Assembly (NCBI GenBank): GCA_000165345.1
Contig: CM000431.1
Coordinates: 832,001 to 896,000, forward strand
Reading direction: 5' to 3'
DNA length: 64,000 nt
In this document: piece after piece, positions 1-64,000 of the stretch
How the letters are laid out: each line of letters starts with the position of its first letter
Position numbering within the stretch: the first letter of the stretch is position 1
Notes under the pieces: model-generated
What the model saw: only the letters and a program-made list of their open reading frames with translations
Databases searched by the model: none
Told to the model about the DNA's origin: nothing
Translations under genes and position numbers: made by a program

Positions 1-887
1 CTTGAATTTAAGGCATCATTAGAACTCGTCAGTTCGCCATTCTTATACTTTAGAGACTGGTGTGTATAGTAAACATCTGAGAAAGGAATATGTTCAGATT
101 CTTGATTATTGCCGTTCTCCGACGTATTACTTATAGATGAGGTATATTTTGCATTATCTCTTGCCCACATTCTTAATCTCTCTTGTTGCAAAACTGCCAC
201 ATTTAGTTGGCTTAAGTAATTATCTTCAGTGTCCCTCTCGTAAATTCTGCGGCTTGTGTTTCCTTCATCATCAAACCTACCAGGTTCTTGTTTATTTTCG
301 ACCTTAGCATAGCCTCCATCTTCCAAGATGTCAGCGTCTTGAATATCTTCAATATTGCTACTCAAACTTTCCACTCTTTTATTAATTTCACTTAGTTTCG
401 CGTTCATCTGGGCAAAGTCGTGCGATAACCCACAATTGTTCTTTTCTCTATTTTCACTACTAGTTGGTGAGGCAGACTTAGATCTACAGTTCTCTGACTT
501 TTGGAGGCAGTAATCACCAGCATCCTGGCCATTAGACACTGTTTTCTTATTCGGAAAGTTAAATTCGCTTATAGTATCGGAATCTTTGTTTTTTAGGCGT
601 CCTGCAAGCCTCTTAATTATATCAATACTCGGAATATTCTTTCTTGCACTAGTTAAAGCTGAAAATGTTTCCGAGTCTGTGATCGAATTTGAATCAACAT
701 TGATACTATCTTCTGTGATTGCTAATTTTGAGTCAGAAATATTGTTATTCTTCAGAGCAACTCCTTCTAGATTTGAAAAATCGTTGCTAGTTTTTATCAA
801 TAATTGGTCAACCAGCCTAGTTGCCTTCCTCATAATTTCACTAGAGGACGGTGAAAAGGTTTTCTCAGATATTGTTGTTTCGATCAT
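1..887 (-). CDS. Partial CDS. ATG at 887 on the minus strand, reading through position 1; the C-terminus lies beyond the window. Ser/Asn-rich hypothetical protein with no recognisable domain.
   Basis: I reverse-complemented and translated 1..887 myself: about 295 codons with no stop, which is very unlikely by chance at ~30% GC. There is an in-frame stop (912..914) just upstream of the ATG at 887. It is absent from the ORF track because there is no stop inside the window. The listed + strand ORF 586..987 is antisense to it and low complexity. Confidence 0.6.
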   Translation of the reverse strand, partial: MIETTISEKTFSPSSSEIMRKATRLVDQLLIKTSNDFSNLEGVALKNNNISDSKLAITEDSINVDSNSITDSETFSALTSARKNIPSIDIIKRLAGRLKNKDSDTISEFNFPNKKTVSNGQDAGDYCLQKSENCRSKSASPTSSENREKNNCGLSHDFAQMNAKLSEINKRVESLSSNIEDIQDADILEDGGYAKVENKQEPGRFDDEGNTSRRIYERDTEDNYLSQLNVAVLQQERLRMWARDNAKYTSSISNTSENGNNQESEHIPFSDVYYTHQSLKYKNGELTSSNDALNS

Positions 888-1445
888 GATTACTAGGTTC
901 AATAAAACTATTTATCCGTCAATATTTGTGATAAGTTATACACAAATCCTATCATTAGTAAGCTATCTCAAAAAGTTATTAACCTGATTCTGACTTTTCA
1001 TATAAGATATTCAAATGAATTCTTTTCCACTTTGATATAAAGTCGGTTATTCTTCCTTCAAAAATCAATGTGAACAACAAATATACATATATATATATTT
1101 ATTTATATGTTTATTTAAACCAATAAAAATTTTAGAGAATTTACCTTAGATTTTTTAAAGGATGAACGATATTCAAAAAAAATTTCTCTTCCTATTTCCC
1201 CTCTAAACTCACACAAATAAATAGATTGTCTTGTGTCATGTCTCAGGCGGGAGACACCGGTACCTTAATATTAAAGAAAACAAAAAAAAAGCGATAATAT
1301 AAATTAGGGTCAAAAATTGATTTTTAGTAAATTGGTAAAGGGTTGATTCAACAATATTGAGATAGTAAGGATTTCGATATTGGTCCAAAATAAATATTTA
1401 GTTAATACTTTTTTAGATTTTCAGAAACGTATTTCTTAAGTTGAA

Positions 1446-3101
1446 ATGGACCATAATCTTGAATTGGGGAACTACTCCGATTTTGATTTTCAAACCACTT
1501 CAAAATGGATAGCTAAACACTCAAAAGGCAAAGAAGGGCTAATTGTTGCATTGCAATTTTCTGTATCTGATATTAAATATGCCCCAAGAATTCAATATCT
1601 TATAGAAAAGCAAGTAAATTGTATAGTTTCAAAAGAAGATGGTTCTAAAGATCAATGTAATATTCGATTTTTTGTTTTATCTGATATTGTAAACCCAGCA
1701 TGTTGTCTGGATGTTTTAAATATCAAAAAGTCACATTCAGATTTAGTAATACACTTTGGTTACAGTTGCTATCATAATATTAGAAACTTCCGTCTACCTG
1801 TTTACTTTGTCCCATCCTCCTCTGACTATTTTTATGTTTCAGAATCTAATACGCTCTGCGATATTACAAGCTTTCTGTATAAACAGCTAAATAATAGGCT
1901 TCTTGAGGGGAATAATTCTTTGAAAAGGATGAATGTGATACTCTCATTCCAAGGAATATTAAAGAACAACTCTCAAACGACATTGTTGGATAAAATAAGA
2001 AGTTCTGAATTGAATAAAACTAGCAATGATGTAGAGATTTGCATATACCAACTTTCCCCTATAAATGTTACTGACTGTATTCAAGATCAACACTCGGAAT
2101 TTATTTGTGATTTACTTCTATCAAAATTGGGGCACGACAAAGAGTTAAAACTTGATGATTTGGAGAAGCGTTTTGAGAGGTCCAAAAATATGACTTCAAG
2201 TGAATCTGTAATTTTCTTCCACTTTATTTCTAAAGATGATAAATATTCTAATCTTCCTAATTCTTTTCTGGAAAGAATTTTCCTTAGATATAATCAATTA
2301 TTTGAAATTTTTTTGTGCCAAGTAAATGACTCAGATTCTAGCATAGAACTAAATCCAAATGCTTTGAATGAGTTGAGTTCTATAATATCTAAAAGATTTG
2401 TTGTTATTGAAAAGGCAAAGTCAATCCATTCTGAAAATCATGTCGCTTTTGTAATTACTCCTGGAATAACGCAATTAGAATGGAAACTTATTGAATTTTT
2501 TAAAAGGCATAATTACAGGATAAACGCAGATAATGGGAAAAAAATAAAGATTGAAACTCACATTATTTCTTTAACTGGAGTGAATGAAGTAAAATTAAGA
2601 AATTTCCCAGATATTGATATTTTCTGTTTTTTTGGTTGTTCTGAGTATTTTTTATCCCATATTATTAAAAATCTTAATTTAAAAACTCCAATTATTCTTA
2701 CACCCTTTGAATACCAGGTATTTCTTGGAATTACAGAATGGAGTACGCGTTATCTAAATACCCCAGACTTACAATCTCATGTCTTAAGTGACAATGATCT
2801 TTCTTTTCACTCTTCAATATCAGATTCTGAAGATTCTGAATTAGATCAAGATTTTTCAAAACTTTCAATTGAGGACTCAGAAATATTGAAAAATAACACA
2901 CTTTCCACGAAAACTGAATCTTATTCTTTGCAAAGTATCGACAAGAAAACTAAAAAGTTATTGGTATCATTAAACTCAATTAAAAATAAATATGGGCGTT
3001 CTTATTTTGGTCTAAATCCCTTGGAAAACACTGATCATATACCTAAAATTACTCAAGGAAGAGATGGAATCGCATCCATGTATAAAAATGAAATAATATA
3101 A
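1446..3101 (+). CDS. DPH2: Diphthamide biosynthesis protein, Dph1/Dph2 family (most likely Dph2, 551 aa).
   Basis: ATG start verified. N-terminal block IVALQFSVSDI...FFVLSDIVNPACCLDV...DLVIHFGYSC...LPVYFV matches the conserved Dph2 layout (LQFPD..., VLADT.Y.ACCVDE, VVHFG..C, PVVY.F). Length fits Dph2 rather than Dph1. Confidence 0.7.
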   Translation: MDHNLELGNYSDFDFQTTSKWIAKHSKGKEGLIVALQFSVSDIKYAPRIQYLIEKQVNCIVSKEDGSKDQCNIRFFVLSDIVNPACCLDVLNIKKSHSDLVIHFGYSCYHNIRNFRLPVYFVPSSSDYFYVSESNTLCDITSFLYKQLNNRLLEGNNSLKRMNVILSFQGILKNNSQTTLLDKIRSSELNKTSNDVEICIYQLSPINVTDCIQDQHSEFICDLLLSKLGHDKELKLDDLEKRFERSKNMTSSESVIFFHFISKDDKYSNLPNSFLERIFLRYNQLFEIFLCQVNDSDSSIELNPNALNELSSIISKRFVVIEKAKSIHSENHVAFVITPGITQLEWKLIEFFKRHNYRINADNGKKIKIETHIISLTGVNEVKLRNFPDIDIFCFFGCSEYFLSHIIKNLNLKTPIILTPFEYQVFLGITEWSTRYLNTPDLQSHVLSDNDLSFHSSISDSEDSELDQDFSKLSIEDSEILKNNTLSTKTESYSLQSIDKKTKKLLVSLNSIKNKYGRSYFGLNPLENTDHIPKITQGRDGIASMYKNEII

Positions 3102-4477
3102 TTTTATCTAGAACTCAAAGCTATGGGAACAAGAAATGCAAAACAATCAACTGCTTAAAATCGGTGCGTGATTCATATATGATCAATTAGTCAAAATGAC
3201 TCAAACTTTATAGATTAACCGTTCACTATATTTAAACTAATCAGAAATTGGAAAAAACAAAATATATTACACCAACACTTGATTCCACTTACACAAGCCA
3301 AACTTTTTAACAGTTAGAGGAAAATACACTTCACAATTAAGGGTTATAAAGTTATTTTTCCATAAATAGAGAATTTAGAAAGTAATGCTAATAATATCGA
3401 GTAATAGATGATACACTACCCTATTTAAATAAAATACAACAATCTTTTTAATTATCTTCTCATCAAATTTCAAATTGAAACCTTGCCGCCGCCTGTGTGC
3501 GTTTTCTTACCCAATATACGGAAAATTACTTTCAGTATACTTTTTTTTCGGTAATATTGACAAAGCACTTCTTCTTTTGTACAGAACATCAGCACAGTAT
3601 TCTCGGCATTAATTCATTTTATCATTTGCATATATAACTGCTGTATGATTTATGCTTAATAAGTAATGCTATCTATTATCAACATATTAAGCTTTGTATT
3701 TAAGTATGGTTTATTGAATTGTACTTCTCATCTACTTTTCTCTATAATAGCACTCTTTTTCTTACTTGAATTCAGAATTCTGACTTCAAAACAAAGCCAA
3801 ATGATTGTTAAATAAAAAGAAGAAATAATAACAAAGACTGTTATTATTCATCTCTTTAATTAATATTGGTTGTTTTAAAGAGAAATAAGCAATAATTAGC
3901 GTTAACATTTAATTTCATTTTTTTCTTTTTTTGTCTTCATTCACTCTTATTATTTGTGTAATATTTATTATTTGAAGCATAGTATTTAGAATAATTAAGA
4001 TATCTCTTCCAACTTTTAAATTTTTTTCCCCACAGCTCTATACATACCTCTCTAAACAATCTCTACTTATCAAAAAAAAAGGTTAACTCCATATGATTTT
4101 CCAACCCTGAAAACCTTATAATATCACCAAATTATTAACAATGATTTCTTCCCTTTAATCATATTTCTTTTATCTTCTTAATTATATATTTTTGGGAAGG
4201 AAAATATATAATTTTGAAGAAAATTATATAAAAGATGCAATAATTTCCAAATTACATTTCAAGGGAAGTTTTAGTATTTAGTAAAGTATAGGGTGGGCAT
4301 GGGCTATCTGATATGGATAGAGATTTTGTCAATGAATACATCAGGAAAGAATAATAACATTAAATTCTTCAAAAAGCTTTGGCGTACGTAATGGGCGTGG
4401 TAAAAAAAATATATATATATATGAAAAGCTTAGAAATATATATATTCTATTTTGCTTCAACTTAAATATGCTTGCTT

Positions 4478-7400
4478 TTAAGATGTAGAGTATTTTGGAA
4501 TAACATGCAATGTAGCCTGTACTGAGAATGATTCTGGAATGTATTTACCGCTATTTGCAATATTCTCTTCATCCTTTGAAGTATCTGGTTGCTCCTCAAC
4601 CTTTGAAATTTGTGAAGATGTGAGTGAAGTTGCTGAGGCTAAACGTAAATCGGTTCTGTAAGTGACACTCAATTCTACCTCACTAGAAATCTGATAGATT
4701 GAAACTCCTGTTGTGAATATGGATGCAGCAGAAACCTTACATGCAATTAATCTGAATTGGTTATTAACATATGCAAGATTTACAACAATTTTCTTGTTGG
4801 TAGAACATACACAGCCTCCACTTAATGTACCAGTAGCATTAATCTTTCCTGGGACATTTTCCAAAGTGAAGCTAGAACCGTTTGTTTTTAATCTTAATTG
4901 CGGTTTTCCTGTTTGACCTGAGAATATTAAATCCTTACCACAAGTCATCTCAATACTCAAACTTTCATTGGGTGAAAATGGCATACCGGAAGATAAAATT
5001 GCATTCTTAGAAACTACAGTACCCATAGGATATAAATTGCTTGCGTTTAAATTTGGAGTGTACAATGTTCTTTTGAGACCATATACTATTGCTGCAGTGG
5101 TCTGACTTGAATCAATAAATACTTGACCAAATGTCTTAGCAGCATTGAAATGTTGGTTGTATGGTAGTTTACATAATAATGCAGACTTTCCTACTACGTA
5201 GCTGTGGAAATAGACATGCAAGTCGGATCCATCTACGAAGAATGTAATATAGTATTTACTACCAGGTTGGAATTCAGCTTCATCTGGTACTTGTGATGAA
5301 CAGCTTGAGAATGTTCCAGCTTCACCAGAATATAAAGAACTGAAGAATGAAATATATTTCCTGGCAATAACTAGTGTGTAAACAACTGATCCGTTGTATA
5401 ATAGTACAATTGAATGTAAGAAACCTGGGAAATTGGGGAAAGTCTTTGCTACCTCATCCTTAACATAATTTGGGTAACGTGATTTGAAAACAAGAGAAAA
5501 GTGATTTGGATGTAATGAAGTAGAGCATAAATTCTCAATTGAACTAGCTGGTAAATATACTCCTGGTGTAGAGAAATATCCATATGTTGGATTTTGTGCA
5601 TTGCACAAATTATAAGCTAGTACCATAGATGCTTTTGCTGTAGTAGATCCATATTTAATATATTGCCAAGGAGCTGGGTTACTACTATCTGTTTTGACAT
5701 ATTCTATAACAAAACCATCTAGCTGAGATACTAATACCTGATTAAAGTTATCCTTGTTTTCAAGTGCTAATAATACCTTCCACTGGCCATCCAAATGATA
5801 ACCAATAGCATTACCGACAAATTGAATAATAAATTCTTTAGAACCAAAGTTATACACGCTGTAAGTATCTGTTGAACGTTCAAATCTTGTAGTAAACTTG
5901 ATTGTAACACTTCCAGACCACAATGTAGATGTAGATGAAAATTCAAGTTGTGCTACAATAGTACCATCTTCTCTTTTGAAAGAGAGTGAAAATGTATTCT
6001 TTTGGAATGAATAAAATCTGATAAAGAACTTAGCATCATTGTTAACCGGCTTATTACCAGGCATGTAAACCTTCGAAGTGGTACATACACCATAAATGCT
6101 TAATGTGCAGCTGTTATCGCCAGATCTTGGAGCATAGAATTCCTTAGAAACTGGGAACCATGTATTAACATTGTTACTTAAAGAGTAACTGTATGGACTC
6201 TTTACTAATAATTCAGGGACAATAGAGTTAATTGGCTCATACTTAGTGAAGTCACGATTATATGCAGTTTCACCCCATGCTGAAATTACAGAAACAAGAT
6301 TTCTTCTCAACATGGCAAATTTACCTGAGCCATATGGATTTTCAATTAATAAATTAATTGCCGAATCTTTGAACCCAATACCAATTCTATATTTAGATCC
6401 TTCTTCTAAATTCACGCTCGAGGGGATTGGGGCACCAACATGGCCATTATTTCTAGTAATGGCAAGGGGATTATGGATTGATAGACCCAATTGATCTTCT
6501 GTAATAAAGAATTGAAGTATAGTACGTCCATTACTTGCCTTTAAATTGAAAACTTGAATAGCATTTTCAATTGGAATACCAATATTAAAGGCTTGTTCGA
6601 GATTAGAAGATGGCTTTTCAACAGTACCTGTAATCATAATAGAGTAACCATTTGTTAAACGATTTGTACTCATATTAATCAAGGAAGAACAATTGTCGAG
6701 ACTGGTTGAAACAGACTTTCTTGCATCACATGGAGAATGGAATGTTAAGTCATCGTCCTTTTTAATATTATCGGAATTGGTAGAGTATTTTTCACTGGTG
6801 TATTCCAAGGCAACAGAACCACCACCAAATACTGGAAATGTTGCAACCCGGACACTGTTTCCAGACATATTTTTATGGAAGATAAATTTAAGCTTCTTAT
6901 TTAAAGATGTAGATGGAACACTTCCGAGTAAGAGACCGCAAATGGAAGCATATATTTTAGATTGATCTGATGAAAGAAGGACAGAAAGACCTTCATGCAA
7001 GATTCTTTCCATACAACTTGGAGGGATCTTTGCATAAATAATATCTTGTGTATTAACATTTCTCATGCTAAATTTACCAGTTGAAATAACCGTAAAGGCA
7101 AATTGATCAGAGTTGTTATCTGATGACTTCACATAGAAAGTGAATGGGAATATGACTGATGAAGACTTGACTGTCAAGTAAGTGCCCTTGACAAAACCTG
7201 AGCCATCCATGTGAACAATCTGAGATGCATTACACTCTCCATTTGTTGCCAAATAACAGTTTGCAGCTTGTTGCTGTGTTCTAGAAGTCGAACTACCTCC
7301 ACTGATACCTTCATATCCTTCGGCAGGATAATCATTAGAAAGTGTGTATTTAGAACTTCCTGAATAGACATTATCCTTTACTGGCCTGAATCTGGTAATT

Positions 7401-9001
7401 GAAATGGATCCGAGATTTAAATCACAGAATAACAAGACTTTGTTTCCAATATATCCAGATACTCCTAATTTGTTATTATTTGAAAGACCAACAATTATTT
7501 TTATTTCATTTTTTTGATTAAACACATTATTACCAGATAAATAGACAGAACAAGCGTCTGTTAAGATACCACTTTCTGAGAATAACACTAAAGAAACTGA
7601 ATTTACAGATAAGAATACTGCTGCTCTCATATTTTCTGCGTCACCCATTGCAATTGCTCCAAAGAGCTCTTTTTGTGAAATGTTTGCATAATCATTAAAG
7701 TAATTACCAGAGTCATAAAGAGATTGGATTTCTACTTTTTGACCGGGAGATAATGGGTTTTGTAGTCTAAATTCAGAACCATAACAAGACGTTTCTCCAA
7801 CTCTACATTTGTATCTACCAACTGCAGAACCCATTAAGGTTTGCTCTGGAATACTTAGCATTACTGAAGTTGTAAACCAAACTGTGGTTCTAATCTTATT
7901 TATTTGAGCACCTTTAATCTCGGTTGATGCGAAACAGGTATCACCAATACAGATAAGTAAATGTCCGTCTGTGAAAAAATAACCCAAATGTACGATATCT
8001 CCAGAATTCAAATGATTTTTTAATGAATTTGCATCGAAATTTACCTCTTTATTTTCATTTTTATGAGCATTCTGGATAAGGAATTTGTATTTGTTGTTAC
8101 CAGAGTAGGTAATGCTTATTGTTAATTGAATTTTTGAATCGTTGTATTTAATGAACGTGTGCTTTACTTTGTTAGAGGTTATCTCTCCTTGATTAATTAC
8201 AATCTTAACACCATCCTCGAAAATGTTTCCACCTGGATACACGACTTCAGTACCTCTTCTCAAAGAGAATGGGCCAGAATATACTTGTGAGCTTGGATTA
8301 CCAGGCATAGTGTGTTGAACAAAAGTTTTGGGAGCGGTAAGTGTCATAGTTTGTTCGAAGTGAATATTATAATCCATTGGACCAGTGAGTGGAACTATCG
8401 AGCTAATAGCTTTGTTCAAAATATAGAGACTTCCTACTTCGTAGTATTTCCCATCCTTATGCTTGAATAAAAATGTCAAATAACTATTGTTATAGTAAAG
8501 ATAATAGTCGAAGTCGTCTCCTGACTCGACTCTGAAATTAGAAGGGGTTCTATCAATGCTTATACCTTTACTAATACGTTTAGAATCAACGAAATTCTTT
8601 GTATCAACCTCACCAACGAGACCAAATCCAATAGTCTCCTTTGTAATAACCATATCAATGAAGGGCTTCTTGTTGTCATCAATAATTCTCAAGACAAGTT
8701 TGGTTTGTTCGACTGGAATCCCATTAAATTTACTAGCAAATAAATTGATAGAATCTGGAATTTTACCTCTTAATCTTAATGTATAACCACTTGAGAGCTT
8801 GTTTGAACACAAACCAATTACAGAGCCACCTCTGCACGATGTTGATTGGCATGAGAAACCCAAACTACAACTTTCTCTTGGAACAGATGCAGCTGGAGGA
8901 ATTTCGGTTTCTGATGATGCCGAAACAGAAGCGCATCCCAGAAGGGTGTTGAGAAACAACCCTGCTAGGAATACTCCAAAGTATTTCTGGAGCCTATTCA
9001 T
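4478..9001 (-). CDS. Large secreted cysteine-containing protein (1507 aa); signal peptide; no domain recognisable by eye.
   Basis: 4.5 kb uninterrupted ORF with ATG at 9001..8999. N-terminus MNRLQKYFGVFLAGLFLNTLLGCASVSASS is a typical signal peptide. No C-terminal TM segment. Scattered Cys and many N-x-S/T sequons. Confidence 0.85.
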   Translation of the reverse strand: MNRLQKYFGVFLAGLFLNTLLGCASVSASSETEIPPAASVPRESCSLGFSCQSTSCRGGSVIGLCSNKLSSGYTLRLRGKIPDSINLFASKFNGIPVEQTKLVLRIIDDNKKPFIDMVITKETIGFGLVGEVDTKNFVDSKRISKGISIDRTPSNFRVESGDDFDYYLYYNNSYLTFLFKHKDGKYYEVGSLYILNKAISSIVPLTGPMDYNIHFEQTMTLTAPKTFVQHTMPGNPSSQVYSGPFSLRRGTEVVYPGGNIFEDGVKIVINQGEITSNKVKHTFIKYNDSKIQLTISITYSGNNKYKFLIQNAHKNENKEVNFDANSLKNHLNSGDIVHLGYFFTDGHLLICIGDTCFASTEIKGAQINKIRTTVWFTTSVMLSIPEQTLMGSAVGRYKCRVGETSCYGSEFRLQNPLSPGQKVEIQSLYDSGNYFNDYANISQKELFGAIAMGDAENMRAAVFLSVNSVSLVLFSESGILTDACSVYLSGNNVFNQKNEIKIIVGLSNNNKLGVSGYIGNKVLLFCDLNLGSISITRFRPVKDNVYSGSSKYTLSNDYPAEGYEGISGGSSTSRTQQQAANCYLATNGECNASQIVHMDGSGFVKGTYLTVKSSSVIFPFTFYVKSSDNNSDQFAFTVISTGKFSMRNVNTQDIIYAKIPPSCMERILHEGLSVLLSSDQSKIYASICGLLLGSVPSTSLNKKLKFIFHKNMSGNSVRVATFPVFGGGSVALEYTSEKYSTNSDNIKKDDDLTFHSPCDARKSVSTSLDNCSSLINMSTNRLTNGYSIMITGTVEKPSSNLEQAFNIGIPIENAIQVFNLKASNGRTILQFFITEDQLGLSIHNPLAITRNNGHVGAPIPSSVNLEEGSKYRIGIGFKDSAINLLIENPYGSGKFAMLRRNLVSVISAWGETAYNRDFTKYEPINSIVPELLVKSPYSYSLSNNVNTWFPVSKEFYAPRSGDNSCTLSIYGVCTTSKVYMPGNKPVNNDAKFFIRFYSFQKNTFSLSFKREDGTIVAQLEFSSTSTLWSGSVTIKFTTRFERSTDTYSVYNFGSKEFIIQFVGNAIGYHLDGQWKVLLALENKDNFNQVLVSQLDGFVIEYVKTDSSNPAPWQYIKYGSTTAKASMVLAYNLCNAQNPTYGYFSTPGVYLPASSIENLCSTSLHPNHFSLVFKSRYPNYVKDEVAKTFPNFPGFLHSIVLLYNGSVVYTLVIARKYISFFSSLYSGEAGTFSSCSSQVPDEAEFQPGSKYYITFFVDGSDLHVYFHSYVVGKSALLCKLPYNQHFNAAKTFGQVFIDSSQTTAAIVYGLKRTLYTPNLNASNLYPMGTVVSKNAILSSGMPFSPNESLSIEMTCGKDLIFSGQTGKPQLRLKTNGSSFTLENVPGKINATGTLSGGCVCSTNKKIVVNLAYVNNQFRLIACKVSAASIFTTGVSIYQISSEVELSVTYRTDLRLASATSLTSSQISKVEEQPDTSKDEENIANSGKYIPESFSVQATLHVIPKYSTS

Positions 9002-10123
9002 TTTGATCTAATTCTGGATGAAGACAACTTATACACTAAACCTGTTCTTTTGTACACTTCTTGAATACTAGATTTCTTCAGTTTAATAAAAACAAGAATA
9101 TTTGTTGCCTTTGCCAATTATTCTCTTACGCAGTTGCTCTGCGACTAACTGAAGACTAATCACACCAACAGTCAACTTTCAATTCGCAACCAGATTATGC
9201 ACCCCTGATATTGCATGCATTATGCGGAGACAAGACATACTCCCGCATTACTCATTTCTATACGTACAAATGGGAGGTTAATTAGTAAACGTAACAAAAC
9301 TTGCTAATTAAGTCAATTATTTGTTCACTAACGTCTTTATTTAAATTGGAGTTTTTTTGAGAAAATTGAGTCAAAAGAAAATTTATTAATGCATATGGCG
9401 GTAAGATTTGTACTAGGAAAAAAACACACGAAAATGAATAATTTTTTAAAAAATTACTTAAAATTCTTGTATAATCAAAATGAATATTAATTAGTGAATT
9501 TATATTTATATTTTAAAGTGTTTTAGTTTAATCAGAAAATGCTTATCTGAATTCATACGTTTTAATTTCTTCCAACTAAAGATAACACCAATTAACGATT
9601 AAGTTTTAATTATATACAAAAAATTGAATAGATCTGCTAGCATATTTAAAATAAATTACCTGCTTATTAGGATTTGATTCTCAAGTGCCATTTGTGGGTT
9701 CAAGAAGAGATGGATCATTTATAGCTGCATTAATATTAACAAATATTCAGTTAGTTTTTCTTAAAATTAACGTAATTATTGAATTGCGTTGTTAGAAACC
9801 ATAGCTTGCCGCCAAATAGTGATGATTAATTAAATCTCAAATTTTAAAAGAAGGAAAAACTTAATAGCTAAGATTTCATGTTCAAAAAAGGAGAATTTAA
9901 TTAGATTCTGTAATAAATTGTGTTAATTCTAAGATGAACAAATTTTGCATATCTATATAACCATCAATTTAGAAGAAAGTAACATTTGAAATCAAACTGA
10001 TTTATTAGCCAAAATATTTTGCATCTAGTCTTTATATATATAATGAGGGGGTTAAACTAAAATGTTCAAATCAAAATTTTTGTTTTTTTTTATTTAATCA
10101 ATTTTTTAAACTTTAAATGGAGT

Positions 10124-10131
10124 TTTGGCGG
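10124..10131. promoter_or_regulatory. E2F-like TTTGGCGG (TGGCGGTAA), about 140 bp upstream of the DEAD-box helicase. The same TGGCGGTAA nonamer also occurs at 9396..9404.
   Basis: Both copies lie in the 1.27 kb divergent region 9002..10272. Confidence 0.45.
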
Positions 10132-10272
10132 TAACTATTCTATACGCGATTATCGAAAGTCAAAGTGACAGAAAAGAAATTATAAATAGGTGGGAATAAA
10201 TTAAAGATTATTAAAAAAAGGTATTCAACTAGAAAATTATAAAGGTTTGAATTGGCTGTCTAAAAACAAACA

Positions 10273-12258
10273 ATGAAAAACGAAAATGATAGCAATGAAT
10301 TGCTTTCATTTTCTGAACTCTATGGCTCAATTCTTGATAGAAGGATTATTCAATCTTTGACTAATAGCAATTACTTGGTACCAACTAAAGTACAAGTCGA
10401 GGTCATTAAAAAGATTATTGAAGGTAAGGATTTATTAATTAACTCTTATACAGGTTCGGGAAAAACATTGGCTTATGCAATTCCTATTTGCCATAATTTA
10501 TTAAATATATCAAATAGATTAGCTAATAAGGTGTATTCATTAGTTTTAGTACCTTCAAGAGAGCTAGTAATCCAAACCCATGAAATTTTTGAGCAACTGT
10601 TGGTTTTCTGTGAGAATAATGTTTCTGTTGGAACTATATTTAATGCAGATGATAATTTGTTACATAAAGGGAAGGATCTTAAATATGGTAGCTTTCGTTA
10701 CAATATATTGATTTCAACTCCTGGAGATATCTTATGCGCTAAAGGAATGGGCTCAAAGGAGTCGATTTTCCAGAATATTGCTCATTTAGTAATTGATGAG
10801 GCTGATTTGTTATTTGCTTTTGGTTATGACAAAGATATGAGCAAAGTTTTGGATCTACTTCCAAATTCTCAAGATAGAAAGTATCAATGTATATTGCTTT
10901 CTGCAACATTAAACAAGGAAGTTGATTCTCTTAAAAAAATGGTCCTTCATAGACCTATTTTTGTTGATATTAAACCTGAAATTAAGGAAGATTATTTCGA
11001 TCAAGAAGGTAATGATTCAAAGTGCCAAACCTCGGGATTGTTAAGCGAGTACTATACCATTTGCGACAGCATGGTGGATAAATGGTTAATGCTCTACATT
11101 CTTCTGAAGATGAATGTAATTCCTAGAAAATGCCTTATTTTTGTATCTGAAGTAGATACTGCATACTCAATTAAGCTCTTTCTTGAAAGGTTTGGGATGA
11201 GTTGTGGCGTTCTCACTCCTATTATTCCTGCTGCAACTAGGAGAATGCTAATACAGTGCTTTAACCAAGGAAGCTATGACATTTTAGTAACTAGTGATAC
11301 AATAAATGAAAAGGATGAATCAGTATTAAGTATTTTAAAGGATAATTCAATCACATATAGAGGGGTTGACTATAAGGAAGTTGCTTCCGTATTTAATTTT
11401 GATTGTCCAAGTAGTGTTAGGTCATATATTCATCATATTGGTAGAACAGCTAGAGGTGGTTCTTCAGGAGTTTCAATAACTATTGTCAATAGTAATATAC
11501 CTAACGAAATGGAAGTATTGGATGAGCTTTTAAACGATAGCAACCGAAAAATGAATAAATTGAAGATCACATCCGAAGAGGTTGCCTGCTTCAGATATAG
11601 AATTGAAGATTGTATGCGAATTTTAACAAAAGGTAACATACAAAGGCACAAACTCCAGGAAATACAAGGGCTTATCCTGAACAATACCCGTCTTCTTAAG
11701 TCTGGCTATTTCAGCAAGCATCCAGGAGATAAAAATGTACTAAAGTCTTACCATAAGCATATTACAAATGCTTTAAATATTTCAAATTCTGGAAGGGAGC
11801 ACATTAAGAATATCCCTGATTATTTATATGATATGGTTAATAATAATATTTCCAATAGTCCTGATTTTGTTTTAGATCAATCTTCTATGCCAAATGTTTC
11901 AATGGATAGTGTACTTTCTAATACCAATAATAGTAGTCATGGTGGAAGTTTGACAGAAAAGGTACAAGAGGCTATTCGTAGAATGGGAGCCAAAGATTTC
12001 CAGTTTGTTAAAGAAAATAATCTTAACCCAACAAATGTAAACAAAACTGGAAATTTAAATTCTGGCAAGAAGAGAATTATAAGTCGAAAATCTCAGCTTA
12101 AGAAGGAACCAAAGTCGTACGAAGGTACTGTTCCAGATGAGCTTCCGGCTATTTCAGGCCGTAAGTTATGGAAGCTTAAACACAAAAAACGTGTTAAGAA
12201 GTACAAAGACTTTATTGATGATAACAAATACAGGAAGAAAAGGGGCGTAAGAAGATAA
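10273..12258 (+). CDS. DEAD-box ATP-dependent RNA helicase (661 aa) with a Lys/Arg-rich C-terminal tail, probably nucleolar.
   Basis: Motif I SYTGSGKTLAY, Ia PSRELV, II VIDEAD, III SAT, VI HHIGRTARGG, all in canonical order. E2F-like TTTGGCGG element about 140 bp upstream. Confidence 0.9.
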   Translation: MKNENDSNELLSFSELYGSILDRRIIQSLTNSNYLVPTKVQVEVIKKIIEGKDLLINSYTGSGKTLAYAIPICHNLLNISNRLANKVYSLVLVPSRELVIQTHEIFEQLLVFCENNVSVGTIFNADDNLLHKGKDLKYGSFRYNILISTPGDILCAKGMGSKESIFQNIAHLVIDEADLLFAFGYDKDMSKVLDLLPNSQDRKYQCILLSATLNKEVDSLKKMVLHRPIFVDIKPEIKEDYFDQEGNDSKCQTSGLLSEYYTICDSMVDKWLMLYILLKMNVIPRKCLIFVSEVDTAYSIKLFLERFGMSCGVLTPIIPAATRRMLIQCFNQGSYDILVTSDTINEKDESVLSILKDNSITYRGVDYKEVASVFNFDCPSSVRSYIHHIGRTARGGSSGVSITIVNSNIPNEMEVLDELLNDSNRKMNKLKITSEEVACFRYRIEDCMRILTKGNIQRHKLQEIQGLILNNTRLLKSGYFSKHPGDKNVLKSYHKHITNALNISNSGREHIKNIPDYLYDMVNNNISNSPDFVLDQSSMPNVSMDSVLSNTNNSSHGGSLTEKVQEAIRRMGAKDFQFVKENNLNPTNVNKTGNLNSGKKRIISRKSQLKKEPKSYEGTVPDELPAISGRKLWKLKHKKRVKKYKDFIDDNKYRKKRGVRR

Positions 12259-12336
12259 GTGAAAATTAAAAATTATATTTTTTTTCTTTTAATTATCGAT
12301 AGTCCTTGTTTCTACATTATAATGGAAACTCTTGAC

Positions 12337-15300
12337 TTAATTTTCGTTTAAACTATCTAATACGTACTTTAAATACTCCAATTTCGTTTCTTTATAGAAT
12401 TTTTTCATCTCCTCAATAAGTTCCAGCTCTGAGCCTGAAAAGTAGTTAATATAAACTACCAAAAATACCAAGAGTGTATTTTTGCAAGCTGAATCTTTAT
12501 ATGAGGTGATAATTTCTGAAATTAAATTAATTATTTTTTCATTATCGGAAGTTTCAATCATTTTTTTATTTGATTTAAATTGCCAAAATATATATGAAAT
12601 ATCAGTCTTATTGTGATATAGTAGAAATTTCATGATCTTAATATTAGATAGAATTTTTAATATAAAGCCAGTATCTGAAATGGTTTCAAATATAAAAACA
12701 ATGAATATGAAATAAAAGCAGTCAAGCAACTGTTCTGGGAAGTATATATTTGAGTCACAAAAGGCTGAAATGAGTGAGTCAATAAGCTTTAATAAGCATT
12801 CATTATCAGTTTTGTTGTTTAAGTTGTACATTGTTTTGGCACAAATCGATTTGTTTTGTCTCCAGGTACGAATCATCTCTAATAAATAATCCTGTAAGTT
12901 TTCATTTTCTTTAACAGACTTTTCTTTATTCATGTGGACATAATTCTGAAGTTCTAATGAAAACTTTAAATAATCTAAAATAGTAATTCCCATTAAATTA
13001 TAATTAGAGTTATCAGTCTCTAAATATTTTGATCTTGAAATATTAATAATTTGATTTATTGAGCATTCAAATATATACTTCGATAAGAAATCAATCAATT
13101 CTTTCATTGATTTGGAACTTTCCAAAGAAAGTAGTTGTTTATTGAAAACTCTCTTCATTAAGGAGAAAAGAAATGGATTTTCTGTAGAAGTTGTTTCTTG
13201 GGATATAGTTGTAATCTGATAATATACAATATTGACGGAGTAAATAAATGGATTTAATATTAGTAAATTTGTATTATTCAAGCAAAGCGAGTATTCGTCT
13301 AATACTCTACCATAGAAATTATCAAATGGTTCTGAGATTTGCTTATTCAATTTAAGAATCCAAAATAAGGTAATAGAATACTCCTCAAGATTTTTGCTAG
13401 CGAAAAGAAGTATAAATAGTTTTTCATATAGAATTTTGGAGTTATAGTTAAAATTTTCTATTTCAAAAATCAATTTATCATTTTTAGAAATAGTTACTTT
13501 ACTAGATTTAGGAGCTGAAGGGTCAAGTATTGCAATGTCACTGGTTTTAATGTGTTCATTGTGTGTTGACAAAAGAAGATAAATATAAAGCAAATTAGAA
13601 TTTAAGGACTGTAAGTAAATTGAATTTTTCTTAACAACATTATTATTTGTAATTATTGTCTGACTATCGTTCATATTAAGAGCTTCAAAATAGCATAATT
13701 CGTAACTGAAAAGCTGATTTGACTTTAAATAAAAGTCTGAGTTATCTGTACTTATGTAATTTGGAAGAATATAATTTTCAGTAAGTATTTGATACATTTC
13801 TGATAGTAAATCAAATGATGGTTTCATGTATTTGAAATTTAAAGAAATGATTTCCTCTTTACCAGTTAATAAGTGTATCCGAGATACTTCCTTTAAAAAA
13901 GTTGAGATCAGAATTATAAAGAAGAAATCTCCATAGGTTTTATTATTTGATAAAATACTTTGAGAATTTGTGATGCCCATTTCAATTTCGAGTAGAAAAC
14001 CGCTTTCCAATGTGAGTAAATCTATGTTAAAATCCTGCTTTGAATGAGTTTTGAGGTAACTTTCGCAAAAGCTGATAAGTTCGAAGTGTGGTTCAAAGTT
14101 ATCATTGGCAAAGCTGGAGTTGGAGTTGTATCTTTCAATTAAGAGAACTTGGAATCTGATAATTGATGTTGATAAAAGGACGAAATCAAAGTTTTCATAG
14201 TTACCAAGAGATAAGTTACCTCTAATTATTTTAACTTTTTCAAAGATTTTTCCAATGAGTTGGTTAAGAACTTGAATAAATTGTAAGTGTTCGTGTTCAA
14301 TCTCATGGTATTTAGAAAAAAGCAATAGATTACATCCTAGTCCATATAAATGATAAATTATGAAAGATTGAATTGAGTCTTTAAGATCTACAAATGTGAG
14401 GTAATGAATGAGATCTTTGCAAAAAATTGACAAATCCTCTAAATAAATATCCTTCAATGCCATTATACCAATCAGTTTTACTCCTTCAACAAGGCTTAAT
14501 TGAATAAATTCACTTATTTCACTTGAGTGTAATTTCCGAGGATCCAAAACAGCTAAAATAACTATTCTTAAAATTGGGAGTACTGATTTGATAAGGAAAT
14601 TACTTAAGAAATCATTTTGAATACTGACAAATTTGCTTTCAATACGATTATCAATACAATAAAGTGACTGAGTATAAGTGCTAATTAAATAAATAAAGCT
14701 GAAGAGTAATTTGGCCATAGGAGAGTTAGAGTACTCCTGGGACGCTAATTCGGATGAAGAAAAGTCAAAAACTTCATCTCCAAGAGCATTTATCATATCT
14801 TCTAATGATTGAAAGCAAATACTTTGGTCATAAATACATTCTCTTTGAATAAAGAGCCTAATAATACTTATGCTGGATATACGAGATTCCAAGGCTCCAT
14901 ATTTATTTTGAGCCATCCTACAAAGAAAAGAGAATAAATAGTTCTTCTGAACTGATAACTCACTATTATCGTATTTAGTTGGTACATACTTAAATATCTC
15001 TTGCATTGTATCTCTTAGTAGCTCTAGACTTCTTCCATCAGGTAGGTCAAATCTGATAAGGTGTTCTTCATCTTGCAAATCGTTATATCTTATACCAAGA
15101 GATTGTTTTTGCATCAAGTGCGTAAAGAACTCTAATCTCTGACTAATAATGTTGTTTCTGAAATAAGAAGGGAAGTAAACCAATTTTTCATCTAAAATTT
15201 CAAAAACAAACTCTGAAGGGGTTAAAAAGTAGCTTAAGAGCTTGAATTTGCATGCTTCTGGTAAATTATTTTTGGTTGATCTGATGGGAAATTGTCCACC

Positions 15301-16053
15301 AGTAAGTAAATTGTTTAAAGCTATTACTGAGTTTTCTGCAGTTCTTGAAGCATAAGATTCATGGAATAGCATATTCAGTAACAAATAGTGGATTGAAAGA
15401 TCTCCTGTTAAATACTTATACCATCTATGTATTCCAAACAAATATCCAAGCAAGTATTTATGATAAGTTTTCCCGAATTGGTGGTCAAAAGTATGGTACT
15501 CTCTTATTTTAATAAAAATTTTTCCTAAAGTACGGATTGCTATACATCTTTGAGACACATTGCTGCTTCTAGAGAGGTGCATAAGTTCAGGAATAGTGTA
15601 TCCTTCAAATTCACCTTGTTCAGAGTGGTGATGCAGCCCTTTGTAGAAATATAAATTATCGTTCTTATACTTTTCTTCAGAGTTAGAGTTATCGCAAAGG
15701 CAGCCTTCAAAATCAAACCTAAGGTTGTGAAGATTCATATCGGATTTACCTGGAGATTCCCAATCATTTACATCCTCACCTAATGGATTTGTCCAACGCA
15801 ATTTTAAAATATCATTTTGAGTAAAGTTAAAAATTAAAGGAGGTTTTGACTCGAAACCCTCATTTATTGGATTTTTATTCGCTCTATCCGTTTCTTTACT
15901 TCCTTCTTCACCTTTCTTTTCCAATTTTTTTCGATTGTATACTGCAGGAAATCCTGTATTTGGATGTTTAGATTGGAGTTTCTCACTTGCAAGGAAGCTA
16001 CCAACCTCCTCCTCTACTATATTAAAATCATCAGTGTTTGCATTTATTTGCAT
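12337..16053 (-). CDS. Large conserved hypothetical protein (1238 aa); possible RPAP1/Rba50-like RNA polymerase II-associated protein.
   Basis: 3.7 kb ORF with verified ATG. Motifs NLRFDFEG and TIPELMHLSRSSNVSQRCIAIRTLGKI resemble the RPAP1_N (RFDF.G) and RPAP1_C (L.RS...QR..AL) signatures recalled from that family. The functional call is tentative. Confidence 0.75.
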   Translation of the reverse strand: MQINANTDDFNIVEEEVGSFLASEKLQSKHPNTGFPAVYNRKKLEKKGEEGSKETDRANKNPINEGFESKPPLIFNFTQNDILKLRWTNPLGEDVNDWESPGKSDMNLHNLRFDFEGCLCDNSNSEEKYKNDNLYFYKGLHHHSEQGEFEGYTIPELMHLSRSSNVSQRCIAIRTLGKIFIKIREYHTFDHQFGKTYHKYLLGYLFGIHRWYKYLTGDLSIHYLLLNMLFHESYASRTAENSVIALNNLLTGGQFPIRSTKNNLPEACKFKLLSYFLTPSEFVFEILDEKLVYFPSYFRNNIISQRLEFFTHLMQKQSLGIRYNDLQDEEHLIRFDLPDGRSLELLRDTMQEIFKYVPTKYDNSELSVQKNYLFSFLCRMAQNKYGALESRISSISIIRLFIQRECIYDQSICFQSLEDMINALGDEVFDFSSSELASQEYSNSPMAKLLFSFIYLISTYTQSLYCIDNRIESKFVSIQNDFLSNFLIKSVLPILRIVILAVLDPRKLHSSEISEFIQLSLVEGVKLIGIMALKDIYLEDLSIFCKDLIHYLTFVDLKDSIQSFIIYHLYGLGCNLLLFSKYHEIEHEHLQFIQVLNQLIGKIFEKVKIIRGNLSLGNYENFDFVLLSTSIIRFQVLLIERYNSNSSFANDNFEPHFELISFCESYLKTHSKQDFNIDLLTLESGFLLEIEMGITNSQSILSNNKTYGDFFFIILISTFLKEVSRIHLLTGKEEIISLNFKYMKPSFDLLSEMYQILTENYILPNYISTDNSDFYLKSNQLFSYELCYFEALNMNDSQTIITNNNVVKKNSIYLQSLNSNLLYIYLLLSTHNEHIKTSDIAILDPSAPKSSKVTISKNDKLIFEIENFNYNSKILYEKLFILLFASKNLEEYSITLFWILKLNKQISEPFDNFYGRVLDEYSLCLNNTNLLILNPFIYSVNIVYYQITTISQETTSTENPFLFSLMKRVFNKQLLSLESSKSMKELIDFLSKYIFECSINQIINISRSKYLETDNSNYNLMGITILDYLKFSLELQNYVHMNKEKSVKENENLQDYLLEMIRTWRQNKSICAKTMYNLNNKTDNECLLKLIDSLISAFCDSNIYFPEQLLDCFYFIFIVFIFETISDTGFILKILSNIKIMKFLLYHNKTDISYIFWQFKSNKKMIETSDNEKIINLISEIITSYKDSACKNTLLVFLVVYINYFSGSELELIEEMKKFYKETKLEYLKYVLDSLNEN

Positions 16054-16137
16054 ATCTGGTAGACTTTTTAATCTAGAAACTTATCCAAAAATAATTAGTC
16101 AATTCTTAGCATTTTGACATTTTCCTATTAGATTGAG

Positions 16138-16147
16138 CCCGCCAAAT
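16138..16147. promoter_or_regulatory. E2F-like CCCGCCAAAT (reverse of ATTTGGCGGG), about 85 bp upstream of the minus-strand 1238-aa gene. A second element, TGGCGCC, sits at 16326..16332 toward RPA3.
   Basis: Both lie in the 470-bp divergent promoter (16054..16524). Confidence 0.5.
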
Positions 16148-16524
16148 TGATTCATTGCTTTTTAAGCCTGCTTAAATGAGAGCCAAAGAAATAGATAATA
16201 ATAATAATTCTTCAATAGCTAATGAAATTCAGGGGAAGTTGTGAGATTTTCCAATCTATTAGTTGTTTTTTAGTATCTTTTTAGCTTTAAATGCATATAG
16301 TTTACCATAATTATTTTGGCCAGGGTGGCGCCTCCCCACAACTAGTATTTTTATTTCCGTATATAATGTATTTAACGAGTTATATAAAAGGAAAAGAAAA
16401 TCATATAAGGCATAAAGGTTAGTGTTATATTGTTAATAACACTACTATTGAAGTTTTAAAAGAATTTCACTTTAGCTAATTGTCGGGTTAACAAGTCCTT
16501 TAACGACTTTATTTAAACATCACT

Positions 16525-16929
16525 ATGCAGAGCTCAATTGAAAATGCAAGGTAAGTTTTACTATTTTCTTTGATTCTAAATAATTTTTTAACCTAACATT
16601 TGACTAATAGGAGAGTAAACAAGGAGGAACTACAAAACTTCGTCAACAAGCAGGTTAGATTTGTTGGAAAAGTAGTTTCAGTCGAAGGAGAAATAGTAAT
16701 TTTAGAGGCGCCAGATGGTGGCACTGTCAGATGTAGAACTATAAGCCCACCACCAAGCACTTATGTAGAAGTCATTGCTCAAGTTATGCCCGATCTGTCA
16801 TTAACTCAAACGGACTTCATGTTTGATTTAGGCGACTCACTAAATATGGATTTAGTTAATGAAAGTATCAAAGTTTCGTTTCATCCCAAGTTAAGACAGC
16901 ATTGGGAGCCTGTTTCTAATATTGCTTAG
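16525..16929 (+). CDS. RPA3: Replication protein A 14 kDa subunit (RPA3). Two exons, 16525..16550 and 16611..16929, with a 60-nt GTAAGT...TAG intron at 16551..16610.
   Basis: The exon 2 ORF (the track calls it from a TTG) aligns by eye to human RPA3: R[IV]N..L..F[IV].K.V.FVG[RK], [FV]IL...DG[GE], FDLG...N...K. Upstream ATGCAGAGCTCAATTGAAAATGCAAG | GTAAGTTTTA...CTAATAG | G gives an in-frame phase-2 splice. Spliced product is 114 aa. Confidence 0.75.
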
Positions 16930-17002
16930 ATTACTTATAAGTTTTCTACACTATTTTAATATAATTTTTTTCTTCAATGGGAGCTTTCATCTTCAGTCTT
17001 CT

Positions 17003-17017
17003 CCCCCCCCCCCCCCC
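17003..17017. repeat. C15 homopolymer tract in the 277-bp spacer between RPA3 and the Trl1-like gene.
   Basis: 15 consecutive C residues in a ~30% GC sequence. Confidence 0.9.
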
Positions 17018-17206
17018 TTACTCTTCATTTCTATGCTGTCTTGCTAACTTTCAAAGACTGTGCATTCCCGCTAACTGTCATTCCAATCCCGGTTTCTACA
17101 GAAACTTCCAAAATCAAATTGAGAGTTTGTGATTTAAAAGACTATTTAGGTGCAAAATTTATGTAATACTTGTTTGGAAGAAAATTTATTTCAGATCTTT
17201 TTCAGT

Positions 17207-20200
17207 ATGGATCTATCTATATCCCCAAATTCTCTACTAAAGGAATTAATTGCAAACAAGGAATTCGTTCATATTGTCTCTACAGATGTATTGGCAGTTA
17301 CTGATAATTGTCTAGACTTTATTTGGGACGTTGGGATTAGTGGTCCCAGAGGTTCGGAAAGTAAAATATTTAATTCTAATAAACATTTGGTAGGTTTAAT
17401 AAGAAGAGGTCTTTCTTTTGGAATTAAACTTTCATTAGAAAAAGCTAAGAAATCAAAGAAGTGGTTTGAATATGATCCCAATAAAATTAAAGTTTGGATT
17501 CTCAAGCGAGGAATGGAAAAGTTTGGGGATTTACTATTTGATTTTGAAAAAAGATTGGATCAGATAACTCCTATATTAGGAGAAAACTTAAAGGGATTGA
17601 AAATTGTGGCATTGGAAAAGCTAGACGGAGAAAACTCCCAAATCTCTTACTTTGATACCACTGATCAATGGGTTATTGGTTCTAAGAATGTAACCATACT
17701 TTGTAGAGATATTAATGATTTAGAAAGTACTTTATATGCAGAAAGTAGATACGAATCTGTGAAAGTTAGTGCATACTCTTGGTTTCGTACACTGGAACAG
17801 TTCAAAGCTTGTTCTAAAGGGGATTTTGTAGCAAAAATTAATGATCTCAAGAAACTACTTATGAACAATACTTTGCTTTGCGAGACTATTGGAAATTCCA
17901 ATAGACAACATATAATTAATTATTTAGATATCACCACCCCTCAACTCTACTTCACTGGGTTGGTTTCAAAAGAAAACAAACGTGACAGCTGTTATAATCC
18001 TGTGTCTCTGATGCAATTTTTGGATCCATTTTTTTTCAAGTACACTGCCAAATTCGTTGATTTGCCTTCTCAATCCATCGTTTCTGAATCTTTAGAAAAA
18101 CGGATTTTTGGGAATATCTCAATTAGTTTCAGCCCAATCTGTTCTTTTAACAACCAAAGCTTTGACTTCCAAAGTATAGATGAACTTTGTAACTATTTAT
18201 CAGTTATACAAAGCATTATACTAACTCTAAGAACAAACACTGAAGGGATAGTGTTATATCTTATTAATTCTGGCCAAAAGTTGGATCAAGATATTGTTTT
18301 GTCTGCATTTAAGATAAAATCCCTGCAATTTTCCACTCTAAGACTTATTCGAGAAAATTTAAAGAACTCAATCATAAAGAATTTTGCAATTAATGGACTT
18401 GATGAATATAAAGAGGCAATGACACAACCTTACAAAAATCATAATTCTATCATGAAATACTCCATAGATAACTTTTGGTTCTCAGTATATAAATACTTAA
18501 TCATTTCAGTCCAAAATAATGCTGAAAACTTCTTCAATGTAATCGACAAAAACTTTAAGATTATTCGCAAACAAATTTCCAACGTTTATAATATCTTTGA
18601 CATTGAAATTGTTAATCAAATTGAGAATGAATTTGTTTTCTTCAAGCAATTACTATTATATTCTTCCATTTACTTAATAGATCAAATTATTTACTTAAAC
18701 TTGAATAACACTAAAACGGATAGTGTACAACTCTCCAGATACTTTTTTGACTCATTTTCGAGCTTTATTTCCGATATAAAGTCTCAAATATCCTGTTCCA
18801 GAAAATTAACTGGTATACCTCCGAGTATTTGCTCTACTTGTAATGTAAATTCATCCGGGTCAGTCATAGTTTCGCCTAGTCACTTTGGAAGTATTCCATC
18901 TGGATCTACTATTGAGTTTATGGTTCCTCCTTTTAACTGGTCTTGGAAAGAAATCAAGGATATGCTTTCTTCGGACTTCTCTCTTAGTCATGATACTTGG
19001 ATTCTCAACAAAGATGAATACTATGTAACTTTAGACCAAAAAGATTCCAGTGAAAGTTTTTTGTTTCCTTTTTCAAAGACAAAATATCATCTTTTTGTTA
19101 ATTTGAGACATGTATTCGATGATTGTGTATCACGAGAAAGAAACCAACTTTATAGTTACTATAAAATATTCGTTCCTAATAAGCATAAATTGTCTACAGA
19201 TAGTAATAATGAGGTTATCTTTACTAGAACTGAAAATAGTATCAAGTTGTCTACATTTAGATCCAGTTCAGTTAGACTATTCTGGAAAATGATCGGGAAA
19301 CTAGATTCTGCTACCAAGACAACTATTATAAATGAAATTGGAACTAAAGGATACAATCAGCTAAACCAAAACCAACAACTTGTAAGAAAATTAGAGACTC
19401 TCCCATTGAAGTTTCCTTGGGTTAATAAAAGTTGTACATATATCTTTCCTTCTGGTTACGCTATTAATATAAGAGACTTTGAGCACTTGCTATATGCAAT
19501 TTTTGGGTCTAGTGATTTTAAATACGTAGTAAATTCATTTTATAACTGTGAAACAAACCAAGACTTAAGCGAAACCGTTAATATTAAAGAAAGCCCAACT
19601 GGTAATGGATTAAAACTTGAAACCACTTTTGTTTTACCATGTGGAATCCCTGGTTCAGGCAAATCATTCATGCTCAAGTCATTTATCAAAAAACAAATGT
19701 CGATACGAAAAGATTCATATTATGTTTCAGCGTTAACTTCAGGAGAACATGTAACTAAATTTGATATGGAAGATGAATCCATTTACTCGCTGATTGTCTC
19801 GTCAAATAATAAGTCGAACTCTTCCAAAGATAAACGATTTGACTTGATTTTTTATGTATCCAAAGATGGATGCACAAGAAGTATATTGAATGGGTTTAAA
19901 TGGAACTATAACGCATTATTTTCCGAGAAAATTCCAAAAACATACACTAATTATAGTTTACCAGCTGATTCTTCCGAAGATTCATTGTCTGAAACAGAGT
20001 TTCGGAAATTGTCCAAAAAGTCCAAGTTTTGTATGAACTTTATAATTGAGTCTTTCATAAACCTTTGCTCAGAAATAGTCAAAGGTAATTACGAGAAAGG
20101 TTCAACTAAAGATGAGAGCTTTCCTGAGTGGGTTAAACATTTGAAAAGTGAATATAATTTTACCAGGAACTTAAGAATTTTAATTCTTGTGGATATGAAC

Positions 20201-21817
20201 CATACTCCGGATGCATTTGTCGGAATTAATGAAGATTTTAGTAGTAAATTTAAATTAACTGAAATCACCTTATATAAAGTAATTGTATTATTTATCTCCC
20301 AAGGCTTTATAAAAAGTTCTAGAAGGCCAAAAAAATGGAGATTTATCATGAGTAAAGAAGAAGTGATAATATCTATTTTAAAAATGATTAAAAGAAAAAA
20401 TCACAGTACCCTTAAGGGACTTTCTAGGAAAAGTGTAAATGTTTTACTTCATTTCCTTACTTTATACTCTCAAGTGATTAAACTTGTAAATGAAAATGGA
20501 CAGGCAATTAATTCAGTATTATCAAAGAATACCTTTAAATCATTGGGTTTTAATGGAGTTATTGAAATAAAAAATGACTATACTGAATTCAAATCTATTT
20601 TAAAAGAGAATAGTGAAATTTTTGCATCACTAAAATCGGATCTAACACAGATATTAAACAATAATATAGACCTTCAGAATACAAAAAATAGTGAGAAGAT
20701 TGTCTCTAGATTTATGGATAATCTTGAAATTCTTTCAAATTCAATCAATTCAATCCCAGATTCTTTAAATCATTTTGCTGTTAACTCATTTTATTCGTTT
20801 ATTTATTCTACATGCAATAATATCCCCTTCAAGGAATCAGAAAATAACTCAACAAAACTCTATTATAGTTTGGGAAATAATTTGATAATTAAACCATTTA
20901 ATTTGAATGTCAATCCAAAAGGAGATTTGGGTGATTACTTGTCCCGAATTCGGGGAGAGCATAACCTTACAGCAATTACTTTTGAAAACCATAAATCAAG
21001 TATAGAAGCAATTACTAAGATTTGGAATGATCATAAAGAATCACTGGAAGACACCATAAATCATGATTCTGATTCTAAAGAAGATGTTGATCACAAAGTT
21101 ATAAAACTAGAAGATATTCCAAATGATAAAAAGCATGTTACTTGCTGCTTTTTTGGACATACTACTGATTCAAACACTAAAGATAAGTCAAATGTTGAAT
21201 TTTTGCTTATTAGCAAAACCATTTCCAATTTACAAGTTTTGCTTTCTTTGCCTTTTATTGGCAGAAGTTATGACTTCCAAGTTTCATATTTGATTTTTAT
21301 TCACGGTTGGAAATTGGCATTCTTGACTGTTTCTCCTATGTCAAAACTATTTGAAATTCCATCAAATGAGACGAATTATGATATTATAATTAATGAAAAA
21401 CTTCCTAATAATTCAGTGGAAAATGAAAGTGTTAAGGAATTTAGTTCAAATCCTGAGATTGACGAATTTGAAGGAATTGGTAATAAGACAAGTTTGTTGC
21501 TAACATCCTTATTACCTTTTAGAGAAAATGGACATTCTCATATTACTTTAATTTCTGAAAAATTTAATCCTGTAATCTCAAACGTTGCAATTAACCTTTT
21601 AGGTGAAGACTTTTCAAAATTATCAAGCCTGGATGCGAATGAATATGGGGTACAGACTTTGGAAGTTCAAGTAAATGAACAGCCATTGGAGGGAATTCTG
21701 AAAAAAGGACTAAGTGAAGATGACTCTAAACTGGATCCTGTGAAAACTCTAAGAATTTTAGCAATTAGACTTTGGGATAAGAGGATAATGCTAAAAGGAG
21801 ATTTAGGATATATGTGA
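17207..21817 (+). CDS. Multidomain RNA ligase / polynucleotide kinase / 2H-phosphoesterase candidate (Trl1-type tRNA ligase-like), 1536 aa.
   Basis: The track starts this ORF at GTG 17150; the first ATG is 17207. Nucleotidyltransferase motif I EKLDGE (K157, nt 17618) matches T4 Rnl1 TEKIDG. Motif IV EGIVLY is at 18242..18259 and motif V AFKIKS at 18311..18319. P-loop VLPCGIPGSGKS (19643..19666) matches T4 Pnk GCPGSGKS, with Asp855 17 residues after the P-loop Lys. C-terminal HVTC (21134..21145) and HITL (21539..21550) lie about 135 aa apart, which is 2H phosphoesterase spacing. Confidence 0.85.
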   Translation: MDLSISPNSLLKELIANKEFVHIVSTDVLAVTDNCLDFIWDVGISGPRGSESKIFNSNKHLVGLIRRGLSFGIKLSLEKAKKSKKWFEYDPNKIKVWILKRGMEKFGDLLFDFEKRLDQITPILGENLKGLKIVALEKLDGENSQISYFDTTDQWVIGSKNVTILCRDINDLESTLYAESRYESVKVSAYSWFRTLEQFKACSKGDFVAKINDLKKLLMNNTLLCETIGNSNRQHIINYLDITTPQLYFTGLVSKENKRDSCYNPVSLMQFLDPFFFKYTAKFVDLPSQSIVSESLEKRIFGNISISFSPICSFNNQSFDFQSIDELCNYLSVIQSIILTLRTNTEGIVLYLINSGQKLDQDIVLSAFKIKSLQFSTLRLIRENLKNSIIKNFAINGLDEYKEAMTQPYKNHNSIMKYSIDNFWFSVYKYLIISVQNNAENFFNVIDKNFKIIRKQISNVYNIFDIEIVNQIENEFVFFKQLLLYSSIYLIDQIIYLNLNNTKTDSVQLSRYFFDSFSSFISDIKSQISCSRKLTGIPPSICSTCNVNSSGSVIVSPSHFGSIPSGSTIEFMVPPFNWSWKEIKDMLSSDFSLSHDTWILNKDEYYVTLDQKDSSESFLFPFSKTKYHLFVNLRHVFDDCVSRERNQLYSYYKIFVPNKHKLSTDSNNEVIFTRTENSIKLSTFRSSSVRLFWKMIGKLDSATKTTIINEIGTKGYNQLNQNQQLVRKLETLPLKFPWVNKSCTYIFPSGYAINIRDFEHLLYAIFGSSDFKYVVNSFYNCETNQDLSETVNIKESPTGNGLKLETTFVLPCGIPGSGKSFMLKSFIKKQMSIRKDSYYVSALTSGEHVTKFDMEDESIYSLIVSSNNKSNSSKDKRFDLIFYVSKDGCTRSILNGFKWNYNALFSEKIPKTYTNYSLPADSSEDSLSETEFRKLSKKSKFCMNFIIESFINLCSEIVKGNYEKGSTKDESFPEWVKHLKSEYNFTRNLRILILVDMNHTPDAFVGINEDFSSKFKLTEITLYKVIVLFISQGFIKSSRRPKKWRFIMSKEEVIISILKMIKRKNHSTLKGLSRKSVNVLLHFLTLYSQVIKLVNENGQAINSVLSKNTFKSLGFNGVIEIKNDYTEFKSILKENSEIFASLKSDLTQILNNNIDLQNTKNSEKIVSRFMDNLEILSNSINSIPDSLNHFAVNSFYSFIYSTCNNIPFKESENNSTKLYYSLGNNLIIKPFNLNVNPKGDLGDYLSRIRGEHNLTAITFENHKSSIEAITKIWNDHKESLEDTINHDSDSKEDVDHKVIKLEDIPNDKKHVTCCFFGHTTDSNTKDKSNVEFLLISKTISNLQVLLSLPFIGRSYDFQVSYLIFIHGWKLAFLTVSPMSKLFEIPSNETNYDIIINEKLPNNSVENESVKEFSSNPEIDEFEGIGNKTSLLLTSLLPFRENGHSHITLISEKFNPVISNVAINLLGEDFSKLSSLDANEYGVQTLEVQVNEQPLEGILKKGLSEDDSKLDPVKTLRILAIRLWDKRIMLKGDLGYM

Positions 21818-21977
21818 AACTAGATATTTAAATATAGGTGATCATTTTATATATTGGTGGCACATCTACAGTTACAGCAGTAATATTAAAGAGAAGCAGG
21901 GGAATATTTCTCTTTTTTATTCAATGTTGTGTATATTTATATTTATAATTATGTATAGCTTGGTTTTAAACATGCAT

Positions 21978-23174
21978 TTACAATATAAAATAGGGGCACT
22001 TATTAGAAATGAACCAATGTTCAAAATCTTCAATAGAAATCATATTATCTGAATCCTTATCCAAATGATCGAATATGATTTCTATTTCACTTTTTGAAAT
22101 ACTGAAAGGGAAATTCAATGACTTTAATCCGTTGAATAGCTCATCCTGGTTGATTTGGCCATTTCCATCTTCATCCAAAGCATTAAAAAAACGGTGGATT
22201 TTTTTAAGCTTATATTCAGGGTCGTGATCTTTGCTTATTTTAATATTTCCCAATTCAGAATGGGAAATTTCATCTCTATTATAAATACCTAGATCTTCTA
22301 AATCCCTGCTCCCGTAATACTTGAGGATATTTAGAATCTTTCTTAGCTTTGAAGCTGCTAATATCCCAAATATAATGTTAAGTATTCCTGTAAGCCCTAC
22401 AAATAGTGACATGAGTGAGAAGTATGTAGATTGAGTTAAATATAGAGAAATGGTGCAGAGCAGAATTTGTATAGATCCTCTTCCAACTGATAGTTCTAGG
22501 AATTTGAACCAAGTGCGAACAAATATCTCTATGTGCTTGATTCGCTTCTTTTTAGATACTTCAATGATTAAAACTACAGAGGATATGGATATAATATATA
22601 GCGAGATGACTATTGCTAGCAAGTTTATTGAGATCAGTCCAAAAATGCAGTTTAGGGTACCCATCAAGAACAGGTTTGCGGTTGCTACCTGAGATAAAAC
22701 CCTGAATGATTTTTGTCCCTTAAAAACCTGATCCCTAAACTCTAAATACTGCTCCAATAGGTCCTGTTTTACTTCTAGAAATGAATTCACCGCTTCTTTC
22801 TTTAAGTTTTGAAAAAGTTCATTATCCGTTTTATCTTGGATATCAATTTTTTGTTCATACCGTTCTTTTTTCAGGAGGTGAGCACTTTCGTCGTTGCTGA
22901 GGTTCCCCTGTCCAGGTTCCCCATTTTCCTTTAAACTAACACTCTCTATCTCCCCGTCACATTTCTTCCCATTTGTATTTCCAAGGTTTACTTTGATTTT
23001 ACTTCCCTTGTCGATATTTCTCGACTTTTCGCTATGATTAGCCTTATTGTTTTCATTTTCCTGATTATTTTCCCTTTCATATTCATCCTCATAAATAACA
23101 ACGGAATCTTTGGAAGATCTGAGCTCCTTTTTGTCGGAATCTGGAGTTTTATGGTCGGGATTGTTTCTTCTCAT
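21978..23174 (-). CDS. Multipass membrane protein with two C-terminal EF-hand Ca2+-binding loops.
   Basis: The track ORF starts at a TTG (23219); the first ATG is 23174..23172 (MRRNNPDHK). Several hydrophobic helices. C-terminal DEDGNGQINQDELFNGL and DKDSDNMISIEDFEHWF are canonical EF-hand loops. Confidence 0.75.
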   Translation of the reverse strand: MRRNNPDHKTPDSDKKELRSSKDSVVIYEDEYERENNQENENNKANHSEKSRNIDKGSKIKVNLGNTNGKKCDGEIESVSLKENGEPGQGNLSNDESAHLLKKERYEQKIDIQDKTDNELFQNLKKEAVNSFLEVKQDLLEQYLEFRDQVFKGQKSFRVLSQVATANLFLMGTLNCIFGLISINLLAIVISLYIISISSVVLIIEVSKKKRIKHIEIFVRTWFKFLELSVGRGSIQILLCTISLYLTQSTYFSLMSLFVGLTGILNIIFGILAASKLRKILNILKYYGSRDLEDLGIYNRDEISHSELGNIKISKDHDPEYKLKKIHRFFNALDEDGNGQINQDELFNGLKSLNFPFSISKSEIEIIFDHLDKDSDNMISIEDFEHWFISNKCPYFIL

Positions 23175-23743
23175 TTCAATAAAGAATGTGAGAATAGAAA
23201 CAATATAAACATAGATCAAAAAGTAGTTTATTTTTAAAAAACTTAAACAAAGAAAGAAATGACAATTTTTATTATTTTTTTTCCAAATTATTCAGGCCTC
23301 TAAATCCTATACCGGCATTGGGTATCGGATTTTTTTTTATATAAAAATGCATCTACGTGGCCCCCCACAAAGTAATTAGTCCCCCCTCTTCTATAAATAT
23401 ATTTTTTATATGAAAGATTTAATATATTAGAAATTAAATAGATAAAATTTGGAGTAAATATCTTAGTAAAGAGGAGGAAAGTGAAATGAATATAGATTAA
23501 CAAATATATCTAAAATATAAACCTAGACATAAATATCCTAACTTAACTTAAATCTAAATGGTTTTTAAAATATGATTTTAAATCTGATGAATTTCTAATG
23601 TATTTTTAAACATATTCTCTTGCTAAATTAATAAAATAATAACCTTTTTACCTGAATTTCCCAGAATCTGGTAGTTTATTGCATTCATACTGAAATAGCT
23701 AGGATTTTACTCGGATTATTTTAAAGCAATTATATTCAACCCC

Positions 23744-26700
23744 TTATTCAACCACTTTTATTAGCTGGAATAGATTTCCCTTCCTCTGTAGTGCACATGT
23801 ACCTGGCTCAATAAAGTCACCTTTGACTGCATTGTGAAGAGTAATACTTGGATCCATAGGCCACCAATTAAATGGCCTTGCATACCATCCTAAAGTATTT
23901 CCAAGAGCTGTAGTTTGGGGAACATCCTCCAATGTTGGAATATGCCAAATCCCAGATGTAACCCAAGTTACTACGTCTCTATGTCGGATAACTTCATCAT
24001 CCATAATGAACGAATCAAATCTGACAGCAGGTTTTGAAGCGAATTTATTATCTCTTGGAAGATCTGCATCAAGTTCTGAGTACTTAAACACGGAAGAAGC
24101 CAAATCATACTTTGACCAAGATGCTGGTCCTGAGTAAAGCTCATGTTCAGGCATCAAGTCTGCAATAGATTTAATAGATTTTATCATAAACCCACCAACA
24201 TTCCCATAAGTTTGTAATTTTTCATCAACAACAAAGTATGCTTTAGGATGATGATGAGTTTCATTCAGCATAGAATAGGCATTTGTTTCTCTTTCTGCTA
24301 TAATTCTCTCCAAAATATGGTGTCCTTCTTTCTCAGGATCTCTCCTTACTTTAACCCAAGCTACAGAATTATCCGTATAGTCTGGTCCAAGATCAAAGTC
24401 GACCTTCCAAACAGCAAAGTGAGAGTGTAAAGCTGCCATTTGTCCAGATGGAGTAATCTGAGTCCCGTATTTCTTTTGTTTAGCAGAGAAATATGGTACT
24501 TCCAGACCTGCATATAGTTCACCTGTAAAGCTGACTCCCATTTCAAATGATCCCTGATTATACAAAATAAGGTCTACAATGTAATCGTAGTTGGAGACTG
24601 TAATAATTTGCCTGATAACTAGACTAGTAAGGGGTGCAGCATCTTTAATACCTCCAGATTTCCAATGGGATCTAATTGGTCTTCCAGTATCTAACTCGAA
24701 GATACAGGCACTGCTATCCCAGAAGATAGTCTGAGCAGTGTTTGCGCATTCAAGACCAGGATGGACTTTTCTTGCTGCTGTACCTAAACCTCCGTACCAA
24801 CTGTCCAAGAAGAACCACTGTCTTTCAAATACGGTATAATGAGCCATTGCGTCCACCATTGCAACTTCAAATGCCACTCTTCTTCCTAAAAATGTTAAAT
24901 TCCATATTTTCAGCCCACTATCACGATCATTTGTGAGAGTTAGCTCCCATCCAATCCAATTGACTGTATAAGCCTCTCTATTAGGGGATTTGAAAACTTG
25001 GAATCTTCTACCTCCAGGTTCACAATGTTCAGGTTTAGCTCTGGATTCCAATCCTCCTCTACTAAACATCTCAAGGAACTGAAGCTTTCTTAGCCTTAGT
25101 TCATTCATATGTTTTTCTCTTTGTATTCTTCTCTCTTGTAGAATATTTGGAGTTACAAGTTTTAAAGGAAGGTTGCTAAATGGAGTACCTGAGCTCTGAC
25201 TTTCTTCAATACTTGCTTTGGCTTCATTGTAAGTACTAACCAAGTCCTGAAGAGTTTTAAAAGAAGTTCCATCATACCAAATCCTATTTACCAACATCTG
25301 ATGCATCCTGTCAAACTCTATCTTTGCGTGGCCATTTCTAATGCTCTCTAATGTTGTATAAGGTGCCTTCAATTCGAAAAATATTGGACACTGATTACCT
25401 TCTTTTGTTTTCAAGCCTATCCATAGCTTTGGCTCTGCATCTTCATCCTCATCTTCTTCATCTACATCTTTTCTTTCCTGTTCTTCCTCATTCTCTGAAG
25501 TAACGTTGTGAGGTTGATAAATTATTGGACCTAATTTGACATAATCCTTTCCAAATACTTGGTCTCTGGGAAGATAATTTCCACAAGTTTCGAATACTAT
25601 CTTATCCAAAGAATTCTGTTCCAAAAGCTCTCCCAATTTAAGCATTGGAATTGAGAATCTTGTTTTTCCTTCATCATTTATTATAATCTGCTCCAGCCTC
25701 CTCCCAAAAGGTCCAGTAGGATTCCAGCCATCACATTCTACTGGTCTTGGCTCAGATATTGGATAATGTTTCATTGCTATAATTTTCTCATCTTCACTTA
25801 CGTTGCTAGTAGTGTTTGAATCTGCGACATTCCATAAGCCGATATTCTCAGTCTCTTTTTTGGTAAGAATAATAGGTCCAACTTTCCACTGATGGTAAAG
25901 ACCATTCAATCCAAGAGGATCAACCATATTTTCAGTTTCATTGCAAGATCCAAACCTAACTCTTGCATATCTCTCTGGAGGGTTTGGCTTTGGGTAAAGC
26001 TCTGGAGTCCTTTTATGTAGATCTAGGGAATCCAAATATTCATAGGCCTCAGTCTTATTCACAAACAATGTGACCCTATAAGGACCTTTTGACCCAACTG
26101 ACTCCTTTACTGAGTCAAAGTAGCTCCTAACTTTCATTTCTTCTAAATATGTCAAAGGATCAAAAGGTGTTTCCATTCCATTTTCTACTTCTGAAGGGTA
26201 TGAAGGGATATCACAAAACTTTCCAAAAGAAGAAATATCCTTTGCTGTTGCCCATATATCTGAGATAGTCATTGTTAGTCCTGTCCTACTCTGAGCCATA
26301 CAATAAATAATATACTTTTGGTTGCCTTCAATTCCATTCAAGATTAGTTGCTTTTCTTCTTTAGGATCACTTACTTCAGTATTTTGGCCATACTTTTCGA
26401 TTTCACTTGGACTTGGATACATACCTTCTGGTAGAGTTGCTACACAAGTTATCTTTCCAGGGGTATCACTCTTTACAACAATATTAAATCTTCCAAGTTC
26501 CGGTACAATCCTCGTGATCTCAATTTTTGGAACTCTATCTTTAGTTGTGACTCTCTTGGTTAAGTTTGCCAACACTTTTTCAAAGCTTATTCTATTTGAT
26601 CTTGGTAATGCTAAATCCTCTGCCAAACAGACTATATCATATTCTGTGGATGGAATTAAATTCCTAATTGATAGTTTAATATCTCCACTAATATCCTTAC

Positions 26701-29053
26701 TGGAGATATTTTTCTCAACTCCACTACTTTTTATAAGTTTTACAAGCCTCTGTTCATCAATATGGTCTTTGTTTGCCAAATCTCTAATTCTTGAAAAGTT
26801 GTTATTATTGTCTGCCATACACCAAATCGTTCCTGATTCATTAATCTTCAAAGTAAGCTCAACACTTTCCTCTAATGTTTTAAATTGCTTTATTTCAAGT
26901 TCTGGACTCTTTGAATCAGTAGTTACTCTTATTCTTGAGTATTCAACAGAAAGATCATCCACACTAGAAACAGAGTCAGTATTTCCCTTATTCTTAATGA
27001 TTCTACTAACTTCCTCAGAGAAGCAGAAGAGATCGTACTCTGTATTTGGTCTAATTTCACCCTTAGAAAATGATGAAATAACAAATGTATGACTCTCCTT
27101 TATATTTAAAGATTTCGGGGCTCTTTGTCCATATTTCTTAAGAACTGATACTGTTGGTGTAATAGCTCCTGCTCTGGTAATTCCACACCAAACATCCACT
27201 CCCTCTCTGTTGGACTTTATTGTAGCTCTAATTGTTTTTTCATCTGCTTCAACCTTTTCTATCTGTATTGAACCAATACTTAATTCAGTCTTAAGGCTAG
27301 ATCCTTGCTTGAATCCTTCTCCAACTTTAATCACTTCATCAAAGAACCTGAATTCCAAGTAGCTTCCACTATTCCATCCATCTCCGTAAGAATCATGCAA
27401 GCTTACAGTGTAGTTTCCATATCCTGGTAGACAGCATGGAATCCAGTCAGTACTTGAAACAAGGTCAGAATTTACATTAATATTATTGAAAGAGTAGGTT
27501 CTTCCACTACATCCCAAAGCTCCCTCTACTTCCCAAGACTTCTCAGTTGTGAAGTTACTACTTACAAGCCTTACTTCTCCCCATACACATCTTTGGTCCT
27601 CTCTCTCACTAGATCTCATTACCTCATTTGAGCAATGCCCTGATTTTACAATAATATCATCCAAAGCAATCAAGCTATCCTCAGAACGTCCACCAACTCC
27701 CTCAATAATCATTCTCAAGGGAGTTATACCGTCAGAATAGAATTCAAACCCCCCAAATTGCCATGATGGACCCTGCTGCCCTACAACAAGCCAGTTTGGA
27801 CGTCCATAATGCAATGTAGGTTTTGGGATTTTGTTTTCCAGACGATTTCCTTTACCATCAAGTTGAACTGAGTTCAAAAGACCTGATGCCATATACATCC
27901 TTAACACATTTACATCAGCTCCTGCCATGAAATATCTTAAAGTTAGACAATGACTACCAAAGCTATATACCCTTGGATTTCCTATTAATACTGCTGAAGC
28001 TCCTGGCATATATCCTGGTGCTCTAAAGAAAATATAGTGCCCTTCTCCCTTCACTCCTGTAGTTGTATCACTTTCTGGTCTCGACCCAACTATAGTTTCC
28101 TCACCAACTCCAAGTTCAAATCTTGTCTTTGTTTGGTAGTCTAAAAGAGAGCTGAATCCACAACCAAGGTAACCTTGGAGCTCAAAATCACAATTAAATG
28201 ATGAGTTTTCTTTGGTATTTAATAAACCAGCTGAATAAATATGTAATTTTGGGCTCATGGTATCCTTGAATGCTCTACTTCTTGCAGGAGAATAACAAAT
28301 TGTAAAACTATCAGCATCATCTTTAATCCCATTTATACTGAAGATTACTGTCGCCTGCCTAGCAGCAGATTTTTGCATATTATCACCAATAACAAGCTCT
28401 GAAGTCTCGTATGATCTTACTCCTTTAAACGGTCCCAAGCCAATTTTATTTGGTGGACATTTTCTTAGAATATCACTAAGTAGTAAGTTCTTTTGCTTAA
28501 TAGTCTTCTCTGGAGAATAATTTTCATTTTTTAGTAGGTAAATTGAATCATCTTGTGTTAGACCTACTCCAGATATAGCAACTATACAATTTGATCTTTT
28601 AATACAAAAGTATTCTTGAACAATTGGAGAGATTTCTACAATTGAGTTAGAAGGTCCAGATACTGCCTCATCCTCAGCCCCACTTTGTAACATATAGCCT
28701 CTATTCCCTTCTTCTGGACAGGAGGAGGCACCATCTATAATTTCTGTGGGATTTGGAGAATCTTGGGTATACAAATACAAAACACATCCTTTTTCGGATT
28801 TTTTGTCAGAGCTTACTGCCTTTTCTGGATTGTTAGATTTTTCCTGTAAAGATCTTAGCGAAGGTCTGCCTTTAGATTGTTCTTGTCTTTCTGGAAATAA
28901 TAGCTCTTCAATAGCTGAAGGTTCATTCATACTTGGAAGAATTCCCGCATTTCTAGTTAGTGGATTTGAAGCATCAGCTTCATTTATTTGACTACAGATT
29001 AGTTCAGATAAACTGAAAAAAGTCAGAAGCAAGAACTTTAACCAATGAAGCAT
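23744..29053 (-). CDS. Secreted multidomain protein (1769 aa): signal peptide, MAM domain, a Cys-containing GDGW module, three ~90-aa Ig/FN3-like repeats, and a C-terminal copper amine oxidase catalytic domain.
   Basis: Signal peptide MLHWLKFLLLTFFSLSELICS. MAM-like block FNCDFELQGYLGCGF...GHYIFF...IALDDIIVKSGHC at about 27640..28200. CAO TPQ consensus TVSNYDYIVD (NYDY at 24581..24592), copper ligands HSH and GIWHIPTLEDVP. Three repeats each end in ..TEYD..C.(A/S)E. Confidence 0.9.
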   Translation of the reverse strand: MLHWLKFLLLTFFSLSELICSQINEADASNPLTRNAGILPSMNEPSAIEELLFPERQEQSKGRPSLRSLQEKSNNPEKAVSSDKKSEKGCVLYLYTQDSPNPTEIIDGASSCPEEGNRGYMLQSGAEDEAVSGPSNSIVEISPIVQEYFCIKRSNCIVAISGVGLTQDDSIYLLKNENYSPEKTIKQKNLLLSDILRKCPPNKIGLGPFKGVRSYETSELVIGDNMQKSAARQATVIFSINGIKDDADSFTICYSPARSRAFKDTMSPKLHIYSAGLLNTKENSSFNCDFELQGYLGCGFSSLLDYQTKTRFELGVGEETIVGSRPESDTTTGVKGEGHYIFFRAPGYMPGASAVLIGNPRVYSFGSHCLTLRYFMAGADVNVLRMYMASGLLNSVQLDGKGNRLENKIPKPTLHYGRPNWLVVGQQGPSWQFGGFEFYSDGITPLRMIIEGVGGRSEDSLIALDDIIVKSGHCSNEVMRSSEREDQRCVWGEVRLVSSNFTTEKSWEVEGALGCSGRTYSFNNINVNSDLVSSTDWIPCCLPGYGNYTVSLHDSYGDGWNSGSYLEFRFFDEVIKVGEGFKQGSSLKTELSIGSIQIEKVEADEKTIRATIKSNREGVDVWCGITRAGAITPTVSVLKKYGQRAPKSLNIKESHTFVISSFSKGEIRPNTEYDLFCFSEEVSRIIKNKGNTDSVSSVDDLSVEYSRIRVTTDSKSPELEIKQFKTLEESVELTLKINESGTIWCMADNNNNFSRIRDLANKDHIDEQRLVKLIKSSGVEKNISSKDISGDIKLSIRNLIPSTEYDIVCLAEDLALPRSNRISFEKVLANLTKRVTTKDRVPKIEITRIVPELGRFNIVVKSDTPGKITCVATLPEGMYPSPSEIEKYGQNTEVSDPKEEKQLILNGIEGNQKYIIYCMAQSRTGLTMTISDIWATAKDISSFGKFCDIPSYPSEVENGMETPFDPLTYLEEMKVRSYFDSVKESVGSKGPYRVTLFVNKTEAYEYLDSLDLHKRTPELYPKPNPPERYARVRFGSCNETENMVDPLGLNGLYHQWKVGPIILTKKETENIGLWNVADSNTTSNVSEDEKIIAMKHYPISEPRPVECDGWNPTGPFGRRLEQIIINDEGKTRFSIPMLKLGELLEQNSLDKIVFETCGNYLPRDQVFGKDYVKLGPIIYQPHNVTSENEEEQERKDVDEEDEDEDAEPKLWIGLKTKEGNQCPIFFELKAPYTTLESIRNGHAKIEFDRMHQMLVNRIWYDGTSFKTLQDLVSTYNEAKASIEESQSSGTPFSNLPLKLVTPNILQERRIQREKHMNELRLRKLQFLEMFSRGGLESRAKPEHCEPGGRRFQVFKSPNREAYTVNWIGWELTLTNDRDSGLKIWNLTFLGRRVAFEVAMVDAMAHYTVFERQWFFLDSWYGGLGTAARKVHPGLECANTAQTIFWDSSACIFELDTGRPIRSHWKSGGIKDAAPLTSLVIRQIITVSNYDYIVDLILYNQGSFEMGVSFTGELYAGLEVPYFSAKQKKYGTQITPSGQMAALHSHFAVWKVDFDLGPDYTDNSVAWVKVRRDPEKEGHHILERIIAERETNAYSMLNETHHHPKAYFVVDEKLQTYGNVGGFMIKSIKSIADLMPEHELYSGPASWSKYDLASSVFKYSELDADLPRDNKFASKPAVRFDSFIMDDEVIRHRDVVTWVTSGIWHIPTLEDVPQTTALGNTLGWYARPFNWWPMDPSITLHNAVKGDFIEPGTCALQRKGNLFQLIKVVE

Positions 29054-29480
29054 CTTTTCTTGATTGTTTAAGCTTAAATTAAGATTATATATAATATTAG
29101 TGAGTTAATTTCGACACTTATTTAGCTGCATTCAGCCTTTTTCTTATGCAAAATAATCTTTATTAAATTTAAGGTTTAAATTAATTAATATTATTTGTTT
29201 ATATTAAAAGAATCTGTAAGCTTTTGAGCACTAGATTTAACTTATTAATGTATTTATCGCCAATACTTATACTCTCTAAGTTAAGAAGAAAAGGGAGGTA
29301 TTGGTGAAAATAGTATTCGAATCTATTTATATTTAGATTGAATAATATTAATTTTTAATTCCCAAAAATTATTTCAATTGATTTATATTTGAGAGAAATC
29401 AAATATTACAAATAATATCACTTTTACATCTTTAGACCTTACTTTATATGAAATTCAAACCTTGTTGCATCTACATGCTC

Positions 29481-29520
29481 GGATTTTTGCATGCAAATTG
29501 CAAACTGCATGCAAAAATCC
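29481..29520. promoter_or_regulatory. 40-nt hairpin-capable palindrome with two TGCATGCA (ApiAP2-type GCATGC) cores: GGATTTTTGCATGCA-AATTGCAAAC-TGCATGCAAAAATCC.
   Basis: Perfect 15-bp inverted arms around a 10-bp near-palindromic spacer. About 430 bp upstream of the MAM/amine-oxidase gene and 210 bp downstream of the mtHSP70 stop. Confidence 0.55.
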
Positions 29521-29730
29521 GTCTCAAGTAATTTTTACTTTTAAGTATAACTTGAGAACACTTAGGGAAATAAGAGAATATTTAAATTCACAAAATAATT
29601 GAATAAAAATGATAGAAAAGCTCAAAATTATTATTTAATGCCTTTAGACAAAAATCTAAAAAAAGCTATTAGAGTTAATAATACTAGGAGAGAGAAATCT
29701 CTAGGTTATAAAATATCATTGAATAAAAAA

Positions 29731-31782
29731 TTAAGAATCTGAATCTTGAGACTCACAGGAATTATCCTCATGATTAGCATAGTTTTCACTAGATTGATTA
29801 TCTGAATTACCTGGTTTATATGCCTTCTGAGTGATTGCCCAAGAGGCCTGTTTAAGCTCTTCCAGTTGTGATTTAATACTCTGAATAGCGGATTCATAGT
29901 CTGAAGACTGGGTAGATTCTTGTAAAATAGATTGTAATTTAGAAATCTTGGATTCCAAGCTATCTTTTTCTTGGGTATTGATTTGGTCAGCTAGAGAAGA
30001 AATTTGATTTTGTACAGAGTAGATAAAGGCTTCTGCATCATTCTTGAGATCAATAAGCTCTTTTTTAGCTTGATCATTTGCTCTGTATTCTTCAGCTTCT
30101 CTGATCATTTTCTCAATTTCAGCACCACTTAGACCTCCAGAAGATTGAATAGTGATCTCGTGTTTCTTTCCAGTTGACTTATCAATTGCACCAACATTCA
30201 TAATTCCATTTGCATCAATATCAAAGGTGACTTCAATTTGAGGTACCCCTCTGGGTGCTGGAGGAATTCCCATCATTTCAAATTGTCCAAGCAACTTATT
30301 ATCAGCAGCAAATTCTCTTTCTCCTTGGAAAACTTTAATTCCAACTTGAGTTTGATTGTCTGCAGCAGTGGAGAATACTTGGCTCTTTTTAGTAGGTATT
30401 GTGGTATTTCTGTTAATTAATCGAGTAAAAACTCCACCCAAAGTTTCAATACCTAAAGATAAGGGTGTAACGTCGAGTAACAAAAGATCCTTGATCTCCC
30501 CTTTCAAAACACCAGCTTGTATAGCAGCTCCCATTGCAACAGCTTCGTCAGGGTTAACTCCTTTTGATGGCTCTCTTCCAAAGATCTTTTTAACTGTTTC
30601 AGAAACTTTAGGCATTCTAGTCATTCCTCCGACTAAAATAACGTCATTAATCTTTTCCTTAGGGATACCAGAGTCACGAATACATTTCTCACTAGGAGAA
30701 ATAGTCTTTTTCAATAAATCGTCAACAAGTTCTTCATATTTGGCTCTACTTAGTTTGATTTGTAGATGTTTAGGACCTCTTGCATCAGCAGTAATGAAAG
30801 GAAGATTAATTTCAACTTGAGTCTTACTACTCAGCTCTTTTTTTGCAGTTTCTGAGGCTTCCCTTAACCTCTGTAATGCAAGCTTATCACGACTTAAATC
30901 TATTCCTTGCGTTTTCTTGAATTCCTGAATTAAATAATTCAAAATTCGTTGATCAAAGTCTTCTCCTCCTAGGGAAGTGTTACCATTAGTTGCTTTAACT
31001 TCAAACACTCCGCCAAGAATCTCTAAAATAGAAATATCGAAAGTACCTCCTCCCAAATCATAAACTGCGATTGTTTTGCCATCTGCTTTTTCCATTCCGT
31101 ATGCAAGAGCCGCTGCTGTTGGCTCATTAATGATTCTTGTTACATTTAAGCCTGCTATAGAGCCAGCATCCTTAGTTGCTTGACGCTGAGAATCATTAAA
31201 GTAAGCTGGCACAGTAATAACAGCATGCTTTACACCTCTACCAAGATAAGTTTCGGCAGTTTCTTTCATTTTTTCCAAAATAAATGCTCCAATTTGACTT
31301 GGACTATATCTTTCACCTCTAGCTTCAACCCAAGCATCCCCATTATCAGCCCTGACAATCTTATATGGTAAAATTCCCTGTTCCTTCTTGATTGCTTCTT
31401 CTTCGTACCTTCTTCCAATTAGCCTCTTTGTTGCGTAAACAGTGTTTTCTGGGTTTGTGATTGCTTGTCTTTTTGCAACTTCACCAACCAATCTCTGCCC
31501 ATCTTCAGAAAAAGCCACAACAGATGGAGTTGTTCGCATTCCTTCAGAATTTTCTAATACTTTGGGTTGAGTACCTTCTAATATGGCAGTACAAGAATTT
31601 GTAGTTCCTAAATCAATTCCTATAATGTCACCAGTAATTCTCCTATTTGAAGACTTTTTGCCTTCACATTTTGAGCTCATATACCTTGAAAACACTAACG
31701 GAAGGCTCCTTTTAAGTATTCTAGCTGCAATACCAGACGAATTCACCACCCCATTAAAGCTACTATTAATTATCATAGACAT
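29731..31782 (-). CDS. mtHSP70: Mitochondrial-type (DnaK-class) HSP70 with an N-terminal organellar presequence (683 aa).
   Basis: [36 protein letters not shown] and IDANGIM.V are DnaK/mtHSP70-class signatures (GIDLGTTNS rather than cytosolic ...TYS). About 50 aa of basic/Ser-rich N-terminus precede the ATPase domain. Confidence 0.95.
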
Positions 31783-31955
31783 TCTCGAAAGAACAAGTCA
31801 GTGATTTGACCAAGGAACAAATTCTAAATTTAACACTAAAAAGCAATTCCTTCTATTAAAGTACCTTTAACTTATTGCCGAATTCTCAAATTATTAAATT
31901 GGGCTTTTTTTTATTTCTCGAATTCCGTAAATAAATTTTGCTATACTGGGGCTTT

Positions 31956-31964
31956 TTGGCGCCA
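31956..31964. promoter_or_regulatory. E2F-like TTGGCGCCA, 175 bp upstream of the mtHSP70 start.
   Basis: GC-rich island in AT-rich intergenic sequence. Confidence 0.45.
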
Positions 31965-32442
31965 TAGGTGTTCTTCTGATTGTCAAAAATAGATAAAAAG
32001 ATTAGTTAAAACAAAAAAATGCAATAATGTTCAATATTTACAAGTAGAGTTTTAAATAATAAGTAGATTTTAGGTTAAATCAATAATGTTTAAATTTTAA
32101 AAAGGTTTAATCATCAAACTTGCTTTATTTTGAACAAAGGAATATTTTGCATGCAATAATTCAATTTAATATATTTCTACTTTTACTATTTGTATTAAAA
32201 TATTTTAATAGAGTATCATAGGCTAAGATTGACCTCTTTCCATATTTTTCATACCAACATTGAAAAAGTAGAGGTTTGGACACAACAGTTTTTCGATTCT
32301 AAAAAAATCCATATTAAGATATATTGATAGGAAAGTTAGTAGGGTTTATTATAAACCAACAACTAACATAAGTAAATAGGATTCTTTCACTTCATAATAA
32401 ATTCTTTAAGTTTTAGGCTTTAGACGAGCAAATTTTAATAAT

Positions 32443-33057
32443 ATGAAAAGGTATTACAAGAATGAAAGTTCAGGTTTGAGTAGCGTGTTGTCCATTCCAA
32501 GAACAAATACAGATTTTGAAGTTGAGACAGCTGCTACCAAGAGAGAAAGTAGAGAGTTTCCAAGTTTACCGAGTACTAGTATTGAGATAGATAGTGATGA
32601 ATACTGCAATATTTCAAGCGCATCTTTGGATTCAGTATGTATCAAGGATTTATCTAGATTGGAATCAAATTCTTTAATAAAAAAGGGAGACAGATTAAAG
32701 TACAAAACTGTTTGGATGGGTCCAGGAGGAGGTTATTCACTAATGGAGGAGTACACAGAACCAAGAAAATGTATGGAGAGGGAAGTTCCTAAAGAATCTG
32801 AGATGGAACTTAAAAGATATAGACAGCCTGGATCTTGTAAGAATAGTAAAAGTATGAACAACTTAGCAAGTAACTCAAGCGTTCAGGTTATTGAAGAAGC
32901 TGGTATTTTAAAGGAAGATAGCTACATATTCAAGTCTTCAAGATCTCTAGCAAATGTTGATTGGAATAAGCAGGAATTTGTTGGACCACTTCCTTTTCAA
33001 AATAAAGTAGCCATAGGAAACAGAAGTTGTTTGGGTAGAAACTTGATCCCATTATAA
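32443..33057 (+). CDS. Hypothetical Ser-rich protein, 204 aa, no recognisable domain.
   Basis: ATG-initiated ORF in an otherwise empty 1.3 kb interval. GCATGCA element about 290 bp upstream. Low-complexity composition, so coding status is uncertain. Confidence 0.4.
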   Translation: MKRYYKNESSGLSSVLSIPRTNTDFEVETAATKRESREFPSLPSTSIEIDSDEYCNISSASLDSVCIKDLSRLESNSLIKKGDRLKYKTVWMGPGGGYSLMEEYTEPRKCMEREVPKESEMELKRYRQPGSCKNSKSMNNLASNSSVQVIEEAGILKEDSYIFKSSRSLANVDWNKQEFVGPLPFQNKVAIGNRSCLGRNLIPL

Positions 33058-33132
33058 TATTTTAATTAAATTCAAATCACAGGAAGCAGATACAGATTTT
33101 CAATCAAAATAATTATTAAAGATGACTAAAAG

Positions 33133-34887
33133 TTATACAGACCTCTTTTTAAGGCTTGGATGCTTACTATATGAGTGAGCAGAGTTACTACTGCTATTAT
33201 TACTATTATGGTGATTATTAATTGGATTTACTCCATTATTGTTAATTATGTTATTTTGAGTATTATAATTATAGTCCTTTCTTTTCTTGAATAGCTTGCT
33301 CTTCTTTTCATTTGAATTTCCAAAATCTTGTGTTTCTTGGAGAAGAGATGAGCGGATAGATTTTGGAAGCAACCCCCAAATATCTTTAACACTTTGTTGG
33401 GCCTGCTTAATAAGCTCAAAATTTTCTTTTGATAACATTGGAAACGACATTGCAAGTTGAATTTGTTGTTCTTCTGTCAAGTAAGGACCGCAAATCGGTA
33501 AAATTGGCTCAACAAATGGTTGGAAATGTGCATGAGCACCGTATATACCAGGATTTATCATATTTGGAGGCTGAATTACATATCCATATGGATGGGTAGG
33601 TCCTGTCTGTGGGAAAGGAGCTCCAGGGTATCCAGGATGGAAATGGTGTGATGCACCATCTGGAGCATATGCTGGATAGGGATGTCCTTGCATGTTCCAA
33701 GGATCCATAAAAGGGGGTGGTGCATGAATACCAGGGTGTGGCGGCAGCTGGTGAGTAGCTATAAGGGGAGGAGCATGGTGTGGGGGTAATACAGGAGCAG
33801 GCAAACCAGAGTATGAAGGAGCAGCAGCTTTTGCTTTTGGAATTATAGGAATTGAAGTTTCAATACTTTGCTCATTCAAATTAGTAATATTAGGTGGAGA
33901 GAGTTGCTTCAATTCTGCGTTTAAGTTTGTAGCTATAGCAGAAGAAGTTGCGTTTAGACTCTCGTCTGTTGTATTTTGAACATTTATTGAAGCCAAATTT
34001 CCTTCATTCCTATAAGTTGAGTCAACATTAGGAGCTTGCGGTATTGCAAGTTTGTGCTCAGAGCTCTCATTAGTATTATTTTCGACAACACATAAGTCTT
34101 TTTGCAAACTTTCTCCCACTGGAACAGAACTAGAGTCTTGATTTAAATTTTGTGCTAAAGTATTAACTTCCATACTTATCTTGACTTCATCCAATTCAGG
34201 ATCAGTTTTTGCTACGGAAACAGAATCATGTGTTAATGCTTCTCCAGAAATACTAGTGTCCTGGTTTTTGAGCAAATGATCTGAATCCTTAGAAACATCA
34301 GCTTCAGAATTTCTAACAGGGTAGTTAAACTTATCCCAGTCTATGGTCGATAACATATTAGCAAGACTCTTATTAGGTACACTACCTCTGAATCTTTGTC
34401 CACAGGAAGGACAAGGCTTAACGGCCACAGCTTTATTTTGCTCAAGATAATTCTTTACACAGTCCCTGCATGCAGATGCTCCACAGCTTCCAGCACATTT
34501 TATAAGTACTGGATTTAGTAGAGGAAATCCACATAATTTACAGATATATTCTGAAGGCAAGGTCAGTTTTGTTTCTTCTACAACTTCTGTCTCCTCACCT
34601 TCTGCAATACTCCTCTGAGCATCATGGTGTATCTCTTTAAGCTCCCTCCAAGGTATACGCTGTATTACTACTCTGGAGTAAATTGGCAATAACTTATCGT
34701 CAGGAAAAGCTTCTTTTTCATCGTTGTCAAATACCTTTAGATCAAAGAGTTTCATATATTCCTTACCCAAACCTGCATGCTCAGCAACGAGCATCTTCAA
34801 GTCTGAAGTTCTGACTGAAGTTACATTTAGCTCAATAGCACGATATGAATCCGATTTTTCATGTAAAAAGCGATAATATACCGACAT
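33133..34887 (-). CDS. RBBP6/Mpe1-like protein: N-terminal DWNN ubiquitin-like domain plus a Cys-rich RING/U-box-like module, with a Pro/His-rich tail.
   Basis: N-terminus MSVYYRF..SDSYRAIELNVTSVRTSDLK...PIYSRVVIQRIPW is a DWNN-type start. It is followed by CKLCGFPLLNPVLIKCAGSCGASACRDCV...CPSCG (eight Cys). C-terminal half is PHP-rich low complexity. Confidence 0.75.
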   Translation of the reverse strand: MSVYYRFLHEKSDSYRAIELNVTSVRTSDLKMLVAEHAGLGKEYMKLFDLKVFDNDEKEAFPDDKLLPIYSRVVIQRIPWRELKEIHHDAQRSIAEGEETEVVEETKLTLPSEYICKLCGFPLLNPVLIKCAGSCGASACRDCVKNYLEQNKAVAVKPCPSCGQRFRGSVPNKSLANMLSTIDWDKFNYPVRNSEADVSKDSDHLLKNQDTSISGEALTHDSVSVAKTDPELDEVKISMEVNTLAQNLNQDSSSVPVGESLQKDLCVVENNTNESSEHKLAIPQAPNVDSTYRNEGNLASINVQNTTDESLNATSSAIATNLNAELKQLSPPNITNLNEQSIETSIPIIPKAKAAAPSYSGLPAPVLPPHHAPPLIATHQLPPHPGIHAPPPFMDPWNMQGHPYPAYAPDGASHHFHPGYPGAPFPQTGPTHPYGYVIQPPNMINPGIYGAHAHFQPFVEPILPICGPYLTEEQQIQLAMSFPMLSKENFELIKQAQQSVKDIWGLLPKSIRSSLLQETQDFGNSNEKKSKLFKKRKDYNYNTQNNIINNNGVNPINNHHNSNNSSSNSAHSYSKHPSLKKRSV

Positions 34888-35442
34888 TTTATTTACACTA
34901 GTCTATTTTGCTCAACTAAAGTCAAATTTTCTCTCTCTTCGTCCTTCAATCCAAACACATTCAGTAATTCCTTTTTAATCTTTTGTCTCAATCTCTCATT
35001 TAACCTATCTTTTTTTTTTCGTATTATCTTCCGTTCCTATTAAAGCTTTTGAATTAAAAAAATAATATTTACTCTAATTTGGACTTAGCGCGTAATCAAT
35101 TATGCATAAAAGTGATGAGGCATGAAGAATTATTCTGAAGTAAATCCTTTCTTGCTTTTCTTATTTTTAGAAAATCCAACAAGTCACTTTACTGTTAAAA
35201 TGTGAACTTTAGTAAAACCAAGCCACTCTTCTTCTATCCAAATCTTATTTTTCTTATTCTTTATACTCACTATATTATTCACAAGATAACTTCATAGCTG
35301 TCTTTGCAATATAAAATAATTAAAGGCTTCAATCCTCCAATCAAAATATACAGGCAAAAATATTTATTTTTATCTCAAATACTTTTCTAATTATTAAGCT
35401 ATTTTTCCAATTCATTTCCTCCATGCATAGCCTTTTATTTTG

Positions 35443-35454
35443 TTTGGCGCCAAA
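35443..35454. promoter_or_regulatory. E2F/DP-like palindrome TTTGGCGCCAAA, 165 bp upstream of PCNA.
   Basis: Perfect 12-bp palindrome, strongly GC-rich within AT-rich intergenic DNA. The identical 12-mer recurs at 48547..48558. Confidence 0.7.
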
Positions 35455-35618
35455 TCAGTTAAACTTATTCTACAGGTAAAAAAAGGTAATAAGGCCCCAC
35501 AATTGGGGGAATAAAGAGCAATACAATAAAATATATAATAAAATTAAAACTAGAATTAATATAGTAATATTATAGTAATAAAGTTAACGAGGATATCTTG
35601 GCTTTAATTTGAAAAGAG

Positions 35619-36404
35619 ATGTTTGAAGCTAGATTACAGAATGCCATGCTATTTAAAAAGATAGCAGAAGCTCTTAAAGAGCTTTGCCATGATATTAACA
35701 TAGATTGTGATAGCGATGGGCTACATCTTCAAGCCATGGACTCTTCTCATGTTGCTTTAGTATCATTGAATATCCAACCAGATGCATTTGAACATTATAG
35801 ATGTGATAGACCAGTAGTTCTTGGTTTGGATATGCAACAACTCTCTAAATTTATGAAATTCTGCGATAAAGATACTAGTATGACTCTTAAAAAATATGAT
35901 GATAATGAAGATAATAGAATTACTATGTGTTTTGAAGATAATAGTGGAATTCTCTCGTCAAAAGAATGTACTTTAAGGCTAATGGATATTGAACAAGAAC
36001 ATATTTCAATCCCGGAAGAGGAATACGAATGTAATGTTACAATGCCTTCAAATTTATTTCAGTCAATTGTTAGAGATATGTCAGGTATTGGAGATGAAGT
36101 TAGTCTTGAAATTAGTGGAAAGAATATCAAATTTTGCGTGGATGGTGATGATGGAAAAATTGATCTTAATTTTCCTCTTAATGATAGCCCTGATATAACT
36201 AAAGCAGTACAAATTCATGCTGATGATACAATTTCCCAAAAATATGCCCTTAGATACCTCTCATACTTTACAAAAGCATCTCCTTTAAGCACTACTGTCA
36301 ATATTAGTATTTCAAAAGGAGTACCACTTAGATTACAATTTCCACTTAATGACAAATATGAACATGGAAACATGCAATTTTACCTTGCTCCTAAACTAAG
36401 ATGA
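35619..36404 (+). CDS. PCNA: Proliferating cell nuclear antigen (261 aa).
   Basis: MFEARL..A..FKKI.EA.KEL....N.DC...G...QAMDSSHVALVSL...F..Y.CDR...LG..M...SK, then LAPK at the C-terminus: full-length PCNA pattern. Perfect palindrome TTTGGCGCCAAA (E2F-like) 165 bp upstream. Confidence 0.95.
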   Translation: MFEARLQNAMLFKKIAEALKELCHDINIDCDSDGLHLQAMDSSHVALVSLNIQPDAFEHYRCDRPVVLGLDMQQLSKFMKFCDKDTSMTLKKYDDNEDNRITMCFEDNSGILSSKECTLRLMDIEQEHISIPEEEYECNVTMPSNLFQSIVRDMSGIGDEVSLEISGKNIKFCVDGDDGKIDLNFPLNDSPDITKAVQIHADDTISQKYALRYLSYFTKASPLSTTVNISISKGVPLRLQFPLNDKYEHGNMQFYLAPKLR

Positions 36405-39400
36405 AGAATAATCATTTATCATTGGTAAAATTTGTTCTTCTGAAGGCAAAGATAAAATTAAAGATGATGGTGATAAAGGTAATGGTGATGGCGATGGTGA
36501 TGATAAGGAAGAAGATTTAATTGTGTCTTTCTCCTTTCTTGCAAATTCAATTAGAATATCTCTAGATAATATTCGTAGATTTTGATCTTCCAATAGAGTT
36601 ATATCCAATAATACCTTATAAAAACGAGAACTTTTCATTATATATTCAGATTGTTTCATTTCTTTAAGATCACTTAATAAACTATTCAAAACTGCTTTAT
36701 ATGAATAGGTAATATCTACTTTATTCTTGAGAATACGATCATAGCTTGAATTAAAATGATGGTTAAAATGTATATTTGGACTAATTATACTACTTAATCT
36801 CTTCTTTTCATAATAATCATCAGAATGAAGACCTTTTTCTCTTCTTTCCAATGTATTATTTTTGCTTTTCTCAATCTTTACATATTTCTCCAATATATCT
36901 TCACATTGAGAAAGTAATTCATTCTTATAGTATTGTAAATTATCTTTAAATTGTAGTGAAAATTCCTTTCTAACATGTAATTGAATCCATAATACCAAAT
37001 AAATATTATATTGAAACAGATCAAACTTAACTAAATTTAATCCATTTAATAATTCAAAATATAATTTATTTAATGAATTTATTATTGTATCATAAATCAT
37101 TTTATTAATCCCCATATCCAGCTCTCTTTCTATTGATCTCAAATCTATCATATACCAATCAAATAATATGTTATATATTACTAATAAAGCAGAATATAAA
37201 TCATGAACACAATCTGGTCTATTAATTGTAATCATTGTCTTTTCTTCATCATAATTTGATTTATACTTTATATCTTTAAATATTAGCTCTTCTATACTTA
37301 ATCTTAATCTTATAAAAGAATCATACATTTCTTGATCATTAGTATTCTTAATGTTTTTATGAGAATAGCATTTCCAATTCTTTTCTAAACAATGTTTTAA
37401 TGAAATTCTTCTTCCTTTATTTTTATATTTACCAATCTTATTCGGATCTATCCCATTTTGGTCATTTTTATGATTCTTCTTATTTTCTATTAACCCAAAA
37501 TATCTCTTATTGAAAAATTTTGATCTAAAAAATATCTCAAATTGATTATGTTGTCTTCTTTTACGAGTATCAACTATCTCATCATCTTTTGATTTCTTCT
37601 TCTCATTGATCTGATTTTCAAATTCTCTTTCACCATAAGCAACACCCAAATCATCAATAGAATATCTACTTCTTACATCTTCTATTATATATTTATTAGG
37701 ATCAATTTGTATAGATTTTGTAAATTCTCCCACAAAATTTGAATAATATTGAAAAATTTGATGCCATTCTTTGTATCCAAATAAACTCTTATTATTATAT
37801 AAAAAATTTATATAAACTATCAACATCTTATATTGAATCTTTATATCATCTTTGCAAAATATACTCATTGTTTGAGATAATAAAATTTGATTTGTTAAAA
37901 TTAACCAATCTTTTAAAAGAAATCTATAATATTTAATACTTGTTCTAAATATATAAAATTCAATAATTTTATATACATTATGTATTATCTTTATAGCTTT
38001 TAAATCTCCATACTCTTTATCTATTTTAATATTATTGATATCATCATAATTTAAATTCTCTAAAATTTCATCAGAAATTAAATGATCTTTATCTTCTGTC
38101 TTATTTGTTAAAACTCTATTAATTTCTTTAAATTTTTTATTAAATATTGTCAAGTTATTTTTATAATTTGTTTTCATCTTAAGATCTTCTTTGCTACTTA
38201 AAGTTAATTGTGTATTATCCAAATGAGAATTCTTATTTGTAACTTCAAATGTACTTTTTTCATTTCTTGTTGAATTATAGCTTATATAACGTATTATATC
38301 CAAATCTGCCTCATCATTAACAAAACAATTATCTTCATCATCATCATCATCATCGTTCTCAAAATCATTTTCATCATGATATTCCTCAGTTCCTGAATCA
38401 TCTTCTAAACGATTATTCTTGATCATTGATTCTTCTTCAAGTAATAATGATGTCTCATGATTTTTTTCTTCAGTTGTTAATTTATCCAAAAATTTTACTC
38501 CTTTTGTTTTCATATAATCTGCTGTTAAACTTATATTTGTTTGATTTATAATATTCTTTTTATTATTAAAAGAAATTAAGTTTATAATATCAGGAATAAT
38601 ATTCTGAATTAAAAATACTTCATGGATTATTAACTCAATAGGACAAATTCCTAACCAATAATTAATTAATTTTGAAATATTTACTAAATAATAATAATAT
38701 AAATCCAAATACTTCTTTTCAAAAATTAGACTCTTTGTAATAAGTTGAGAGAATTCATTAAAGTAGCACAAAATTAATTTATATTGATTCTTATTATATA
38801 CATTTTTTCTTATGTTATTAGTCTTTCTAATATTTAATAATTGTAAACCATTTATATTATCTTCATCTAAATTCTGTATTTCTTCAATATCTTGATTATT
38901 AATATACTTAATTTTGATATAAAACATATATAATATGTAATCTAAGATCTTACAAATTAATTTACTTACATTTTTTTGAACAAAGACTTTAATTAGTATA
39001 AAAAAAGTATCCAGTAATTTGGAAAATATATCATCATCCAAAATAAATGATAATCTTGGTATAGTTGTCAAACATAATAAAATTCTGGCTAAAATCTCAT
39101 TCTCCTTATCTTTGTTTAACTCTTCTTTATTTGAGTGTGAGTTTGAATTCAATATATTGATTAGTTTCTTCTTCTTACTGTTATGATGATTATTAATATT
39201 TTTTTCTTCAGTTTTTTCTATTCCTTTTTGGATTCCTATAATAAAACAATAGTAAATCTCAATAATATCATTTACATCTAAAAAGTTTAAAAGCTTCAAA
39301 TTTTGATATAAATTTTGTATATTCTTTAAGATTTCAAGTAAAAGTTCAACTGTAACAATGTACTCATTATATGATTCATAGTTAATAATTTTCTCAACCA

Positions 39401-42400
39401 ACTTTTTAAAAAGAATAAATATGGATAATTGAGTCAAATTTAACTCTTTTGAATGGAAATACTTAAAATTTGTACTTAATTGATTGCTTGATTTTTCCAA
39501 AATAAAATCTAATGATGAGGAAATAATAATCATTTTAATTTCTTCAGGATAATTATTAACCTTATTTTCATCCTTAATATTATTCAAATATTTTGATCTT
39601 ATAAACATATCTTGGGATTCAATAAATTTGATAGTAAAACTCTTTATTGAATCCAAAACTTCTAAGTATGCTTTTCCACTCAAAATCTGAATTATCTCAG
39701 AGTAATATATTGGAATAAAATACTTATCCCAAAGAATTAATTCAAAAAATTCTTGAAAATTATATTCAAGAATTAAATTCATAAATTCAAAAACTTTTCG
39801 GAATAGAAATAACTCAATAGATTTTCTTCCTGATAATACAATTTGGTTTCTAGCATTAAATATTAATGCTAAAAATAAGTCTGTAATCACTCTCTTATTT
39901 TTTATCGGATCCATTGCAATTCTTGTGAATATTCTTTCCATTACTTGGTAAAATTCTAATTCGTTTGTGATTAATTTAGAGTTAAACATTTCTGTTCTTC
40001 TTAAGTTAATTAACGATACTTGATTCAGAATTAAAGAATATTTTTCGTCATTTATTATAAGCATCTCGCCATTGTTTTCAACGGTTGAATTTTGTTCGAT
40101 AATTTCTTCATCTTTAAACCATAAATTATTAAAAGAAATGGAATTTTTTAGATTGGTATATATTTGAATATTTTGACTATTTGAGCCATATATTATTTTG
40201 TTTTGGAAATATGTATTCGAACTAATGATCTCATTTTCATCTTTGGATTGAATTATTTCAGTATCCTTATTAGAATAGTCTGGAGAAGTTTCTCTAGAAC
40301 TTGAAGCTCTAGAAATACTTCTGGAATTATCTCGTGAATTATTATTAGAAAGTCCAGAATTAATAATACTTTTGGTAGAATTAAAGATATTTTTTGTAGA
40401 CTTGATTAATTTTCTATTGAAAAATTGATTAAAATGACGGCTATTCAAAGTATTTGACTTGGTTAAGTTTAAAGAAATTTTACTCAAAGTTAGAAATTTG
40501 GTCAAATCATTACCAAAAGCCTTACTTTTATTATTAATGAATTTATTATGATCAAAATAATCAGAAATATCTGTATTATTGCCTTTTAGTATGGTTTTAA
40601 CATAAAAGTATCTGTCAACTTGAGATACAATTCCAATCATGATTACCCATAAAATAAAAGGTACTTGATCTCCATAATCTTGGCTAATTTCAAAAATAGC
40701 TTTGATTGCTTCAATATTTAAATAATTAAGACTAGAATGTGTTGAAAAAGATTCATTAGAGATCAAATAACTCAAAAGTACCTCGGATTCTTGATTTGTA
40801 GAGTGAGCAAATGAATGAGATATAGACTTTTCATTTTCATCTTTTACTTTACATTCTTGTTTAGATTCAAAGCTATTGTAGAAATTCATACTAGTCTGAA
40901 AGCTTCTAATAATTAAATCTGAGTATTGTTCAAGTATACCACTTTTCTCTAATTCTGGAAATTTTAATGATTTTGAGTATTTTTCATCCTCAAAGCTGTG
41001 ATGATCATTTTTTAAAATAACCCTAATTTCCTCAGTTATATTAGAATTACAAAAGAATAAATCATTAAGATTGAGAGGTAATGTTAATGTATTAGTCAAA
41101 TAAGATAAAACTGTTAAATTGATCGTAAAAGACGATTCTAATCCAAGTATTATTCCTAGTTCTGTTGAATATTTTAGAATGGGTATCCAACTTATCATAG
41201 TTTCTTTTCCAAAACACATCCAAAAATCAACATTTGATAGCATTGTAGTAAAATAGCAACATATCATTTTTCCCAATAATATTATGTAGCTTTCTTCTAT
41301 TTCAATACGTTTTTGATTCATGGATTCAGTTCTTTTATATTTTCTGTTACTCCAATTTGGATGCATTTCTTTAATTAAATCAGAAATAGTAATTTGAAAA
41401 ATACTATTAATATCTCTAACTTTAATATCACTATTCTTATTATTTGTAATCCATTTTGATAAATTTTGGTTATTTCCAATTACACTGGAAGTTTGAAGAA
41501 TATTATTGCTATGGACTACTTTTGTATTTTTATTAAAACTTAATCCATCATATTGGAAATAAATACTTTCTTGTTGTATCTCACTTTTAATTGGTAGGTT
41601 TCTGCCTTTTAAACACTCACTCAAGCCAATAATCCATTGAATAGGAGTATTTGGAATAAATTTCCAGTAAACAATATCCTCTGAATAGATACCATTGAAG
41701 TAGATGGTTTCGAATTTCTTTTTAATTGATTGATATATAAACTTGAAAAGATCTTTTTGATTGGCAATGATTTCTGGATCAGTCTGAAAGCTGAGTAGAT
41801 TAGCGATCTTGTGAATTATTTCATTACTAATTATTTTAATTTGGAAATTGGAACTATAAGAAGAACTTGAATTGTAATAACAAGCATTTTTGCTATTATT
41901 AGTTAAACAAGTATTGGTAAATTCCAGATTTTGAATTAAATTAATAAGGTAATCAATATAAGGAAAGTAAACTTTGCATCTTTCCTTTGAATTTTCAAAA
42001 ATCCATTCATTCAAAGTAATATTATCATAAAATGCCTCAAGAGAGTCAACAAGTTTTGGAGATGATAATATTAAATCATTATGATTTTTGATAAAATCAC
42101 TTTTTGACATTCTATAATAATTTTTGATTTCTTTACTATGAGCATCAGTATGAAGCATGATTAGAGAGAAAGCAATGATGTAAATCTTGTCTTTATTTGG
42201 AAAGATTTCAGGATTATCCAAGAAATATCTGAGGGAAAATTCTTCAATAATTCTGTCTATTTTCTGGGCTTCTCCAGGAAGATGAAAGTTGGAAAGAAAC
42301 AAATATAAAGAGAAATCCAAGCTTTTATTTTTGAATGAAAACTGATTACAATAATGATTTAGTATTTCTTTGTTTCTTGGATTTGGAAGAGAAATATAGT

Positions 42401-44132
42401 CACCAATAGCTTTTTTATTTATTGCTCTATTTTGAGCAAGAAATCTTGCAATAGAAATACAGTTTTCCTTATCAATAACTTCGATTTCAGAGAGTAAATC
42501 AATACCCTTTTCATAGTTACCTTCATTAAAATTTTTAATATACTCATCAATCAAATATTTCCTTATGGGAGCGGTATTAAGATCGAATTCAATATGACTA
42601 AAACTATTTAATTTGTGAATTCTTTTCAATTCTTCTTTAATATTAATAATTAGATTAGTTATTAAGGTAAATATATCAATATTTAGGCTCTTGTTCTGAG
42701 TCTTTATGGATCCTCCCTCCATAATTTGATTAATTAGAAAGTTAATGGTATTTAAAACCAAGTTTTCACTGTTTATATCAAGGTCAAACTCAATAAATAA
42801 ATATGTAAGAAATGAAATATTTTCTGTTAAAGTACCAAAAATGGATTCTATGATAACATTTTTTTCAGAATTTTCGAATATCCCATTTTCGAATAGCCCT
42901 CTAATACACTTTGAAATGAAAATACCATGTAAACGAATAGTTTGGCTTAAATCATGAATTTGAAGAGCATTACTCCATAATTGAATGGAATTTTTCCTGG
43001 CTTGAAAATCATTCAAAACGATGTTTTTAATAATCGAAAAGAAGTGGAGCTTATATAGTCGTCTTACATAGTCTCCAAAATTAGTGTTTTGGTACTCTCT
43101 CAATTTAATCTTTGCATAGATTGCGTGTAGCATCTCTAGGCTAAGATTTCTAATCCTCAATATCCTAGGATCCAATTCCCTAACCTGGGAAAATATAAAA
43201 AAATTATTCTCAACTTCAATAAAATCCTTGGAGGAAAGCTCAAAGTCTAAAGGAGAAATCAATTTGATCTGGTTGAACCTTCCCTTTTGCGTTTCATGCT
43301 TTTTAATGTGAATCATGCTATTTGTCATGGTAAATGTGTAGAGTATTTCTATAATTAATACAAAATATTTTTCAGAATACTCGTTTCTTTTTTCAAATGA
43401 GTCATCAAAAAACAAGCTTACGAAATGTATTAATATAGAATAAGTTGTTGCTCTGATTCCATTATCAATTGTATTACTGTAAATATTAAATAACACTAGA
43501 AAGGTGGAGTAGAGCATTTGGCAGCTAAAACAATCAATATTCTTTCCAATCAAAGGTATACTTGTTTTTATAATTTGAGTTAGAATTGATTCATCATCAA
43601 TCTTTGAATCATATATATTGAACAATAGTGTGAATAAAAACTCTAAACCGTTAACTGGTTCTTTATTTTCTATAATGTCCTCGCAACCATAAAGTTTTTC
43701 TTCTTCAATCAAAGTTCTTGCAAGAGCTTCAAAAGAAAGAAGCTTATTGATTCCCTCCAAGGATATTAATGTAAGCTTCGGATTCGTATATTGTCTACAT
43801 GCTTTAAAAATCGGTCCTAATATATATGGATATAACAGATCCAAATGTTTTCCATATTCATCGAATGATAAGTCCTTAAGTTTTTTCTTATCTGCATAGT
43901 ATATAAGATTCTTTAAATCACTAGTTACTGCTCCACTTAAATAATCTTTCAAATCAAAGTTATTGTCAAATTCTAAAATCAAATCCTGAAATTCTTTTTC
44001 ATTTTGAAGTTGAGTGTACCCAATAAAGAACTTTAACTTGTCAATGCAGTGAGATGCAACAACTTCCAGGTCCTTGTATTTTCTGGATGTGCTTGAAAAT
44101 TTCTGTATTGACTTAATAGTATTTATTATCAT
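36396..44132 (-). CDS. Giant Sec7-domain ARF guanine-nucleotide exchange factor (BIG/GBF-like), 2578 aa, with long low-complexity inserts.
   Basis: Sec7 core FHLPGEAQKIDRIIEEFSLRYF..NP.IF...D..YIIAFSLIMLHTDAHS at about 41990..42560; catalytic Glu codon at 42270..42272. Poly-Asp encoded by an (ATC)n run near 38332..38355. The stop codon overlaps the PCNA 3' end. Confidence 0.9.
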   Translation of the reverse strand: MIINTIKSIQKFSSTSRKYKDLEVVASHCIDKLKFFIGYTQLQNEKEFQDLILEFDNNFDLKDYLSGAVTSDLKNLIYYADKKKLKDLSFDEYGKHLDLLYPYILGPIFKACRQYTNPKLTLISLEGINKLLSFEALARTLIEEEKLYGCEDIIENKEPVNGLEFLFTLLFNIYDSKIDDESILTQIIKTSIPLIGKNIDCFSCQMLYSTFLVLFNIYSNTIDNGIRATTYSILIHFVSLFFDDSFEKRNEYSEKYFVLIIEILYTFTMTNSMIHIKKHETQKGRFNQIKLISPLDFELSSKDFIEVENNFFIFSQVRELDPRILRIRNLSLEMLHAIYAKIKLREYQNTNFGDYVRRLYKLHFFSIIKNIVLNDFQARKNSIQLWSNALQIHDLSQTIRLHGIFISKCIRGLFENGIFENSEKNVIIESIFGTLTENISFLTYLFIEFDLDINSENLVLNTINFLINQIMEGGSIKTQNKSLNIDIFTLITNLIINIKEELKRIHKLNSFSHIEFDLNTAPIRKYLIDEYIKNFNEGNYEKGIDLLSEIEVIDKENCISIARFLAQNRAINKKAIGDYISLPNPRNKEILNHYCNQFSFKNKSLDFSLYLFLSNFHLPGEAQKIDRIIEEFSLRYFLDNPEIFPNKDKIYIIAFSLIMLHTDAHSKEIKNYYRMSKSDFIKNHNDLILSSPKLVDSLEAFYDNITLNEWIFENSKERCKVYFPYIDYLINLIQNLEFTNTCLTNNSKNACYYNSSSSYSSNFQIKIISNEIIHKIANLLSFQTDPEIIANQKDLFKFIYQSIKKKFETIYFNGIYSEDIVYWKFIPNTPIQWIIGLSECLKGRNLPIKSEIQQESIYFQYDGLSFNKNTKVVHSNNILQTSSVIGNNQNLSKWITNNKNSDIKVRDINSIFQITISDLIKEMHPNWSNRKYKRTESMNQKRIEIEESYIILLGKMICCYFTTMLSNVDFWMCFGKETMISWIPILKYSTELGIILGLESSFTINLTVLSYLTNTLTLPLNLNDLFFCNSNITEEIRVILKNDHHSFEDEKYSKSLKFPELEKSGILEQYSDLIIRSFQTSMNFYNSFESKQECKVKDENEKSISHSFAHSTNQESEVLLSYLISNESFSTHSSLNYLNIEAIKAIFEISQDYGDQVPFILWVIMIGIVSQVDRYFYVKTILKGNNTDISDYFDHNKFINNKSKAFGNDLTKFLTLSKISLNLTKSNTLNSRHFNQFFNRKLIKSTKNIFNSTKSIINSGLSNNNSRDNSRSISRASSSRETSPDYSNKDTEIIQSKDENEIISSNTYFQNKIIYGSNSQNIQIYTNLKNSISFNNLWFKDEEIIEQNSTVENNGEMLIINDEKYSLILNQVSLINLRRTEMFNSKLITNELEFYQVMERIFTRIAMDPIKNKRVITDLFLALIFNARNQIVLSGRKSIELFLFRKVFEFMNLILEYNFQEFFELILWDKYFIPIYYSEIIQILSGKAYLEVLDSIKSFTIKFIESQDMFIRSKYLNNIKDENKVNNYPEEIKMIIISSSLDFILEKSSNQLSTNFKYFHSKELNLTQLSIFILFKKLVEKIINYESYNEYIVTVELLLEILKNIQNLYQNLKLLNFLDVNDIIEIYYCFIIGIQKGIEKTEEKNINNHHNSKKKKLINILNSNSHSNKEELNKDKENEILARILLCLTTIPRLSFILDDDIFSKLLDTFFILIKVFVQKNVSKLICKILDYILYMFYIKIKYINNQDIEEIQNLDEDNINGLQLLNIRKTNNIRKNVYNKNQYKLILCYFNEFSQLITKSLIFEKKYLDLYYYYLVNISKLINYWLGICPIELIIHEVFLIQNIIPDIINLISFNNKKNIINQTNISLTADYMKTKGVKFLDKLTTEEKNHETSLLLEEESMIKNNRLEDDSGTEEYHDENDFENDDDDDDEDNCFVNDEADLDIIRYISYNSTRNEKSTFEVTNKNSHLDNTQLTLSSKEDLKMKTNYKNNLTIFNKKFKEINRVLTNKTEDKDHLISDEILENLNYDDINNIKIDKEYGDLKAIKIIHNVYKIIEFYIFRTSIKYYRFLLKDWLILTNQILLSQTMSIFCKDDIKIQYKMLIVYINFLYNNKSLFGYKEWHQIFQYYSNFVGEFTKSIQIDPNKYIIEDVRSRYSIDDLGVAYGEREFENQINEKKKSKDDEIVDTRKRRQHNQFEIFFRSKFFNKRYFGLIENKKNHKNDQNGIDPNKIGKYKNKGRRISLKHCLEKNWKCYSHKNIKNTNDQEMYDSFIRLRLSIEELIFKDIKYKSNYDEEKTMITINRPDCVHDLYSALLVIYNILFDWYMIDLRSIERELDMGINKMIYDTIINSLNKLYFELLNGLNLVKFDLFQYNIYLVLWIQLHVRKEFSLQFKDNLQYYKNELLSQCEDILEKYVKIEKSKNNTLERREKGLHSDDYYEKKRLSSIISPNIHFNHHFNSSYDRILKNKVDITYSYKAVLNSLLSDLKEMKQSEYIMKSSRFYKVLLDITLLEDQNLRILSRDILIEFARKEKDTIKSSSLSSPSPSPLPLSPSSLILSLPSEEQILPMINDYSSS
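38332..38355. repeat. (ATC)n trinucleotide microsatellite encoding a poly-Asp run (DDDDDDED) inside the Sec7 GEF CDS.
   Basis: tcatcatcatcatcatcatcg on the + strand; reads as GAT/GAC codons on the minus strand. Confidence 0.8.
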
Positions 44133-44907
44133 ATCATAATTTACAAATCTTAATTTTCATACCAAATTTCATTAAAAAAAATACGAATTTGTGTATTAAT
44201 GCCTATATATCCTTCCGGTCTATATGATTAGTTTATTCTTTCATTCCTATTATTTAAGTTTGGTGATTTCTTTCAAATTTACAGTTTTTCACACATCCGT
44301 TGAAAATTCCTCAATTTTTTACTTTAACGCATATTAATTATTTGATGATCTTGCCGCCTTTTTTTAAATATTGAATTAATTAACTGAATAAATATAATAA
44401 AATCCTCAATATAAAATTTTCTAAAATGGTGAATAATATTCAGACAAACAAATAAATTTTTACTGTTTATAAAGTTTTTATAGTCTAAACTTAGACTCTA
44501 TTGTTCTTTAACAGAAATGTTAATTCCTAATATTAACTGCTTGTAAGATTATTACTAACTTTAAGTAACAATCACTTATATTACAATTGTATTTTTCATG
44601 TATGATTTAAATTAGATGATCTTTTATTTGATTATGCCTTGCTCGTTCTTTCAGTATTTGAAAGGCATAATCTTTATTTTGCCCTTTGTTTTTTCTCACT
44701 TTATGATTCAATTTGACACGTAATACTCAATGTGGATACATGCAGGTAAAAATCGCATGCAATACTAATAACAGAATTTTAAATAGTTGAAAGTTAAATT
44801 CTGTATTTGATAAATAAATATTAATTGGTTCAATTTATGAGTAAAAAAATTTTAGTAAAAATAATAAACCAATTACTAAGACTAGTAAATTTTACAAATA
44901 AAAAAAG

Positions 44908-47043
44908 TTAATATTCCAATGAACAGTTTTTATTGGAAAATTTTGAGAGATATTTTTTAATGAAATCAATCTCAAATTTGAGATTAGGATCAAAAAATTT
45001 TCTTTCAGCGTTATAAAGGTTAATTTCATTATTAATGAAGTGATATATTTGCTTAATTTCGTCTTGAGAAAGAAAATTTAAAAAAAAATTTTCAATAAAA
45101 ATGGAGAGAGGTTTTTTTGGAGATTTAGGGTCCATAGAATAACGATCCAAGATAATATTAATAAAGTTTATAGTATAAAAAAAAGATGCGATTTTATAAT
45201 AAATAACTTTTTCAAAATTAAAGGTATTTTGAGAACTTGTGTTAATGCGATTAAATACAAGAGAAGATTTAGTCATTTTTGAATTTGGAGATTTTTGTTT
45301 GTAATTAAATTTCAAAATAATTGATTTAATATCTAGGATAATGCAATATGCAAATTTGAAGAGTGAATAATGAAGAGAATTTGATTTATTACATAGTTCA
45401 ATTTTTCCATCTGAAAACAATAAGTCTCTAATTCTTTTTTGAATAAGATCTACTGAAGTTAATTTATGGTTTAGTCCATTTGTTAATTCCTCAATAAATA
45501 ATTGTTTTGTAGAGCTTTCTCCAAATCTTGAAATTAAAAAAATTGTGCTATTATAAGTTTTAAGAATTGGGATTATAATATCCATTTCTGAAAAGCAATT
45601 TTGTATAGAAAGCTGAGCAAAATAACCAATGTTAAAAAAGAGATTTAGTATTTGTTTATTTGAAATATTACTTGCATGAAAGTGAGCCATGAAATGGTTT
45701 CTAGATAAAAAGGGAATACTAAATGTTGTATTTATTACTTCAAGTATAGATTTAACTTGTTTAACTCTTATTCTATTAAATATTTTTGGAAGAAACTCAA
45801 TTTGATTTGATTGGTTTAAGTTATGATCAATAAATTTCGAGAAGACCTTGTTAATTAGTTCAGAATGGTCATTTAAAAGTTCCAATTTTTGGTATTCTTT
45901 GTCAACTTCTTGCTTTTCTAAAGATTCATTTGAAAGTTCTTGTATCTTGCCTTCCAAAATTATTGAAATTTTGGCTTCAAATGTTTTAAACCAAAGTATT
46001 GTAGAAATATTATCAAGAGCTAAAATTGCATGATCTTCCATTCTTTTTGTCTTATCAGAAGTATTACCTTGGTAAGAATATATTATATCCTTCAAAAGAT
46101 GATCTGCAACCATTTCTACACCACTTTCAAGTAAATATCTTCCACGCGGTAATTTGAAAAGAAGAGCTGTTGTTAAAAATGATCCAGAACATCTATAAAA
46201 GCAAATCATTGAATTTAAAAAAAATATCTTATTAAAAAAAATATTTTTTTGGGTAATATCTTGGAAATTAATATTCTGAAAAGCTGTAAATAAATCATCA
46301 CTAAACTCCTTATCAAATAGTAAATTAAGACTCTCAGTATTAATTTTGGTTATCTCAAAAATAATATATTTAAATCCATCTTCATATTCACCACTAATCA
46401 TCCCATTTAGTCTTCTCCTTTTATTCATTTTAAAATCTTGATGACTTTGAAGATTAATTATATTCATATCTATTTCATCATTCATCTCAATTAACCCAAC
46501 AGTTTCCTCTTCCCCATTAATTCTTGTTCCAAAATAAGAATTTGTAGGTTCACCCCATTCTTCTATCCAGTTTTTGTCAGAAGTTACCAAATTCTCACAT
46601 TCTTTCTTACCTCTAAATTCATTAGAAATAACATTTTCGCCATTACAGCATTCAACCAATAATTTGATAATAACATTACAGATGTCTGTACTACTGAGAT
46701 CATCTAAATTATACCAATCCTGACTCTTCAATATCCAAATACTCAATATTAATGTAAAACCCAAGTATTTTCCAATAGAAAATGGCGTATTATCCATCAT
46801 TTTGGAAATACCCACAATCTTATCAGATAATAATTTGTAACTCAATCCCAACTCCATTTCTTTACCGTAACCTAAAAGAGTTATATATGTTAAGTATAAA
46901 GAATCAATAGATTCAGTTGATGTCACATTGCTTTCATTAACCTCCATTAATTTATTCCGTAGTATCAAAAGCTCATTTTCTTCATTCAAAGCTACCTCAA
47001 CTAAGCGGTTATGATTTAATTCCATTATCAAACTACCTTTCAT
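44908..47043 (-). CDS. Hypothetical protein, 711 aa, probably alpha-helical; no motif recognised.
   Basis: 2.1 kb ORF with ATG. The divergent promoter shared with the RRM gene contains the TGGCGGGCACATGTGCCGCCA palindrome. Confidence 0.7.
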   Translation of the reverse strand: MKGSLIMELNHNRLVEVALNEENELLILRNKLMEVNESNVTSTESIDSLYLTYITLLGYGKEMELGLSYKLLSDKIVGISKMMDNTPFSIGKYLGFTLILSIWILKSQDWYNLDDLSSTDICNVIIKLLVECCNGENVISNEFRGKKECENLVTSDKNWIEEWGEPTNSYFGTRINGEEETVGLIEMNDEIDMNIINLQSHQDFKMNKRRRLNGMISGEYEDGFKYIIFEITKINTESLNLLFDKEFSDDLFTAFQNINFQDITQKNIFFNKIFFLNSMICFYRCSGSFLTTALLFKLPRGRYLLESGVEMVADHLLKDIIYSYQGNTSDKTKRMEDHAILALDNISTILWFKTFEAKISIILEGKIQELSNESLEKQEVDKEYQKLELLNDHSELINKVFSKFIDHNLNQSNQIEFLPKIFNRIRVKQVKSILEVINTTFSIPFLSRNHFMAHFHASNISNKQILNLFFNIGYFAQLSIQNCFSEMDIIIPILKTYNSTIFLISRFGESSTKQLFIEELTNGLNHKLTSVDLIQKRIRDLLFSDGKIELCNKSNSLHYSLFKFAYCIILDIKSIILKFNYKQKSPNSKMTKSSLVFNRINTSSQNTFNFEKVIYYKIASFFYTINFINIILDRYSMDPKSPKKPLSIFIENFFLNFLSQDEIKQIYHFINNEINLYNAERKFFDPNLKFEIDFIKKYLSKFSNKNCSLEY

Positions 47044-47136
47044 TTGACTTAGAGACTTGATTATACTAGTCGATTCTTCTCTCTAAAACCCCAATCTTTA
47101 TATTAAAGATGAAAAATGCATGGAGATTCTTTTCAC

Positions 47137-47161
47137 AATTTGGCGGGCACATGTGCCGCCA
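47137..47161. promoter_or_regulatory. E2F-like TTTGGCGGG embedded in a 21-nt near-palindrome TGGCGGGCACATGTGCCGCCA (CACATGTG core).
   Basis: Divergent promoter between the 711-aa gene (-) and the RRM gene (+). Arms TGGCGG/CCGCCA are perfect inverted repeats. Confidence 0.5.
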
Positions 47162-47362
47162 TGGGCTGGGCGGTACCATGTTCTAGTTATTTTTGACTTT
47201 TAACTTGAAATAATAAAATAATTTTTAAGTTTCAAAGGTAACTAAAATTGGAAATTCAGTTAAAAAGTAAACAGGTTTTTAACAATAAGACTTTGATTTA
47301 TTTATTTATACTTTCGAATATTATATTAGCCTAAATGAATTATAATTTTATATTTTAAGAAT

Positions 47363-48412
47363 ATGGAAAAGGCTGAAAAAGTTACTTCTATTACGGATAT
47401 AATTGCCAGAAATAGTAGATCCAAAGGAGCTACTGAGGAAATTAACCCAAATATTGAAAAACTGCTTAGTGAATGTAGTGATAATCCCCGCATTTTAGCT
47501 CCTAAAAATCAGGAAAAGAATAGATCTGAAAATGTAGCAAAAGAGGAAAAACCTAAAGAATTTACTAAGGTTAAATATGATAAAAACAATGATCCAAGGA
47601 TTGAAAACACACTATTTGTTGGAAATGTAGCTCTACATATTTCTGAGAAAGAACTACTTTCCAAATTAGAAATTAAACAAGGTGAAGTAGAATCCATGAG
47701 ATTTAGGTCCCTACCTATACATCCTAAGTTTGCTTCAAAGAAAAAAGTTGGTGCAGCTTTGGAGTGCTTTTCTGGAAACAGTAGTACTAAAAATGCTTAT
47801 ATTGTTTTGAAAGAAAAAGAAAGGATGAAACCAATTATTGACAAATTTTCTGGAATTGTTTTAGCAGGAAATATTCTTCGTTTAACTCCAGCATCTAAAG
47901 GCAATCAATTCAGCACTTTTGATCGTAAGAGAACTGTCTTTATTGGTGGATTACCAAAGTTTTGTACTGAAGATGAACTACGTAGATTTGTTACAATGTC
48001 ACTAAATGAAGACTGCGTTCATTCCGTTCGGATTATAAAATCTGCCACTACTGGTAAGCCTAAAGGTTTTGGATTTGTTTTATTTAATGACAGAAAGTTT
48101 GTCATCTCTTCCGTTAAAATGCTTAGTGGCGCTCAATTTAAAGATTCCAAAATATCAGTTACTAGGGCTTTATCTGAAGAAGAAGCAAAAAGTAAAGCTA
48201 ATTCAAACAATTCTAGAAGAAGGATGATCAATAATGGAACACAAAGTAAAAATAAAGAAGGCGATGACTCTATGAGAGAAAATAGATTTATATCCAAGAA
48301 GAATGCTAAAAATAAGGTCAATAAAATTAAGAAGAAACTTAAGAAAGTTGTCAAAAAGGCCCCAAATATTAAAAAAGCTTCCAAATCTAAAAAAAGTAAA
48401 TCAAAAGCATGA
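47363..48412 (+). CDS. RRM-containing RNA-binding protein with a Lys-rich C-terminal tail (Nop12/RBM34-like nucleolar protein).
   Basis: RNP-type RRMs: LFVGNV...EVESMRF and TVFIGGLP...KGFGFVLF (RNP-1). C-terminus KKNAKNKVNKIKKKLKKVVKKAPNIKKASKSKKSKSKA. Confidence 0.8.
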   Translation: MEKAEKVTSITDIIARNSRSKGATEEINPNIEKLLSECSDNPRILAPKNQEKNRSENVAKEEKPKEFTKVKYDKNNDPRIENTLFVGNVALHISEKELLSKLEIKQGEVESMRFRSLPIHPKFASKKKVGAALECFSGNSSTKNAYIVLKEKERMKPIIDKFSGIVLAGNILRLTPASKGNQFSTFDRKRTVFIGGLPKFCTEDELRRFVTMSLNEDCVHSVRIIKSATTGKPKGFGFVLFNDRKFVISSVKMLSGAQFKDSKISVTRALSEEEAKSKANSNNSRRRMINNGTQSKNKEGDDSMRENRFISKKNAKNKVNKIKKKLKKVVKKAPNIKKASKSKKSKSKA

Positions 48413-48546
48413 TGAGGACTTTAAATCTATATATTTAACCTAGCTGTCTACATGATAATGTATTTCAATAATATCTTTTTAAACATTTTCTTTTTCTATA
48501 AATTTATTTATTTATTTGACTTGTCGAAAATTCACGCTTTACATGT

Positions 48547-48558
48547 TTTGGCGCCAAA
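48547..48558. promoter_or_regulatory. E2F/DP-like palindrome TTTGGCGCCAAA, upstream of ORF 48672.
   Basis: Identical 12-mer to the PCNA-upstream site. Confidence 0.6.
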
Positions 48559-48671
48559 TCAAATGTAGTAGTTTACATGCAAAACGAAACGTAATTAATT
48601 ACTAAGTGAAGTTCTTTTTTTTTTTAAATAAAATTAGTTGAAGATATAAATAATAATACAATAGAGTAAAT

Positions 48672-49037
48672 ATGGCAGAGTTAATACTTAATAGAATAAG
48701 TGAAGCCTTAGGGTTTGGAACAAAGTGTTGTTCAAAGTGCATTTTTGAAGGAGAAAAGGAGACATTACAATGTTATGACTTGGATCCTCCTCAGATTGTC
48801 AATGAAATTTCAAAAATTAATAACAAGAACACTGTAATAGGACTTGATTGTAATCAAAAGGAGCATGAGGAAGATTTAGCTCGAGATGCAGCAAGAAAGG
48901 TCTTTGGAACAGATTTAGAAAACTCTCCAACAGTGAAAAGGGAAGAGAGAATTATTCAAGAGGAGAGCAGTGTGCCAAAATTAGATTTATTAAAAGAGGA
49001 AAATCAGAGAACAATAAAATTTGAAGATTGTAACTAG
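48672..49037 (+). CDS. Small hypothetical protein (121 aa), Cys-containing N-terminus.
   Basis: ATG ORF. Perfect TTTGGCGCCAAA element 115 bp upstream (48547..48558) suggests a genuine promoter. No domain recognised. Confidence 0.4.
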   Translation: MAELILNRISEALGFGTKCCSKCIFEGEKETLQCYDLDPPQIVNEISKINNKNTVIGLDCNQKEHEEDLARDAARKVFGTDLENSPTVKREERIIQEESSVPKLDLLKEENQRTIKFEDCN

Positions 49038-49240
49038 ATAGATTGATTTAGTATTATTATTTTTTTGTACATTACAAAATCATATGAATGTGTCTTCTTT
49101 TTTTTTCTTTGGGAAATTTCCAATGTGCTAAGGAGATAGTCATCCAATAAGAAAATTAGGTAGAAAATTGAGTATTTTCGAGTATCTAAATGTATTGAAA
49201 ACTAAATATATGAAACTAAATAATAAACTTATAATAATGT

Positions 49241-52060
49241 TTAAATAACTCCTTTTAGAACGTAGGACATACAAACGATAAAGTATAAAATAAATGCTAA
49301 ACCCCAAATGCGATGAACTCTCCCTTTAGACAGTACGACAACCAGTGCTGATATTGGAAGGAAGTACAAGAGTTGGTAAGTAGCAGTAATAATTTGAGAT
49401 TCAAAGTGAAGGTGGATATCTTTTGAGAATCCTAATTGGATTGCTCTTACAAATACTGAACTTCCAAATCCAAATAGGAGAAGAAATACACATGCGCCAT
49501 AACATCCAGCGAGGCCCATATGTGCATGCCCAGCTCTTGAAACTGCTACATTAGCAAATAAGTCAGCAATTGAGTTACCCATTGCAACAATTGTGAGTCC
49601 AAGAATTGCAGGCTTAATTCCAAGGGTAAGCCCAATGACTTTAATGCATTCAACTAACTCGTTTACAAGGACTCCATTCCAATATATTGACATAATAATG
49701 CCAAAGAACATATCACAGTACATTAAAATGTCAGTTATAAACTTTCTGGTTTTAAATGATAATTGAACTTCTGGAAGCTTAATATTTGAGAAGGATCTAA
49801 CCCGATAGAGTCTATAATTCTGGGGATCATCTTTCAAGTCATCTTCACCTGTCTGATCATCTTTTCTTGTATTAAGAATACAAGTATATATGAAAAAGAG
49901 TACCAAAGATATAATAGATGAAAGAAGAAGAGCAATCAAGTAAAATAATGGGTAGCTGACGTAAATCTTCTTTTCAAATCCAACAGCCAAAACAATAAAT
50001 AAGGGTTGCATAATTTGTACTGATCTTCTAAGTGATGGAGACGGTACAGTTAAATACAATATAAACATGATTGGTGTCATTAAAAGTTGTCTAAAGAAAT
50101 CACAGAATTCAAAGAAGCCATCTAAAAGTCCCTCAAAGTCAGTATTAAAACTCATTCCTTGGAAAAATCCTTCACTTCTTTCATTTGATTGGGGTATCTT
50201 AAGTTGTAAAGTTGGGAAATTTGTACGATCATCAATAATGCATCTATCCTCTCTTAATCTTTGTCTTCCTCTCTTCTGTAACTTGAGAACATTTTCCTCA
50301 TGAGCAGGTGGAGGTAGAAGTGAATTGTGTAATGACTCAGTTTGATAAACAACTTCACTCATGGAAAGATTTCTTGAGAGTCTGACTGCATAGTCATCGC
50401 TTAGTAACACAAGTTGTGAGTGAGAACCGGATCTTTTAGTTTCATAATTAGAAATTGTGATTGATCCCAGGTTTGAAGAGTAGGAAGATGATGTAGCTGA
50501 GAAGTTGTTACTTTGGTAGGCATCAGAAATTGATATAGAATTAGAATTTCCAATTTGACTGCTTTGGTCACCTTTTAAGTGAGAAGCTGAAAGCTGTGAG
50601 CAGACTGGGGATTTAGATCTTTGGCTCTGGAAATTCCAAGGATTTGGAAGCTCAAGAGTATTTGCATAATTCCTCTCTCTATTTAAAAGATTCTTAGATG
50701 AATTTCTCTGAGGAAATGGAATCCTACAAGATTGTGCATTATTAACACCATATGCTTTTTCAAAGTCTTCATTATCTTTATCTCTTCCAAATCCATAATT
50801 TGAAGAAGGAGTCAGAACTTTACCGCTTAGATCATCATTTGTTAGACTAGGAGAGGGAGAATGAGTTGGAGTAAGCAAAAGTAAGGTCTTTTTAATACTT
50901 CTAGACTTGGAACCAATTCTATCCCAGTAGACATCACTATTAATAACTGTTCCTTTTTCTAGGAGCTGGCTTTTTTCATCATAAGAGAACTGTAAGTTAG
51001 AAAAAGATAACTTAATTGGAGGGATCTCTAAATCTGGAGTATTTCCATTGTCTGCTTTTTGAACATCTCTAATTGAATCAGGAGGAGTAAAAGGTATTGG
51101 AAGAACCGAAGGAATGGTATTGGAATAGCGATAATTAGGAATATCGCTAGTGATAGCAACATTTCTAAGGCTCAATTTACTTCCTCCCCTTACTTCATCT
51201 GAGTCAGTTACTTGCTCATATACTGGACCTACATATTCTTCCTTAATTGTTAGGTTTACTGGCATTGAAAGAGATGTATACTTCTCACTCCATTGAAGTA
51301 AAAGAACGTAAAATCCATAAGCAATTAATGGAATTACAGACATTTTTGAAGAAATGAATCCAAGGTGATGAATAATAAGTAGTTGAATTAATCCAATAGT
51401 GAGAGCAATTGTATCTCTTAGGTGATTAAATATTGGAATGTTAATATAATTTGAATTTTCACTGCTCTTTGAAAAAACCATTACACACCCAAAAACAACC
51501 AAGATAATAAATAAGCAAGCACCAATAACATCCCCAAGAAACACATCTACAGCATCTTTCTCTCCAATTGATACACTAATAATTCCGAGAATAACATCAC
51601 TGGCTGCATTACTAAATGCTAAGAGTGTAGATCCTGCAAATGTATCTGATAAGCTTAAACATTCAGCTAGCTTAATCATTAGAGATGAAATGTAAGTATC
51701 AGCAACGGTTCCACAAGCAATAAAAAGAATGCAGGACCATACAAGTAAGCATATAGCAAAAGTCACTTTGTTAAGGAGGAATCCAAAGAATGCAGAATTT
51801 CTTTCATTTGGTTGATCATTATCAAAAAGTGGTTCAAAAATATAAGTATAAAAGATTTTGGAGTAGGGAATTAGTGTAGATTGTTGTGATATTTCACTAA
51901 TCCAGTGGGATTGGTCCATAATGTTAAGTTCTGATCCATGGTCATCTGCGCTACAGCTACTATAGGATTCACATTCATCTGGAAAAGAAAATCCCCCTGT
52001 TTGATACTTCTCATTTGATAAATATATGAAAAATAGTAAAACCACAAAAATAGTCTTCAT
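49241..52060 (-). CDS. Cation/Ca2+ exchanger (Na+/Ca2+ exchanger, CCX/NCX family), 939 aa, with signal peptide and a large cytosolic loop.
   Basis: Two alpha-repeat regions: GSTLLAFSNAASDVILGIISVSIGEKDAVDVFLGDVIGACLFIILVVFG and GLTIVAMGNSIADLFANVAVSRAGHAHMGLAGCYGACVF. Multiple TM helices. N-terminal signal MKTIFVVLLFFIYLS. Confidence 0.8.
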   Translation of the reverse strand: MKTIFVVLLFFIYLSNEKYQTGGFSFPDECESYSSCSADDHGSELNIMDQSHWISEISQQSTLIPYSKIFYTYIFEPLFDNDQPNERNSAFFGFLLNKVTFAICLLVWSCILFIACGTVADTYISSLMIKLAECLSLSDTFAGSTLLAFSNAASDVILGIISVSIGEKDAVDVFLGDVIGACLFIILVVFGCVMVFSKSSENSNYINIPIFNHLRDTIALTIGLIQLLIIHHLGFISSKMSVIPLIAYGFYVLLLQWSEKYTSLSMPVNLTIKEEYVGPVYEQVTDSDEVRGGSKLSLRNVAITSDIPNYRYSNTIPSVLPIPFTPPDSIRDVQKADNGNTPDLEIPPIKLSFSNLQFSYDEKSQLLEKGTVINSDVYWDRIGSKSRSIKKTLLLLTPTHSPSPSLTNDDLSGKVLTPSSNYGFGRDKDNEDFEKAYGVNNAQSCRIPFPQRNSSKNLLNRERNYANTLELPNPWNFQSQRSKSPVCSQLSASHLKGDQSSQIGNSNSISISDAYQSNNFSATSSSYSSNLGSITISNYETKRSGSHSQLVLLSDDYAVRLSRNLSMSEVVYQTESLHNSLLPPPAHEENVLKLQKRGRQRLREDRCIIDDRTNFPTLQLKIPQSNERSEGFFQGMSFNTDFEGLLDGFFEFCDFFRQLLMTPIMFILYLTVPSPSLRRSVQIMQPLFIVLAVGFEKKIYVSYPLFYLIALLLSSIISLVLFFIYTCILNTRKDDQTGEDDLKDDPQNYRLYRVRSFSNIKLPEVQLSFKTRKFITDILMYCDMFFGIIMSIYWNGVLVNELVECIKVIGLTLGIKPAILGLTIVAMGNSIADLFANVAVSRAGHAHMGLAGCYGACVFLLLFGFGSSVFVRAIQLGFSKDIHLHFESQIITATYQLLYFLPISALVVVLSKGRVHRIWGLAFILYFIVCMSYVLKGVI

Positions 52061-52664
52061 TATAGCTGAATCTTACTGAATGCCGTAATGTATGTATAAT
52101 AATTAGATACTTATAGAGTGATTCTGACTGGTTACATATAAGAAATAGTTGAATTAATCAATAATATAAGACGGTTGATTTTTAATTAGCTTTTAGTAAA
52201 AATGAATTTAAATGAAAATATTACGTAGTTTTAAAGTTGCAATAATAAATTAGTATACAAATATAAATTCACCTCATTAGTATTGGTGGCGATGAGAATA
52301 ATGCTGCTCAATTACACATGAACAATGATTTCGAATAAGCTAATTTCTTTCTTTATTTCCAGAAATGATTAAAGACAAAAGCTTGAAGCTTTGCAGAATT
52401 CTTTGTGAGAGAAATAATACTGTTAAAGTTTCGTGGAAATTCAAGAATATTGCAAATATTAAATACTACCAGCTTCGCATATAGTCACCCTTACAAGGAA
52501 TATTCCTTATGACTGTAATTAAATCTTGCGCTTTTAAGCAAACAATGACTTTCAGTAATAATTTATTTTATTTTTGTATGGATTTGAATCCACTTTGTAC
52601 CACAACTTATGTTTAGTTTAGAGTCATTTAACGCCGTGCAATTTTGACAATTTGAAATCGATCC

Positions 52665-52724
52665 TTGGCGCCCTCTGAAATAACTTGAGGCCACCATTTG
52701 GCGCCTAAAGGGTAACCGCCATTT
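52665..52724. promoter_or_regulatory. Cluster of three E2F-like GGCGCC/GGCGG elements within 60 bp: TTGGCGCC at 52665, TTTGGCGCC at 52697, CCGCCATTT at 52716.
   Basis: Lies in the divergent region between the cation exchanger gene (-) and the zf-C2HC5 gene (+). Confidence 0.55.
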
Positions 52725-53037
52725 GACCTTTGAACTTCTAAAAGTAATATGTGAATGAATAAAAAAAAAGCATAGTGGTAATGGGGGGAACGAGAGTATT
52801 GTTTGTAGAGGATTGAAATTAATAAGAAAAACTTTTAAGCGTATTATGTAAAAACGAAAGAAGTGAAATTTAATTCATTCAATTGGAAATAATTTTTGTA
52901 AATATTATTTTATTGTATTTTAGTAGCTATTTATGTTGAGGTATTTAGACCTCTACTTTGAAGAGCTGGGTTGAAACAAAAAATAAAATGCAACATTAGA
53001 GAAATTTATCGAAGATTTTATTAGTAAAATACTAGAA

Positions 53038-53696
53038 ATGAGGTCTATCAGAATTTCTGATATTCAATTCCAACAAAAAAAAGGTAATAAGAAAAATAAA
53101 AAAAATAATATTTCAGGTTATGACAATAAAATAAGTGATTCAAATATTGGCGCCGATTCATCGGTATTAGTAGAATGTGGATGCTATGCGAAATTGCATG
53201 CAATTTATATTACATGCATACAATGTGGTAAGTTGCGAATAAAAATTTCTTAGGGAGAATGATTTAATGTGAATATGAGGTGGAGAGAGGTAATAAGTCA
53301 GAAATAATATCAAATTAATTAAAATTGTAATTTTTAGGAAGGATTTCATGTGAATTAGAGAAGGATATTATTGAGTTAAATAATGAATGTATATTTTGTA
53401 AATCCAAGTTAGTTAAAGATGAGAGTGGAGATTTTATTTCAGAAGGAAACAATGAGGATGAGGAAATAGCTCATTATTTTCAAGCATTAGAGAGGAGAGA
53501 TAGATTATTAGAGTATGCAAAAAATTCTACAAGTAGAACACGGGTAATTGATGAAGAAACTGACTGGTTTTCAGAATTTGAAAACCCTTGGAATACTAAA
53601 GATGAAAGACTTTTAGCATTGAAAATGTCGAAAGAATGCGCCGAAAGTGCAGCAAAAAGTAGGTTTTCAAAATATATTTTTGTGATTAGAATTTAA
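53038..53696 (+). CDS. zf-C2HC5-type zinc-finger protein (ASC-1/TRIP4-like N-terminal finger). Model: exons 53038..53227 and 53338..53696 with a 110-nt intron.
   Basis: VLVECGCYAKLHAIYITCIQCG | (GTAAGT...TTTTTAG) | RISCELEKD...ECIFCKS matches the C-x-C..H..C-x2-CG-x-I-x-C-x-E...C-x-F-C pattern of the TRIP4 C2HC5 finger. The track ORF stops inside the intron. A possible in-frame 33-nt intron at 53084..53116 is ambiguous. The 3' end is uncertain. Confidence 0.5.
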
Positions 53697-54402
53697 TACA
53701 TTATTATAGGGAAAACAATGATAAATATAGATATTGAAAACAAGCAGATTACAATGGATGAAGGTTATAATACAAGGAATGCCTTGCATTATGCAAAATT
53801 ATTAGAAGAATTTGAACATAGAAGAGAAAAAAAGACTGATATAAGTACTGGAAAAACTGAAACAAATGTCGAGAATGTATTAAGTATGTTGGGACAAAGA
53901 CTAAGATTTGAAGAAGAATCCAAAATTGAGGGTAGCTTTAAATTACCTAATAAAGATACTATAATAAATGAGTTTTTGCCTTTATCAGTGAATGATCCAG
54001 TTTGGTCAGATCAGGATGATTAAGAATATGAGAGAAGAGTACCGAATAAATATTTGATAAATTCTGAATTATGCACTAAAAATAGGCAAAAACAAATAAT
54101 GGTGATTTAGAATTGGATTTGTAAGTTGGTGTGGCATTTTGGTGTGGAATTTTTGAAAAAAAAAATTACTAAGTTTTTTTTTTCTTTTTCTCCCAGAATT
54201 CAAGGAAAGGGAAATGGATTTTTCTTTCAAATTTAAGAAACATTACTCTTGGAAATAAAAATTGCTTGAAATAATAAGATATTCAAATTTTGAGATTTTT
54301 ATTTATATTCAACAATCTGAGTTGAATTTGACAAGTATTTATTTCATTAACTATTAAGAAGTGAATAAGATAAAGTAAAATTATAGGAATATTTGAAGAG
54401 TA

Positions 54403-57400
54403 ATGATGTGGCTTTTTCGTACATTATTATTTTTATTATCATTATTATGTTTGGGAGTTACAACGGTTTTTGGTGACTTGGAAGAAAATTCAAAAGCAAC
54501 TAATGGAAATGAAACACTTGAAGATTTGGCAAAGAAGCTTTTGGGAAAATTTGAGTCAATGGAATATCCTGGAATGCAGAATATTACGGATCCATTAACA
54601 AAAATAGTTTATGGACCATTTTTTTATGAGATTAACAATGTATCGCTACCTTTAAATATTACATCTTTGACAGGAGGAGCCTTTAATCCTCCAAGTAGTC
54701 ACGAATCAGCACAATATTACTATGAAAGTTTTGTGACTGAGCCATTTACTCCAGATCAGAGTGATGCTATTGCGTCATTTGAGGCAAGAAAAGTTATTAG
54801 GGGAGGAGTTGGAGCCCCAAATGGAACATATGTATTTTTCCAAGAAGAAATTCAATTACTTCCAAATTCAAGTTCTGGTGGAACTAATGGAGGTATTGGG
54901 GGAGGAAATAATGGAAATAATGGAAATAACAATGGAAATACAATACCAAATATTAAGCTTCCAGAAGGAAGTTTTGCTGTGAATGGAACAAGACTTCCAG
55001 TAGGAACAACAAGTTTTGGCCCAGTAACTTTCCCAAATGGAGCAATTTTGCCTTTGGGGGCTTTACTTCCAAATGGAACACTTTTACAGGCTGGAACAAA
55101 GTTGGGTCAAATGACCACTCTTCCAGGAGGAACTTTATTTCCAGGAGGTGCAACATTTCTGGAAGATTCTTCTTATAAACCAGTTTTGACTTTAAATATG
55201 AATTGTAACTTCATTGGGTCTCAGACATATGGATATAGATGTTCAAATAAAGCAGAATTAAAACCGGAAGCTTCATGTTGTATTACAAATACGCTATGTT
55301 ATTCAGTATCAGGATTTAGCAATATGACATCAGTGTCAATACCAGCAGGAGGAATCCTTCCATCAGGATCAAATCTTCCAAATAATTCCTTACTTTTGGG
55401 GCCATTAACTATTTCTACTAATACTATTTTTGGAGGAGGAGCTATATTACCGAATGGTGAAATAATTTCCCCAAATACTACAGTTCCATACGGAACAATA
55501 CTCCCGACTGGTACATTTATTGCTGATACTATTTATTTAGAGACCGGTTGTGTTTTAATGGGAGGACTAATAGCTTTTGGTTCATCTCCATTCATGATTA
55601 ATCTTCCAGCTGGGAGTAAACTAGGTCTTGGAACTTCGCTTGGAGGCGGAGCAATACTTAAGGGAATTTCATATTTAACTGGTGGAGCAATTTTCCCAAA
55701 TGGTACAATATTACAGCCAGGTACTATACTTCAGCCTCCATTGCATCCGGATAATGTAATAACAGAAACTTCCCTACTATTTAATTATCATTTGGGTATT
55801 CAGGATAATTTATCTTCTTGGGTATTACCTTCAGGAACTTTACTTCCAGGAGGGTTCTCAAATAGAGTTGCATTAGCAGTTTTGCAAGGAGGTTTTTACC
55901 AATTTAACGCACCTTTTGGTTATAAGAATGCTGTTTACAAATCTTCGATTGATAATCAGCAAGAGAAGAACGCAGGATTTTCTTCAGTTTCTAACATCTT
56001 TAATGATTTATCCACAAATCAGAACAATTTACATCCTTACTTTGATGATAATAGTGATTTATATGGTACAACTACAACATACTCATCCAATTCTAATTAT
56101 GGTTCTCAATCAGGCTCTTCAAATCTCATTGGATTTAGAGTATTAAATTATCAGATACCATCCTCAAGCAGTTATATGGAATTACCTCAACAAATGCTTT
56201 TAATAGATAATGCGTATTTCCCAAATGGTTTAAGTTCTAATGGCCCAATTCTTTTTTCTAATGGTACAATACTTCCAAGTCCTGTTATAATTAAGTCAAG
56301 TGTAACACTTCCACCTGGTACTTTTATTTTTGGAGCGTTATTAACTCCAAATGTTCAACTTGGAGGTCCATCTTTAGTTTTAGGTACTGCTGTTTTACCT
56401 CCATCTATCAGATTAAGTTCATCAACTTCTTTGCCATCAAAAGCTATTCTCCCTGGTGGAGCTTTCCTTCCTTTAGGAGGTGTTTTAACTGGTGATATTC
56501 TTTATCCATCAGGAAAAACTATTCAATCTGGAACATCTTTACCTTCTAACTCGTATATTAAACCAAATGCTTTACTTACTAATGGATTAGTTTTACCAGG
56601 AGGTGGAATTTTCCCTGGTGGAATTCTTATTCCAAACGGACAATTTGTACAACCAATGTCTGTACCACCTGGTACAATGTTCCCACCTACATCTACTTTA
56701 CTTGGTACTATACATATGACAAAAGGAGGAGCTTTATTACCAGGTGGAGCAGTCTTTTCAGGAAATAGTACTGTTCCTTCTGGTTCTCAGTTATTAATTG
56801 GAGCTGTATTATCGCAAGGGACTATTTTACCAGGAGGTATTGTATTTCAATCTGAAACAATAATTAGTGGAGGAATTCAAATTTCTCCATTAAATTCTCT
56901 CTCAGATTTGGACATTAATCAAGATGATTTTAATCCTGATAACTACCCTCCATTCTTCCCTCAAGATCCAAGTAATCCAGGTGGTAATAGCCCAAACAAC
57001 AATACTTATATAACAGCTCAAGTTAATATTACTAATTTCTACTATAAGGATCAATCTCAAGACTCTTTTTCATTCTTCAAAAACTTATTCTCTTCAAGTC
57101 TAGCTCTATCAATGGGGTTTGAGACTAATTCTATTCTAATCAATTCTTTATCTCCAGCAGAAAACCCTTATAATATTTCAGGCTATGATGGATCTTTTCT
57201 GTCTACATCTTTATCAAGTCCAAGCTCTTTCTCTTATTTAGATAACTTCTATTCATCAGATCAAAAAGGAATATCTGTTACATTTGAAATACACCCCAAA
57301 CTTGAAAACTCTTCTCTAGAAGATATTATTGAGGTTTTATTGAATAATGTCATTCAAAATCCTTCAAGTTCTTTCAATCGTATCTTCTCTTGGGTTGGAT

Positions 57401-57750
57401 TTATGATTCTTGCTGACAAGTCACCCAATTTCTGGACTAGACATCTTAGAGGTGGAAATAGAAAGATTATCAAGATTCCATATTTGGCAAATATTACTGA
57501 TTTCTCAACAATTCAAAACGCCTTTGATGGAAATGAGATCCATAACTTACTAGGAATTATTCAGAGTCGAAACCATAATGAATCATCTGTACTTATTGAT
57601 CATATAGATGCTGATAAGAATGTTGAAAATGTATCATTATGGGGGAATTCATTCAAAGAGAAAACCCAATATCAAAGTCAAGAACAGAATCAAAACCAAT
57701 ACCTATATCAGGAACAAAGTCAATATCAAAACCAATTAGGGTATATGTAA
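54403..57750 (+). CDS. Secreted repetitive glycoprotein (1115 aa) built from ~6-residue [LFI]-P-x-G-[TA]-x repeats; Q-rich C-terminus.
   Basis: Signal peptide MMWLFRTLLFLLSLLCLGVTTVFG. Long arrays such as LPNGTL-LQAGTK-LGQMTT-LPGGTL-FPGGAT and GGAIFPNGTILQPGTILQPP. Many NGT sequons inside the repeats. (AATGGAAAT)n-like GNNGNN tract at 54905..54943. Confidence 0.85.
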   Translation: MMWLFRTLLFLLSLLCLGVTTVFGDLEENSKATNGNETLEDLAKKLLGKFESMEYPGMQNITDPLTKIVYGPFFYEINNVSLPLNITSLTGGAFNPPSSHESAQYYYESFVTEPFTPDQSDAIASFEARKVIRGGVGAPNGTYVFFQEEIQLLPNSSSGGTNGGIGGGNNGNNGNNNGNTIPNIKLPEGSFAVNGTRLPVGTTSFGPVTFPNGAILPLGALLPNGTLLQAGTKLGQMTTLPGGTLFPGGATFLEDSSYKPVLTLNMNCNFIGSQTYGYRCSNKAELKPEASCCITNTLCYSVSGFSNMTSVSIPAGGILPSGSNLPNNSLLLGPLTISTNTIFGGGAILPNGEIISPNTTVPYGTILPTGTFIADTIYLETGCVLMGGLIAFGSSPFMINLPAGSKLGLGTSLGGGAILKGISYLTGGAIFPNGTILQPGTILQPPLHPDNVITETSLLFNYHLGIQDNLSSWVLPSGTLLPGGFSNRVALAVLQGGFYQFNAPFGYKNAVYKSSIDNQQEKNAGFSSVSNIFNDLSTNQNNLHPYFDDNSDLYGTTTTYSSNSNYGSQSGSSNLIGFRVLNYQIPSSSSYMELPQQMLLIDNAYFPNGLSSNGPILFSNGTILPSPVIIKSSVTLPPGTFIFGALLTPNVQLGGPSLVLGTAVLPPSIRLSSSTSLPSKAILPGGAFLPLGGVLTGDILYPSGKTIQSGTSLPSNSYIKPNALLTNGLVLPGGGIFPGGILIPNGQFVQPMSVPPGTMFPPTSTLLGTIHMTKGGALLPGGAVFSGNSTVPSGSQLLIGAVLSQGTILPGGIVFQSETIISGGIQISPLNSLSDLDINQDDFNPDNYPPFFPQDPSNPGGNSPNNNTYITAQVNITNFYYKDQSQDSFSFFKNLFSSSLALSMGFETNSILINSLSPAENPYNISGYDGSFLSTSLSSPSSFSYLDNFYSSDQKGISVTFEIHPKLENSSLEDIIEVLLNNVIQNPSSSFNRIFSWVGFMILADKSPNFWTRHLRGGNRKIIKIPYLANITDFSTIQNAFDGNEIHNLLGIIQSRNHNESSVLIDHIDADKNVENVSLWGNSFKEKTQYQSQEQNQNQYLYQEQSQYQNQLGYM

Positions 57751-58114
57751 TCTGAGAATAATTCACCAAGCCTAATCTCCAGCTTCAATGAATTAAGGCT
57801 TTAAAAAAGGGGAAATACGACTAATTCTTGTCCTAAATACAACCAAAATCCAGAAACAAATATTTCTTTTTTTTTTTGGATTCTAAAGATTAAATTCCAT
57901 CAAGAAAACAAATTCATTCAAATATAATAACTTAATGTACCAATTTCACATTATTATTATTATCACTCTAATCGCATTAATTCTACTCAAGACAACAATA
58001 GTCTCTAATTGTTTATTTCTTTTCAATATTTGTGAACTTATTAATTTCTATATTTCAATCCCTATAATAAAATATCCTTCTCCTTAATCATTAAGTTATT
58101 AAAGAGATAGATAT

Positions 58115-59932
58115 TTAAAGTTGTAGTCTCCTAAACATTAATATAACAACAATTCCTGCAAAAACGCATAATGTAATCATTGTGTAAGCCATAAACCAAA
58201 ATATATCAACATTCTTTTCCAATCCACTTTGAATATTCATTCCAAAAATTGAAGCAATAGCTGAAACAAATCCAACACATACTCCAACAATATCTAAGCT
58301 GATTTCACCTTTGAGAAAGTTGTTTCTTATTGTAGCCAAGTGAATCTGCATGACTTCAATTGCATCATCCAATTGAGCATTTAAACGATTCACTGTTCGG
58401 ATTAATCCCTCAACTTCTTGTTCATAACATTCTAAAAGTATCTCAGAATCAAAGAATGTTGATTCTAAGATAGCTTTATTATCCCAATTTTCAGGATTAT
58501 TCCAGAACTTAGAGATTTCTATCCTAATTAACAAATCATCATCGTCCAAGATCTCTTTAATAGCTTCATATACACCTTTAATTCTATCTCTAAGAGAATC
58601 AAGACGTTTTCTTAAGTCATTAATCTCATATACTTTTTGGGTTGAAGTTGGATTATTTTCAATATGAAGAAGAAAATCTTGAGCTGTATCATCTATTATA
58701 TAGTAACTATCCCAAAGTTGCTTGCATACTTCAATCAAACAAATTTCCAAAGCATTAAGTTCTAAAGATGCTTTATGTTGATATTCATTATGTTTTGTAG
58801 TTCCACTAGGAGGTATTTCTAATAGATTTAACTTTACAGGACTACAATGATTTGATTTATGTAAACTTTCAGGCTTAGTTTTGGTTTCAGGTTTTAAATA
58901 TTCTGGTGCAGATACTGTGATATTATAAAGATCTTTAATCGGAGCTTTTGCTTCAATATTACTTCTAAGTTCACTATTCAAAGTATTTTGTTTTAATTCT
59001 TCACTAATAATGGCTTCTTCTACATTAATTTTACGTGTAATAAATATTAGCTTTTCTATAATTGAGAGATCTCTAGGATTCGAATCTTTAATATATCTTT
59101 GAGTCTTCGTTTTAGATTTTAAATGAAATCCAATTAGTTTTGAATTGGACATATCAATCTTTTTATTAATTCCATGACTTAAAAGTTGTGGTTCAGTTTC
59201 TGTTTCTATTTCAAAGGTTTCACTTTCATCACGTCCTGGAGAAAATACAATAGGACTAACTGGAAGATAATAAACCTTATCATGTAGTATTAAACATCTA
59301 ACACCTGGCATATTAACTAATATACAATTTCTTCTAATCTCAATGGATGGTCTTTCAAAACTATGTAAACCAACAACTTGACGAAGATCTCTTAGTGTAA
59401 GAGCTCCTGATGCTCTTTCTTCAAGAATTTGTCTTTCATTATGCATATGTACCTTCCTAAGAAGTTCAGCTGTCTGCATATATTTTTGAGAGATTTTTCC
59501 ATCTTTAATACAAACAACAGGTATCTTTCTTTGTTTTTGTGAATATTTTTCAACCCAATGTTGTATTCTTCTATTACCAGAACCTTCAAGATAAGAGGAG
59601 CCAATAGTGTGGATTTTTGAGGATGAACCAAAGTACCTTGAACTAAGATCTTTACTATGGTTTTCTTTTTCTTTAAAATGCTGATTGCTACCTTGTAACT
59701 CTTTTTTCATTTCTAATTCCATATTAACAATTTCATACTCTTTCTTCTTTTTCCTTCTATTTGGGATTCTACTATTCAGAATCCTTCCATATTCCTCTCC
59801 TTCCATATCAATATCTACCTCATTATCTTCTGGTATATACTCATCTTCTTCATAGTTTTTTGAGGAATATCCTGGTGATATTTGGATATATTCCTGATCT
59901 CCATAGAGATATTCACTACTATTATAGCTCAT
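58115..59932 (-). CDS. CorA/MRS2-family Mg2+ transporter (605 aa).
   Basis: C-terminal IASIFGMNIQ (GMN motif at 58235..58243), followed by two TM helices and a basic tail. LRDLRQVV...ERPSIEIRRNCILVNMPGVRCLILHDKVYYL resembles the MRS2 core. Confidence 0.85.
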   Translation of the reverse strand: MSYNSSEYLYGDQEYIQISPGYSSKNYEEDEYIPEDNEVDIDMEGEEYGRILNSRIPNRRKKKKEYEIVNMELEMKKELQGSNQHFKEKENHSKDLSSRYFGSSSKIHTIGSSYLEGSGNRRIQHWVEKYSQKQRKIPVVCIKDGKISQKYMQTAELLRKVHMHNERQILEERASGALTLRDLRQVVGLHSFERPSIEIRRNCILVNMPGVRCLILHDKVYYLPVSPIVFSPGRDESETFEIETETEPQLLSHGINKKIDMSNSKLIGFHLKSKTKTQRYIKDSNPRDLSIIEKLIFITRKINVEEAIISEELKQNTLNSELRSNIEAKAPIKDLYNITVSAPEYLKPETKTKPESLHKSNHCSPVKLNLLEIPPSGTTKHNEYQHKASLELNALEICLIEVCKQLWDSYYIIDDTAQDFLLHIENNPTSTQKVYEINDLRKRLDSLRDRIKGVYEAIKEILDDDDLLIRIEISKFWNNPENWDNKAILESTFFDSEILLECYEQEVEGLIRTVNRLNAQLDDAIEVMQIHLATIRNNFLKGEISLDIVGVCVGFVSAIASIFGMNIQSGLEKNVDIFWFMAYTMITLCVFAGIVVILMFRRLQL

Positions 59933-60349
59933 TTTTATTTGTGTTTGCTTTTCTTTAATAATTTCCTTTTTAGTTCTGTATTTTTCATCATCAATTAATC
60001 GAAACTATTAATAATTAAAACAGCAAATAGAAGTTGATTAATAATTAGAGATGATTAGAAATCAAAAGAAATCTTAAATTCCGAATGATAATATATCTAG
60101 ATTTTTTTCAAGTTTTCCATTTCAGTAATTATTTTCTTTTATTTTTCTACCAGATAGTTAAAATAAAGAAAAAGGAATTAACCCCTTCTCTCACATTAAG
60201 ATTCACTCTTTGTCTTATAAACTTATAATTCTATTTAACTAATTTTTCATTATTATTTTTTCATACATGCTTACGATCTTTTTTCCCTCGCTTTAACCCC
60301 ACTTTTTAGATCAATTTCAAACAATACTCTTATTATTCGGTACCGTTAA

Positions 60350-60371
60350 GGCGCCAAAAATGGGCGCCAAA
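60350..60371. promoter_or_regulatory. Tandem pair of E2F-like elements, GGCGCCAAA and GGGCGCCAAA, 4 bp apart.
   Basis: Lies in the divergent promoter between the CorA/MRS2 gene (-) and the SAC3/GANP gene (+). Confidence 0.55.
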
Positions 60372-60813
60372 CGACTTGGTACAAAATTTAAGATGGTATT
60401 TATCAAAGGAAGATGTAATACAAAGAGCGGTTGAGGGGAGGTATGGAAATGAGTGAATAAATTAGGAAAAAAAAATTAATAATAATAACAATAATAATAA
60501 AGAATAGGAAGTTTCACAGTAAAGGGAGAGGTAGATTAAAAGTAAATAGGAGGAATTCTCTCTAAAGAAGGAAAGAAGTACAAATATTTAATGTAAACAG
60601 AGTTACTCTAGATTTTTTTTTTCCTACTTATAGCACAAGCATAATTGTGCAAAAGGAGATAGTGATATAAATATTTAAATGTATTCACATTTTTATAAAT
60701 AAGAAAGTTAAAGGACCTAATAAATCAGAAAAAAAGAAAGAAAGTGAGCGAAATTGAACGTATAATGGAAGACAAAGTAATTGAGTATAGGTTTTAAGGA
60801 CAAATATAAAATT

Positions 60814-63800
60814 ATGGCAGATAGCTTTGGGGGTAAAAATAAGGCAGGAAGAGAGTTTATTTATAATGTGAGAGATGAATTAAAGCCACCAATAGAAAAT
60901 GCATATTCGAATTACCATCCACTATTAAGAAGGGAAATATTTGAAGATCAGAGAAATGATCTTGCAAGATTGTATTTCAGGATTCAAGATCCTATACAAT
61001 TGTCTTCTTCTGGTCAGAATGAAGGAGCTCAGAATGTTTTTGTGGGTGAATTATTTGGAATGTGTACAAGAGAGGAAATGATCAATAAACAACAGACTTC
61101 TACAGCTAATGATTTTGAGAGACTTTCTGGAGTCACTTTGAATGATGATTTAGAAGCTAGAATAGTGAATGAGTTTCTTACAATGAAAAGCTTTCAAAGA
61201 TCTGATGCATCCAGGGTCTTTCACAAAGAACTAGTCAGACCAGTAGTTTGGTGCAGAATGGTTGTAAGAAGATTATTAGTTTATTTCATTGAAGCTGATA
61301 GAATTTTTCTCAATTATTTATATAGAAAACCACAAGGGCAAGGATATAAGTACATTGATATATATAACTTTCTTAGAGATAGACTAAGAGCAGTTTGGCA
61401 AGATTTAACAGTACAACATGCTACACGACATAGAGCAAGTATTGATAGTTTTGAGGTATCATTTAGATTTCTATTATTTTCTGAGGAGTATTTATGTAAT
61501 TTGAAAGAATTTAACTCAGTACAGAATGGTTCTTTAATGTCAACTTGTTTGGACAAGCTTATGTCGGGATATTTGGATGTTTTATATTATAGAAAGAAGA
61601 GTAGTAGTTATTTATGTGACTCTGAACTTTCCAGAATATTGGTTTATGATTCTCCTTTTCAACCAGAATTCTGGTCTTATCGTATCTTGACCAGTATGAG
61701 CATTAAGATTAAGGATGCAAATGATAACAGAATTATGGATATAATTAATTTAATTTCTCCAGAAATGATTGAACACCCTCTAATTAAGCTTTCACTTGGA
61801 ATTCATTGCTCTTTTAGATTTGTAAACATTGTTAGATATTTTAGATACTTCAGAAAGTGTTTTGGTATCATTTCTAATTTAATTAAAGATGAAAATAATT
61901 CTATTGAATCTTTTCAAAATAAAGATGGCCAAGATCCAGAGCAATATAGACAGTTTGGTCATGCTTTGATTCTTATTTGTATATTAATTAAAAAATATTC
62001 AAATATCATTCGTCTCAAATATTTAAATATATTGTTATCATCTAACATGAGTAAACGCCAACTTATGCCTTTAAATAGCTTCATTGAGATATTTGGGTTC
62101 TACATAGAATCTATTGAATCACTGAAACTATTTACTGAGAGATTTGATATTAAGATCTTTAACAAGGATAATCCTAATGTCTTTCTTTTTCAAGGAAGCA
62201 ATATTGGACAGTTTCAATCAATTCAGCAGATTTGCAATCTCACCACAAAATTTGTGGTATCATTTAAAGACTGTATAAATTTCTCAACAATGGAATCATT
62301 AAGTATTTTAAACTCCCTAAACTGGCCTTCTGAGATTCTGACTTCTCTTTTGGAAAAGATCCCCAGAATTGACATTCTAGACCCTATTTTAGGGAAAATT
62401 TCAAAAGTTGACTTTAAAAACAAGACTCACACAGAAGATTTAAACAAAAACAAGATCGCTGATTCAAATTCAAATCAGTTTTCCTTTACTTCTCTTTCAT
62501 CAAGCAATAGGGATGTAATTAATAACAATTATAAGAATAATAATCTTTCCAACACTTTAATTCAAAACTTAAAAGAAATAGATATCAACAAAGCTACAGC
62601 ATATCGTAATTTTATCACAAACTCAACCAAACAAAACAAAAGAAAAGGATTCTTCATGGAAGAAGAGGTACCTTCCATTTTCTCAAATCCAAACATTACT
62701 TACGATGTACACACAGACTCTACTTCTAACATGAATACCAATAGTAGCAATAAACGAAGGTCTATTACTGAAAATATCACTCTTCTCTCTGAAAATACGA
62801 CAAACAAGCCATATAATCTACAAACAAAAAACAAATTAGCTAATTTTCAGATAGATTCACCCAAATTTCCCTTCCAAACTACCAATTCTCATAATTTATT
62901 AAATAACTTAATTCCAAATGAGCGCCAAACTCCAGACCCTGGGCATTGCGCGCCAATAGGTCATGAATTAACAGAAATTAAAGAAACTGAAGAAAGAAAA
63001 CAGAGTGAGAAGGATGATGTATATGATTACAAGAAAGAAGTTGTGAATGTAGTAGAATCTATTCCAAAGGATTATTTGGATTTAAGTGTTCAGAAGAATG
63101 GTCAGGTATTGAAATTTGGGAAGGAGATTTCTGTGAATTATGTGGGGGAAGGCGATCTTGGGAAAACTGAAGCTAATATTTTGGGATTAGAAAACCAAAT
63201 AATAGAGGATGGACTTGTTGGTTTGAGCGGATGGAAACGTTTTAGAGTATTCTTTAATAAATATCAAGGCTCAGAAATGGAGTTAAAGGAAGAAGTTGAG
63301 AATGATAGAATACTTGAGAATGATAAAGAAAGCCAAAAACGTATTAATATACTTTTATCCAGGATAAATCTTCCAGAAAATGAAAATGGAATTAATCAGT
63401 GGTTAAATTTATCAGTTTCTGGAATTTTGGAGCAGATTAAAACTGATATTATTTCAAGAGTGATTAAATCTTTAAAATTTAGCTTTGTATTTTTTTATAA
63501 TCAATTACTGAATATAGAAGGCGTATCGAGATCCCATATAAGCCAATTGAATACATTTTACACCAAATTGGAGCTAATACTTTCAAATTTGACAAATGGG
63601 GATTTCTTGGATAAAAAAACAGTTCAGACTACTGACCAATTGAAAACTACAGAAAATCATGATTATGTTTTTCCATGGAATTCTGTAATGGTTAAATCTG
63701 AAATATTATCAGGTAGTAAAAAAGAAAAAGATCAAATGATTATAGATATTTACGAAATTGACTTTTCTCATGAGAATTTTGAAAGATTTCAAGGAAATAA

Positions 63801-64000
63801 ACAATCTCAGATTCCTGTTCACGTTGAAATGCTTTCAATATGGCAAAACAATTCAAGAACCTGCTTAAGAAGCCAACTTTTTTCTAATGATGATATTTCA
63901 CTCTTAAAAGAGAAAGAGAGAGAAAATATTAAAGAAGCTGAAAATCTTACTTTAGAGAGACTTTTATATGAATATCTAATCAATAATGGAGATGTTATTG
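60814..64000 (+). CDS. SAC3/GANP-domain protein (mRNA export/TREX-2-like). Partial: open to the window edge, more than 1062 aa.
   Basis: I translated it myself: first ATG after an in-frame stop at 60814, no stop through 64000. NFLRDRLRAVWQDLTVQHATRHRASIDSFEVSFRFLLFSEEYL matches the SAC3/GANP core (DRtRaIRqDf.iQ...e..E...RF). Not in the ORF track because there is no stop in the window. Confidence 0.75.
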   Translation, partial: MADSFGGKNKAGREFIYNVRDELKPPIENAYSNYHPLLRREIFEDQRNDLARLYFRIQDPIQLSSSGQNEGAQNVFVGELFGMCTREEMINKQQTSTANDFERLSGVTLNDDLEARIVNEFLTMKSFQRSDASRVFHKELVRPVVWCRMVVRRLLVYFIEADRIFLNYLYRKPQGQGYKYIDIYNFLRDRLRAVWQDLTVQHATRHRASIDSFEVSFRFLLFSEEYLCNLKEFNSVQNGSLMSTCLDKLMSGYLDVLYYRKKSSSYLCDSELSRILVYDSPFQPEFWSYRILTSMSIKIKDANDNRIMDIINLISPEMIEHPLIKLSLGIHCSFRFVNIVRYFRYFRKCFGIISNLIKDENNSIESFQNKDGQDPEQYRQFGHALILICILIKKYSNIIRLKYLNILLSSNMSKRQLMPLNSFIEIFGFYIESIESLKLFTERFDIKIFNKDNPNVFLFQGSNIGQFQSIQQICNLTTKFVVSFKDCINFSTMESLSILNSLNWPSEILTSLLEKIPRIDILDPILGKISKVDFKNKTHTEDLNKNKIADSNSNQFSFTSLSSSNRDVINNNYKNNNLSNTLIQNLKEIDINKATAYRNFITNSTKQNKRKGFFMEEEVPSIFSNPNITYDVHTDSTSNMNTNSSNKRRSITENITLLSENTTNKPYNLQTKNKLANFQIDSPKFPFQTTNSHNLLNNLIPNERQTPDPGHCAPIGHELTEIKETEERKQSEKDDVYDYKKEVVNVVESIPKDYLDLSVQKNGQVLKFGKEISVNYVGEGDLGKTEANILGLENQIIEDGLVGLSGWKRFRVFFNKYQGSEMELKEEVENDRILENDKESQKRINILLSRINLPENENGINQWLNLSVSGILEQIKTDIISRVIKSLKFSFVFFYNQLLNIEGVSRSHISQLNTFYTKLELILSNLTNGDFLDKKTVQTTDQLKTTENHDYVFPWNSVMVKSEILSGSKKEKDQMIIDIYEIDFSHENFERFQGNKQSQIPVHVEMLSIWQNNSRTCLRSQLFSNDDISLLKEKERENIKEAENLTLERLLYEYLINNGDVI

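Follow-up and report, generated by a model that had tools for sequence, protein, structure and literature searches.

The window, a 64,000-nucleotide stretch of contig CM000431.1 (GCA_000165345.1, positions 832,001 to 896,000), carries on its + strand an open reading frame (17150..21817) with a first ATG at 17207 and a TGA stop at 21815-21817. The 1536-aa product was identical (100% identity, 100% length) to the Cryptosporidium parvum Iowa II protein EAK89000.1/Q5CUC2, which is annotated in the databases only as "hypothetical protein". From its motifs, the gene had been proposed to encode a Trl1-type RNA ligase with ligase (LIG), kinase (KIN) and cyclic phosphodiesterase (CPD) modules. The features of the locus are compiled in Table 1. 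Residues are numbered from the ATG at 17207; the original prediction counted from an upstream GTG, and its K157, E365, K388, K390, H1329 and H1464 thus correspond to K138, E346, K369, K371, H1310 and H1445 (offset +19).

Table 1 Features of the C. parvum gene and its product (positions in the window)
Feature	Position	Strand	Remarks
Complete intron-less CDS	17207..21817	+	1536 aa plus TGA; C. parvum Iowa II EAK89000.1 / UniProt Q5CUC2
LIG adenylyltransferase module, about aa 61-385	17387..18361	+	Pfam in orthologues, hhalign to Trl1-LIG
Pre-motif-I element RRG, aa 66-68	17402-17410	+	inside LIG
Pre-motif-I element RGMEKF, aa 101-106	17507-17524	+	inside LIG
Motif I EKLDGEN, K138	17615..17635	+	aligns to CthLIG K148; invariant, 11 Cryptosporidium + Chromera
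Motif Ia SKNVT, S159/K160	17681..17695	+	aligns to Trl1 CSKHST; invariant
Motif III TLLCETI (E226), then RQHIINY (H235)	17870..17923	+	alignment to Trl1-LIG
Motif IV EGIVLY, E346/G347	18242..18259	+	aligns to EGFVIR; invariant
Motif V FKIKS, K369/K371	18308..18322	+	aligns to FKYKF; invariant
RLIRE, R379/R382	18341..18355	+	align to CthLIG R334/R337; invariant
Helical region aa 386-540, probable Trl1-LIG C-domain counterpart	18362..18826	+	hhalign, AF2 secondary structure; tentative
Unassigned region aa 541-800: variable linker, conserved alpha/beta block ~566-700, helical block 701-800	18827..19606	+	no family match
KIN, about aa 801-1100, predicted polynucleotide 5'-OH kinase of the P-loop type, lineage-specific insertions	19607..20506	+	
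P-loop GIPGSGKS, K819/S820	19643..19666	+	maps to yeast K404/T405; K819 invariant
YVSKDG, D887 candidate general base	19853..19870	+	invariant in MAFFT alignment (Cryptosporidium, Chromera, ciliate proteins)
VDMNHTP, D996/N998	20189..20209	+	counterpart of fungal FDRNN, ciliate VDKNHPP; one-residue register ambiguity
RKNHSTL, R1063/H1066/T1068	20393..20413	+	counterpart of fungal R-G-x-N-H-Q-S
KIN-CPD connector, aa 1101-1240, helical, poorly conserved	20507..20926	+	1% invariant; helices in AF2 model
CPD, about aa 1241-1536, predicted 2H phosphoesterase fold, variable ~60 aa insertion	20927..21814	+	
First 2H motif HVTC, H1310/T1312	21134..21145	+	maps to yeast H673/T675
Second 2H motif HITL, H1445/T1447	21539..21550	+	maps to yeast H777/T779; invariant

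The motifs on which the proposal was built could all be located: EKLDGE at residue 137, with K138 as the predicted AMP-accepting lysine, EGIVLY at 346 (208 aa past K138), FKIKS at 368 (22 aa past E346), a P-loop, FVLPCGIPGSGKS, at residue 808, as well as HVTC at 1310 and HITL at 1445, spaced by 135 aa. The likening of motif I to a T4 Rnl1 sequence "TEKIDG" was in error, since T4 Rnl1 reads TKEDG (K99) and the EKxxGxN form is that of T4 Rnl2 (EKIHGTN). K138, E346, K369, K371, K819, H1310 and H1445, among them all ligase and 2H positions named originally, were invariant in 11 Cryptosporidium species (27-100% identity) and Chromera, indicating that the motifs are more than chance resemblances.

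A Pfam search with the C. parvum protein alone yielded a sub-threshold ligase match (E = 0.12) and none to a kinase or 2H family. The ligase surpassed Pfam's own thresholds in four orthologues, by PF09511 in C. ubiquitum (30.0 bits) and C. felis (28.4 bits; cut-off 28.3) and by PF09414 in C. muris and Chromera (30.1 bits; cut-off 27). Pfam was thus divided between two families, PF09414 matching 8/9 orthologues and PF09511 4/9, which counts against the assignment. In hhalign, the combined Cryptosporidium and Chromera profile aligned with fungal Trl1-LIG over 315 columns (P = 3e-4, z = 7.8; P = 1.5e-3 with PDB-only references), the real score being 39.3 versus 15.4 +/- 3.1 (max 26.3) for 40 column shuffles. 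Motifs I, Ia, III, IIIa, IV and V were in register, E226 paired with the motif III Glu, and CthLIG K148, H227, R334 and R337 as well as the motif Ia/III/IV/V residues found identical partners, invariant in 12/12 sequences. With H235 as the partner of H227, the alignment revealed the His-Arg-Arg triad (H235/R379/R382) that is Trl1-defining and enforces 2'-phosphate specificity (PMC11404444). The divided Pfam result, the Rnl2-like form of motif I and weak matches to viral helicase and AAA families would suit a protein without kinship to Trl1, an accidental fusion of a generic Rnl2/Rnl5-like (PF09414) ligase domain with an unrelated P-loop NTPase and with two fortuitous HxT motifs. We regard this as very improbable: hhalign to T4 Rnl2 stayed at noise level (P = 0.42), whereas in the Trl1-LIG alignment (P = 3e-4) the Trl1-specific RG..KF elements preceding motif I and the triad align. 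The lack of significance against single sequences of T4 Rnl2 and of T4 Rnl1 (P = 0.21), which lacks the 2'-PO4 triad, counts against the ligase assignment itself. The second half of the protein, discussed below, also speaks against a chance fusion.

Of the roughly 400 aa originally left unassigned between ligase and kinase, one part could be aligned with the helical C-domain of Trl1-LIG. The hhalign alignment reaches aa 476 and the AF2 model shows nothing but helices over aa 374-535, at low pLDDT, so that aa 386-540 is probably, if tentatively, the counterpart of this domain. The remainder, aa 541-800, did stay without assignment, as searches against Pfam and PDB gave no match; the N-terminal model has its highest local pLDDT here (67-79, aa 561-600), and only 5-6% of the positions are invariant.

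Profiles built from Cryptosporidium sequences only were not significant against Trl1 (KIN P = 0.024, CPD P = 0.11), and the KIN and CPD assignments therefore rest on a transitive chain and a low-confidence model. The Cryptosporidium C-terminal half matched ciliate-type stand-alone KIN-2H proteins over 459 columns in hhalign (probability 99.1%, E = 5.8e-19; by domain, KIN P = 1.1e-20 and CPD P = 4.7e-5). Ciliate and Chromera sequences in turn matched fungal Trl1 KIN-CPD over 330 columns (probability 86.5%, P = 4.6e-6, z = 14; PDB-only references, P = 1.3e-5), with a real score of 51.7 versus 15.1 +/- 2.6 (max 22.1) for shuffles, and yeast K404, R511, H673 and H777 paired with K819, R1063, H1310 and H1445. 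The yeast Trl1 reference sequence matched PDB tRNA ligase chains with E = 2.4e-175; the results stand without it. Furthermore, two of the ciliate-type proteins gave sub-threshold matches to PF08302 (tRNA_lig_CPD; E = 0.003 and 0.008). The KIN-CPD structure model was of low confidence (mean pLDDT 52.6), and its top 33 Foldseek matches were all CNPase, with a weak best E-value of 0.09. Cross-domain, reversed and shuffled controls all remained at noise level. This end-to-end match of KIN-CPD via the ciliate/Chromera bridge, the silent controls and the invariance of the HxT motifs across alveolates argue against the chance fusion considered above.

The Asp 17 residues past the P-loop Lys (D836), which had been put forward as the kinase general base, was not conserved in orthologues. 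The conserved candidate is D887, a probable general base whose position is ambiguous because hhalign places the equivalent residue elsewhere than MAFFT. This uncertainty, the large kinase insertions, the insignificant Cryptosporidium-only profiles, the restriction of the Pfam matches to generic P-loop families, and the GLPASGKS P-loop and Tyr at residue 1066 of C. felis would be compatible with a protein in which the ligase alone works, the P-loop module, the 2H module or both having decayed or taken on another function, for instance as an NTPase or RNA-binding scaffold. This reading appears improbable given that K819, D887, D996, N998, R1063, T1068, H1310, H1445 and T1447 show no variation across Cryptosporidium, Chromera and the ciliate proteins (T and S both occur at residue 1312), and that invariant positions are concentrated in the modules (LIG 20%, KIN 13%) versus 0-1% in linkers.

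With profile evidence for all three modules (PF09511/PF09414 for the ligase, the transitive hhalign chain for kinase and 2H) and conserved catalytic positions, the proposed Trl1 domain order is supported, and we consider it highly probable that the C. parvum protein is a Trl1-type ligase-kinase-CPD. Like its fungal comparators (S. cerevisiae, C. albicans, Chaetomium thermophilum; PDB 6n67, 9r3w, 6u00, 6tzo), it combines on one polypeptide the ligase motifs, the RG..KF elements, the triad, the kinase P-loop, DxN and R..H(Q/S)(S/T) motifs and two HxT motifs. Unlike them, it comprises 1536 aa instead of about 830, in line with the predicted doubling of the length of yeast Trl1, and has a stretch of ~260 aa without assignment separating LIG from KIN, KIN insertions at aa 836-880 and ~890-990, the ~140 aa KIN-CPD connector and a CPD insertion. 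For about 700 residues Trl1 offers no counterpart, which counts against the assignment. Similarity to fungal Trl1 is so low that HMMER found no match of the protein in the PDB. Motif I reads EKLDGEN in C. parvum and EKANGEN in Chromera, compared to KxNG in fungal Trl1, the kinase of which is GTP-specific. Plant AtRNL and kinetoplastid TbTrl1 share the ligase-kinase-CPDase architecture as described. Vertebrate CNPase, in contrast, lacks a ligase domain, its PNK-like domain is no RNA kinase, and identity in the aligned region is 16%. The resemblance of the C. parvum kinase to phage T4 Pnkp is essentially confined to the P-loop; T4 heals the 3' end by a DxDxT phosphatase, a motif absent from the C. 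parvum protein.

It is thus likely that the gene product is a strongly diverged and enlarged trifunctional "heal-and-seal" RNA ligase of the Trl1/RNL class with the order LIG-KIN-CPD, whose mechanism can be predicted by homology. The C-terminal 2H module (H1310-x-T, H1445-x-T) would hydrolyse the 2',3'-cyclic phosphate that an RNA endonuclease leaves behind to 3'-OH/2'-PO4. The central kinase (K819/S820, R1063, probable base D887) would phosphorylate the 5'-OH from an NTP, and the N-terminal ligase would self-adenylylate at K138, transfer AMP to the 5'-PO4 and join the ends. H235/R379/R382 may recognise the 2'-PO4 in the manner of fungal Trl1, and the junction 2'-PO4 would then need removal by a Tpt1-type enzyme. 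The most likely physiological substrates would be the exon halves that tRNA splicing endonuclease produces, to which further kinds of broken RNA may perhaps be added.

We lean towards the view that the parasite uses the protein as its tRNA-splicing ligase, or as one of them. Counting against this role, the literature assigns tRNA ligation in the apicomplexan Plasmodium to RTCB, and a 2026 preprint has parasites use either RTCB (e.g. Plasmodium, Giardia) or Trl1 (Trypanosoma, Leishmania). The same molecule might hence serve general RNA repair (stress- or nuclease-cleaved tRNAs, other RNAs, viral or non-tRNA substrates) while an RtcB orthologue splices tRNA; the two systems could coexist, since trypanosomatids and Branchiostoma have both. 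No tRNA genes were found in the window, and nothing in it connects the gene with tRNA introns. This repair role seems rather unlikely to us, as the triad and the complete heal-and-seal layout belong to ligases dedicated to tRNA splicing, and T. brucei, with both systems, employs Trl1 and not RtcB as its splicing ligase. Moreover, the gene has been kept with invariant catalytic residues in 11/11 sampled Cryptosporidium species. Cryptosporidium genomes are strongly reduced, which adds weight to this retention.

The family is alveolate-wide. Full-length LIG-KIN-CPD fusions occur in every sampled Cryptosporidium species and in Chromera velia, and ciliates carry KIN-CPD as stand-alone proteins. Other lineages split the modules that Cryptosporidium and Chromera have fused: Branchiostoma floridae has a PNK/CPDase plus RNL, and Mucorales a "sealing-only" ligase with a separate kinase. 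Plants and kinetoplastids have been regarded as the sole non-fungal holders of the trifunctional Trl1 pathway, and no report of a Trl1-type ligase in apicomplexans or other alveolates was found in the literature searched. To our knowledge, humans lack a Trl1-type three-in-one RNA ligase. By inference, the C. parvum protein may act in tRNA/HAC1-type splicing and may be of value as a drug target.

The ORF in question lies in an AT-rich window (G+C about 21–38%) and runs uninterrupted. Its translation was 100% identical over the full length to C. parvum Iowa II EAK89000.1 (UniProt Q5CUC2), which is named "hypothetical protein" in every source. The only database hint was the UniRef automatic name "RNA ligase domain-containing protein" on the C. 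muris orthologue. The original prediction had assigned to this protein the architecture of Trl1, the fungal tRNA ligase, i.e., a ligase (LIG), a 5′-kinase (KIN) and a 2H cyclic phosphodiesterase (CPD). All the motifs listed for it were recovered from the translation at the predicted positions and spacings; the numbering used there (K157 etc.) denotes the same residues counted from an upstream GTG, with an offset of +19. Both the ORF itself and the alignments show the module order LIG-KIN-CPD on one polypeptide. With some corrections, profile alignments and invariant catalytic residues supported the Trl1-type reading. The features of the protein and its neighbourhood are collected in the following table.

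Features of the ligase ORF and of other ORFs of the window (nucleotide positions refer to the window, residues to the protein)
Feature	Nucleotides	Strand	Residues	Remark
DEAD-box helicase	10273..12258	+		
RPAP1-like protein	12337..16053	-		RPAP1_C domain
RPA3 / Rep_fac-A_3 homologue	16600..16929	+		small ORF immediately 5′ of the ligase gene; E=4e-16
Ligase ORF	17150..21817	+	1536 aa	first ATG 17207; TGA 21815-21817
EKLDGE			137	
EGIVLY			346	
FKIKS			368	
Extra region between LIG and KIN			541-800	variable linker, alpha/beta block and helical block
Conserved alpha/beta block, IEFMVPPFNWSWKEIKDMLSSDFSL...VNLRH...YKI	18902..19306		~566-700	no Pfam/PDB match
Helical block			701-800	within the LIG-KIN extra region
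P-loop segment FVLPCGIPGSGKS			808	
KIN insertions				extra relative to fungal Trl1
KIN-CPD connector			~140 aa	extra relative to fungal Trl1
HVTC			1310	
HITL			1445	
CPD insertion				extra relative to fungal Trl1
EF-hand protein	21978..23219	-		COPI_assoc-like membrane region
MAM + copper amine oxidase ORF	23744..29053	-	1769 aa	
2578-aa ORF	36396..44132	-	2578 aa	inside the 36-46 kb stretch

Full-length orthologues were collected from C. hominis, C. tyzzeri, C. meleagridis, chipmunk genotype I, C. ubiquitum, C. canis, C. felis, C. xiaoi, C. ryanae, one further assembly, C. muris and C. andersoni, with identities to the C. parvum protein down to 27%. Invariant among the Cryptosporidium orthologues were K138, E226, H235, E346, K369, K371, R379 and R382 on the ligase side, K819, D879, D887, D996, N998, R1063 and T1068 on the kinase side, and H1310, H1445 and T1447 on the 2H side. 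The ligase and 2H catalytic positions of the original prediction were thus all conserved. Its putative general base of the kinase, the Asp 17 residues after the P-loop Lys (D836), varied among the orthologues and was rejected for this reason. Invariant positions made up 20% of the ligase core and 13% of the kinase, compared with 0–1% of the linkers.

To place the ligase module, Trl1 references (PDB chains 9qw7_A, 9r3w_A, 6u00_A and 6tzm_A) were retrieved by a PDB search with yeast Trl1. This query matched PDB "tRNA ligase" chains at E=2.4e-175 and was thereby validated, and all key tests were rerun without it. The C. parvum protein alone gave a sub-threshold Pfam match to PF09414 (E=0.12). Four orthologues, however, exceeded the Pfam curated cut-offs for a ligase family: C. 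ubiquitum (30.0 bits) and C. felis (28.4 bits) for PF09511 (RNA_lig_T4_1, the T4 Rnl1/Trl1 family; cut-off 28.3), and C. muris and Chromera (30.1 bits each) for PF09414 (cut-off 27). PHROGs contributed one weak RNA-ligase match (E=0.009, C. muris only). By hhalign, the combined N-terminal profile of Cryptosporidium and Chromera matched Trl1-LIG over 315 columns (P=3e-4; P=1.5e-3 with PDB-only references). The real score of 39.3 stood well apart from 40 column-shuffled references (15.4 ± 3.1, maximum 26.3; z=7.8), and reversed and cross-domain controls gave P=0.24–0.72. In the hhalign alignment of the alveolate profile with the ligase domain of Chaetomium thermophilum Trl1 (CthLIG), every ligase landmark was in register, as shown in the second table, and all motif residues were invariant.

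Landmarks paired between alveolate proteins and fungal Trl1 (ligase rows: C. parvum and Chaetomium; kinase and CPD rows: ciliate/Chromera and C. albicans; residue rows: C. parvum and yeast, by two-step mapping)
Landmark	Alveolate	Fungal Trl1
Pre-motif I	RGMEKFGDL	RGYDKFFNI
Motif I	K138	K148
Motif Ia	GSKNVT	CSKHST
Motif III	LLCETIG..RQHIINY	AVAELCD..EEHILAY
Motif IIIa	LYFTG	LYLHG
Motif IV	EGIVLY	EGFVIR
Motif V	FKIKS	FKYKF
After motif V	LRLIRE	YRQWRE
P-loop	GIPGMGKT	TIGCGKT
General-base Asp	SSDDIR	QNDNIS
DxN motif	VDKNHPP	FDRNNSA
RVxxR...HQ motif	RVQSRADHQTL	RVIQRGDNHQSI
CPD start	PVYLG	PTYYG
First HxT	HVTT	HVTL
Second HxT	PHMTL	LHITI
P-loop residues	K819/S820	K404/T405
Kinase Arg	R1063	R511
Kinase His	H1066	H515
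First HxT residues	H1310/T1312	H673/T675
Second HxT residues	H1445/T1447	H777/T779

Fungal tRNA ligases are defined by their requirement for a 2′-PO4, which in CthLIG is enforced by the strictly conserved triad H227/R334/R337 (Ghosh & Shuman 2024, PMC11404444). These residues aligned to H235/R379/R382, identical in 12/12 alveolate sequences (11 Cryptosporidium species and Chromera). The Trl1 2′-PO4 triad is present, as judged from the alignment, as the predicted H235/R379/R382. Two phage enzymes were weighed as alternative relatives. The alveolate ligase matched single T4 Rnl1 at P=0.21, as against 6.5e-5 for Trl1-LIG used as positive control, and single T4 Rnl2 at the noise level (P=0.42). 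With both phage ligases at noise and Trl1-LIG significant, Trl1-LIG stands nearest among the characterised relatives. An Rnl2/Rnl5-type enzyme, as the PF09414 matches might imply, was rejected on the T4 Rnl2 value and because both the His-Arg-Arg triad and RG..KF elements of the Trl1 type are present. The likeness of EKLDGE to T4 Rnl1 had been drawn from a misquoted motif I (TEKIDG); the T4 Rnl1 motif is TKEDG and that of T4 Rnl2 is EKIHGTN.

The kinase and 2H modules were more difficult to connect. The C-terminal half (KIN and CPD side) matched no 2H family in Pfam, only generic P-loop families, and the C. parvum protein alone yielded nothing in Pfam or PDB beyond the sub-threshold RNA_ligase match. 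HMMER profiles of nine orthologues and of ciliate-type proteins retrieved no Trl1 from PDB, only P-loop-level or spurious coiled-coil matches, and the Chromera protein had no match in PDB. An alignment-based word-indexed homologue search returned only Cryptosporidium, as did a second one among the matches listed. We then searched 1.84 billion representative proteins exhaustively with a profile HMM of the C-terminal half, and only 11 proteins were found at E<=1e-3. These matches included Cryptosporidium orthologues (C. muris at 6e-77) and Cvel_23737 (P0015; 1648 aa) from Chromera velia, a free-living photosynthetic relative of Apicomplexa. Cvel_23737 also carries an N-terminal PF09414 domain and has the same module order; it is a full-length LIG-KIN-CPD orthologue. 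Its motif I, EKANGEN, is intermediate between Cryptosporidium EKLDGEN and fungal KxNG, and it contains long low-complexity insertions rich in Gly, Ala, Ser and Glu. In the same exhaustive search, no homologue from Plasmodium, Toxoplasma or gregarines reached E<=1e-3, which could reflect loss or divergence.

Four shorter matches (P0011, P0012, P0014 and P0017, the last from the ciliate Pseudomicrothorax dubius) proved to be stand-alone kinase-2H proteins with GIPGMGK(S/T)F, SSDDIR, VDKNHPP, RVxxRxxHQTLxG and two HxT motifs. P0011, P0012 and P0014/P0038 derive from metagenome/Logan contigs; P0038 (966 aa) has a long N-terminal Glu/Lys/Ile-rich repeat run (EEEKIE..., NKIEKLEE...). Two of the stand-alone proteins matched the CPD family of fungal tRNA ligases (PF08302) below threshold (E=0.003 and 0.008). 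As healing proteins homologous to Trl1 KIN-CPD, they are analogous to the lancelet PNK/CPDase.

These proteins provided the bridge to Trl1. By hhalign, the Cryptosporidium C-terminal half aligned with the stand-alone KIN-2H proteins over 459 columns (probability 99.1%, E=5.8e-19), and its modules matched the Chromera and ciliate group at P=1.1e-20 (KIN) and P=4.7e-5 (CPD). The ciliate and Chromera profile in turn matched fungal Trl1 KIN-CPD over 330 columns, approximately the whole module (probability 86.5%, P=4.6e-6; P=1.3e-5 with PDB-only references). Its score of 51.7 exceeded all of 40 column shuffles (15.1 ± 2.6, maximum 22.1). Taken singly, KIN gave P=1.7e-4 and CPD P=7e-3, and all KIN-CPD landmarks were paired. 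Cryptosporidium alone was not significant against Trl1 (hhalign; KIN P=0.024, CPD P=0.11), so that the link to Trl1 KIN-CPD is transitive. The profile matches anticipated for the three modules were thus obtained directly for the ligase, by Pfam cut-offs and hhalign, and for KIN and CPD only through this hhalign chain. Regarding the general base, MAFFT paired yeast D425 and ciliate D167 with the invariant D887 (YVSKDG; Chromera YVSSDG), whereas hhalign placed the D425 equivalent inside a Cryptosporidium-specific insertion. We consider D887 the likely candidate general base from these alignments. A healing module of the T4 Pnkp type was rejected because the DxDxT phosphatase motif is absent from the entire protein. 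A match to T4 Pnk (P ~3e-5) was confined to the P-loop region and drifted into the phosphatase domain; being P-loop-driven, it was not used as evidence of kinase type.

Structure models were built with AF2 from 9-sequence, single-genus alignments and were of low confidence (pLDDT 45.8 for the N-terminal and 52.6 for the C-terminal half). Structural matches included Trl1 LIG-KIN 9r3w (7.9), PSTK (7.6) and a Mucorales RNA kinase (7.5), followed by T4 Pnk (6.5) and 2H Acb1 proteins (5.4). In Foldseek, the first 33 places all went to CNPase structures, but the statistical support was weak (best E=0.09, probability 0.89–0.91). CNPase is regarded as descended from tRNA-healing enzymes and can stand in for Trl1 CPD in yeast. 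The modelled structures, for all the weakness of the Foldseek statistics, agree with the profile chain and are independent of it.

Compared with fungal Trl1, the Cryptosporidium protein is about twice as long, as originally noted. Its extra regions had no match to any Pfam or PDB family. Part of the region between ligase and kinase that had been described as unassigned may correspond to the all-helical C-domain of Trl1-LIG, while aa 541–800 remained unassigned with respect to Pfam and PDB. Within aa 541–800, local AF2 confidence in the N-terminal model peaked in the conserved alpha/beta block (pLDDT 67–79 at aa 561–600). Chromera has a similar segment, VLVAPPLLLRKSLVQRL, and the block may represent a lineage-specific extra domain.

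Among the genes of the window, none of the neighbours provided a functional clue to the ligase, and the 64 kb contained no tRNA genes. The call of the small RPA3 ORF starts at TTG; the true start or exon structure probably differs. In the 1769-aa ORF, a MAM domain (aa 288–475, E=2e-14) is joined to a copper amine oxidase domain at the C-terminus (aa 1342–1737, E=1e-55), an unusual combination for an apicomplexan protein. The stretch at 36–46 kb is the most AT-rich of the window (21–26% G+C) and has a negative GC skew.

We conclude that the protein is very probably a Trl1-type LIG-KIN-CPD heal-and-seal RNA ligase; it is conserved throughout Cryptosporidium and also occurs in Chromera. The mechanism proposed for it is inferred wholly by homology, and its activities are predicted ones. 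A role as the tRNA-splicing ligase of the parasite is somewhat favoured. Ligation of the 5′-phosphate (Trl1) type has been described as limited to fungi, plants, trypanosomatids and a split lancelet system (Lopes et al. 2016; 2023 survey; 2026 preprint), and T. brucei as unique among representative eukaryotes in having RtcB, Trl1/Rnl and Clp1 together (2023 survey). Parasite tRNA ligases are assigned to RTCB (e.g., Plasmodium, Giardia) or Trl1 (Trypanosoma, Leishmania) (2026 preprint), and the papers searched place apicomplexans in the RtcB pathway. No Trl1 from Cryptosporidium, Chromera or ciliates was found in the accessible literature, an earlier mention being possible in Englert et al. 2010 and Popow et al. 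2012; on Tpt1, RtcB or Trl1 in Cryptosporidium, the literature searched had nothing pertinent. New is a probable alveolate/apicomplexan Trl1 of double size; the enzyme class itself is already known.

A bolder and rather doubtful scenario holds that Cryptosporidium, unlike Plasmodium, lost RtcB and that its tRNA splicing depends wholly on this expanded enzyme. If true, the enzyme would be essential and without human counterpart, in a pathogen for which no fully effective drug exists. The fused form in Chromera and the split form in ciliates would then make heal-and-seal repair ancestral to alveolates, perhaps to eukaryotes, and not peculiar to fungi, plants and kinetoplastids. The residues specific to this lineage (approximately 700, among them the conserved block aa 566–800) would represent new RNA-binding or regulatory modules.

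With the Trl1-type assignment, a protein of 1536 aa that every Cryptosporidium genome lists as "hypothetical" receives a specific function that can be tested. Occurrence of such an enzyme in all sampled Cryptosporidium, in Chromera and, split, in ciliates would extend the distribution of the pathway to alveolates. Since humans have no Trl1, it is being pursued as a drug target in fungi and trypanosomes (2026 preprint). Should the enzyme be essential in Cryptosporidium, this reasoning would extend to a parasite for which treatment options are poor.

Follow-up and report, generated by a model that had tools for sequence, protein, structure and literature searches.

The locus described here raises the question of what a secreted protein that joins a MAM domain to a copper amine oxidase does in Cryptosporidium parvum. 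It lies within a window of 64,000 nucleotides (assembly GCA_000165345.1, contig CM000431.1, positions 832,001 to 896,000 of the forward strand), to which all coordinates below refer. A first-pass annotation, made from the letters of the window alone, had read the gene as a possible horizontal acquisition acting at the host interface. In our reading, the gene is cgd3_3430, a putative orthologue in C. parvum of ‘amine oxidase 2’ (AO2) of the coccidia, with a predicted role in hardening the oocyst wall, and we regard this explanation as a whole as probable.

Public annotation and published papers already describe the gene and its domains, its expression specifically in females and the hypothesis of a role in the oocyst wall. 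Our analysis adds that the oxidase module is complete, including its N2 and N3 domains, and that its catalytic residues are conserved from chromerids to Cryptosporidium. It further adds that the whole multi-domain architecture is ancestral, and that the standard dityrosine rationale for such enzymes does not fit Cryptosporidium.

Identity and modular organization of the cgd3_3430 product

The feature is one uninterrupted ORF in the ORF list, running from ATG to stop and encoding 1769 amino acids (Table 1). The encoded protein is identical to C. parvum EAK88998.1 / Q5CUC0 (cgd3_3430), which is named in GenBank ‘extracellular protein with a signal peptide sequence, MAM domain and a Cu amine oxidase’. 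Furthermore, the gene order in the window matches that of cgd3_3420 (EF-hand/TM), cgd3_3430 and cgd3_3440 (HSP70). Two antisense ORFs are found within the gene, at 26322..27092 and 28746..28991 of the plus strand; these were rejected as genes, since a gene of this length and AT content is taken to cast such shadow ORFs.

Table 1. Features of cgd3_3430 and its product, with positions in the 64,000-nucleotide window.
Feature	Position	Strand	Basis
Complete single-exon CDS of cgd3_3430, C. parvum AO2 amine oxidase	23744..29053	-	ORF list; exact protein match
Probable signal peptide, residues 1 to about 21, MLHWLKFLLLTFFSLSELICS	28991..29053	-	Sequence inspection; ‘signal peptide’ in the GenBank name
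N-terminal domain with six invariant Cys, residues 85-285	28199..28801	-	Cys invariant within the genus; no Pfam family matched
MAM domain, residues 288-475	27629..28192	-	Pfam PF00629, E=2.1e-14
Cys-rich beta domain (‘DGW’), residues 486-595	27269..27598	-	Invariant ...PCC.P..G.Y...D...DGW.G... motif
Three tandem FN3/Ig-like repeats, residues 596-712, 713-838 and 839-945	26219..27268	-	Pairwise hhalign
Diverged N2/N3 domains, residues about 957-1340	25034..26185	-	hhalign vs. 88 ordinary CAOs
Copper amine oxidase catalytic domain, residues 1342-1737	23843..25030	-	Pfam PF01179, E=1.2e-55
Catalytic base Asp1417, in FFLDSWYGG	24803..24805	-	Aligned with hDAO D373
TPQ consensus T1485-V-S-N-Y1489-D-Y, topaquinone precursor Tyr	24581..24601	-	Aligned with hDAO TPQ461
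Copper ligands His1543 and His1545 (HSH)	24419..24427	-	Aligned with hDAO H510/H512
Third copper ligand His1704, in GIWHIPTLEDVP	23942..23944	-	Aligned with hDAO H675

The product is a soluble secretory protein of ~199 kDa, whose modules follow one another in the order: signal peptide, Cys-rich N-terminal domain, MAM domain, ‘DGW’ beta domain, three FN3-like repeats and the copper amine oxidase module, which is made up of N2, N3 and the catalytic domain. The first-pass annotation had described a secreted MAM and copper amine oxidase fusion with all of its topaquinone (TPQ) and copper residues; the Pfam MAM and Cu_amine_oxid matches and the alignment with human diamine oxidase (hDAO) bear out this description. 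By inspection, the N-terminal segment resembles a signal peptide, as had been suggested, and the protein has no second hydrophobic segment beyond the N-terminus.

The N-terminal modules differ in how well they can be placed. Residues 85-285 show ~22% identity to their chromerid and Selenidium homologues and are largely absent from the Gregarina protein. The MAM-like adhesion domain of the earlier reading is recovered by Pfam with 54.1 bits (cutoff 26.4), and its four Cys, namely C288, C298, C369 and C474, are invariant. In addition, a search of solved structures with the family profile finds the MAM domains of an SR-C-like protein, MDGA1, neuropilin-1, enteropeptidase and meprin, at E-values from 1.8e-25 to 1e-10. 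The DGW domain is conserved at 42-53% identity from chromerids to Cryptosporidium; it has no Pfam or PDB sequence match, and a profile search of the PDB gave chance-level matches only. Pfam searches at E<=10 returned nothing useful for the N-terminal domain, the DGW domain, the repeats or the N2/N3 region.

The three Ig/FN3-like repeats that had been proposed are real: each carries a conserved Cys pair, and they match one another with hhalign probabilities of 98.3-98.7% (E 1e-14 to 1e-16). The AlphaFold models were built from shallow alignments of 8-12 sequences and have a pLDDT of 38 for residues 940-1769 and of 51 for residues 85-1000. Only the FN3-like repeat region was interpreted (pLDDT 60-88 in the AF2 model, i.e. 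moderate confidence), and the low-confidence C-terminal model was left out of the fold search. With the repeat-region model, Foldseek retrieved the RPTPmu ectodomain and tandem FN3 proteins, and the MAM-Ig-FN3 ectodomain of RPTPmu is the best fold match of the N-terminal model of AO2. Like AO2, metazoan MAM ectodomains (RPTPmu 2V5Y, MDGA1, neuropilin and meprin) have the four conserved MAM Cys followed by beta-sandwich repeats. The metazoan MAM proteins are, however, membrane receptors or proteases, whereas AO2 lacks a transmembrane segment and has an oxidase at its C-terminal end.

The copper amine oxidase module

The copper amine oxidase (EC 1.4.3.21/22) domain is recovered by Pfam with 189.5 bits (cutoff 27) over model positions 2-407 of 407. 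The oxidase had been assigned to the C-terminal ~520 residues; the catalytic hallmarks do lie there, but the module itself is larger, since its N2/N3 domains begin at about residue 957. These domains match an alignment of 88 ordinary copper amine oxidases (CAOs) with an hhalign probability of 99.5% (E=1.1e-22, CAO positions 68-298). The Pfam N2/N3 models do not match the cgd3_3430 protein; N2 aligns weakly with hDAO residues 10-107, and the Vitrella homologue has a weak DUF1965 match. An acidic low-complexity insert is present within the N2/N3 region, at about residues 1181-1207.

Among solved structures, human diamine oxidase 3HI7 is the best relative, with E=5.5e-42 for the single sequence and 1.6e-71 for the family profile. 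The catalytic residues were paired with those of hDAO in the HMMER alignment, with residue numbers counted from the chain offset. The NYDY motif had been placed exactly (24581..24592) and forms part of the full TPQ consensus. The H-x-H copper ligands, placed about 55 residues further on in the earlier reading, are found 54 residues after the TPQ tyrosine, and the third copper His that had been pointed out pairs with H675 of hDAO. D1417, N1488-Y1489-D1490-Y1491, H1543, H1545 and H1704 do not vary among eight Cryptosporidium species, Gregarina, Selenidium, Chromera, Vitrella and one further relative, and the full TPQ consensus T1485-V-S-N-Y1489-D-Y is likewise unchanged in all homologues. Thus, no substitution of the catalytic Tyr or His ligands, by which a pseudo-enzyme might have been recognized, occurs among these orthologues. 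The catalytic domain is also the most conserved module, with 86% identity between C. parvum and C. andersoni compared to 47-69% for the other modules. As judged from the sequence, all of the residues needed for the self-processing of Tyr1489 to topaquinone and for catalysis are present.

Comparison with solved enzymes places AO2 closest to human AOC1 (3HI7), vertebrate AOC2/3 and bovine serum amine oxidase, with which it shares the TPQ motif, the catalytic base, the three His and the N2/N3/D4 organization. AO2 is set apart from this group by an N-terminal extension of about 950 residues, which holds the N-terminal domain, the MAM and DGW domains and the three FN3-like repeats, and by N2/N3 domains that are too diverged for the Pfam models. 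In addition, the position two residues before the catalytic base is Phe in AO2 and Tyr in hDAO. The Pichia pastoris lysyl oxidase (1N9E, 1W7C and 1RKY) is a member of the same CAO subfamily (family-profile E=4e-52), and is a weaker match than the animal DAO/AOC enzymes, though close behind. It is a copper/TPQ enzyme named by its depositors for peptidyl-lysine oxidation, and so provides a precedent for a role in protein cross-linking, although it lacks MAM and FN3 modules. The plant copper amine oxidases (pea 1KSI and 1W2Z) are much more distant, with E-values of 3e-29 for the profile and 4e-12 for the single sequence, and they too lack adhesion modules.

Phyletic distribution and origin of AO2

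The architecture had been called unusual for an apicomplexan, which it is not. The same colinear arrangement is found in Gregarina niphandrodes, Selenidium pygospionis, Chromera velia and Vitrella brassicaformis, whose proteins align with AO2 across all modules and in each of which Pfam confirms both the MAM and the CAO domain, and it has been published for Eimeria and Toxoplasma (PMC4345034). The catalytic domain is 48-55% identical to those of Gregarina, Vitrella and Selenidium, the nearest named relatives among the proteins aligned.

The coccidian proteins, namely EtAO2 (ETH_00028385) and TgAO2 (TGME49_286778/286782; Walker et al. 2015, PMC4345034), fall into the same OrthoMCL group as cgd3_3430, OG5_127171, which the supplement listing of Tandel 2019 gives for cgd3_3430 and ETH_00028385. 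Like the C. parvum protein, they combine a MAM domain with a C-terminal copper amine oxidase, have a predicted size of about 180-200 kDa and are expressed specifically in the female gamete or macrogamete. In contrast to the coccidian genes, the Cryptosporidium gene is intronless.

An exhaustive HMMER search recovered AO2 as a discrete top clade, with scores of 461-861 bits followed by a gap down to 273 bits. Word-indexed protein searches with the full-length protein, the catalytic domain or a catalytic-domain profile returned only Cryptosporidium orthologues and a few fragments, and did not reach the coccidian or animal CAOs. The AO2 clade is monophyletic in the neighbour-joining tree, in which a relative from Logan SRR11177099 groups with Gregarina. 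Its nearest relatives are mixed, comprising green-algal, filasterean, chytrid, mollusc and vertebrate enzymes. No single donor lineage stands out, and of the roughly ten nearest enzymes with a named source none is bacterial.

Horizontal acquisition, which the first-pass annotation had considered, finds no support in these results. The GC3 of cgd3_3430 (0.269) fits the locus, neighbouring genes ranging from 0.175 to 0.354, and the clade is monophyletic without a single donor lineage; a recent transfer was rejected on the typical GC3 together with the phyletic distribution. Because the architecture is common to Gregarina, Selenidium, Chromera and Vitrella, and GC3 resembles that of the neighbours, AO2 is ancestral and bears no sign of recent transfer. 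Apicomplexans and chromerids owe the whole architecture to their common ancestor. A very ancient transfer that preceded the split of these two lineages is still conceivable.

Expression and proposed role in the oocyst wall

cgd3_3430 is transcribed almost exclusively in female gametes. Published RNA-seq gives mean log2 CPM values of 1.33 for sorted asexual stages, 10.68 for females in vitro and 11.94 for females in vivo (logFC 9.36; Tandel 2019, supplement 4), so that females contain about 650-fold more of this mRNA than asexual stages do. Amine oxidases are listed among the female genes with a probable oocyst-wall role (Tandel 2019). Both EtAO2 and TgAO2 are proteins of the macrogamete, and for TgAO2 the staining extends to early oocysts; the antibody to EtAO2 left Eimeria oocysts unstained and detected a band about 60 kDa below the predicted size (PMC4345034). 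The Eimeria necatrix AO2 orthologue is present in the proteome of wall-forming bodies and the oocyst wall. The cgd3_3430 protein itself has been detected in excysted-oocyst material and in vesicle preparations from excysted sporozoites.

The most likely role of AO2 is to help the oocyst wall mature in the zygote by means of aldehyde and/or H2O2 chemistry, and not to oxidize host polyamines in invasive stages. The protein would pass through the secretory pathway of the macrogamont and the wall-forming bodies to the nascent oocyst wall, where its MAM and FN3 modules may anchor it on the wall matrix. There, the copper/TPQ domain is predicted to oxidize primary amines with O2, giving aldehyde, NH3 and H2O2. 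Candidate substrates are the peptidyl-lysine of wall proteins or free di- and polyamines, and the resulting aldehydes and/or H2O2 would harden the wall covalently. The results with the EtAO2 antibody count against this explanation, and the dityrosine cross-linking that is usually invoked has no direct fit to CAO chemistry. The Cryptosporidium oocyst wall is reported to lack both the dityrosine and the glucan that frame the hypothesis in coccidia (PMC3760245), and because dityrosine is reported missing, the usual rationale is not transferable to Cryptosporidium.

Three other explanations have to be weighed against wall hardening by AO2. An enzyme of the host interface, acquired horizontally and oxidizing host or luminal polyamines during sporozoite and merozoite infection, would suit the extracellular architecture, the diamine-oxidase-like catalytic domain and the detection of the protein in sporozoite vesicle preparations. 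This is what had been proposed for the gut lumen, together with expression in those stages, but the timing contradicts it, the transcript being almost absent from asexual stages. Furthermore, the Eimeria and Toxoplasma orthologues belong to the macrogamete (PMC4345034), the same protein occurs in Chromera and Vitrella, which are free-living and have no host, GC3 is typical of the locus, and a protein in excystation supernatant is also what would be expected of a component of the oocyst wall or residual body. We therefore consider such a role very improbable. Even less credit can be given to a pseudo-enzyme whose oxidase fold is retained only as a structural or adhesive component of the wall. 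MAM and FN3 are typical adhesion domains and the oxidase activity of AO2 is predicted only; the literature searched holds no report on amine oxidase activity, TPQ formation, substrate, knockout or localization of the Cryptosporidium protein. However, the catalytic residues are invariant from chromerids to Cryptosporidium within the most conserved module, and the pseudo-enzyme was rejected on this residue conservation.

A closer competitor is an AO2 that oxidizes free di- and polyamines in the parasitophorous vacuole or wall space, and serves mainly to supply H2O2 to a peroxidase or for the thiol oxidation of Cys-rich COWPs. The closest solved relative of AO2 is a diamine oxidase, and in Eimeria the walls are documented to be cross-linked through dityrosine by a peroxidase (reference 9 in PMC3760245; PMC4345034). 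The glutathione peroxidase gene cgd3_460 is up in females (logFC 4.1) and is common to the Eimeria gametocyte set. Plant apoplastic copper amine oxidases are secreted and deliver H2O2 for peroxidase-mediated stiffening of the cell wall, and AO2 might by analogy act in a similar manner. On the other hand, Cryptosporidium walls are reported without dityrosine (PMC3760245), no secreted haem peroxidase partner was identified in the present analysis, and the large MAM/FN3 tether suggests a target in the matrix as opposed to a soluble pool. Such a supply of H2O2 as the main function is possible but, in our estimate, rather doubtful.

The proposal of AO2 as a wall-hardening enzyme can be carried further, tentatively. 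AO2 may predate parasitism because it is present in free-living chromerids. It could then be an ancestral cyst-wall hardening enzyme, older than parasitism, whose job is lysyl-oxidase-like aldehyde cross-linking or H2O2-driven oxidation of wall proteins and not dityrosine formation. In Cryptosporidium, it might be a main reason to keep the copper P-type ATPase CpATPase2, and might be essential for an oocyst that resists the environment. CpATPase2 is probably cgd3_3740, a gene that is co-upregulated in females (logFC 4.2). Cryptosporidium has very few copper enzymes.

Cryptosporidium is transmitted by oocysts alone, and the chlorine-resistant wall around them poses the main problem for public health. 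Identification of the AO2 substrate would show which covalent chemistry holds this wall together. For blocking transmission, a secreted enzyme that is specific to females and whose inhibitor chemistry is well understood is a reasonable target and, if the ancestral wall-hardening reading is true, AO2 would be such a target for known copper amine oxidase inhibitors.

Gene identity and locus

cgd3_3430 is an unbroken single ORF of 1769 codons in AT-rich DNA (~30-38% GC). Its product is identical at every residue to EAK88998.1 / UniProt Q5CUC0 of C. parvum Iowa II, publicly named 'extracellular protein with a signal peptide sequence, MAM domain and a Cu amine oxidase ...'. The tables of Tandel et al. 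2019 (PMC6877471) place 'cgd3_3430 Amine oxidase' between cgd3_3420 (EF-hand/transmembrane) and cgd3_3440 (HSP70), and the flanks in the window agree exactly with this order. The ORF is therefore the annotated gene on C. parvum chromosome 3, and this fusion of MAM and copper amine oxidase (CAO), the amine oxidase 2 (AO2) of C. parvum, is already known. It should be noted that NCBI lists the AO2 orthologue of C. canis (P0003) as 'transmembrane domain and EF hand containing protein', which suits cgd3_3420 better.

As for the neighbours, cgd3_3440 is probably a mitosomal HSP70 and is not expressed in a sex-specific manner (Tandel 2019, PMC6877471). In the same data the next gene beyond 31782, cgd3_3450 ('Uncharacterized protein'), differs in pattern from cgd3_3430: it is strongly upregulated in females in vitro (logFC 8.3), whereas its level in vivo is low (logFC -7.2 relative to females in vitro). 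The large ORFs of 1507 and 1115 aa may encode Cryptosporidium-specific secreted proteins.

Features of cgd3_3430 and of the surrounding window
Feature	Window position	Strand	Residues	Remarks
cgd3_3430 (AO2)	23744..29053	-		
N-terminal domain	28199..28801	-	85-285	conserved; six invariant Cys
Cys-rich beta domain (DGW domain)	27269..27598	-	486-595	~110 residues, after MAM
Acidic low-complexity insert EEEQERKDVDEEDEDEDAE	25433..25513	-	~1181-1207	within diverged N3 region
NYDY motif	24581..24592	-		
His triplet (NETHHHPKAYF)	24248..24256	-	1600-1602	catalytic domain
cgd3_3420	21978..23174	-		EF-hand pair at C-terminus; weak COPI_assoc-like membrane region
cgd3_3440	29731..31782	-		HSP70 with N-terminal extension; Pfam HSP70 from residue 53
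Large ORF, 1507 aa	4478..9001	-		N-terminus signal-peptide-like; no Pfam domain
Large ORF, 1115 aa	54403..57750	+		N-terminus signal-peptide-like; no Pfam domain
Very long ORF, 2578 aa	36396..44132	-		most AT-rich stretch of window; GC 0.25, GC3 0.20

Domain anatomy and catalytic residues

Two families exceed the curated thresholds in a Pfam scan: MAM (residues 288-475, E=2.1e-14) and Cu_amine_oxid (residues 1342-1737, E=1.2e-55). By inspection, residues 1 to ~21 resemble a signal peptide and no second hydrophobic segment is found, so the product is predicted to be soluble and secreted. The N-terminal domain ahead of MAM has no Pfam match; it is retained at ~22% identity in chromerids and Selenidium and is largely missing from the Gregarina homologue. 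The DGW domain sits where MAM ectodomains of the RPTPmu type have an Ig domain. Neither Pfam nor the PDB gives a sequence match for it, and its invariant motif (CGE.R...KSW...C.GR.YS...W.PCC.P..G.Y...D...DGW.G) is kept from chromerids to Cryptosporidium. Residues 596-945 form three tandem repeats with mutual hhalign probabilities of 98.3-98.7%. The repeats are the sole usable part (pLDDT 60-88) of an N-terminal AlphaFold model with an overall pLDDT of 51, and there they match tandem FN3 proteins and the MAM-Ig-FN3 ectodomain of RPTPmu, which makes the label 'Ig/FN3-like' reasonable.

Among proteins of known structure, human diamine oxidase (hDAO, 3HI7; E=5.5e-42) ranks first, ahead of bovine and human AOC enzymes, an Aspergillus amine oxidase and Pichia lysyl oxidase; CAOs from plants, E. 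coli and Arthrobacter match far less well. With hDAO residue numbers worked out from the chain offset, T-V-S-N-Y1489-D-Y aligns with the topaquinone (TPQ) site, H1543-S-H1545 and H1704 with the three copper histidines, and D1417 (FFLDSWY) with the catalytic base. Upstream, residues ~957-1340 are not matched by the Pfam models of N2 and N3, the CAO domains that precede the catalytic domain, and align weakly to hDAO N2. When 88 ordinary CAOs are used for comparison, the same residues match their N-terminal domains with a probability of 99.5% (E=1e-22); thus, the oxidase module is complete and spans ~810 residues. An AlphaFold model of the C-terminal part was too poor for use (pLDDT 38).

The first-pass annotation was exact in its coordinates, including those of NYDY, and its description of a secreted protein that joins MAM to a CAO, keeps the catalytic residues intact and has three Ig/FN3-like repeats is borne out. 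One correction applies to the CAO module, which with N2/N3 is larger than the C-terminal ~520 aa given there.

Full-length orthologues (60-97% identity) are found in the C. meleagridis cluster, C. canis, C. felis, C. bovis, C. ryanae, C. andersoni and one further relative, and all catalytic residues are invariant across them. Among the modules, conservation is highest in the catalytic domain, at 86% identity between C. parvum and C. andersoni compared with 47-69% for the others. Such conservation argues against a pseudo-enzyme. The acidic insert differs in length between Cryptosporidium species and is absent in C. andersoni. The His triplet, invariant within Cryptosporidium and replaced in gregarine-like fragments (P0019-P0022), could be an extra metal site specific to the genus.

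Distribution and origin of the fusion

An exhaustive HMMER search with the catalytic-domain profile returned a discrete top group, with full-length members of 1450-1740 aa scoring 461-861 bits and a 456-aa fragment (P0019); after a gap come ordinary oxidases of 750-800 aa at <=273 bits. Named members are from Gregarina niphandrodes, Selenidium pygospionis, Vitrella brassicaformis and Chromera velia. Each carries both Pfam families and is colinear with cgd3_3430 through every module. A further colinear homologue, covering residues 77-1767, lies on a metagenomic contig (L001, Logan SRR11177099; 16.9 kb, GC 53%) at 1954..6882 (+), where the gene caller cut it into three ORFs of 834 aa (with MAM), 250 aa and 450 aa (the CAO). 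In a neighbour-joining tree the homologue clusters with Gregarina niphandrodes, so its source is probably a eugregarine. The gene after it on this contig encodes >3000 aa and shows C2 and weak cadherin-like matches.

The architecture had been considered unusual for an apicomplexan and a possible mark of horizontal acquisition. Its presence in Gregarina and Selenidium, and also in chromerids, contradicts the former. As to the latter, the AO2 group is monophyletic in the neighbour-joining tree; its closest outgroups include a Chlamydomonas enzyme, and further near relatives come from Capsaspora, limpets, a chytrid, a lizard (DAO) and fish (AOC). No bacterium occurs among the ~10 nearest source-named sequences (names cover a minority of the 150 relatives listed), and no single donor lineage stands out among them. 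A Pfam scan of ten ordinary oxidases (870-1032 aa), chosen from the longest among the matches listed, detects MAM in none of them. The GC3 of cgd3_3430 (0.269) falls within the range of 15 neighbouring ORFs (0.175-0.354). Composition, distribution and tree thus give no sign of a recent transfer, and the shared colinear architecture, the relatives and GC3 indicate that the fusion is ancestral to apicomplexans and chromerids. A distance tree would still leave room for a very ancient transfer.

Expression and possible role in the oocyst wall

In RNA-seq of sorted stages, mean cgd3_3430 expression is 1.33 log2 CPM in asexual stages vs 10.68 in females in vitro and 11.94 in vivo; with a logFC of 9.36 it is among the strongest female-specific genes, and the same study counts amine oxidases among the female genes that probably take part in oocyst-wall construction (Tandel 2019, PMC6877471). 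This timing speaks against the earlier suggestion of polyamine oxidation by invasive stages at the host interface. OrthoMCL groups the gene with ETH_00028385, the Eimeria protein EtAO2 (listed in the Tandel 2019 supplement, PMC6877471), itself a MAM and copper amine oxidase protein that is up-regulated in gametocytes and localises to macrogametes; Toxoplasma TgAO2 stains macrogametes and the early-oocyst surface (Walker et al. 2015, PMC4345034). Recent Toxoplasma work uses AO2 as a macrogamete marker, the E. necatrix orthologue is present in the wall-forming-body and oocyst-wall proteome, and the cgd3_3430 protein has been detected among material released at excystation. Taken together, the expression, orthologue and proteome data favour a secreted, matrix-tethered oxidase active in oocyst-wall maturation. 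The data establish which gene this is, that its catalytic residues are intact, when it is expressed and in which lineages it occurs; where the protein resides in Cryptosporidium, what it oxidises and how it would cross-link the wall are inferred.

Two further female-upregulated genes are leads as candidate AO2 partners: cgd3_460, a glutathione peroxidase (logFC 4.1), and cgd3_3740, 'p-type ATPase 2' (logFC 4.2), which by its name we take to be the copper ATPase CpATPase2.

Copper amine oxidases convert primary amines to aldehydes and H2O2, so they could feed a peroxidase only indirectly. The published rationale, with reviews stating that AO2 'catalyses dityrosine cross-linking', is therefore weak. 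Neither dityrosines nor beta-1,3-glucan are reported to occur in the oocyst wall of Cryptosporidium (Bushkin et al. 2013, PMC3760245), yet its AO2 is highly conserved and strongly female-specific, and the family extends to gregarines and free-living chromerids. Another conserved function is thus more likely, either general H2O2 supply or aldehyde cross-linking like that of lysyl oxidases, Pichia lysyl oxidase being of the same CAO subfamily.

Follow-up and report, generated by a model that had tools for sequence, protein, structure and literature searches.

We consider it likely that two copies of the octamer TGCATGCA, which lie within a perfect palindrome in the spacer upstream of the copper amine oxidase gene cgd3_3430 of Cryptosporidium parvum, are conserved ApiAP2 elements of the female-specific promoter of this gene, and that the long arms of the palindrome arose through one template switch. 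The best reading of the site is that of a well-delimited new instance of a known cis-element, with its hairpin or cruciform potential as a lineage-specific by-product. The sequence of the palindrome, its non-randomness, the conservation of the cores, the restriction of the long arms to one lineage and the exact reverse-complement relation described below were computed here. C. parvum was represented by one assembly only (chromosome 3, IOWA-ATCC, CP044420.1), and the cgd3 gene numbers were assigned from the source names and the gene order in the published expression table. Positions are those of the window, that is, the whole 64-kb stretch of DNA that was analysed. The genes around the site, the palindrome and its cores are as follows.

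21978-23219, minus strand: cgd3_3420, EF-hand membrane protein (Pfam)
23744-29053, minus strand: cgd3_3430, secreted protein with MAM and copper amine oxidase, 1769 aa (Pfam, names, expression)
29480-29521, no strand: palindrome, 42 nt, 16-bp perfect arms and 10-nt spacer; form seen only in C. parvum
29488-29495, no strand: TGCATGCA core on the oxidase side (AP2_1 site), part of the deeply conserved element ATGCAAAAATYCGAG
29506-29513, no strand: TGCATGCA core on the HSP70 side (second AP2_1 site; exact motif match and species comparison)
29731-31782, minus strand: cgd3_3440, mitochondrial-type HSP70 (Pfam); upstream neighbour on the same strand, roughly constitutive
33133-34887, minus strand: cgd3_3460, DWNN protein (Pfam)

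The HSP70 protein encoded at 29731-31782 has an exact match in CP044420.1, where its neighbours are also the same. As HSP70 and the oxidase gene are both encoded on the minus strand, the 677-bp spacer that separates them (29054-29730) is downstream of HSP70 and upstream of the oxidase gene; the preliminary description had named the same two neighbours, and the ORFs (23744-29053 and 29731-31782, both minus) bear this out. Relative to the oxidase ATG, the palindrome lies 427-468 nt upstream; on its other side, about 210 nt separate it from the HSP70 stop codon, and the two cores sit 435-460 nt 5' of the ATG. The start codons of cgd3_3430 were homologous across species, with a signal-peptide-like N-terminus directly after each, and the distance from the motif to the ATG ranged from 82 nt (C. 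andersoni) to about 610 nt (C. ryanae). A small ORF of 27 codons that runs through the palindrome on the plus strand was rejected, its frame being broken by 3- and 7-nt indels among close species. The tRNA scan found no tRNA gene in the whole window.

The palindrome was found at the coordinates given in the preliminary description, with perfect arms of 16 bp instead of the 15 bp reported there (left arm CGGATTTTTGCATGCA, 29480-29495; right arm TGCATGCAAAAATCCG, 29506-29521). The loop between the 16-bp arms is the 10-nt AATTGCAAAC, and three extra inner pairs (TTG/CAA) give arms of 21 nt that are 90% complementary. Among all perfect inverted repeats of the 64-kb window with a loop of up to 20 nt, it has the longest arms; the runner-up has arms of 13 bp in low-complexity AT sequence. 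When the window was simulated with a first-order Markov model (n = 30), the longest arms were 10-14 bp, and none of the 30 simulations reached 16 bp. The palindrome was thus confirmed as real and beyond chance. The exact 15-mer arm has no match elsewhere in the window, the closest other match (32148-32162) having 2 mismatches, and matches with up to 3 mismatches numbered 7 against 3.36 expected, a count that 5 of 100 shuffles reached. The search within the window for further copies of the 15-mer arm therefore gave no exact copy, and inexact matches not clearly above chance; the arm is not a frequent, randomly scattered AT-rich k-mer there.

Other inverted repeats were noted in passing. The runner-up, at 4180-4213, has AT-rich arms and lies in a spacer, and a perfect repeat with 12-bp arms (GGATTCAATAAA/TTTATTGAATCC) lies at 39615-39654 within a 2578-aa ORF. 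An imperfect inverted repeat, TCTCAAGT...ACTTGAGA (29522-29557), adjoins the palindrome on the HSP70 side and holds AGTAAA in its loop; it is weaker in C. hominis and C. tyzzeri and gone in C. meleagridis.

Both cores match the AP2_1 consensus [T/C]GCATGC[A/G] exactly (consensus from PMC3734150, PMC4117751). The octamer is the AP2_1 motif, which is over-represented upstream of C. parvum genes, and on protein-binding microarrays both cgd2_3490 and cgd1_3520 bind it, the core TGCAT being bound in the same way by cgd8_3230 and cgd5_4250 (PMC3734150, PMC4117751); the suggestion that each arm contains a GCATGC-type ApiAP2 core was therefore borne out. According to a review, TGCATGCA ranked top among the over-represented intergenic octamers of apicomplexans. 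The Plasmodium AP2 domain that is orthologous to the AP2_1 binders forms a domain-swapped dimer on DNA (PMC6631176). With regard to stage, cgd2_3490 and AP2-F (cgd4_1110) are described as female-specific, AP2_1-like binders (review PMC12246861), and the five AP2 genes transcribed preferentially in sexual stages include cgd1_3520 and cgd2_3490 (PMC10233709). Seven targets of AP2-F have been reported, and cgd3_3430 is not among them. ATAC-seq of sporozoites, a different stage from females, gave no AP2 motifs in open chromatin.

Within the window, TGCATGCA occurs 6 times against 0.64 expected, and none of 100 shuffles reached 6. Five of the 6 copies lie outside ORFs, which make up all but 26% of the window (binomial P = 0.006), and all five are in 5' spacers. 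One further copy, at 32148-32155, is 295 nt upstream of cgd3_3450 (32443-33057, plus strand), has the same TTTTGCATGCAA flanks and falls in the spacer that this gene shares divergently with HSP70. When the upstream regions of cgd3_3430 and cgd3_3450 were compared, TTTTGCATGCAA was the sole common element; cgd3_3450 is also the sole other gene of the window with a log2FC above 8 in in-vitro females (Tandel 2019 supplement, PMC6877471). The genes adjoining the copies at 9212 (cgd3_3370/3380) and 53195 (cgd3_3520) are not female-induced, so that 2 of the 4 motif-bearing spacers of the window flank strongly female-induced genes and 2 do not. Since TGCATGCA is also found upstream of genes that are not female-specific, the motif alone cannot set the stage, which fits the existence of several AP2_1-binding factors with different expression times.

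Two other spacers deserve mention. The divergent spacer between HSP70 and cgd3_3450 carries an E2F-like site, TTTGGCGCC (about 31955-31965), in keeping with E2F motifs being known to dominate the upstream regions of C. parvum genes. Between cgd3_3520 (Na/Ca exchanger, 49241-52060, minus strand) and the next gene (54403-57750, plus strand) there are 2.3 kb without an ORF of at least 150 aa (52061-54402); this stretch carries the TGCATGCA at 53195 together with a nearby half-site, ACATGCAT, and could contain an unannotated small gene or a non-coding RNA.

The expression of the two flanking genes differs strongly. In supplement 4 of Tandel 2019 (PMC6877471), asexual stages have cgd3_3430 at log2 of about 0.2-3.8 and females at 10.5-12.8, and cgd3_3440 is steady at log2 of about 6-8.7; the RNA-seq data of the same study give cgd3_3430 a log2FC of 9.36, about 650-fold female-specific. 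Amine oxidases are counted there among the female-expressed modifiers of the oocyst wall, and the promoter of COWP1 was found to suffice for female specificity in C. parvum (Tandel 2019, PMC6877471). Because cgd3_3430 is female-specific and its neighbour cgd3_3440 is roughly constitutive, an independent stage-specific promoter must be in the 677-bp spacer, and the AP2_1 pair and the conserved block adjoining it are the obvious candidates for its elements. Locus-specific data were also looked for in the supplementary material to the lncRNA paper and Oberstaller 2013, where nothing useful turned up.

To examine conservation, orthologs were sought with the oxidase protein, the members of its cluster were listed, and the HSP70-oxidase spacer was obtained from 11 further species: C. 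hominis, C. tyzzeri, C. meleagridis, C. ubiquitum, chipmunk genotype I, the Logan species, C. canis (partial), C. felis, C. bovis, C. ryanae and C. andersoni. In the Logan species (L003, SRR31860986 contig 2212) the oxidase shares 85% identity with that of C. parvum and the gene order is the same. Metagenome scans by DNA pattern and by protein gave no further Cryptosporidium alleles. The arrangement of the cores was as follows.

C. parvum, C. tyzzeri, C. hominis: two cores, 18 bp between centres
C. meleagridis: two cores, 25 bp, with the 7-nt unit AATTGCA three times between them
C. canis, Logan species: two cores, 12 bp
Chipmunk genotype I, C. bovis, C. ryanae: runs of the TGCATGCATGCA type, cores overlapping
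C. felis, C. ubiquitum, C. andersoni: single intact core

All 12 species keep TGCATGCA in this spacer, in 1-3 copies each, and the motif survives even where the surrounding spacer is unalignable (C. andersoni, C. bovis, C. ryanae). Where two cores are present, the distance between their centres varies from 4 to 25 bp. Outside C. parvum the arms are at most 9-11 bp, pairing beyond the cores being found in C. parvum only. The motif is conserved, and the spacing and the structure are not. The upstream position and the retention of the motif in 12 of 12 species agree with the proposal of the preliminary description that the element is placed to control the stage-specific oxidase gene. Small rearrangements are concentrated around and between the AP2 cores: the AATTGCA triplication of C. 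meleagridis (locus L002, 2533-2565) and expansions of a TGCA unit (TGCATGCATGCA and longer) in C. bovis (L005, about 2441-2460), C. ryanae (L006, about 2387-2398) and chipmunk genotype I (L012).

The origin of the long arms was apparent from the comparison with the closest relatives, for which the following features of the C. parvum sequence are needed.

29488-29518, minus strand: 31-nt reverse-complement segment, the putative template-switch product, relative to a C. tyzzeri-like ancestor
29496-29505, no strand: 10-nt spacer, in the opposite orientation to that of C. tyzzeri, C. hominis and C. meleagridis; contains the AATTGCA unit
29514-29518, within the 31-nt segment: new arm extension, AAAAT on the plus strand, in place of ancestral TA

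In oxidase orientation, C. tyzzeri reads GAGACGG-TA-TGCATGCA-AATTGCAAAC-TGCATGCA-AAAAT-CCGAGCATG and C. parvum reads GAGACGG-ATTTT-TGCATGCA-GTTTGCAATT-TGCATGCA-AAAAT-CCGAGCATG. The 31 nt of C. parvum between the outer CGG and AAAATCCG are the reverse complement of TGCATGCAAATTGCAAACTGCATGCAAAAAT of C. tyzzeri at 31 of 31 positions, and the longest forward match of that segment to C. tyzzeri is 8 nt. In an ordinary alignment of the two species, 8 differences fall in the 42 nt of the palindrome and 14 in the other 635 nt (2.2%), a cluster with a binomial P of 3e-6; the C. parvum spacer, at 677 bp, is a net 3 nt longer than the 674-bp spacer of C. tyzzeri and C. hominis. There is microhomology at both switch points, namely CGG/CCG and the self-complementary TGCATGCA. 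The short state (CGG, 1-2 nt, TGCATGCA) is found in C. hominis, C. tyzzeri, C. meleagridis, C. canis and the Logan species, with a degenerate version in C. ubiquitum; C. tyzzeri, C. hominis and C. meleagridis have the forward spacer with the short arm, and in C. canis and the Logan species the spacer is shorter. The C. parvum state is derived, because the outgroups carry the short state and C. parvum alone differs. A plain inversion between CGG and CCG was rejected; it would move TA to the opposite side and give ...TGCATGCATACCG, which is not observed. Because one flank has AAAAT and the opposite flank has its complement, the sequence was copied and not flipped.

From this comparison, the ancestor would have been a quasi-palindrome, CGG-TA-TGCATGCA-AATTGCAAAC-TGCATGCA-AAAAT-CCG, on which one inter-strand template switch would have acted in the C. 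parvum lineage: the nascent strand would have copied 31 nt of the complementary strand and then returned, which would invert the spacer and convert TA to ATTTT. As far as can be judged from the alignments, the long arms are a by-product of this single mutation and not a selected feature. The cores and their 10-nt spacing are the same before and after the switch, and the spacer orientation and five flanking bases differ; as the cores and the spacing are intact, the change was probably neutral for regulation. Ripley-type quasi-palindrome correction and the short template-switch events of Loytynoja and Goldman are reportedly known kinds of such mutation. As in these, a cluster of substitutions with an indel is here fully explained by one reverse-complement copy, there is microhomology at the switches, and a longer, more stable hairpin results. 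Unlike in intrastrand hairpin correction, the spacer is also inverted here, which requires the opposite strand to serve as template for the whole loop, and unlike in the known cases the event involves paired transcription-factor sites that are self-complementary.

On the oxidase side, the palindrome is continuous with conserved non-coding sequence.

29376-29495, minus strand: non-coding block, conserved over about 120 nt of the oxidase upstream region (alignments), with the palindrome at its HSP70-side edge
29410-29447, minus strand: near-invariant core of the block, consensus ATAATGTAARGTCTNAARATGTAAAARTGATATTAT; the C. parvum 5' end reads ATAAAGTAAGG...
29478-29492, minus strand: ATGCAAAAATCCGAG, ancestral element kept in 10 alignable species (C. 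bovis and C. ryanae among them); source of the conserved palindrome arm

The block runs from the oxidase-side core toward the oxidase gene (10 species aligned), and the flank on the HSP70 side is alignable among the closest relatives only. Since conservation runs toward the oxidase, the motif pair is tied to the oxidase promoter or leader and not to the 3' end of HSP70. A near-invariant stretch of 35 nt in the block is more conserved than the AP2 sites themselves (10 species, including C. bovis and C. ryanae). It contains the start-stop hexamer ATGTAA, kept as GATGTAAAA in all 10 aligned species; a second ATGTAA, 15 nt upstream, is present in 6 of the 10, and C. parvum, C. hominis, C. tyzzeri and C. 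meleagridis have AAGTAA at that place. No base pair was predicted in the consensus RNA structure of the block (10 species), and no copy of ATGCAAAAATYCGAG or of the 35-nt block beyond chance was found elsewhere in the window. A conserved uORF of 8-9 codons in the block was considered and rejected, as it is missing from C. felis and C. ryanae. According to the literature, uORFs are not yet described in Cryptosporidium. The block is an unexplained, highly conserved feature beside an element of known type.

Taken together with the expression data, the cores probably mark the distal edge of a conserved promoter or leader block of cgd3_3430. They would most likely recruit a sexual-stage ApiAP2 that binds TGCATGCA, the most likely candidates being cgd2_3490 and cgd1_3520, with AP2-F (cgd4_1110) less likely, and such recruitment would switch cgd3_3430 on in macrogamonts while the upstream HSP70 on the same strand stays roughly constitutive. 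The pairing of motif and factor and the stage-specific expression are taken from the literature; that such a factor binds here and drives cgd3_3430 is what we infer from them. The distance of 435-460 nt to the ATG is far by comparison with the mean C. parvum spacer of 504 bp, and was counted against the reading as a promoter site. Like other AP2_1 elements, the site consists of exact 8-mers (two here) in an intergenic 5' region and is conserved in the genus; in Plasmodium the AP2_1 motif is bound by PF3D7_1466400 (AP2-EXP/AP2-Sp), the C. parvum binders being cgd2_3490 and cgd1_3520. AP2_1 elements upstream of lncRNAs come in one or two copies, so that two copies are an ordinary arrangement. 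Unlike in the definition of the motif, the sites are here embedded in a perfect palindrome with 16-bp arms, and binding here is putative. Because the spacing of the copies is not conserved, there is no evidence for a fixed dimer geometry. As with the COWP1 promoter, strong female specificity must come from a short upstream spacer, in this case for a secreted enzyme; the COWP1 promoter has been validated with a reporter, whereas the cgd3_3430 spacer is a candidate promoter known from sequence and expression.

That the palindrome works through its structure, as a DNA cruciform or as an RNA hairpin regulating a flanking gene, is very improbable. As single-stranded DNA it folds at -18.3 (plus) or -18.9 (minus) kcal/mol (z of about -7.4), a stability attained by none of 200 shuffles, and its standing as the longest perfect inverted repeat of the window also favours a structural role. 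Against this, the other species have fold energies of -2 to -15 kcal/mol; the folds of C. tyzzeri (-9.9 kcal/mol, z -1.5) and C. hominis (-11.3 kcal/mol, z -0.9) cannot be told from those of shuffled sequence, and a comparable stem-loop is impossible where the cores overlap (chipmunk genotype I, C. bovis, C. ryanae) or where there is a single core (C. felis, C. ubiquitum, C. andersoni). The arm extension appears to be the product of one mutation, and a 10-nt spacer is unfavourable to cruciform extrusion, which was likewise counted against it. Pairing potential, by which a functional hairpin would be recognised, was neither conserved nor compensated across species. The earlier proposal that the 40-nt palindrome is a functional unit, be it as cruciform, hairpin or dimer site, was accordingly not supported: the long arms are confined to C. 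parvum, the spacing varies and the stability is not conserved. A small non-coding RNA gene, such as a miRNA-like hairpin or a snoRNA, is hardly credible. An Rfam scan of 28900-29900 at a permissive E-value returned sub-threshold miRNA and snoRNA matches only, among them weak matches to miRNA precursors over the hairpin (best mir-254, 26.3 bits, E = 0.005), but every match was far under its gathering score (26.3 against 70 bits, or worse), as a generic hairpin effect; moreover, the hairpin is not conserved, the conserved block has no consensus pairs and the window has no tRNA. We know of no canonical RNAi machinery in Cryptosporidium, and this was also counted against such a gene.

The position about 210 nt past the HSP70 stop codon, at a distance fairly similar across species (185-316 nt), would suit a role at the 3' end of mtHSP70, whether in its 3' UTR, in the choice of poly(A) site or in termination, and a sequence resembling a poly(A) signal is close by in C. 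parvum, C. hominis and C. tyzzeri:

29534-29539, minus strand: AGTAAA, which fits the poly(A) signal A(A/G)TAAA (PMC11761812); 12 nt from the palindrome on the HSP70 side

However, AGTAAA is limited to these three species and is missing in C. meleagridis and beyond, and if it is used, cleavage occurs and HSP70 transcripts end at or before the palindrome, so that the hairpin would be outside the HSP70 mRNA. Conservation goes from the motif to the oxidase, the HSP70-side flank diverges fast, and HSP70, being roughly constitutive, needs no stage-specific element. We therefore give this explanation little credence, and the 3' role for mtHSP70 raised in the preliminary description is opposed by the direction of conservation, toward the oxidase gene and away from HSP70. 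It is also improbable, in our estimate, that the site has no function at all, the TGCATGCA clusters coming from compositional or mutational bias and the palindrome being neutral debris. The spacer is certainly unstable, with slippage of AATTGCA in C. meleagridis, TGCA expansions in C. bovis, C. ryanae and chipmunk genotype I and the putative template switch in C. parvum; yet the cores are unchanged while all between them changes, the motif persists where the surrounding spacer is unalignable, the copies in the window avoid coding sequence, and TGCATGCA is an experimentally defined binding site of factors. The reading of the pair as conserved ApiAP2 elements of the oxidase promoter was preferred to all of these.

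Two wider readings were also considered, namely that paired self-complementary ApiAP2 sites are hot spots of template switching and slippage, and that the 35-nt block is a hitherto undescribed female-stage promoter element or an element of translational control by a minimal uORF. We regard these readings as unlikely; if the former is true, it would provide a general route for the remodelling of apicomplexan promoters. The perfected palindrome might also alter the cooperativity of factors or form a cruciform, and so shift oxidase expression relative to C. hominis and C. tyzzeri. As a natural case the locus is a clean one, in which one template switch appears to have made two transcription-factor sites into a perfect 42-nt palindrome, and it cautions that perfect inverted repeats found in one genome only need not imply function. 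For Cryptosporidium, where almost no ApiAP2 targets are known, the two AP2_1 cores and the block of about 120 nt within 677 bp provide a precise, testable map of what is likely to be a compact female-specific promoter.

What the first reader, a model, noticed from the sequence alone, without database searches (positions are those of the whole stretch)
35443..35454. Recurrent GGCGCC (E2F/DP-like) palindromes mark nearly every promoter; an identical TTTGGCGCCAAA 12-mer sits upstream of PCNA and a small unknown gene
GC-rich GGCGCC or GGCGG cores flanked by T/A runs occur in almost every 5' intergenic interval of the window. The sites are 10124, 16138, 16326, 31956, 35443, 47137, 48547, three clustered at 52665..52724, and a tandem pair at 60350..60371. 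A GGCGCC palindrome of this kind has been reported as an over-represented upstream motif in Cryptosporidium, enriched before DNA-replication genes, and PCNA, RPA3 and a DEAD-box helicase all carry one here. The perfect 12-bp palindrome TTTGGCGCCAAA appears twice verbatim, which links the uncharacterised 121-aa gene at 48672 to the PCNA-type cell-cycle regulon.
Basis: partly seen in the sequence, partly recalled or inferred. Interest (0 to 1): 0.5.

Follow-up and report, generated by a model that had tools for sequence, protein, structure and literature searches.

The report
Known Cryptosporidium E2F-like promoter motif
The GGCGCC palindromes are real, promoter-specific and conserved across Cryptosporidium species, but they are the already-published E2F-like motif found upstream of most C. 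parvum genes, so two identical copies do not tie the small unknown gene to a PCNA cell-cycle regulon.

Summary
The window is Cryptosporidium parvum chromosome 3 (about cgd3_3370 to cgd3_3570). TTTGGCGCCAAA occurs exactly twice (35443, 48547). GGCGCC occurs 10 times against 0.46 expected, and 8 times against 0.08 expected in 5'-containing spacers alone. E2F-like sites occupy 8 of 8 divergent spacers, 3 of 6 tandem spacers and 1 of 7 convergent spacers, with only 6 in 52.9 kb of coding sequence. Cross-species footprinting shows purifying selection: TTGGCGCCAA upstream of the 121-aa gene is invariant in five species, and the PCNA site persists in six species, replaced by GGCGGGAA in C. muris. Absence is conserved as well.

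The motif is already known (Bankier 2003 as credited by later papers, Mullapudi 2007, Oberstaller 2013, Xiao 2025). It is the most over-represented upstream motif in C. parvum, lies upstream of 161 of 200 expression clusters, and dominates ATAC-seq peaks.

The regulon inference fails. Half of the half-sites carry the TTT flank, so about 2 perfect 12-mers are expected among 8 sites, and 2 are seen. The 12-mer identity is not co-maintained in other species. Carriers here include HSP70, CorA, a Sec7 protein and ribosome-biogenesis genes, and three of them fall in three different published clusters. The 121-aa protein stays uncharacterised. This is an ordinary instance of a known feature.

The parts
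35443..35454 (.). Perfect palindromic E2F-like site TTTGGCGCCAAA in the divergent DWNN|PCNA spacer, about 171 bp upstream of the PCNA ATG and 561 bp from the DWNN ATG
   Evidence: The GGCGCC core is conserved in C. tyzzeri, ubiquitum, canis, felis and bovis. C. muris has GGCGGGAA 84 bp upstream instead.
48547..48558 (.). Perfect palindromic E2F-like site TTTGGCGCCAAA in the tandem Nop12>unk121 spacer, about 120 bp upstream of the unk121 ATG and 140 bp past the Nop12 stop
   Evidence: TTGGCGCCAA (48548-48557) is invariant in 5 species while the spacer averages 64% column identity. Permutation P = 1e-5 for an invariant run of 10 or more.
35619..36404 (+). PCNA gene (cgd3_3470 by my numbering inference)
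   Evidence: Pfam PCNA_N and PCNA_C; source names
48672..49037 (+). 121-aa Cryptosporidium-restricted protein of unknown function (source locus tags CPHLJ_3g3510 / CHM_3g3510; cgd3_3510 by inference)
   Evidence: Orthologues only in Cryptosporidium at 64-95% identity. No Pfam hit and no PDB hit. AF2 mean pLDDT 46.
16526..16929 (+). RPA3 gene with a short 5' intron (about 16552-16611). GGCGCC at 16707 lies in its coding exon.
   Evidence: Pfam PF08661, E = 3.9e-16; sequence read
16327..16332 (.). GGCGCC without T/A flanks, followed directly by a CCCCAC G-box, 197 bp upstream of RPA3 and 276 bp upstream of the RPAP1-like gene
16138..16145 (-). CCCGCCAA (TTGGCGGG on the minus strand), 88 bp upstream of the RPAP1-like gene
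1246..1251 (+).
9806..9815 (.).
10125..10131 (+). TTGGCGG, 145 bp upstream of the Dbp9 DEAD-box helicase
17065..17071 (+).
31956..31963 (.). TTGGCGCC in the divergent HSP70|unk204 spacer, 177 bp upstream of HSP70
   Evidence: TTGGCGCC is conserved in C. ubiquitum, canis and felis.
44351..44357 (+).
   Evidence: atgatcTTGCCGC is invariant in 5 species at 222-225 bp from the ATG.
47140..47173 (.). Cluster in the divergent unk711|Nop12 spacer: TTGGCGGG (47140) plus GGCGG cores at 47156 (minus strand) and 47169
   Evidence: Clusters at the same position in C. ubiquitum, canis and felis; only 1-mismatch and GGCGG variants in C. meleagridis.
52665..52720 (.). Cluster in the divergent Na/Ca-exchanger|C2HC5-ZnF spacer: TTGGCGCC (52665), TTGGCGCC (52698), CCGCC (52716)
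   Evidence: At least one site in the orthologous spacer in 4 other species.
60350..60370 (.). Tandem pair GGCGCCAA / GGCGCCAA, 13 bp apart, in the divergent CorA|SAC3-GANP spacer
   Evidence: This 881-bp spacer matches the 882-bp cgd3_3570 upstream region in Mullapudi 2007, Table 1.
35495..35509 (.). CCCCACAATTGGGGG, a G-box-like palindrome 41 bp downstream of the PCNA E2F site (accessory element)
   Evidence: Conserved in C. tyzzeri, ubiquitum and canis; CCCCAC half retained in felis, bovis and muris.
48575..48593 (+). Two further invariant blocks in the unk121 promoter: ACATGCA (48575-48581, AP2_1-like) and ACGTA (48589-48593)
   Evidence: invariant columns A163-A169 and A177-A181

Best explanation
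These are instances of the published E2F-like cis-element of Cryptosporidium, with a [C/G]GCGC[G/C] or GGCGGG core and T-run/A-run flanks giving the consensus TTTGGCGCCAAA.

The most likely mechanism is that the parasite's E2F/DP winged-helix heterodimers bind these sites. Two E2F and two DP genes are encoded elsewhere in the genome. The sites lie in the nucleosome-free core of compact promoters, many of them bidirectional, about 85-560 bp upstream of start codons.

Because GGCGCC with T/A flanks is a palindrome, a single site presents the same face to both divergent genes. The element behaves as a near-general promoter element rather than a marker of a replication or cell-cycle regulon. Stage specificity presumably comes from accompanying elements (TGCATGCA/AP2, the G-box CCCCAC, ACGTA) and from which trans-factors are available.

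What is shown here: the sites exist, are about 100-fold enriched, are restricted to 5' regions, and are conserved in position across the genus.

What comes from the literature: the motif's genome-wide prevalence, its co-location with ATAC-seq peaks, and the presence of E2F/DP genes.

What is inferred: that E2F/DP is the binding factor, and that binding activates transcription.
For: Organism: exact protein matches to C. parvum chromosome 3.

Enrichment: GGCGCC 10 against 0.46 expected. In 5' spacers, 8 against 0.08 expected; the union of E2F-like patterns gives 27 matches against 1.3 expected.

Location: density is 1.19/kb in divergent spacers against 0.04/kb in CDS and 0 in convergent spacers. 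Sites occupy 8 of 8 divergent, 3 of 6 tandem and 1 of 7 convergent spacers.

Conservation:
- TTGGCGCCAA is invariant in 5 species upstream of unk121, in a spacer with 64% column identity (permutation P = 1e-5).
- The PCNA site is conserved in 6 species and replaced by the classical E2F form GGCGGGAA in C. muris.
- The Sec7 site is invariant at 222-225 bp, and the HSP70 site is conserved.
- Absence is conserved in the unk1115 promoter and in convergent spacers, even in C. canis where those spacers are 36-42% GC.

Literature:
- E2F 5'-TGGCGCCA-3' is the most over-represented upstream motif (PMC3734150).
- It lies upstream of 161 of 200 clusters, and it is listed among motifs not bound by the AP2 domains tested on protein-binding microarrays (PMC4117751).
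- It is the most prominent motif in sporozoite ATAC-seq peaks, more than half of which are bidirectional promoters, and it is found in 160 of 201 internal spacers of polycistrons (bioRxiv 10.1101/2025.01.17.633476).
- Two E2F and two DP genes are tabulated in the 2025 review (PMC12246861).
Against: In the library I searched, no direct binding data (ChIP, CUT&RUN, EMSA) exist for Cryptosporidium E2F/DP at these or any other sites. The 2025 review states that most regulatory components lack functional validation (PMC12246861; one search found nothing newer).

Some sites deviate from the canonical form: 16327 has no T/A flanks, and 52716 and 47156 are bare GGCGG cores. Three promoters here work without any site.

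For divergent spacers I cannot tell which of the two genes, or both, a site serves.
Confidence: 0.8

Rival explanations
1. One reading: the verbatim 12-mer marks a specific PCNA-type replication/cell-cycle regulon, and the 121-aa gene is a co-regulated member of it.
For: Both promoters carry the identical 12-mer, in fact a shared 15-mer TTTGGCGCCAAATCA. Both also have a CATGCA within about 25 bp. In other eukaryotes E2F classically drives PCNA and RPA genes (established knowledge). E2F-like motifs were reported upstream of C. parvum replication genes (PMC3734150, citing Mullapudi 2007).
Against: - About 2 perfect 12-mers are expected among the 8 intergenic GGCGCC sites from the half-site flank frequency alone.
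- The identity is not co-maintained in C. meleagridis, ubiquitum, felis or bovis.
- 19 of 22 genes in the window have an E2F-like site in their upstream spacer, including many with no link to replication.
- The motif lies upstream of 161 of 200 clusters (PMC4117751).
- Dbp9, Nop12 and cgd3_3570 fall in three different clusters.
- The accessory conserved blocks differ: a G-box palindrome at PCNA, ACATGCA plus ACGTA at unk121.
- unk121 has no detectable similarity to any replication factor.
Confidence: 0.07
2. The motif is a functional promoter element, but a factor other than E2F/DP binds it. Alternatively it acts mainly through DNA structure, as a GC island in AT-rich DNA that excludes nucleosomes or positions the transcription start.
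For: No direct E2F/DP binding data exist (PMC12246861). C. parvum lacks pRb and most E2F partners (PMC3734150). The motif is near-universal, unlike the restricted E2F targets of animals. The 16327 site lacks the T-run typical of E2F sites.
Against: The consensus, with TTT flanks in 8 of 16 half-sites against a 6.7% background, matches the E2F/DP site TTTSSCGC described structurally (Zheng et al. 1999, as cited in PMC3734150). In C. muris the PCNA site is replaced by GGCGGGAA, the other classical E2F form, rather than by just any GC-rich sequence. Base-by-base invariance of 10 bp argues for sequence-specific recognition rather than a mere composition effect. Cryptosporidium is the only apicomplexan genus with E2F/DP and also the only one reported with this motif dominant (PMC12246861).
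Confidence: 0.15
3. Chance or compositional artefact: GC-rich hexamers scattered in AT-rich spacers with no function.
For: None beyond the small absolute counts.
Against: 8 observed against 0.08 expected in spacer-only dinucleotide shuffles, with 0 of 500 shuffles reaching the observed count. The sites are conserved in position across species whose spacers are otherwise diverged.
Confidence: 0.01

Closest known systems
Cryptosporidium parvum 'E2F' upstream motif family (Oberstaller et al. 2013 motifs 3 and 4; consensus 5'-TGGCGCCA-3', [C/G]GCGC[G/C], GGCGGG)
   Same: Same organism and same sequence. It has the same restriction to upstream regions, the same high prevalence, and the same association with bidirectional promoters and internal spacers of same-strand gene pairs (PMC3734150, PMC4117751, bioRxiv 10.1101/2025.01.17.633476). 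One spacer in this window (cgd3_3570 upstream) was part of the 2007 input set (PMC1779779).
   Different: Nothing substantive. The per-site footprint across seven species produced here is an additional layer of evidence, not a different phenomenon.
Canonical eukaryotic E2F/DP binding site (TTTSSCGC; animals and plants) at S-phase genes such as PCNA and RPA
   Same: A CG core with a T-run flank, a palindromic core bound symmetrically by an E2F/DP heterodimer, and presence upstream of PCNA and RPA3.
   Different: In Cryptosporidium the motif is near-general (19 of 22 genes here, 161 of 200 clusters genome-wide) rather than limited to cell-cycle genes. pRb and most E2F cofactors are absent (PMC3734150). 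The fully palindromic GGCGCC form with flanks on both sides predominates.
ApiAP2 motifs of C. parvum promoters (AP2_1 TGCATGCA; G-box G[T/C]GGGG)
   Same: They co-occur in the same promoters and are likewise conserved: CATGCA at 35422 and 48576, and CCCCAC at 16334, 35495 and 60297.
   Different: They have different sequences and different trans-factors. The protein-binding-microarray study lists the E2F motif among those recognised by non-AP2 proteins, not among AP2-bound motifs (PMC4117751).

Membership tests
C. parvum E2F-like upstream motif family (Oberstaller 2013) | Sequence matches [A/T][C/G]GCGC[G/C][A/T], TGGCGCCA or GGCGGG | tested here: met
   TGGCGCCA is exact at 35445, 48549 and 31957-type sites. 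There are 10 GGCGCC and 3 GGCGGG in the window.
C. parvum E2F-like upstream motif family (Oberstaller 2013) | Organism is Cryptosporidium | tested here: met
   Nine of the ten window proteins looked up have exact sequence matches in the collection, all named as Cryptosporidium and mostly C. parvum Iowa II / IOWA-ATCC / BGF chromosome 3.
C. parvum E2F-like upstream motif family (Oberstaller 2013) | Over-represented in upstream (5') non-coding regions relative to background | tested here: met
   8 against 0.08 expected in 5' spacers. The density is about 30 times that of CDS, and GGCGCC is absent from convergent spacers.
Functional E2F/DP binding site | T-run / A-run flanks on a CG core (TTTSSCGC) | tested here: met
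   8 of 16 half-sites have TTT against a 6.7% background. There are 9 TTTSSCGC matches, 8 of them intergenic. Not every site complies; 16327 does not.
Functional E2F/DP binding site | Evolutionary conservation of the site (purifying selection) | tested here: met
Functional E2F/DP binding site | Physical occupancy by an E2F/DP heterodimer | not testable with these tools
   This needs ChIP, CUT&RUN or EMSA. None was found in the searched literature.
Functional E2F/DP binding site | E2F and DP genes present in the genome | not tested
   They are not in this window. Taken from the literature: cgd1_1560, cgd6_1430, cgd7_3650 and cgd8_1850 (PMC12246861).
   19 of 22 genes carry an E2F-like site in their upstream spacer, including HSP70, CorA, Na/Ca exchanger, Sec7, Nop12 and Dbp9. 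Genome-wide it lies upstream of 161 of 200 clusters (PMC4117751).
   Dbp9, Nop12 and cgd3_3570 are in clusters 43, 72 and 19. PCNA and unk121 themselves were not in the readable part of the truncated supplement, and no paper mentions them by ID.
   2.0 perfect 12-mers expected, 2 observed. The identity is not co-maintained across species.

The most novel reading that the evidence does not exclude
The palindromic GGCGCC element is a genus-wide core element of bidirectional promoters, fixed in position. A single orientation-free E2F/DP site, at a conserved distance from the ATG (for example 112-122 bp for unk121, 222-225 bp for Sec7, 171-177 bp for PCNA in four species), would nucleate the open-chromatin region for both flanking genes. 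That would make E2F/DP a general 'promoter-licensing' factor in Cryptosporidium rather than a cell-cycle regulator. The site-by-site footprint out to C. bovis and C. muris has, as far as I found, not been published, but the idea itself is already suggested by Oberstaller 2013 and Xiao 2025.
Probability: 0.45. Interest if true: 0.4.

Novelty: already known. Interest (0 to 1): 0.15.

Why it matters
Cryptosporidium is the only apicomplexan genus reported to retain E2F/DP, and this motif appears to dominate its promoter architecture, so the motif is a real handle on gene regulation in an important diarrhoeal pathogen. That point has been in the literature since 2003-2013 and was reinforced by ATAC-seq in 2025. 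This window adds a clean local illustration: 8 of 8 divergent promoters carry the motif, and both presence and absence are conserved across species. It also gives a caution that an identical consensus site is not evidence of a shared regulon. The missing piece in the field is experimental proof that E2F/DP binds these sites.

Tried and rejected
1. Characterising the 121-aa protein led nowhere. There was no Pfam hit even at E <= 0.1, homologues occur only in Cryptosporidium, and a profile search of the PDB found nothing at E <= 10. The AlphaFold2 model had mean pLDDT 46 and pTM 0.20, so I did not run a fold search on an unreliable model.

2. Looking up co-expression of PCNA and unk121 failed. 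The Oberstaller supplement is truncated as stored and lacks cgd3_3470 and cgd3_3510. No paper in the library mentions those IDs. The supplements of Xiao et al. are not held, so I could not check whether Nop12-unk121 is a listed polycistron.

3. Bankier 2003 (PMC403770) is not held. Its priority is taken from how Oberstaller 2013 and the 2025 review cite it.

4. I considered whether CCCCAC (the G-box) is a replication-specific partner element, because it adjoins the E2F sites of both RPA3 and PCNA. I rejected it as specific. It also occurs in the CorA|SAC3 and EF-hand spacers, and it is not enriched overall (8 against 5.7 expected).

5. I looked for a hidden RNA gene that might explain the E2F-like site at 3483 in the long convergent spacer. 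Rfam and tRNA scans of the whole window found nothing, and there is no open reading frame of 70 aa or more there.

Full report
**What the window is.** The sequence is about 30% GC and is packed with long, mostly intron-free ORFs. Nine of the ten window proteins I looked up have exact-sequence matches in public records, named as Cryptosporidium and mostly C. parvum Iowa II, IOWA-ATCC (CP044420) or BGF (CP141120), on a chromosome of about 1.10 Mb. Source locus tags (CPHLJ_3g3390, 3g3490, 3g3510, 3g3530) and gene IDs in the Oberstaller and Mullapudi tables (cgd3_3380 = Dbp9p, cgd3_3500 = Nop12p, cgd3_3570) place it on chromosome 3, at about cgd3_3370 to cgd3_3570.

**Gene map.** I curated 22 genes:
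- <1-887 (-), unknown, partial
- 1446-3101 (+), diphthamide-synthesis-like
- 4478-9001 (-), unknown
- 10273-12258 (+), Dbp9 DEAD-box RNA helicase
- 12337-16053 (-), RPAP1-like
- 16526-16929 (+), RPA3, with a short intron (PF08661, E = 3.9e-16)
- 17207-21817 (+), unknown
- 21978-23174 (-), EF-hand protein
- 23744-29053 (-), Cu-amine oxidase/MAM
- 29731-31782 (-), HSP70
- 32443-33057 (+), unknown, 204 aa
- 33133-34887 (-), DWNN
- 35619-36404 (+), PCNA
- 36396-44132 (-), Sec7-domain protein
- 44908-47043 (-), unknown, 711 aa
- 47363-48412 (+), Nop12
- 48672-49037 (+), unknown, 121 aa
- 49241-52060 (-), Na/Ca exchanger
- 53038-54023 (+), C2HC5 zinc finger, with introns
- 54403-57750 (+), secreted low-complexity protein
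- 58115-59932 (-), CorA/MRS2
- 60814->64000 (+), SAC3/GANP ('MCM3-associated')

**The observation.** TTTGGCGCCAAA occurs exactly twice, at 35443 and 48547, and in none of 100 shuffles. GGCGCC occurs 10 times against 0.46 expected, and GGCGG 15 times against 6.7.

Eight of the ten GGCGCC lie in 5'-containing spacers. The other two are coding: 16707 in RPA3 and 53149 in the zinc-finger gene's first exon. When only the 8.8 kb of 5'-containing spacers is shuffled, preserving its own dinucleotide content, the expectation is 0.08 and no shuffle out of 500 exceeds 1. The Fisher test against CDS gives p = 5.9e-6.

I used a broader E2F-like definition (GGCGCC, TTSSCGS or its complement, GGCGGG). It gives 22 sites:
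- 13 in the eight divergent (5'-5') spacers, all eight of which are occupied
- 3 in three of the six tandem spacers
- 1 in one of the seven convergent spacers
- 6 in 52.9 kb of coding sequence

So 19 of 22 genes have a site in their upstream spacer, and 'nearly every promoter' is fair. The exceptions are the EF-hand gene, the Cu-amine oxidase/MAM gene (whose spacer instead holds two TGCATGCA palindromes) and the 1115-aa secreted protein.

**Is it functional?** I fetched the syntenic loci from C. meleagridis, C. ubiquitum, C. canis and C. felis for the unk121 neighbourhood. For the PCNA neighbourhood I used C. tyzzeri (locus L006, already returned) and fetched C. ubiquitum, C. bovis, C. felis, C. 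canis and C. muris. Gene order is fully conserved among the intestinal-clade species; the C. muris locus differs on both sides of the unk204-DWNN-PCNA core.
- In the Nop12>unk121 spacer, mean column identity is 64%, yet TTGGCGCCAA is invariant in all five species and lies 112-122 bp from the ATG. A run of 10 invariant columns has a permutation probability of about 1e-5. Two further invariant blocks follow, ACATGCA and ACGTA.
- Upstream of PCNA, the GGCGCC core is kept in six species, at 171-177 bp from the ATG in four of them. In C. muris, the most divergent species, there is instead a GGCGGGAA 84 bp upstream, which is the other classical E2F form.
- The Sec7 site (atgatcTTGCCGC) is invariant at 222-225 bp in five species.
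- The HSP70|unk204 TTGGCGCC is kept in four species.
- Absence is conserved too. The unk1115 promoter and the two convergent spacers I compared have no site in any species, including C. canis, where these spacers are 36-42% GC.

These are selected, sequence-specific elements with constrained positions.

**What it is.** This is the E2F-like motif already described for C. parvum.
- Oberstaller et al. 2013 report E2F (5'-TGGCGCCA-3'; cores [C/G]GCGC[G/C] and GGCGGG) as the most over-represented upstream motif. They note it was seen earlier on chromosome 6 by Bankier et al. 2003, and upstream of replication and glycolysis genes by Mullapudi et al. 2007 (PMC3734150).
- Oberstaller et al. 2014 state it lies upstream of 161 of 200 co-expression clusters, and they list it among motifs recognised by non-AP2 proteins rather than among those their tested AP2 domains bind (PMC4117751).
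- Xiao et al. [quoted passage not shown] They also find it in 160 of 201 internal spacers of polycistronic transcripts.
- The 2025 review tabulates the motif and the four E2F/DP genes, and stresses that binding has not been validated experimentally (PMC12246861).
- The CorA|SAC3 spacer of this very window (881 bp here) matches the 882-bp cgd3_3570 upstream region in Mullapudi's replication gene set (PMC1779779).

**Mechanism.** My inference is that E2F/DP heterodimers bind the CG core, with the T-run contributing on the E2F side, as in the structure cited by Oberstaller. A core flanked by TTT on one side and AAA on the other is symmetric and can therefore serve both genes of a divergent pair. 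Seven of the eight intergenic GGCGCC are in divergent spacers.

The eighth, at 48547, sits between two same-strand genes 259 bp apart. That is the arrangement described for internal promoters or internal spacers of dicistrons. Whether Nop12-unk121 is a listed dicistron could not be checked.

**The regulon claim.** It does not hold up.
- The motif is nearly universal here and genome-wide.
- Among the eight intergenic GGCGCC cores, 8 of 16 half-sites carry the TTT flank (background 6.7%). That gives an expectation of 2.0 perfect 12-mers, and two are seen.
- Across species the invariant part is TTGGCGCCA, while the outer flank bases drift independently in the two promoters. Both are perfect only in the C. 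parvum lineage and in C. canis.
- The accompanying conserved blocks differ between the two promoters.
- Three other carriers from this window fall in three different published expression clusters.
- The DEAD-box helicase cited as a replication gene is named Dbp9 by its sources, a ribosome-biogenesis factor.
- The 121-aa protein is a Cryptosporidium-restricted, cysteine-containing small protein with a strongly conserved core. It has no detectable family or solved relative and no confident predicted fold.

**Verdict.** The feature is already known, so the interest is low. The residual value is the site-by-site footprint across seven species and the conserved ATG distances. Both support the published idea that E2F/DP sites form the core of most Cryptosporidium promoters.

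Noticed in passing
window 35085-35092: TTAGCGCG lies about 200 bp upstream of the DWNN ATG. It sits at the position where C. ubiquitum, C. canis and C. felis have a second E2F-like site, TTGGCGCG, 184-197 bp from the DWNN ATG. C. parvum seems to carry a G>A-decayed copy, which leaves one perfect site for the whole divergent DWNN|PCNA spacer.
   Followed up: partly
window 35495-35509; also 16334-16339 and 60297-60302: A G-box-like palindrome CCCCACAATTGGGGG lies 41 bp downstream of the PCNA E2F site and is conserved in C. tyzzeri, ubiquitum and canis. CCCCAC also directly abuts the RPA3 GGCGCC (GGCGCCtCCCCAC) and the C. muris PCNA site (CCCCACGGCGGGAA). Five of the 8 CCCCAC in the window are intergenic, but there is no overall enrichment (8 against 5.7 expected). 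This could be an E2F + G-box composite at some promoters.
   Followed up: partly
window 48575-48581 and 48589-48593: Two further blocks in the unk121 promoter, ACATGCA (AP2_1-like) and ACGTA, are invariant in five species, just downstream of the E2F site. ACGTA does not correspond to any of the motif families I saw named in the papers read.
   Followed up: no
window 3102-4477 (site at 3483-3493): This 'convergent' spacer is unusually long (1376 bp, against 0-364 bp for the others). It contains an E2F-like TTGCCGCCGCC and a CCCCAC (4028), but no open frame of 70 aa or more, no Rfam family and no tRNA. It may hold an unannotated lncRNA or a small or spliced gene with its own promoter.
   Followed up: partly
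window 29488-29513: Two TGCATGCA palindromes lie 18 bp apart in the spacer upstream of the Cu-amine-oxidase/MAM gene, one of only three promoters without any E2F-like site. That is consistent with AP2-driven, stage-specific control of this gene.
   Followed up: no
window 36396-36404: The PCNA ORF (+ strand) and the Sec7-domain ORF (- strand) overlap by 9 bp at their 3' ends, so this convergent spacer has zero length. In C. ubiquitum, canis, felis and bovis the annotated ends are 47-136 bp apart.
   Followed up: no
window 35619-36404 and loci L016, L018, L019: PCNA gene models disagree between assemblies. They are 261 aa in C. parvum Iowa II, C. hominis, C. bovis and C. muris, but 213, 228 or 175 aa with introns or alternative structures in some C. 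parvum, C. canis, C. ubiquitum and C. felis annotations. Yet the uninterrupted MFEARLQNAMLFKK start is present in every locus. The shorter models are probably annotation artefacts.
   Followed up: partly
window 53038-54023: The C2HC5 zinc-finger (TRIP4/ASC-1-like) gene is split across at least three open frames (53038-53253, 53331-53693, 53718-54023). Source annotations vary between one 274-aa spliced model and separate 71-, 101-, 182- and 192-aa fragments. The GGCGCC at 53149 is inside its first coding exon.
   Followed up: partly
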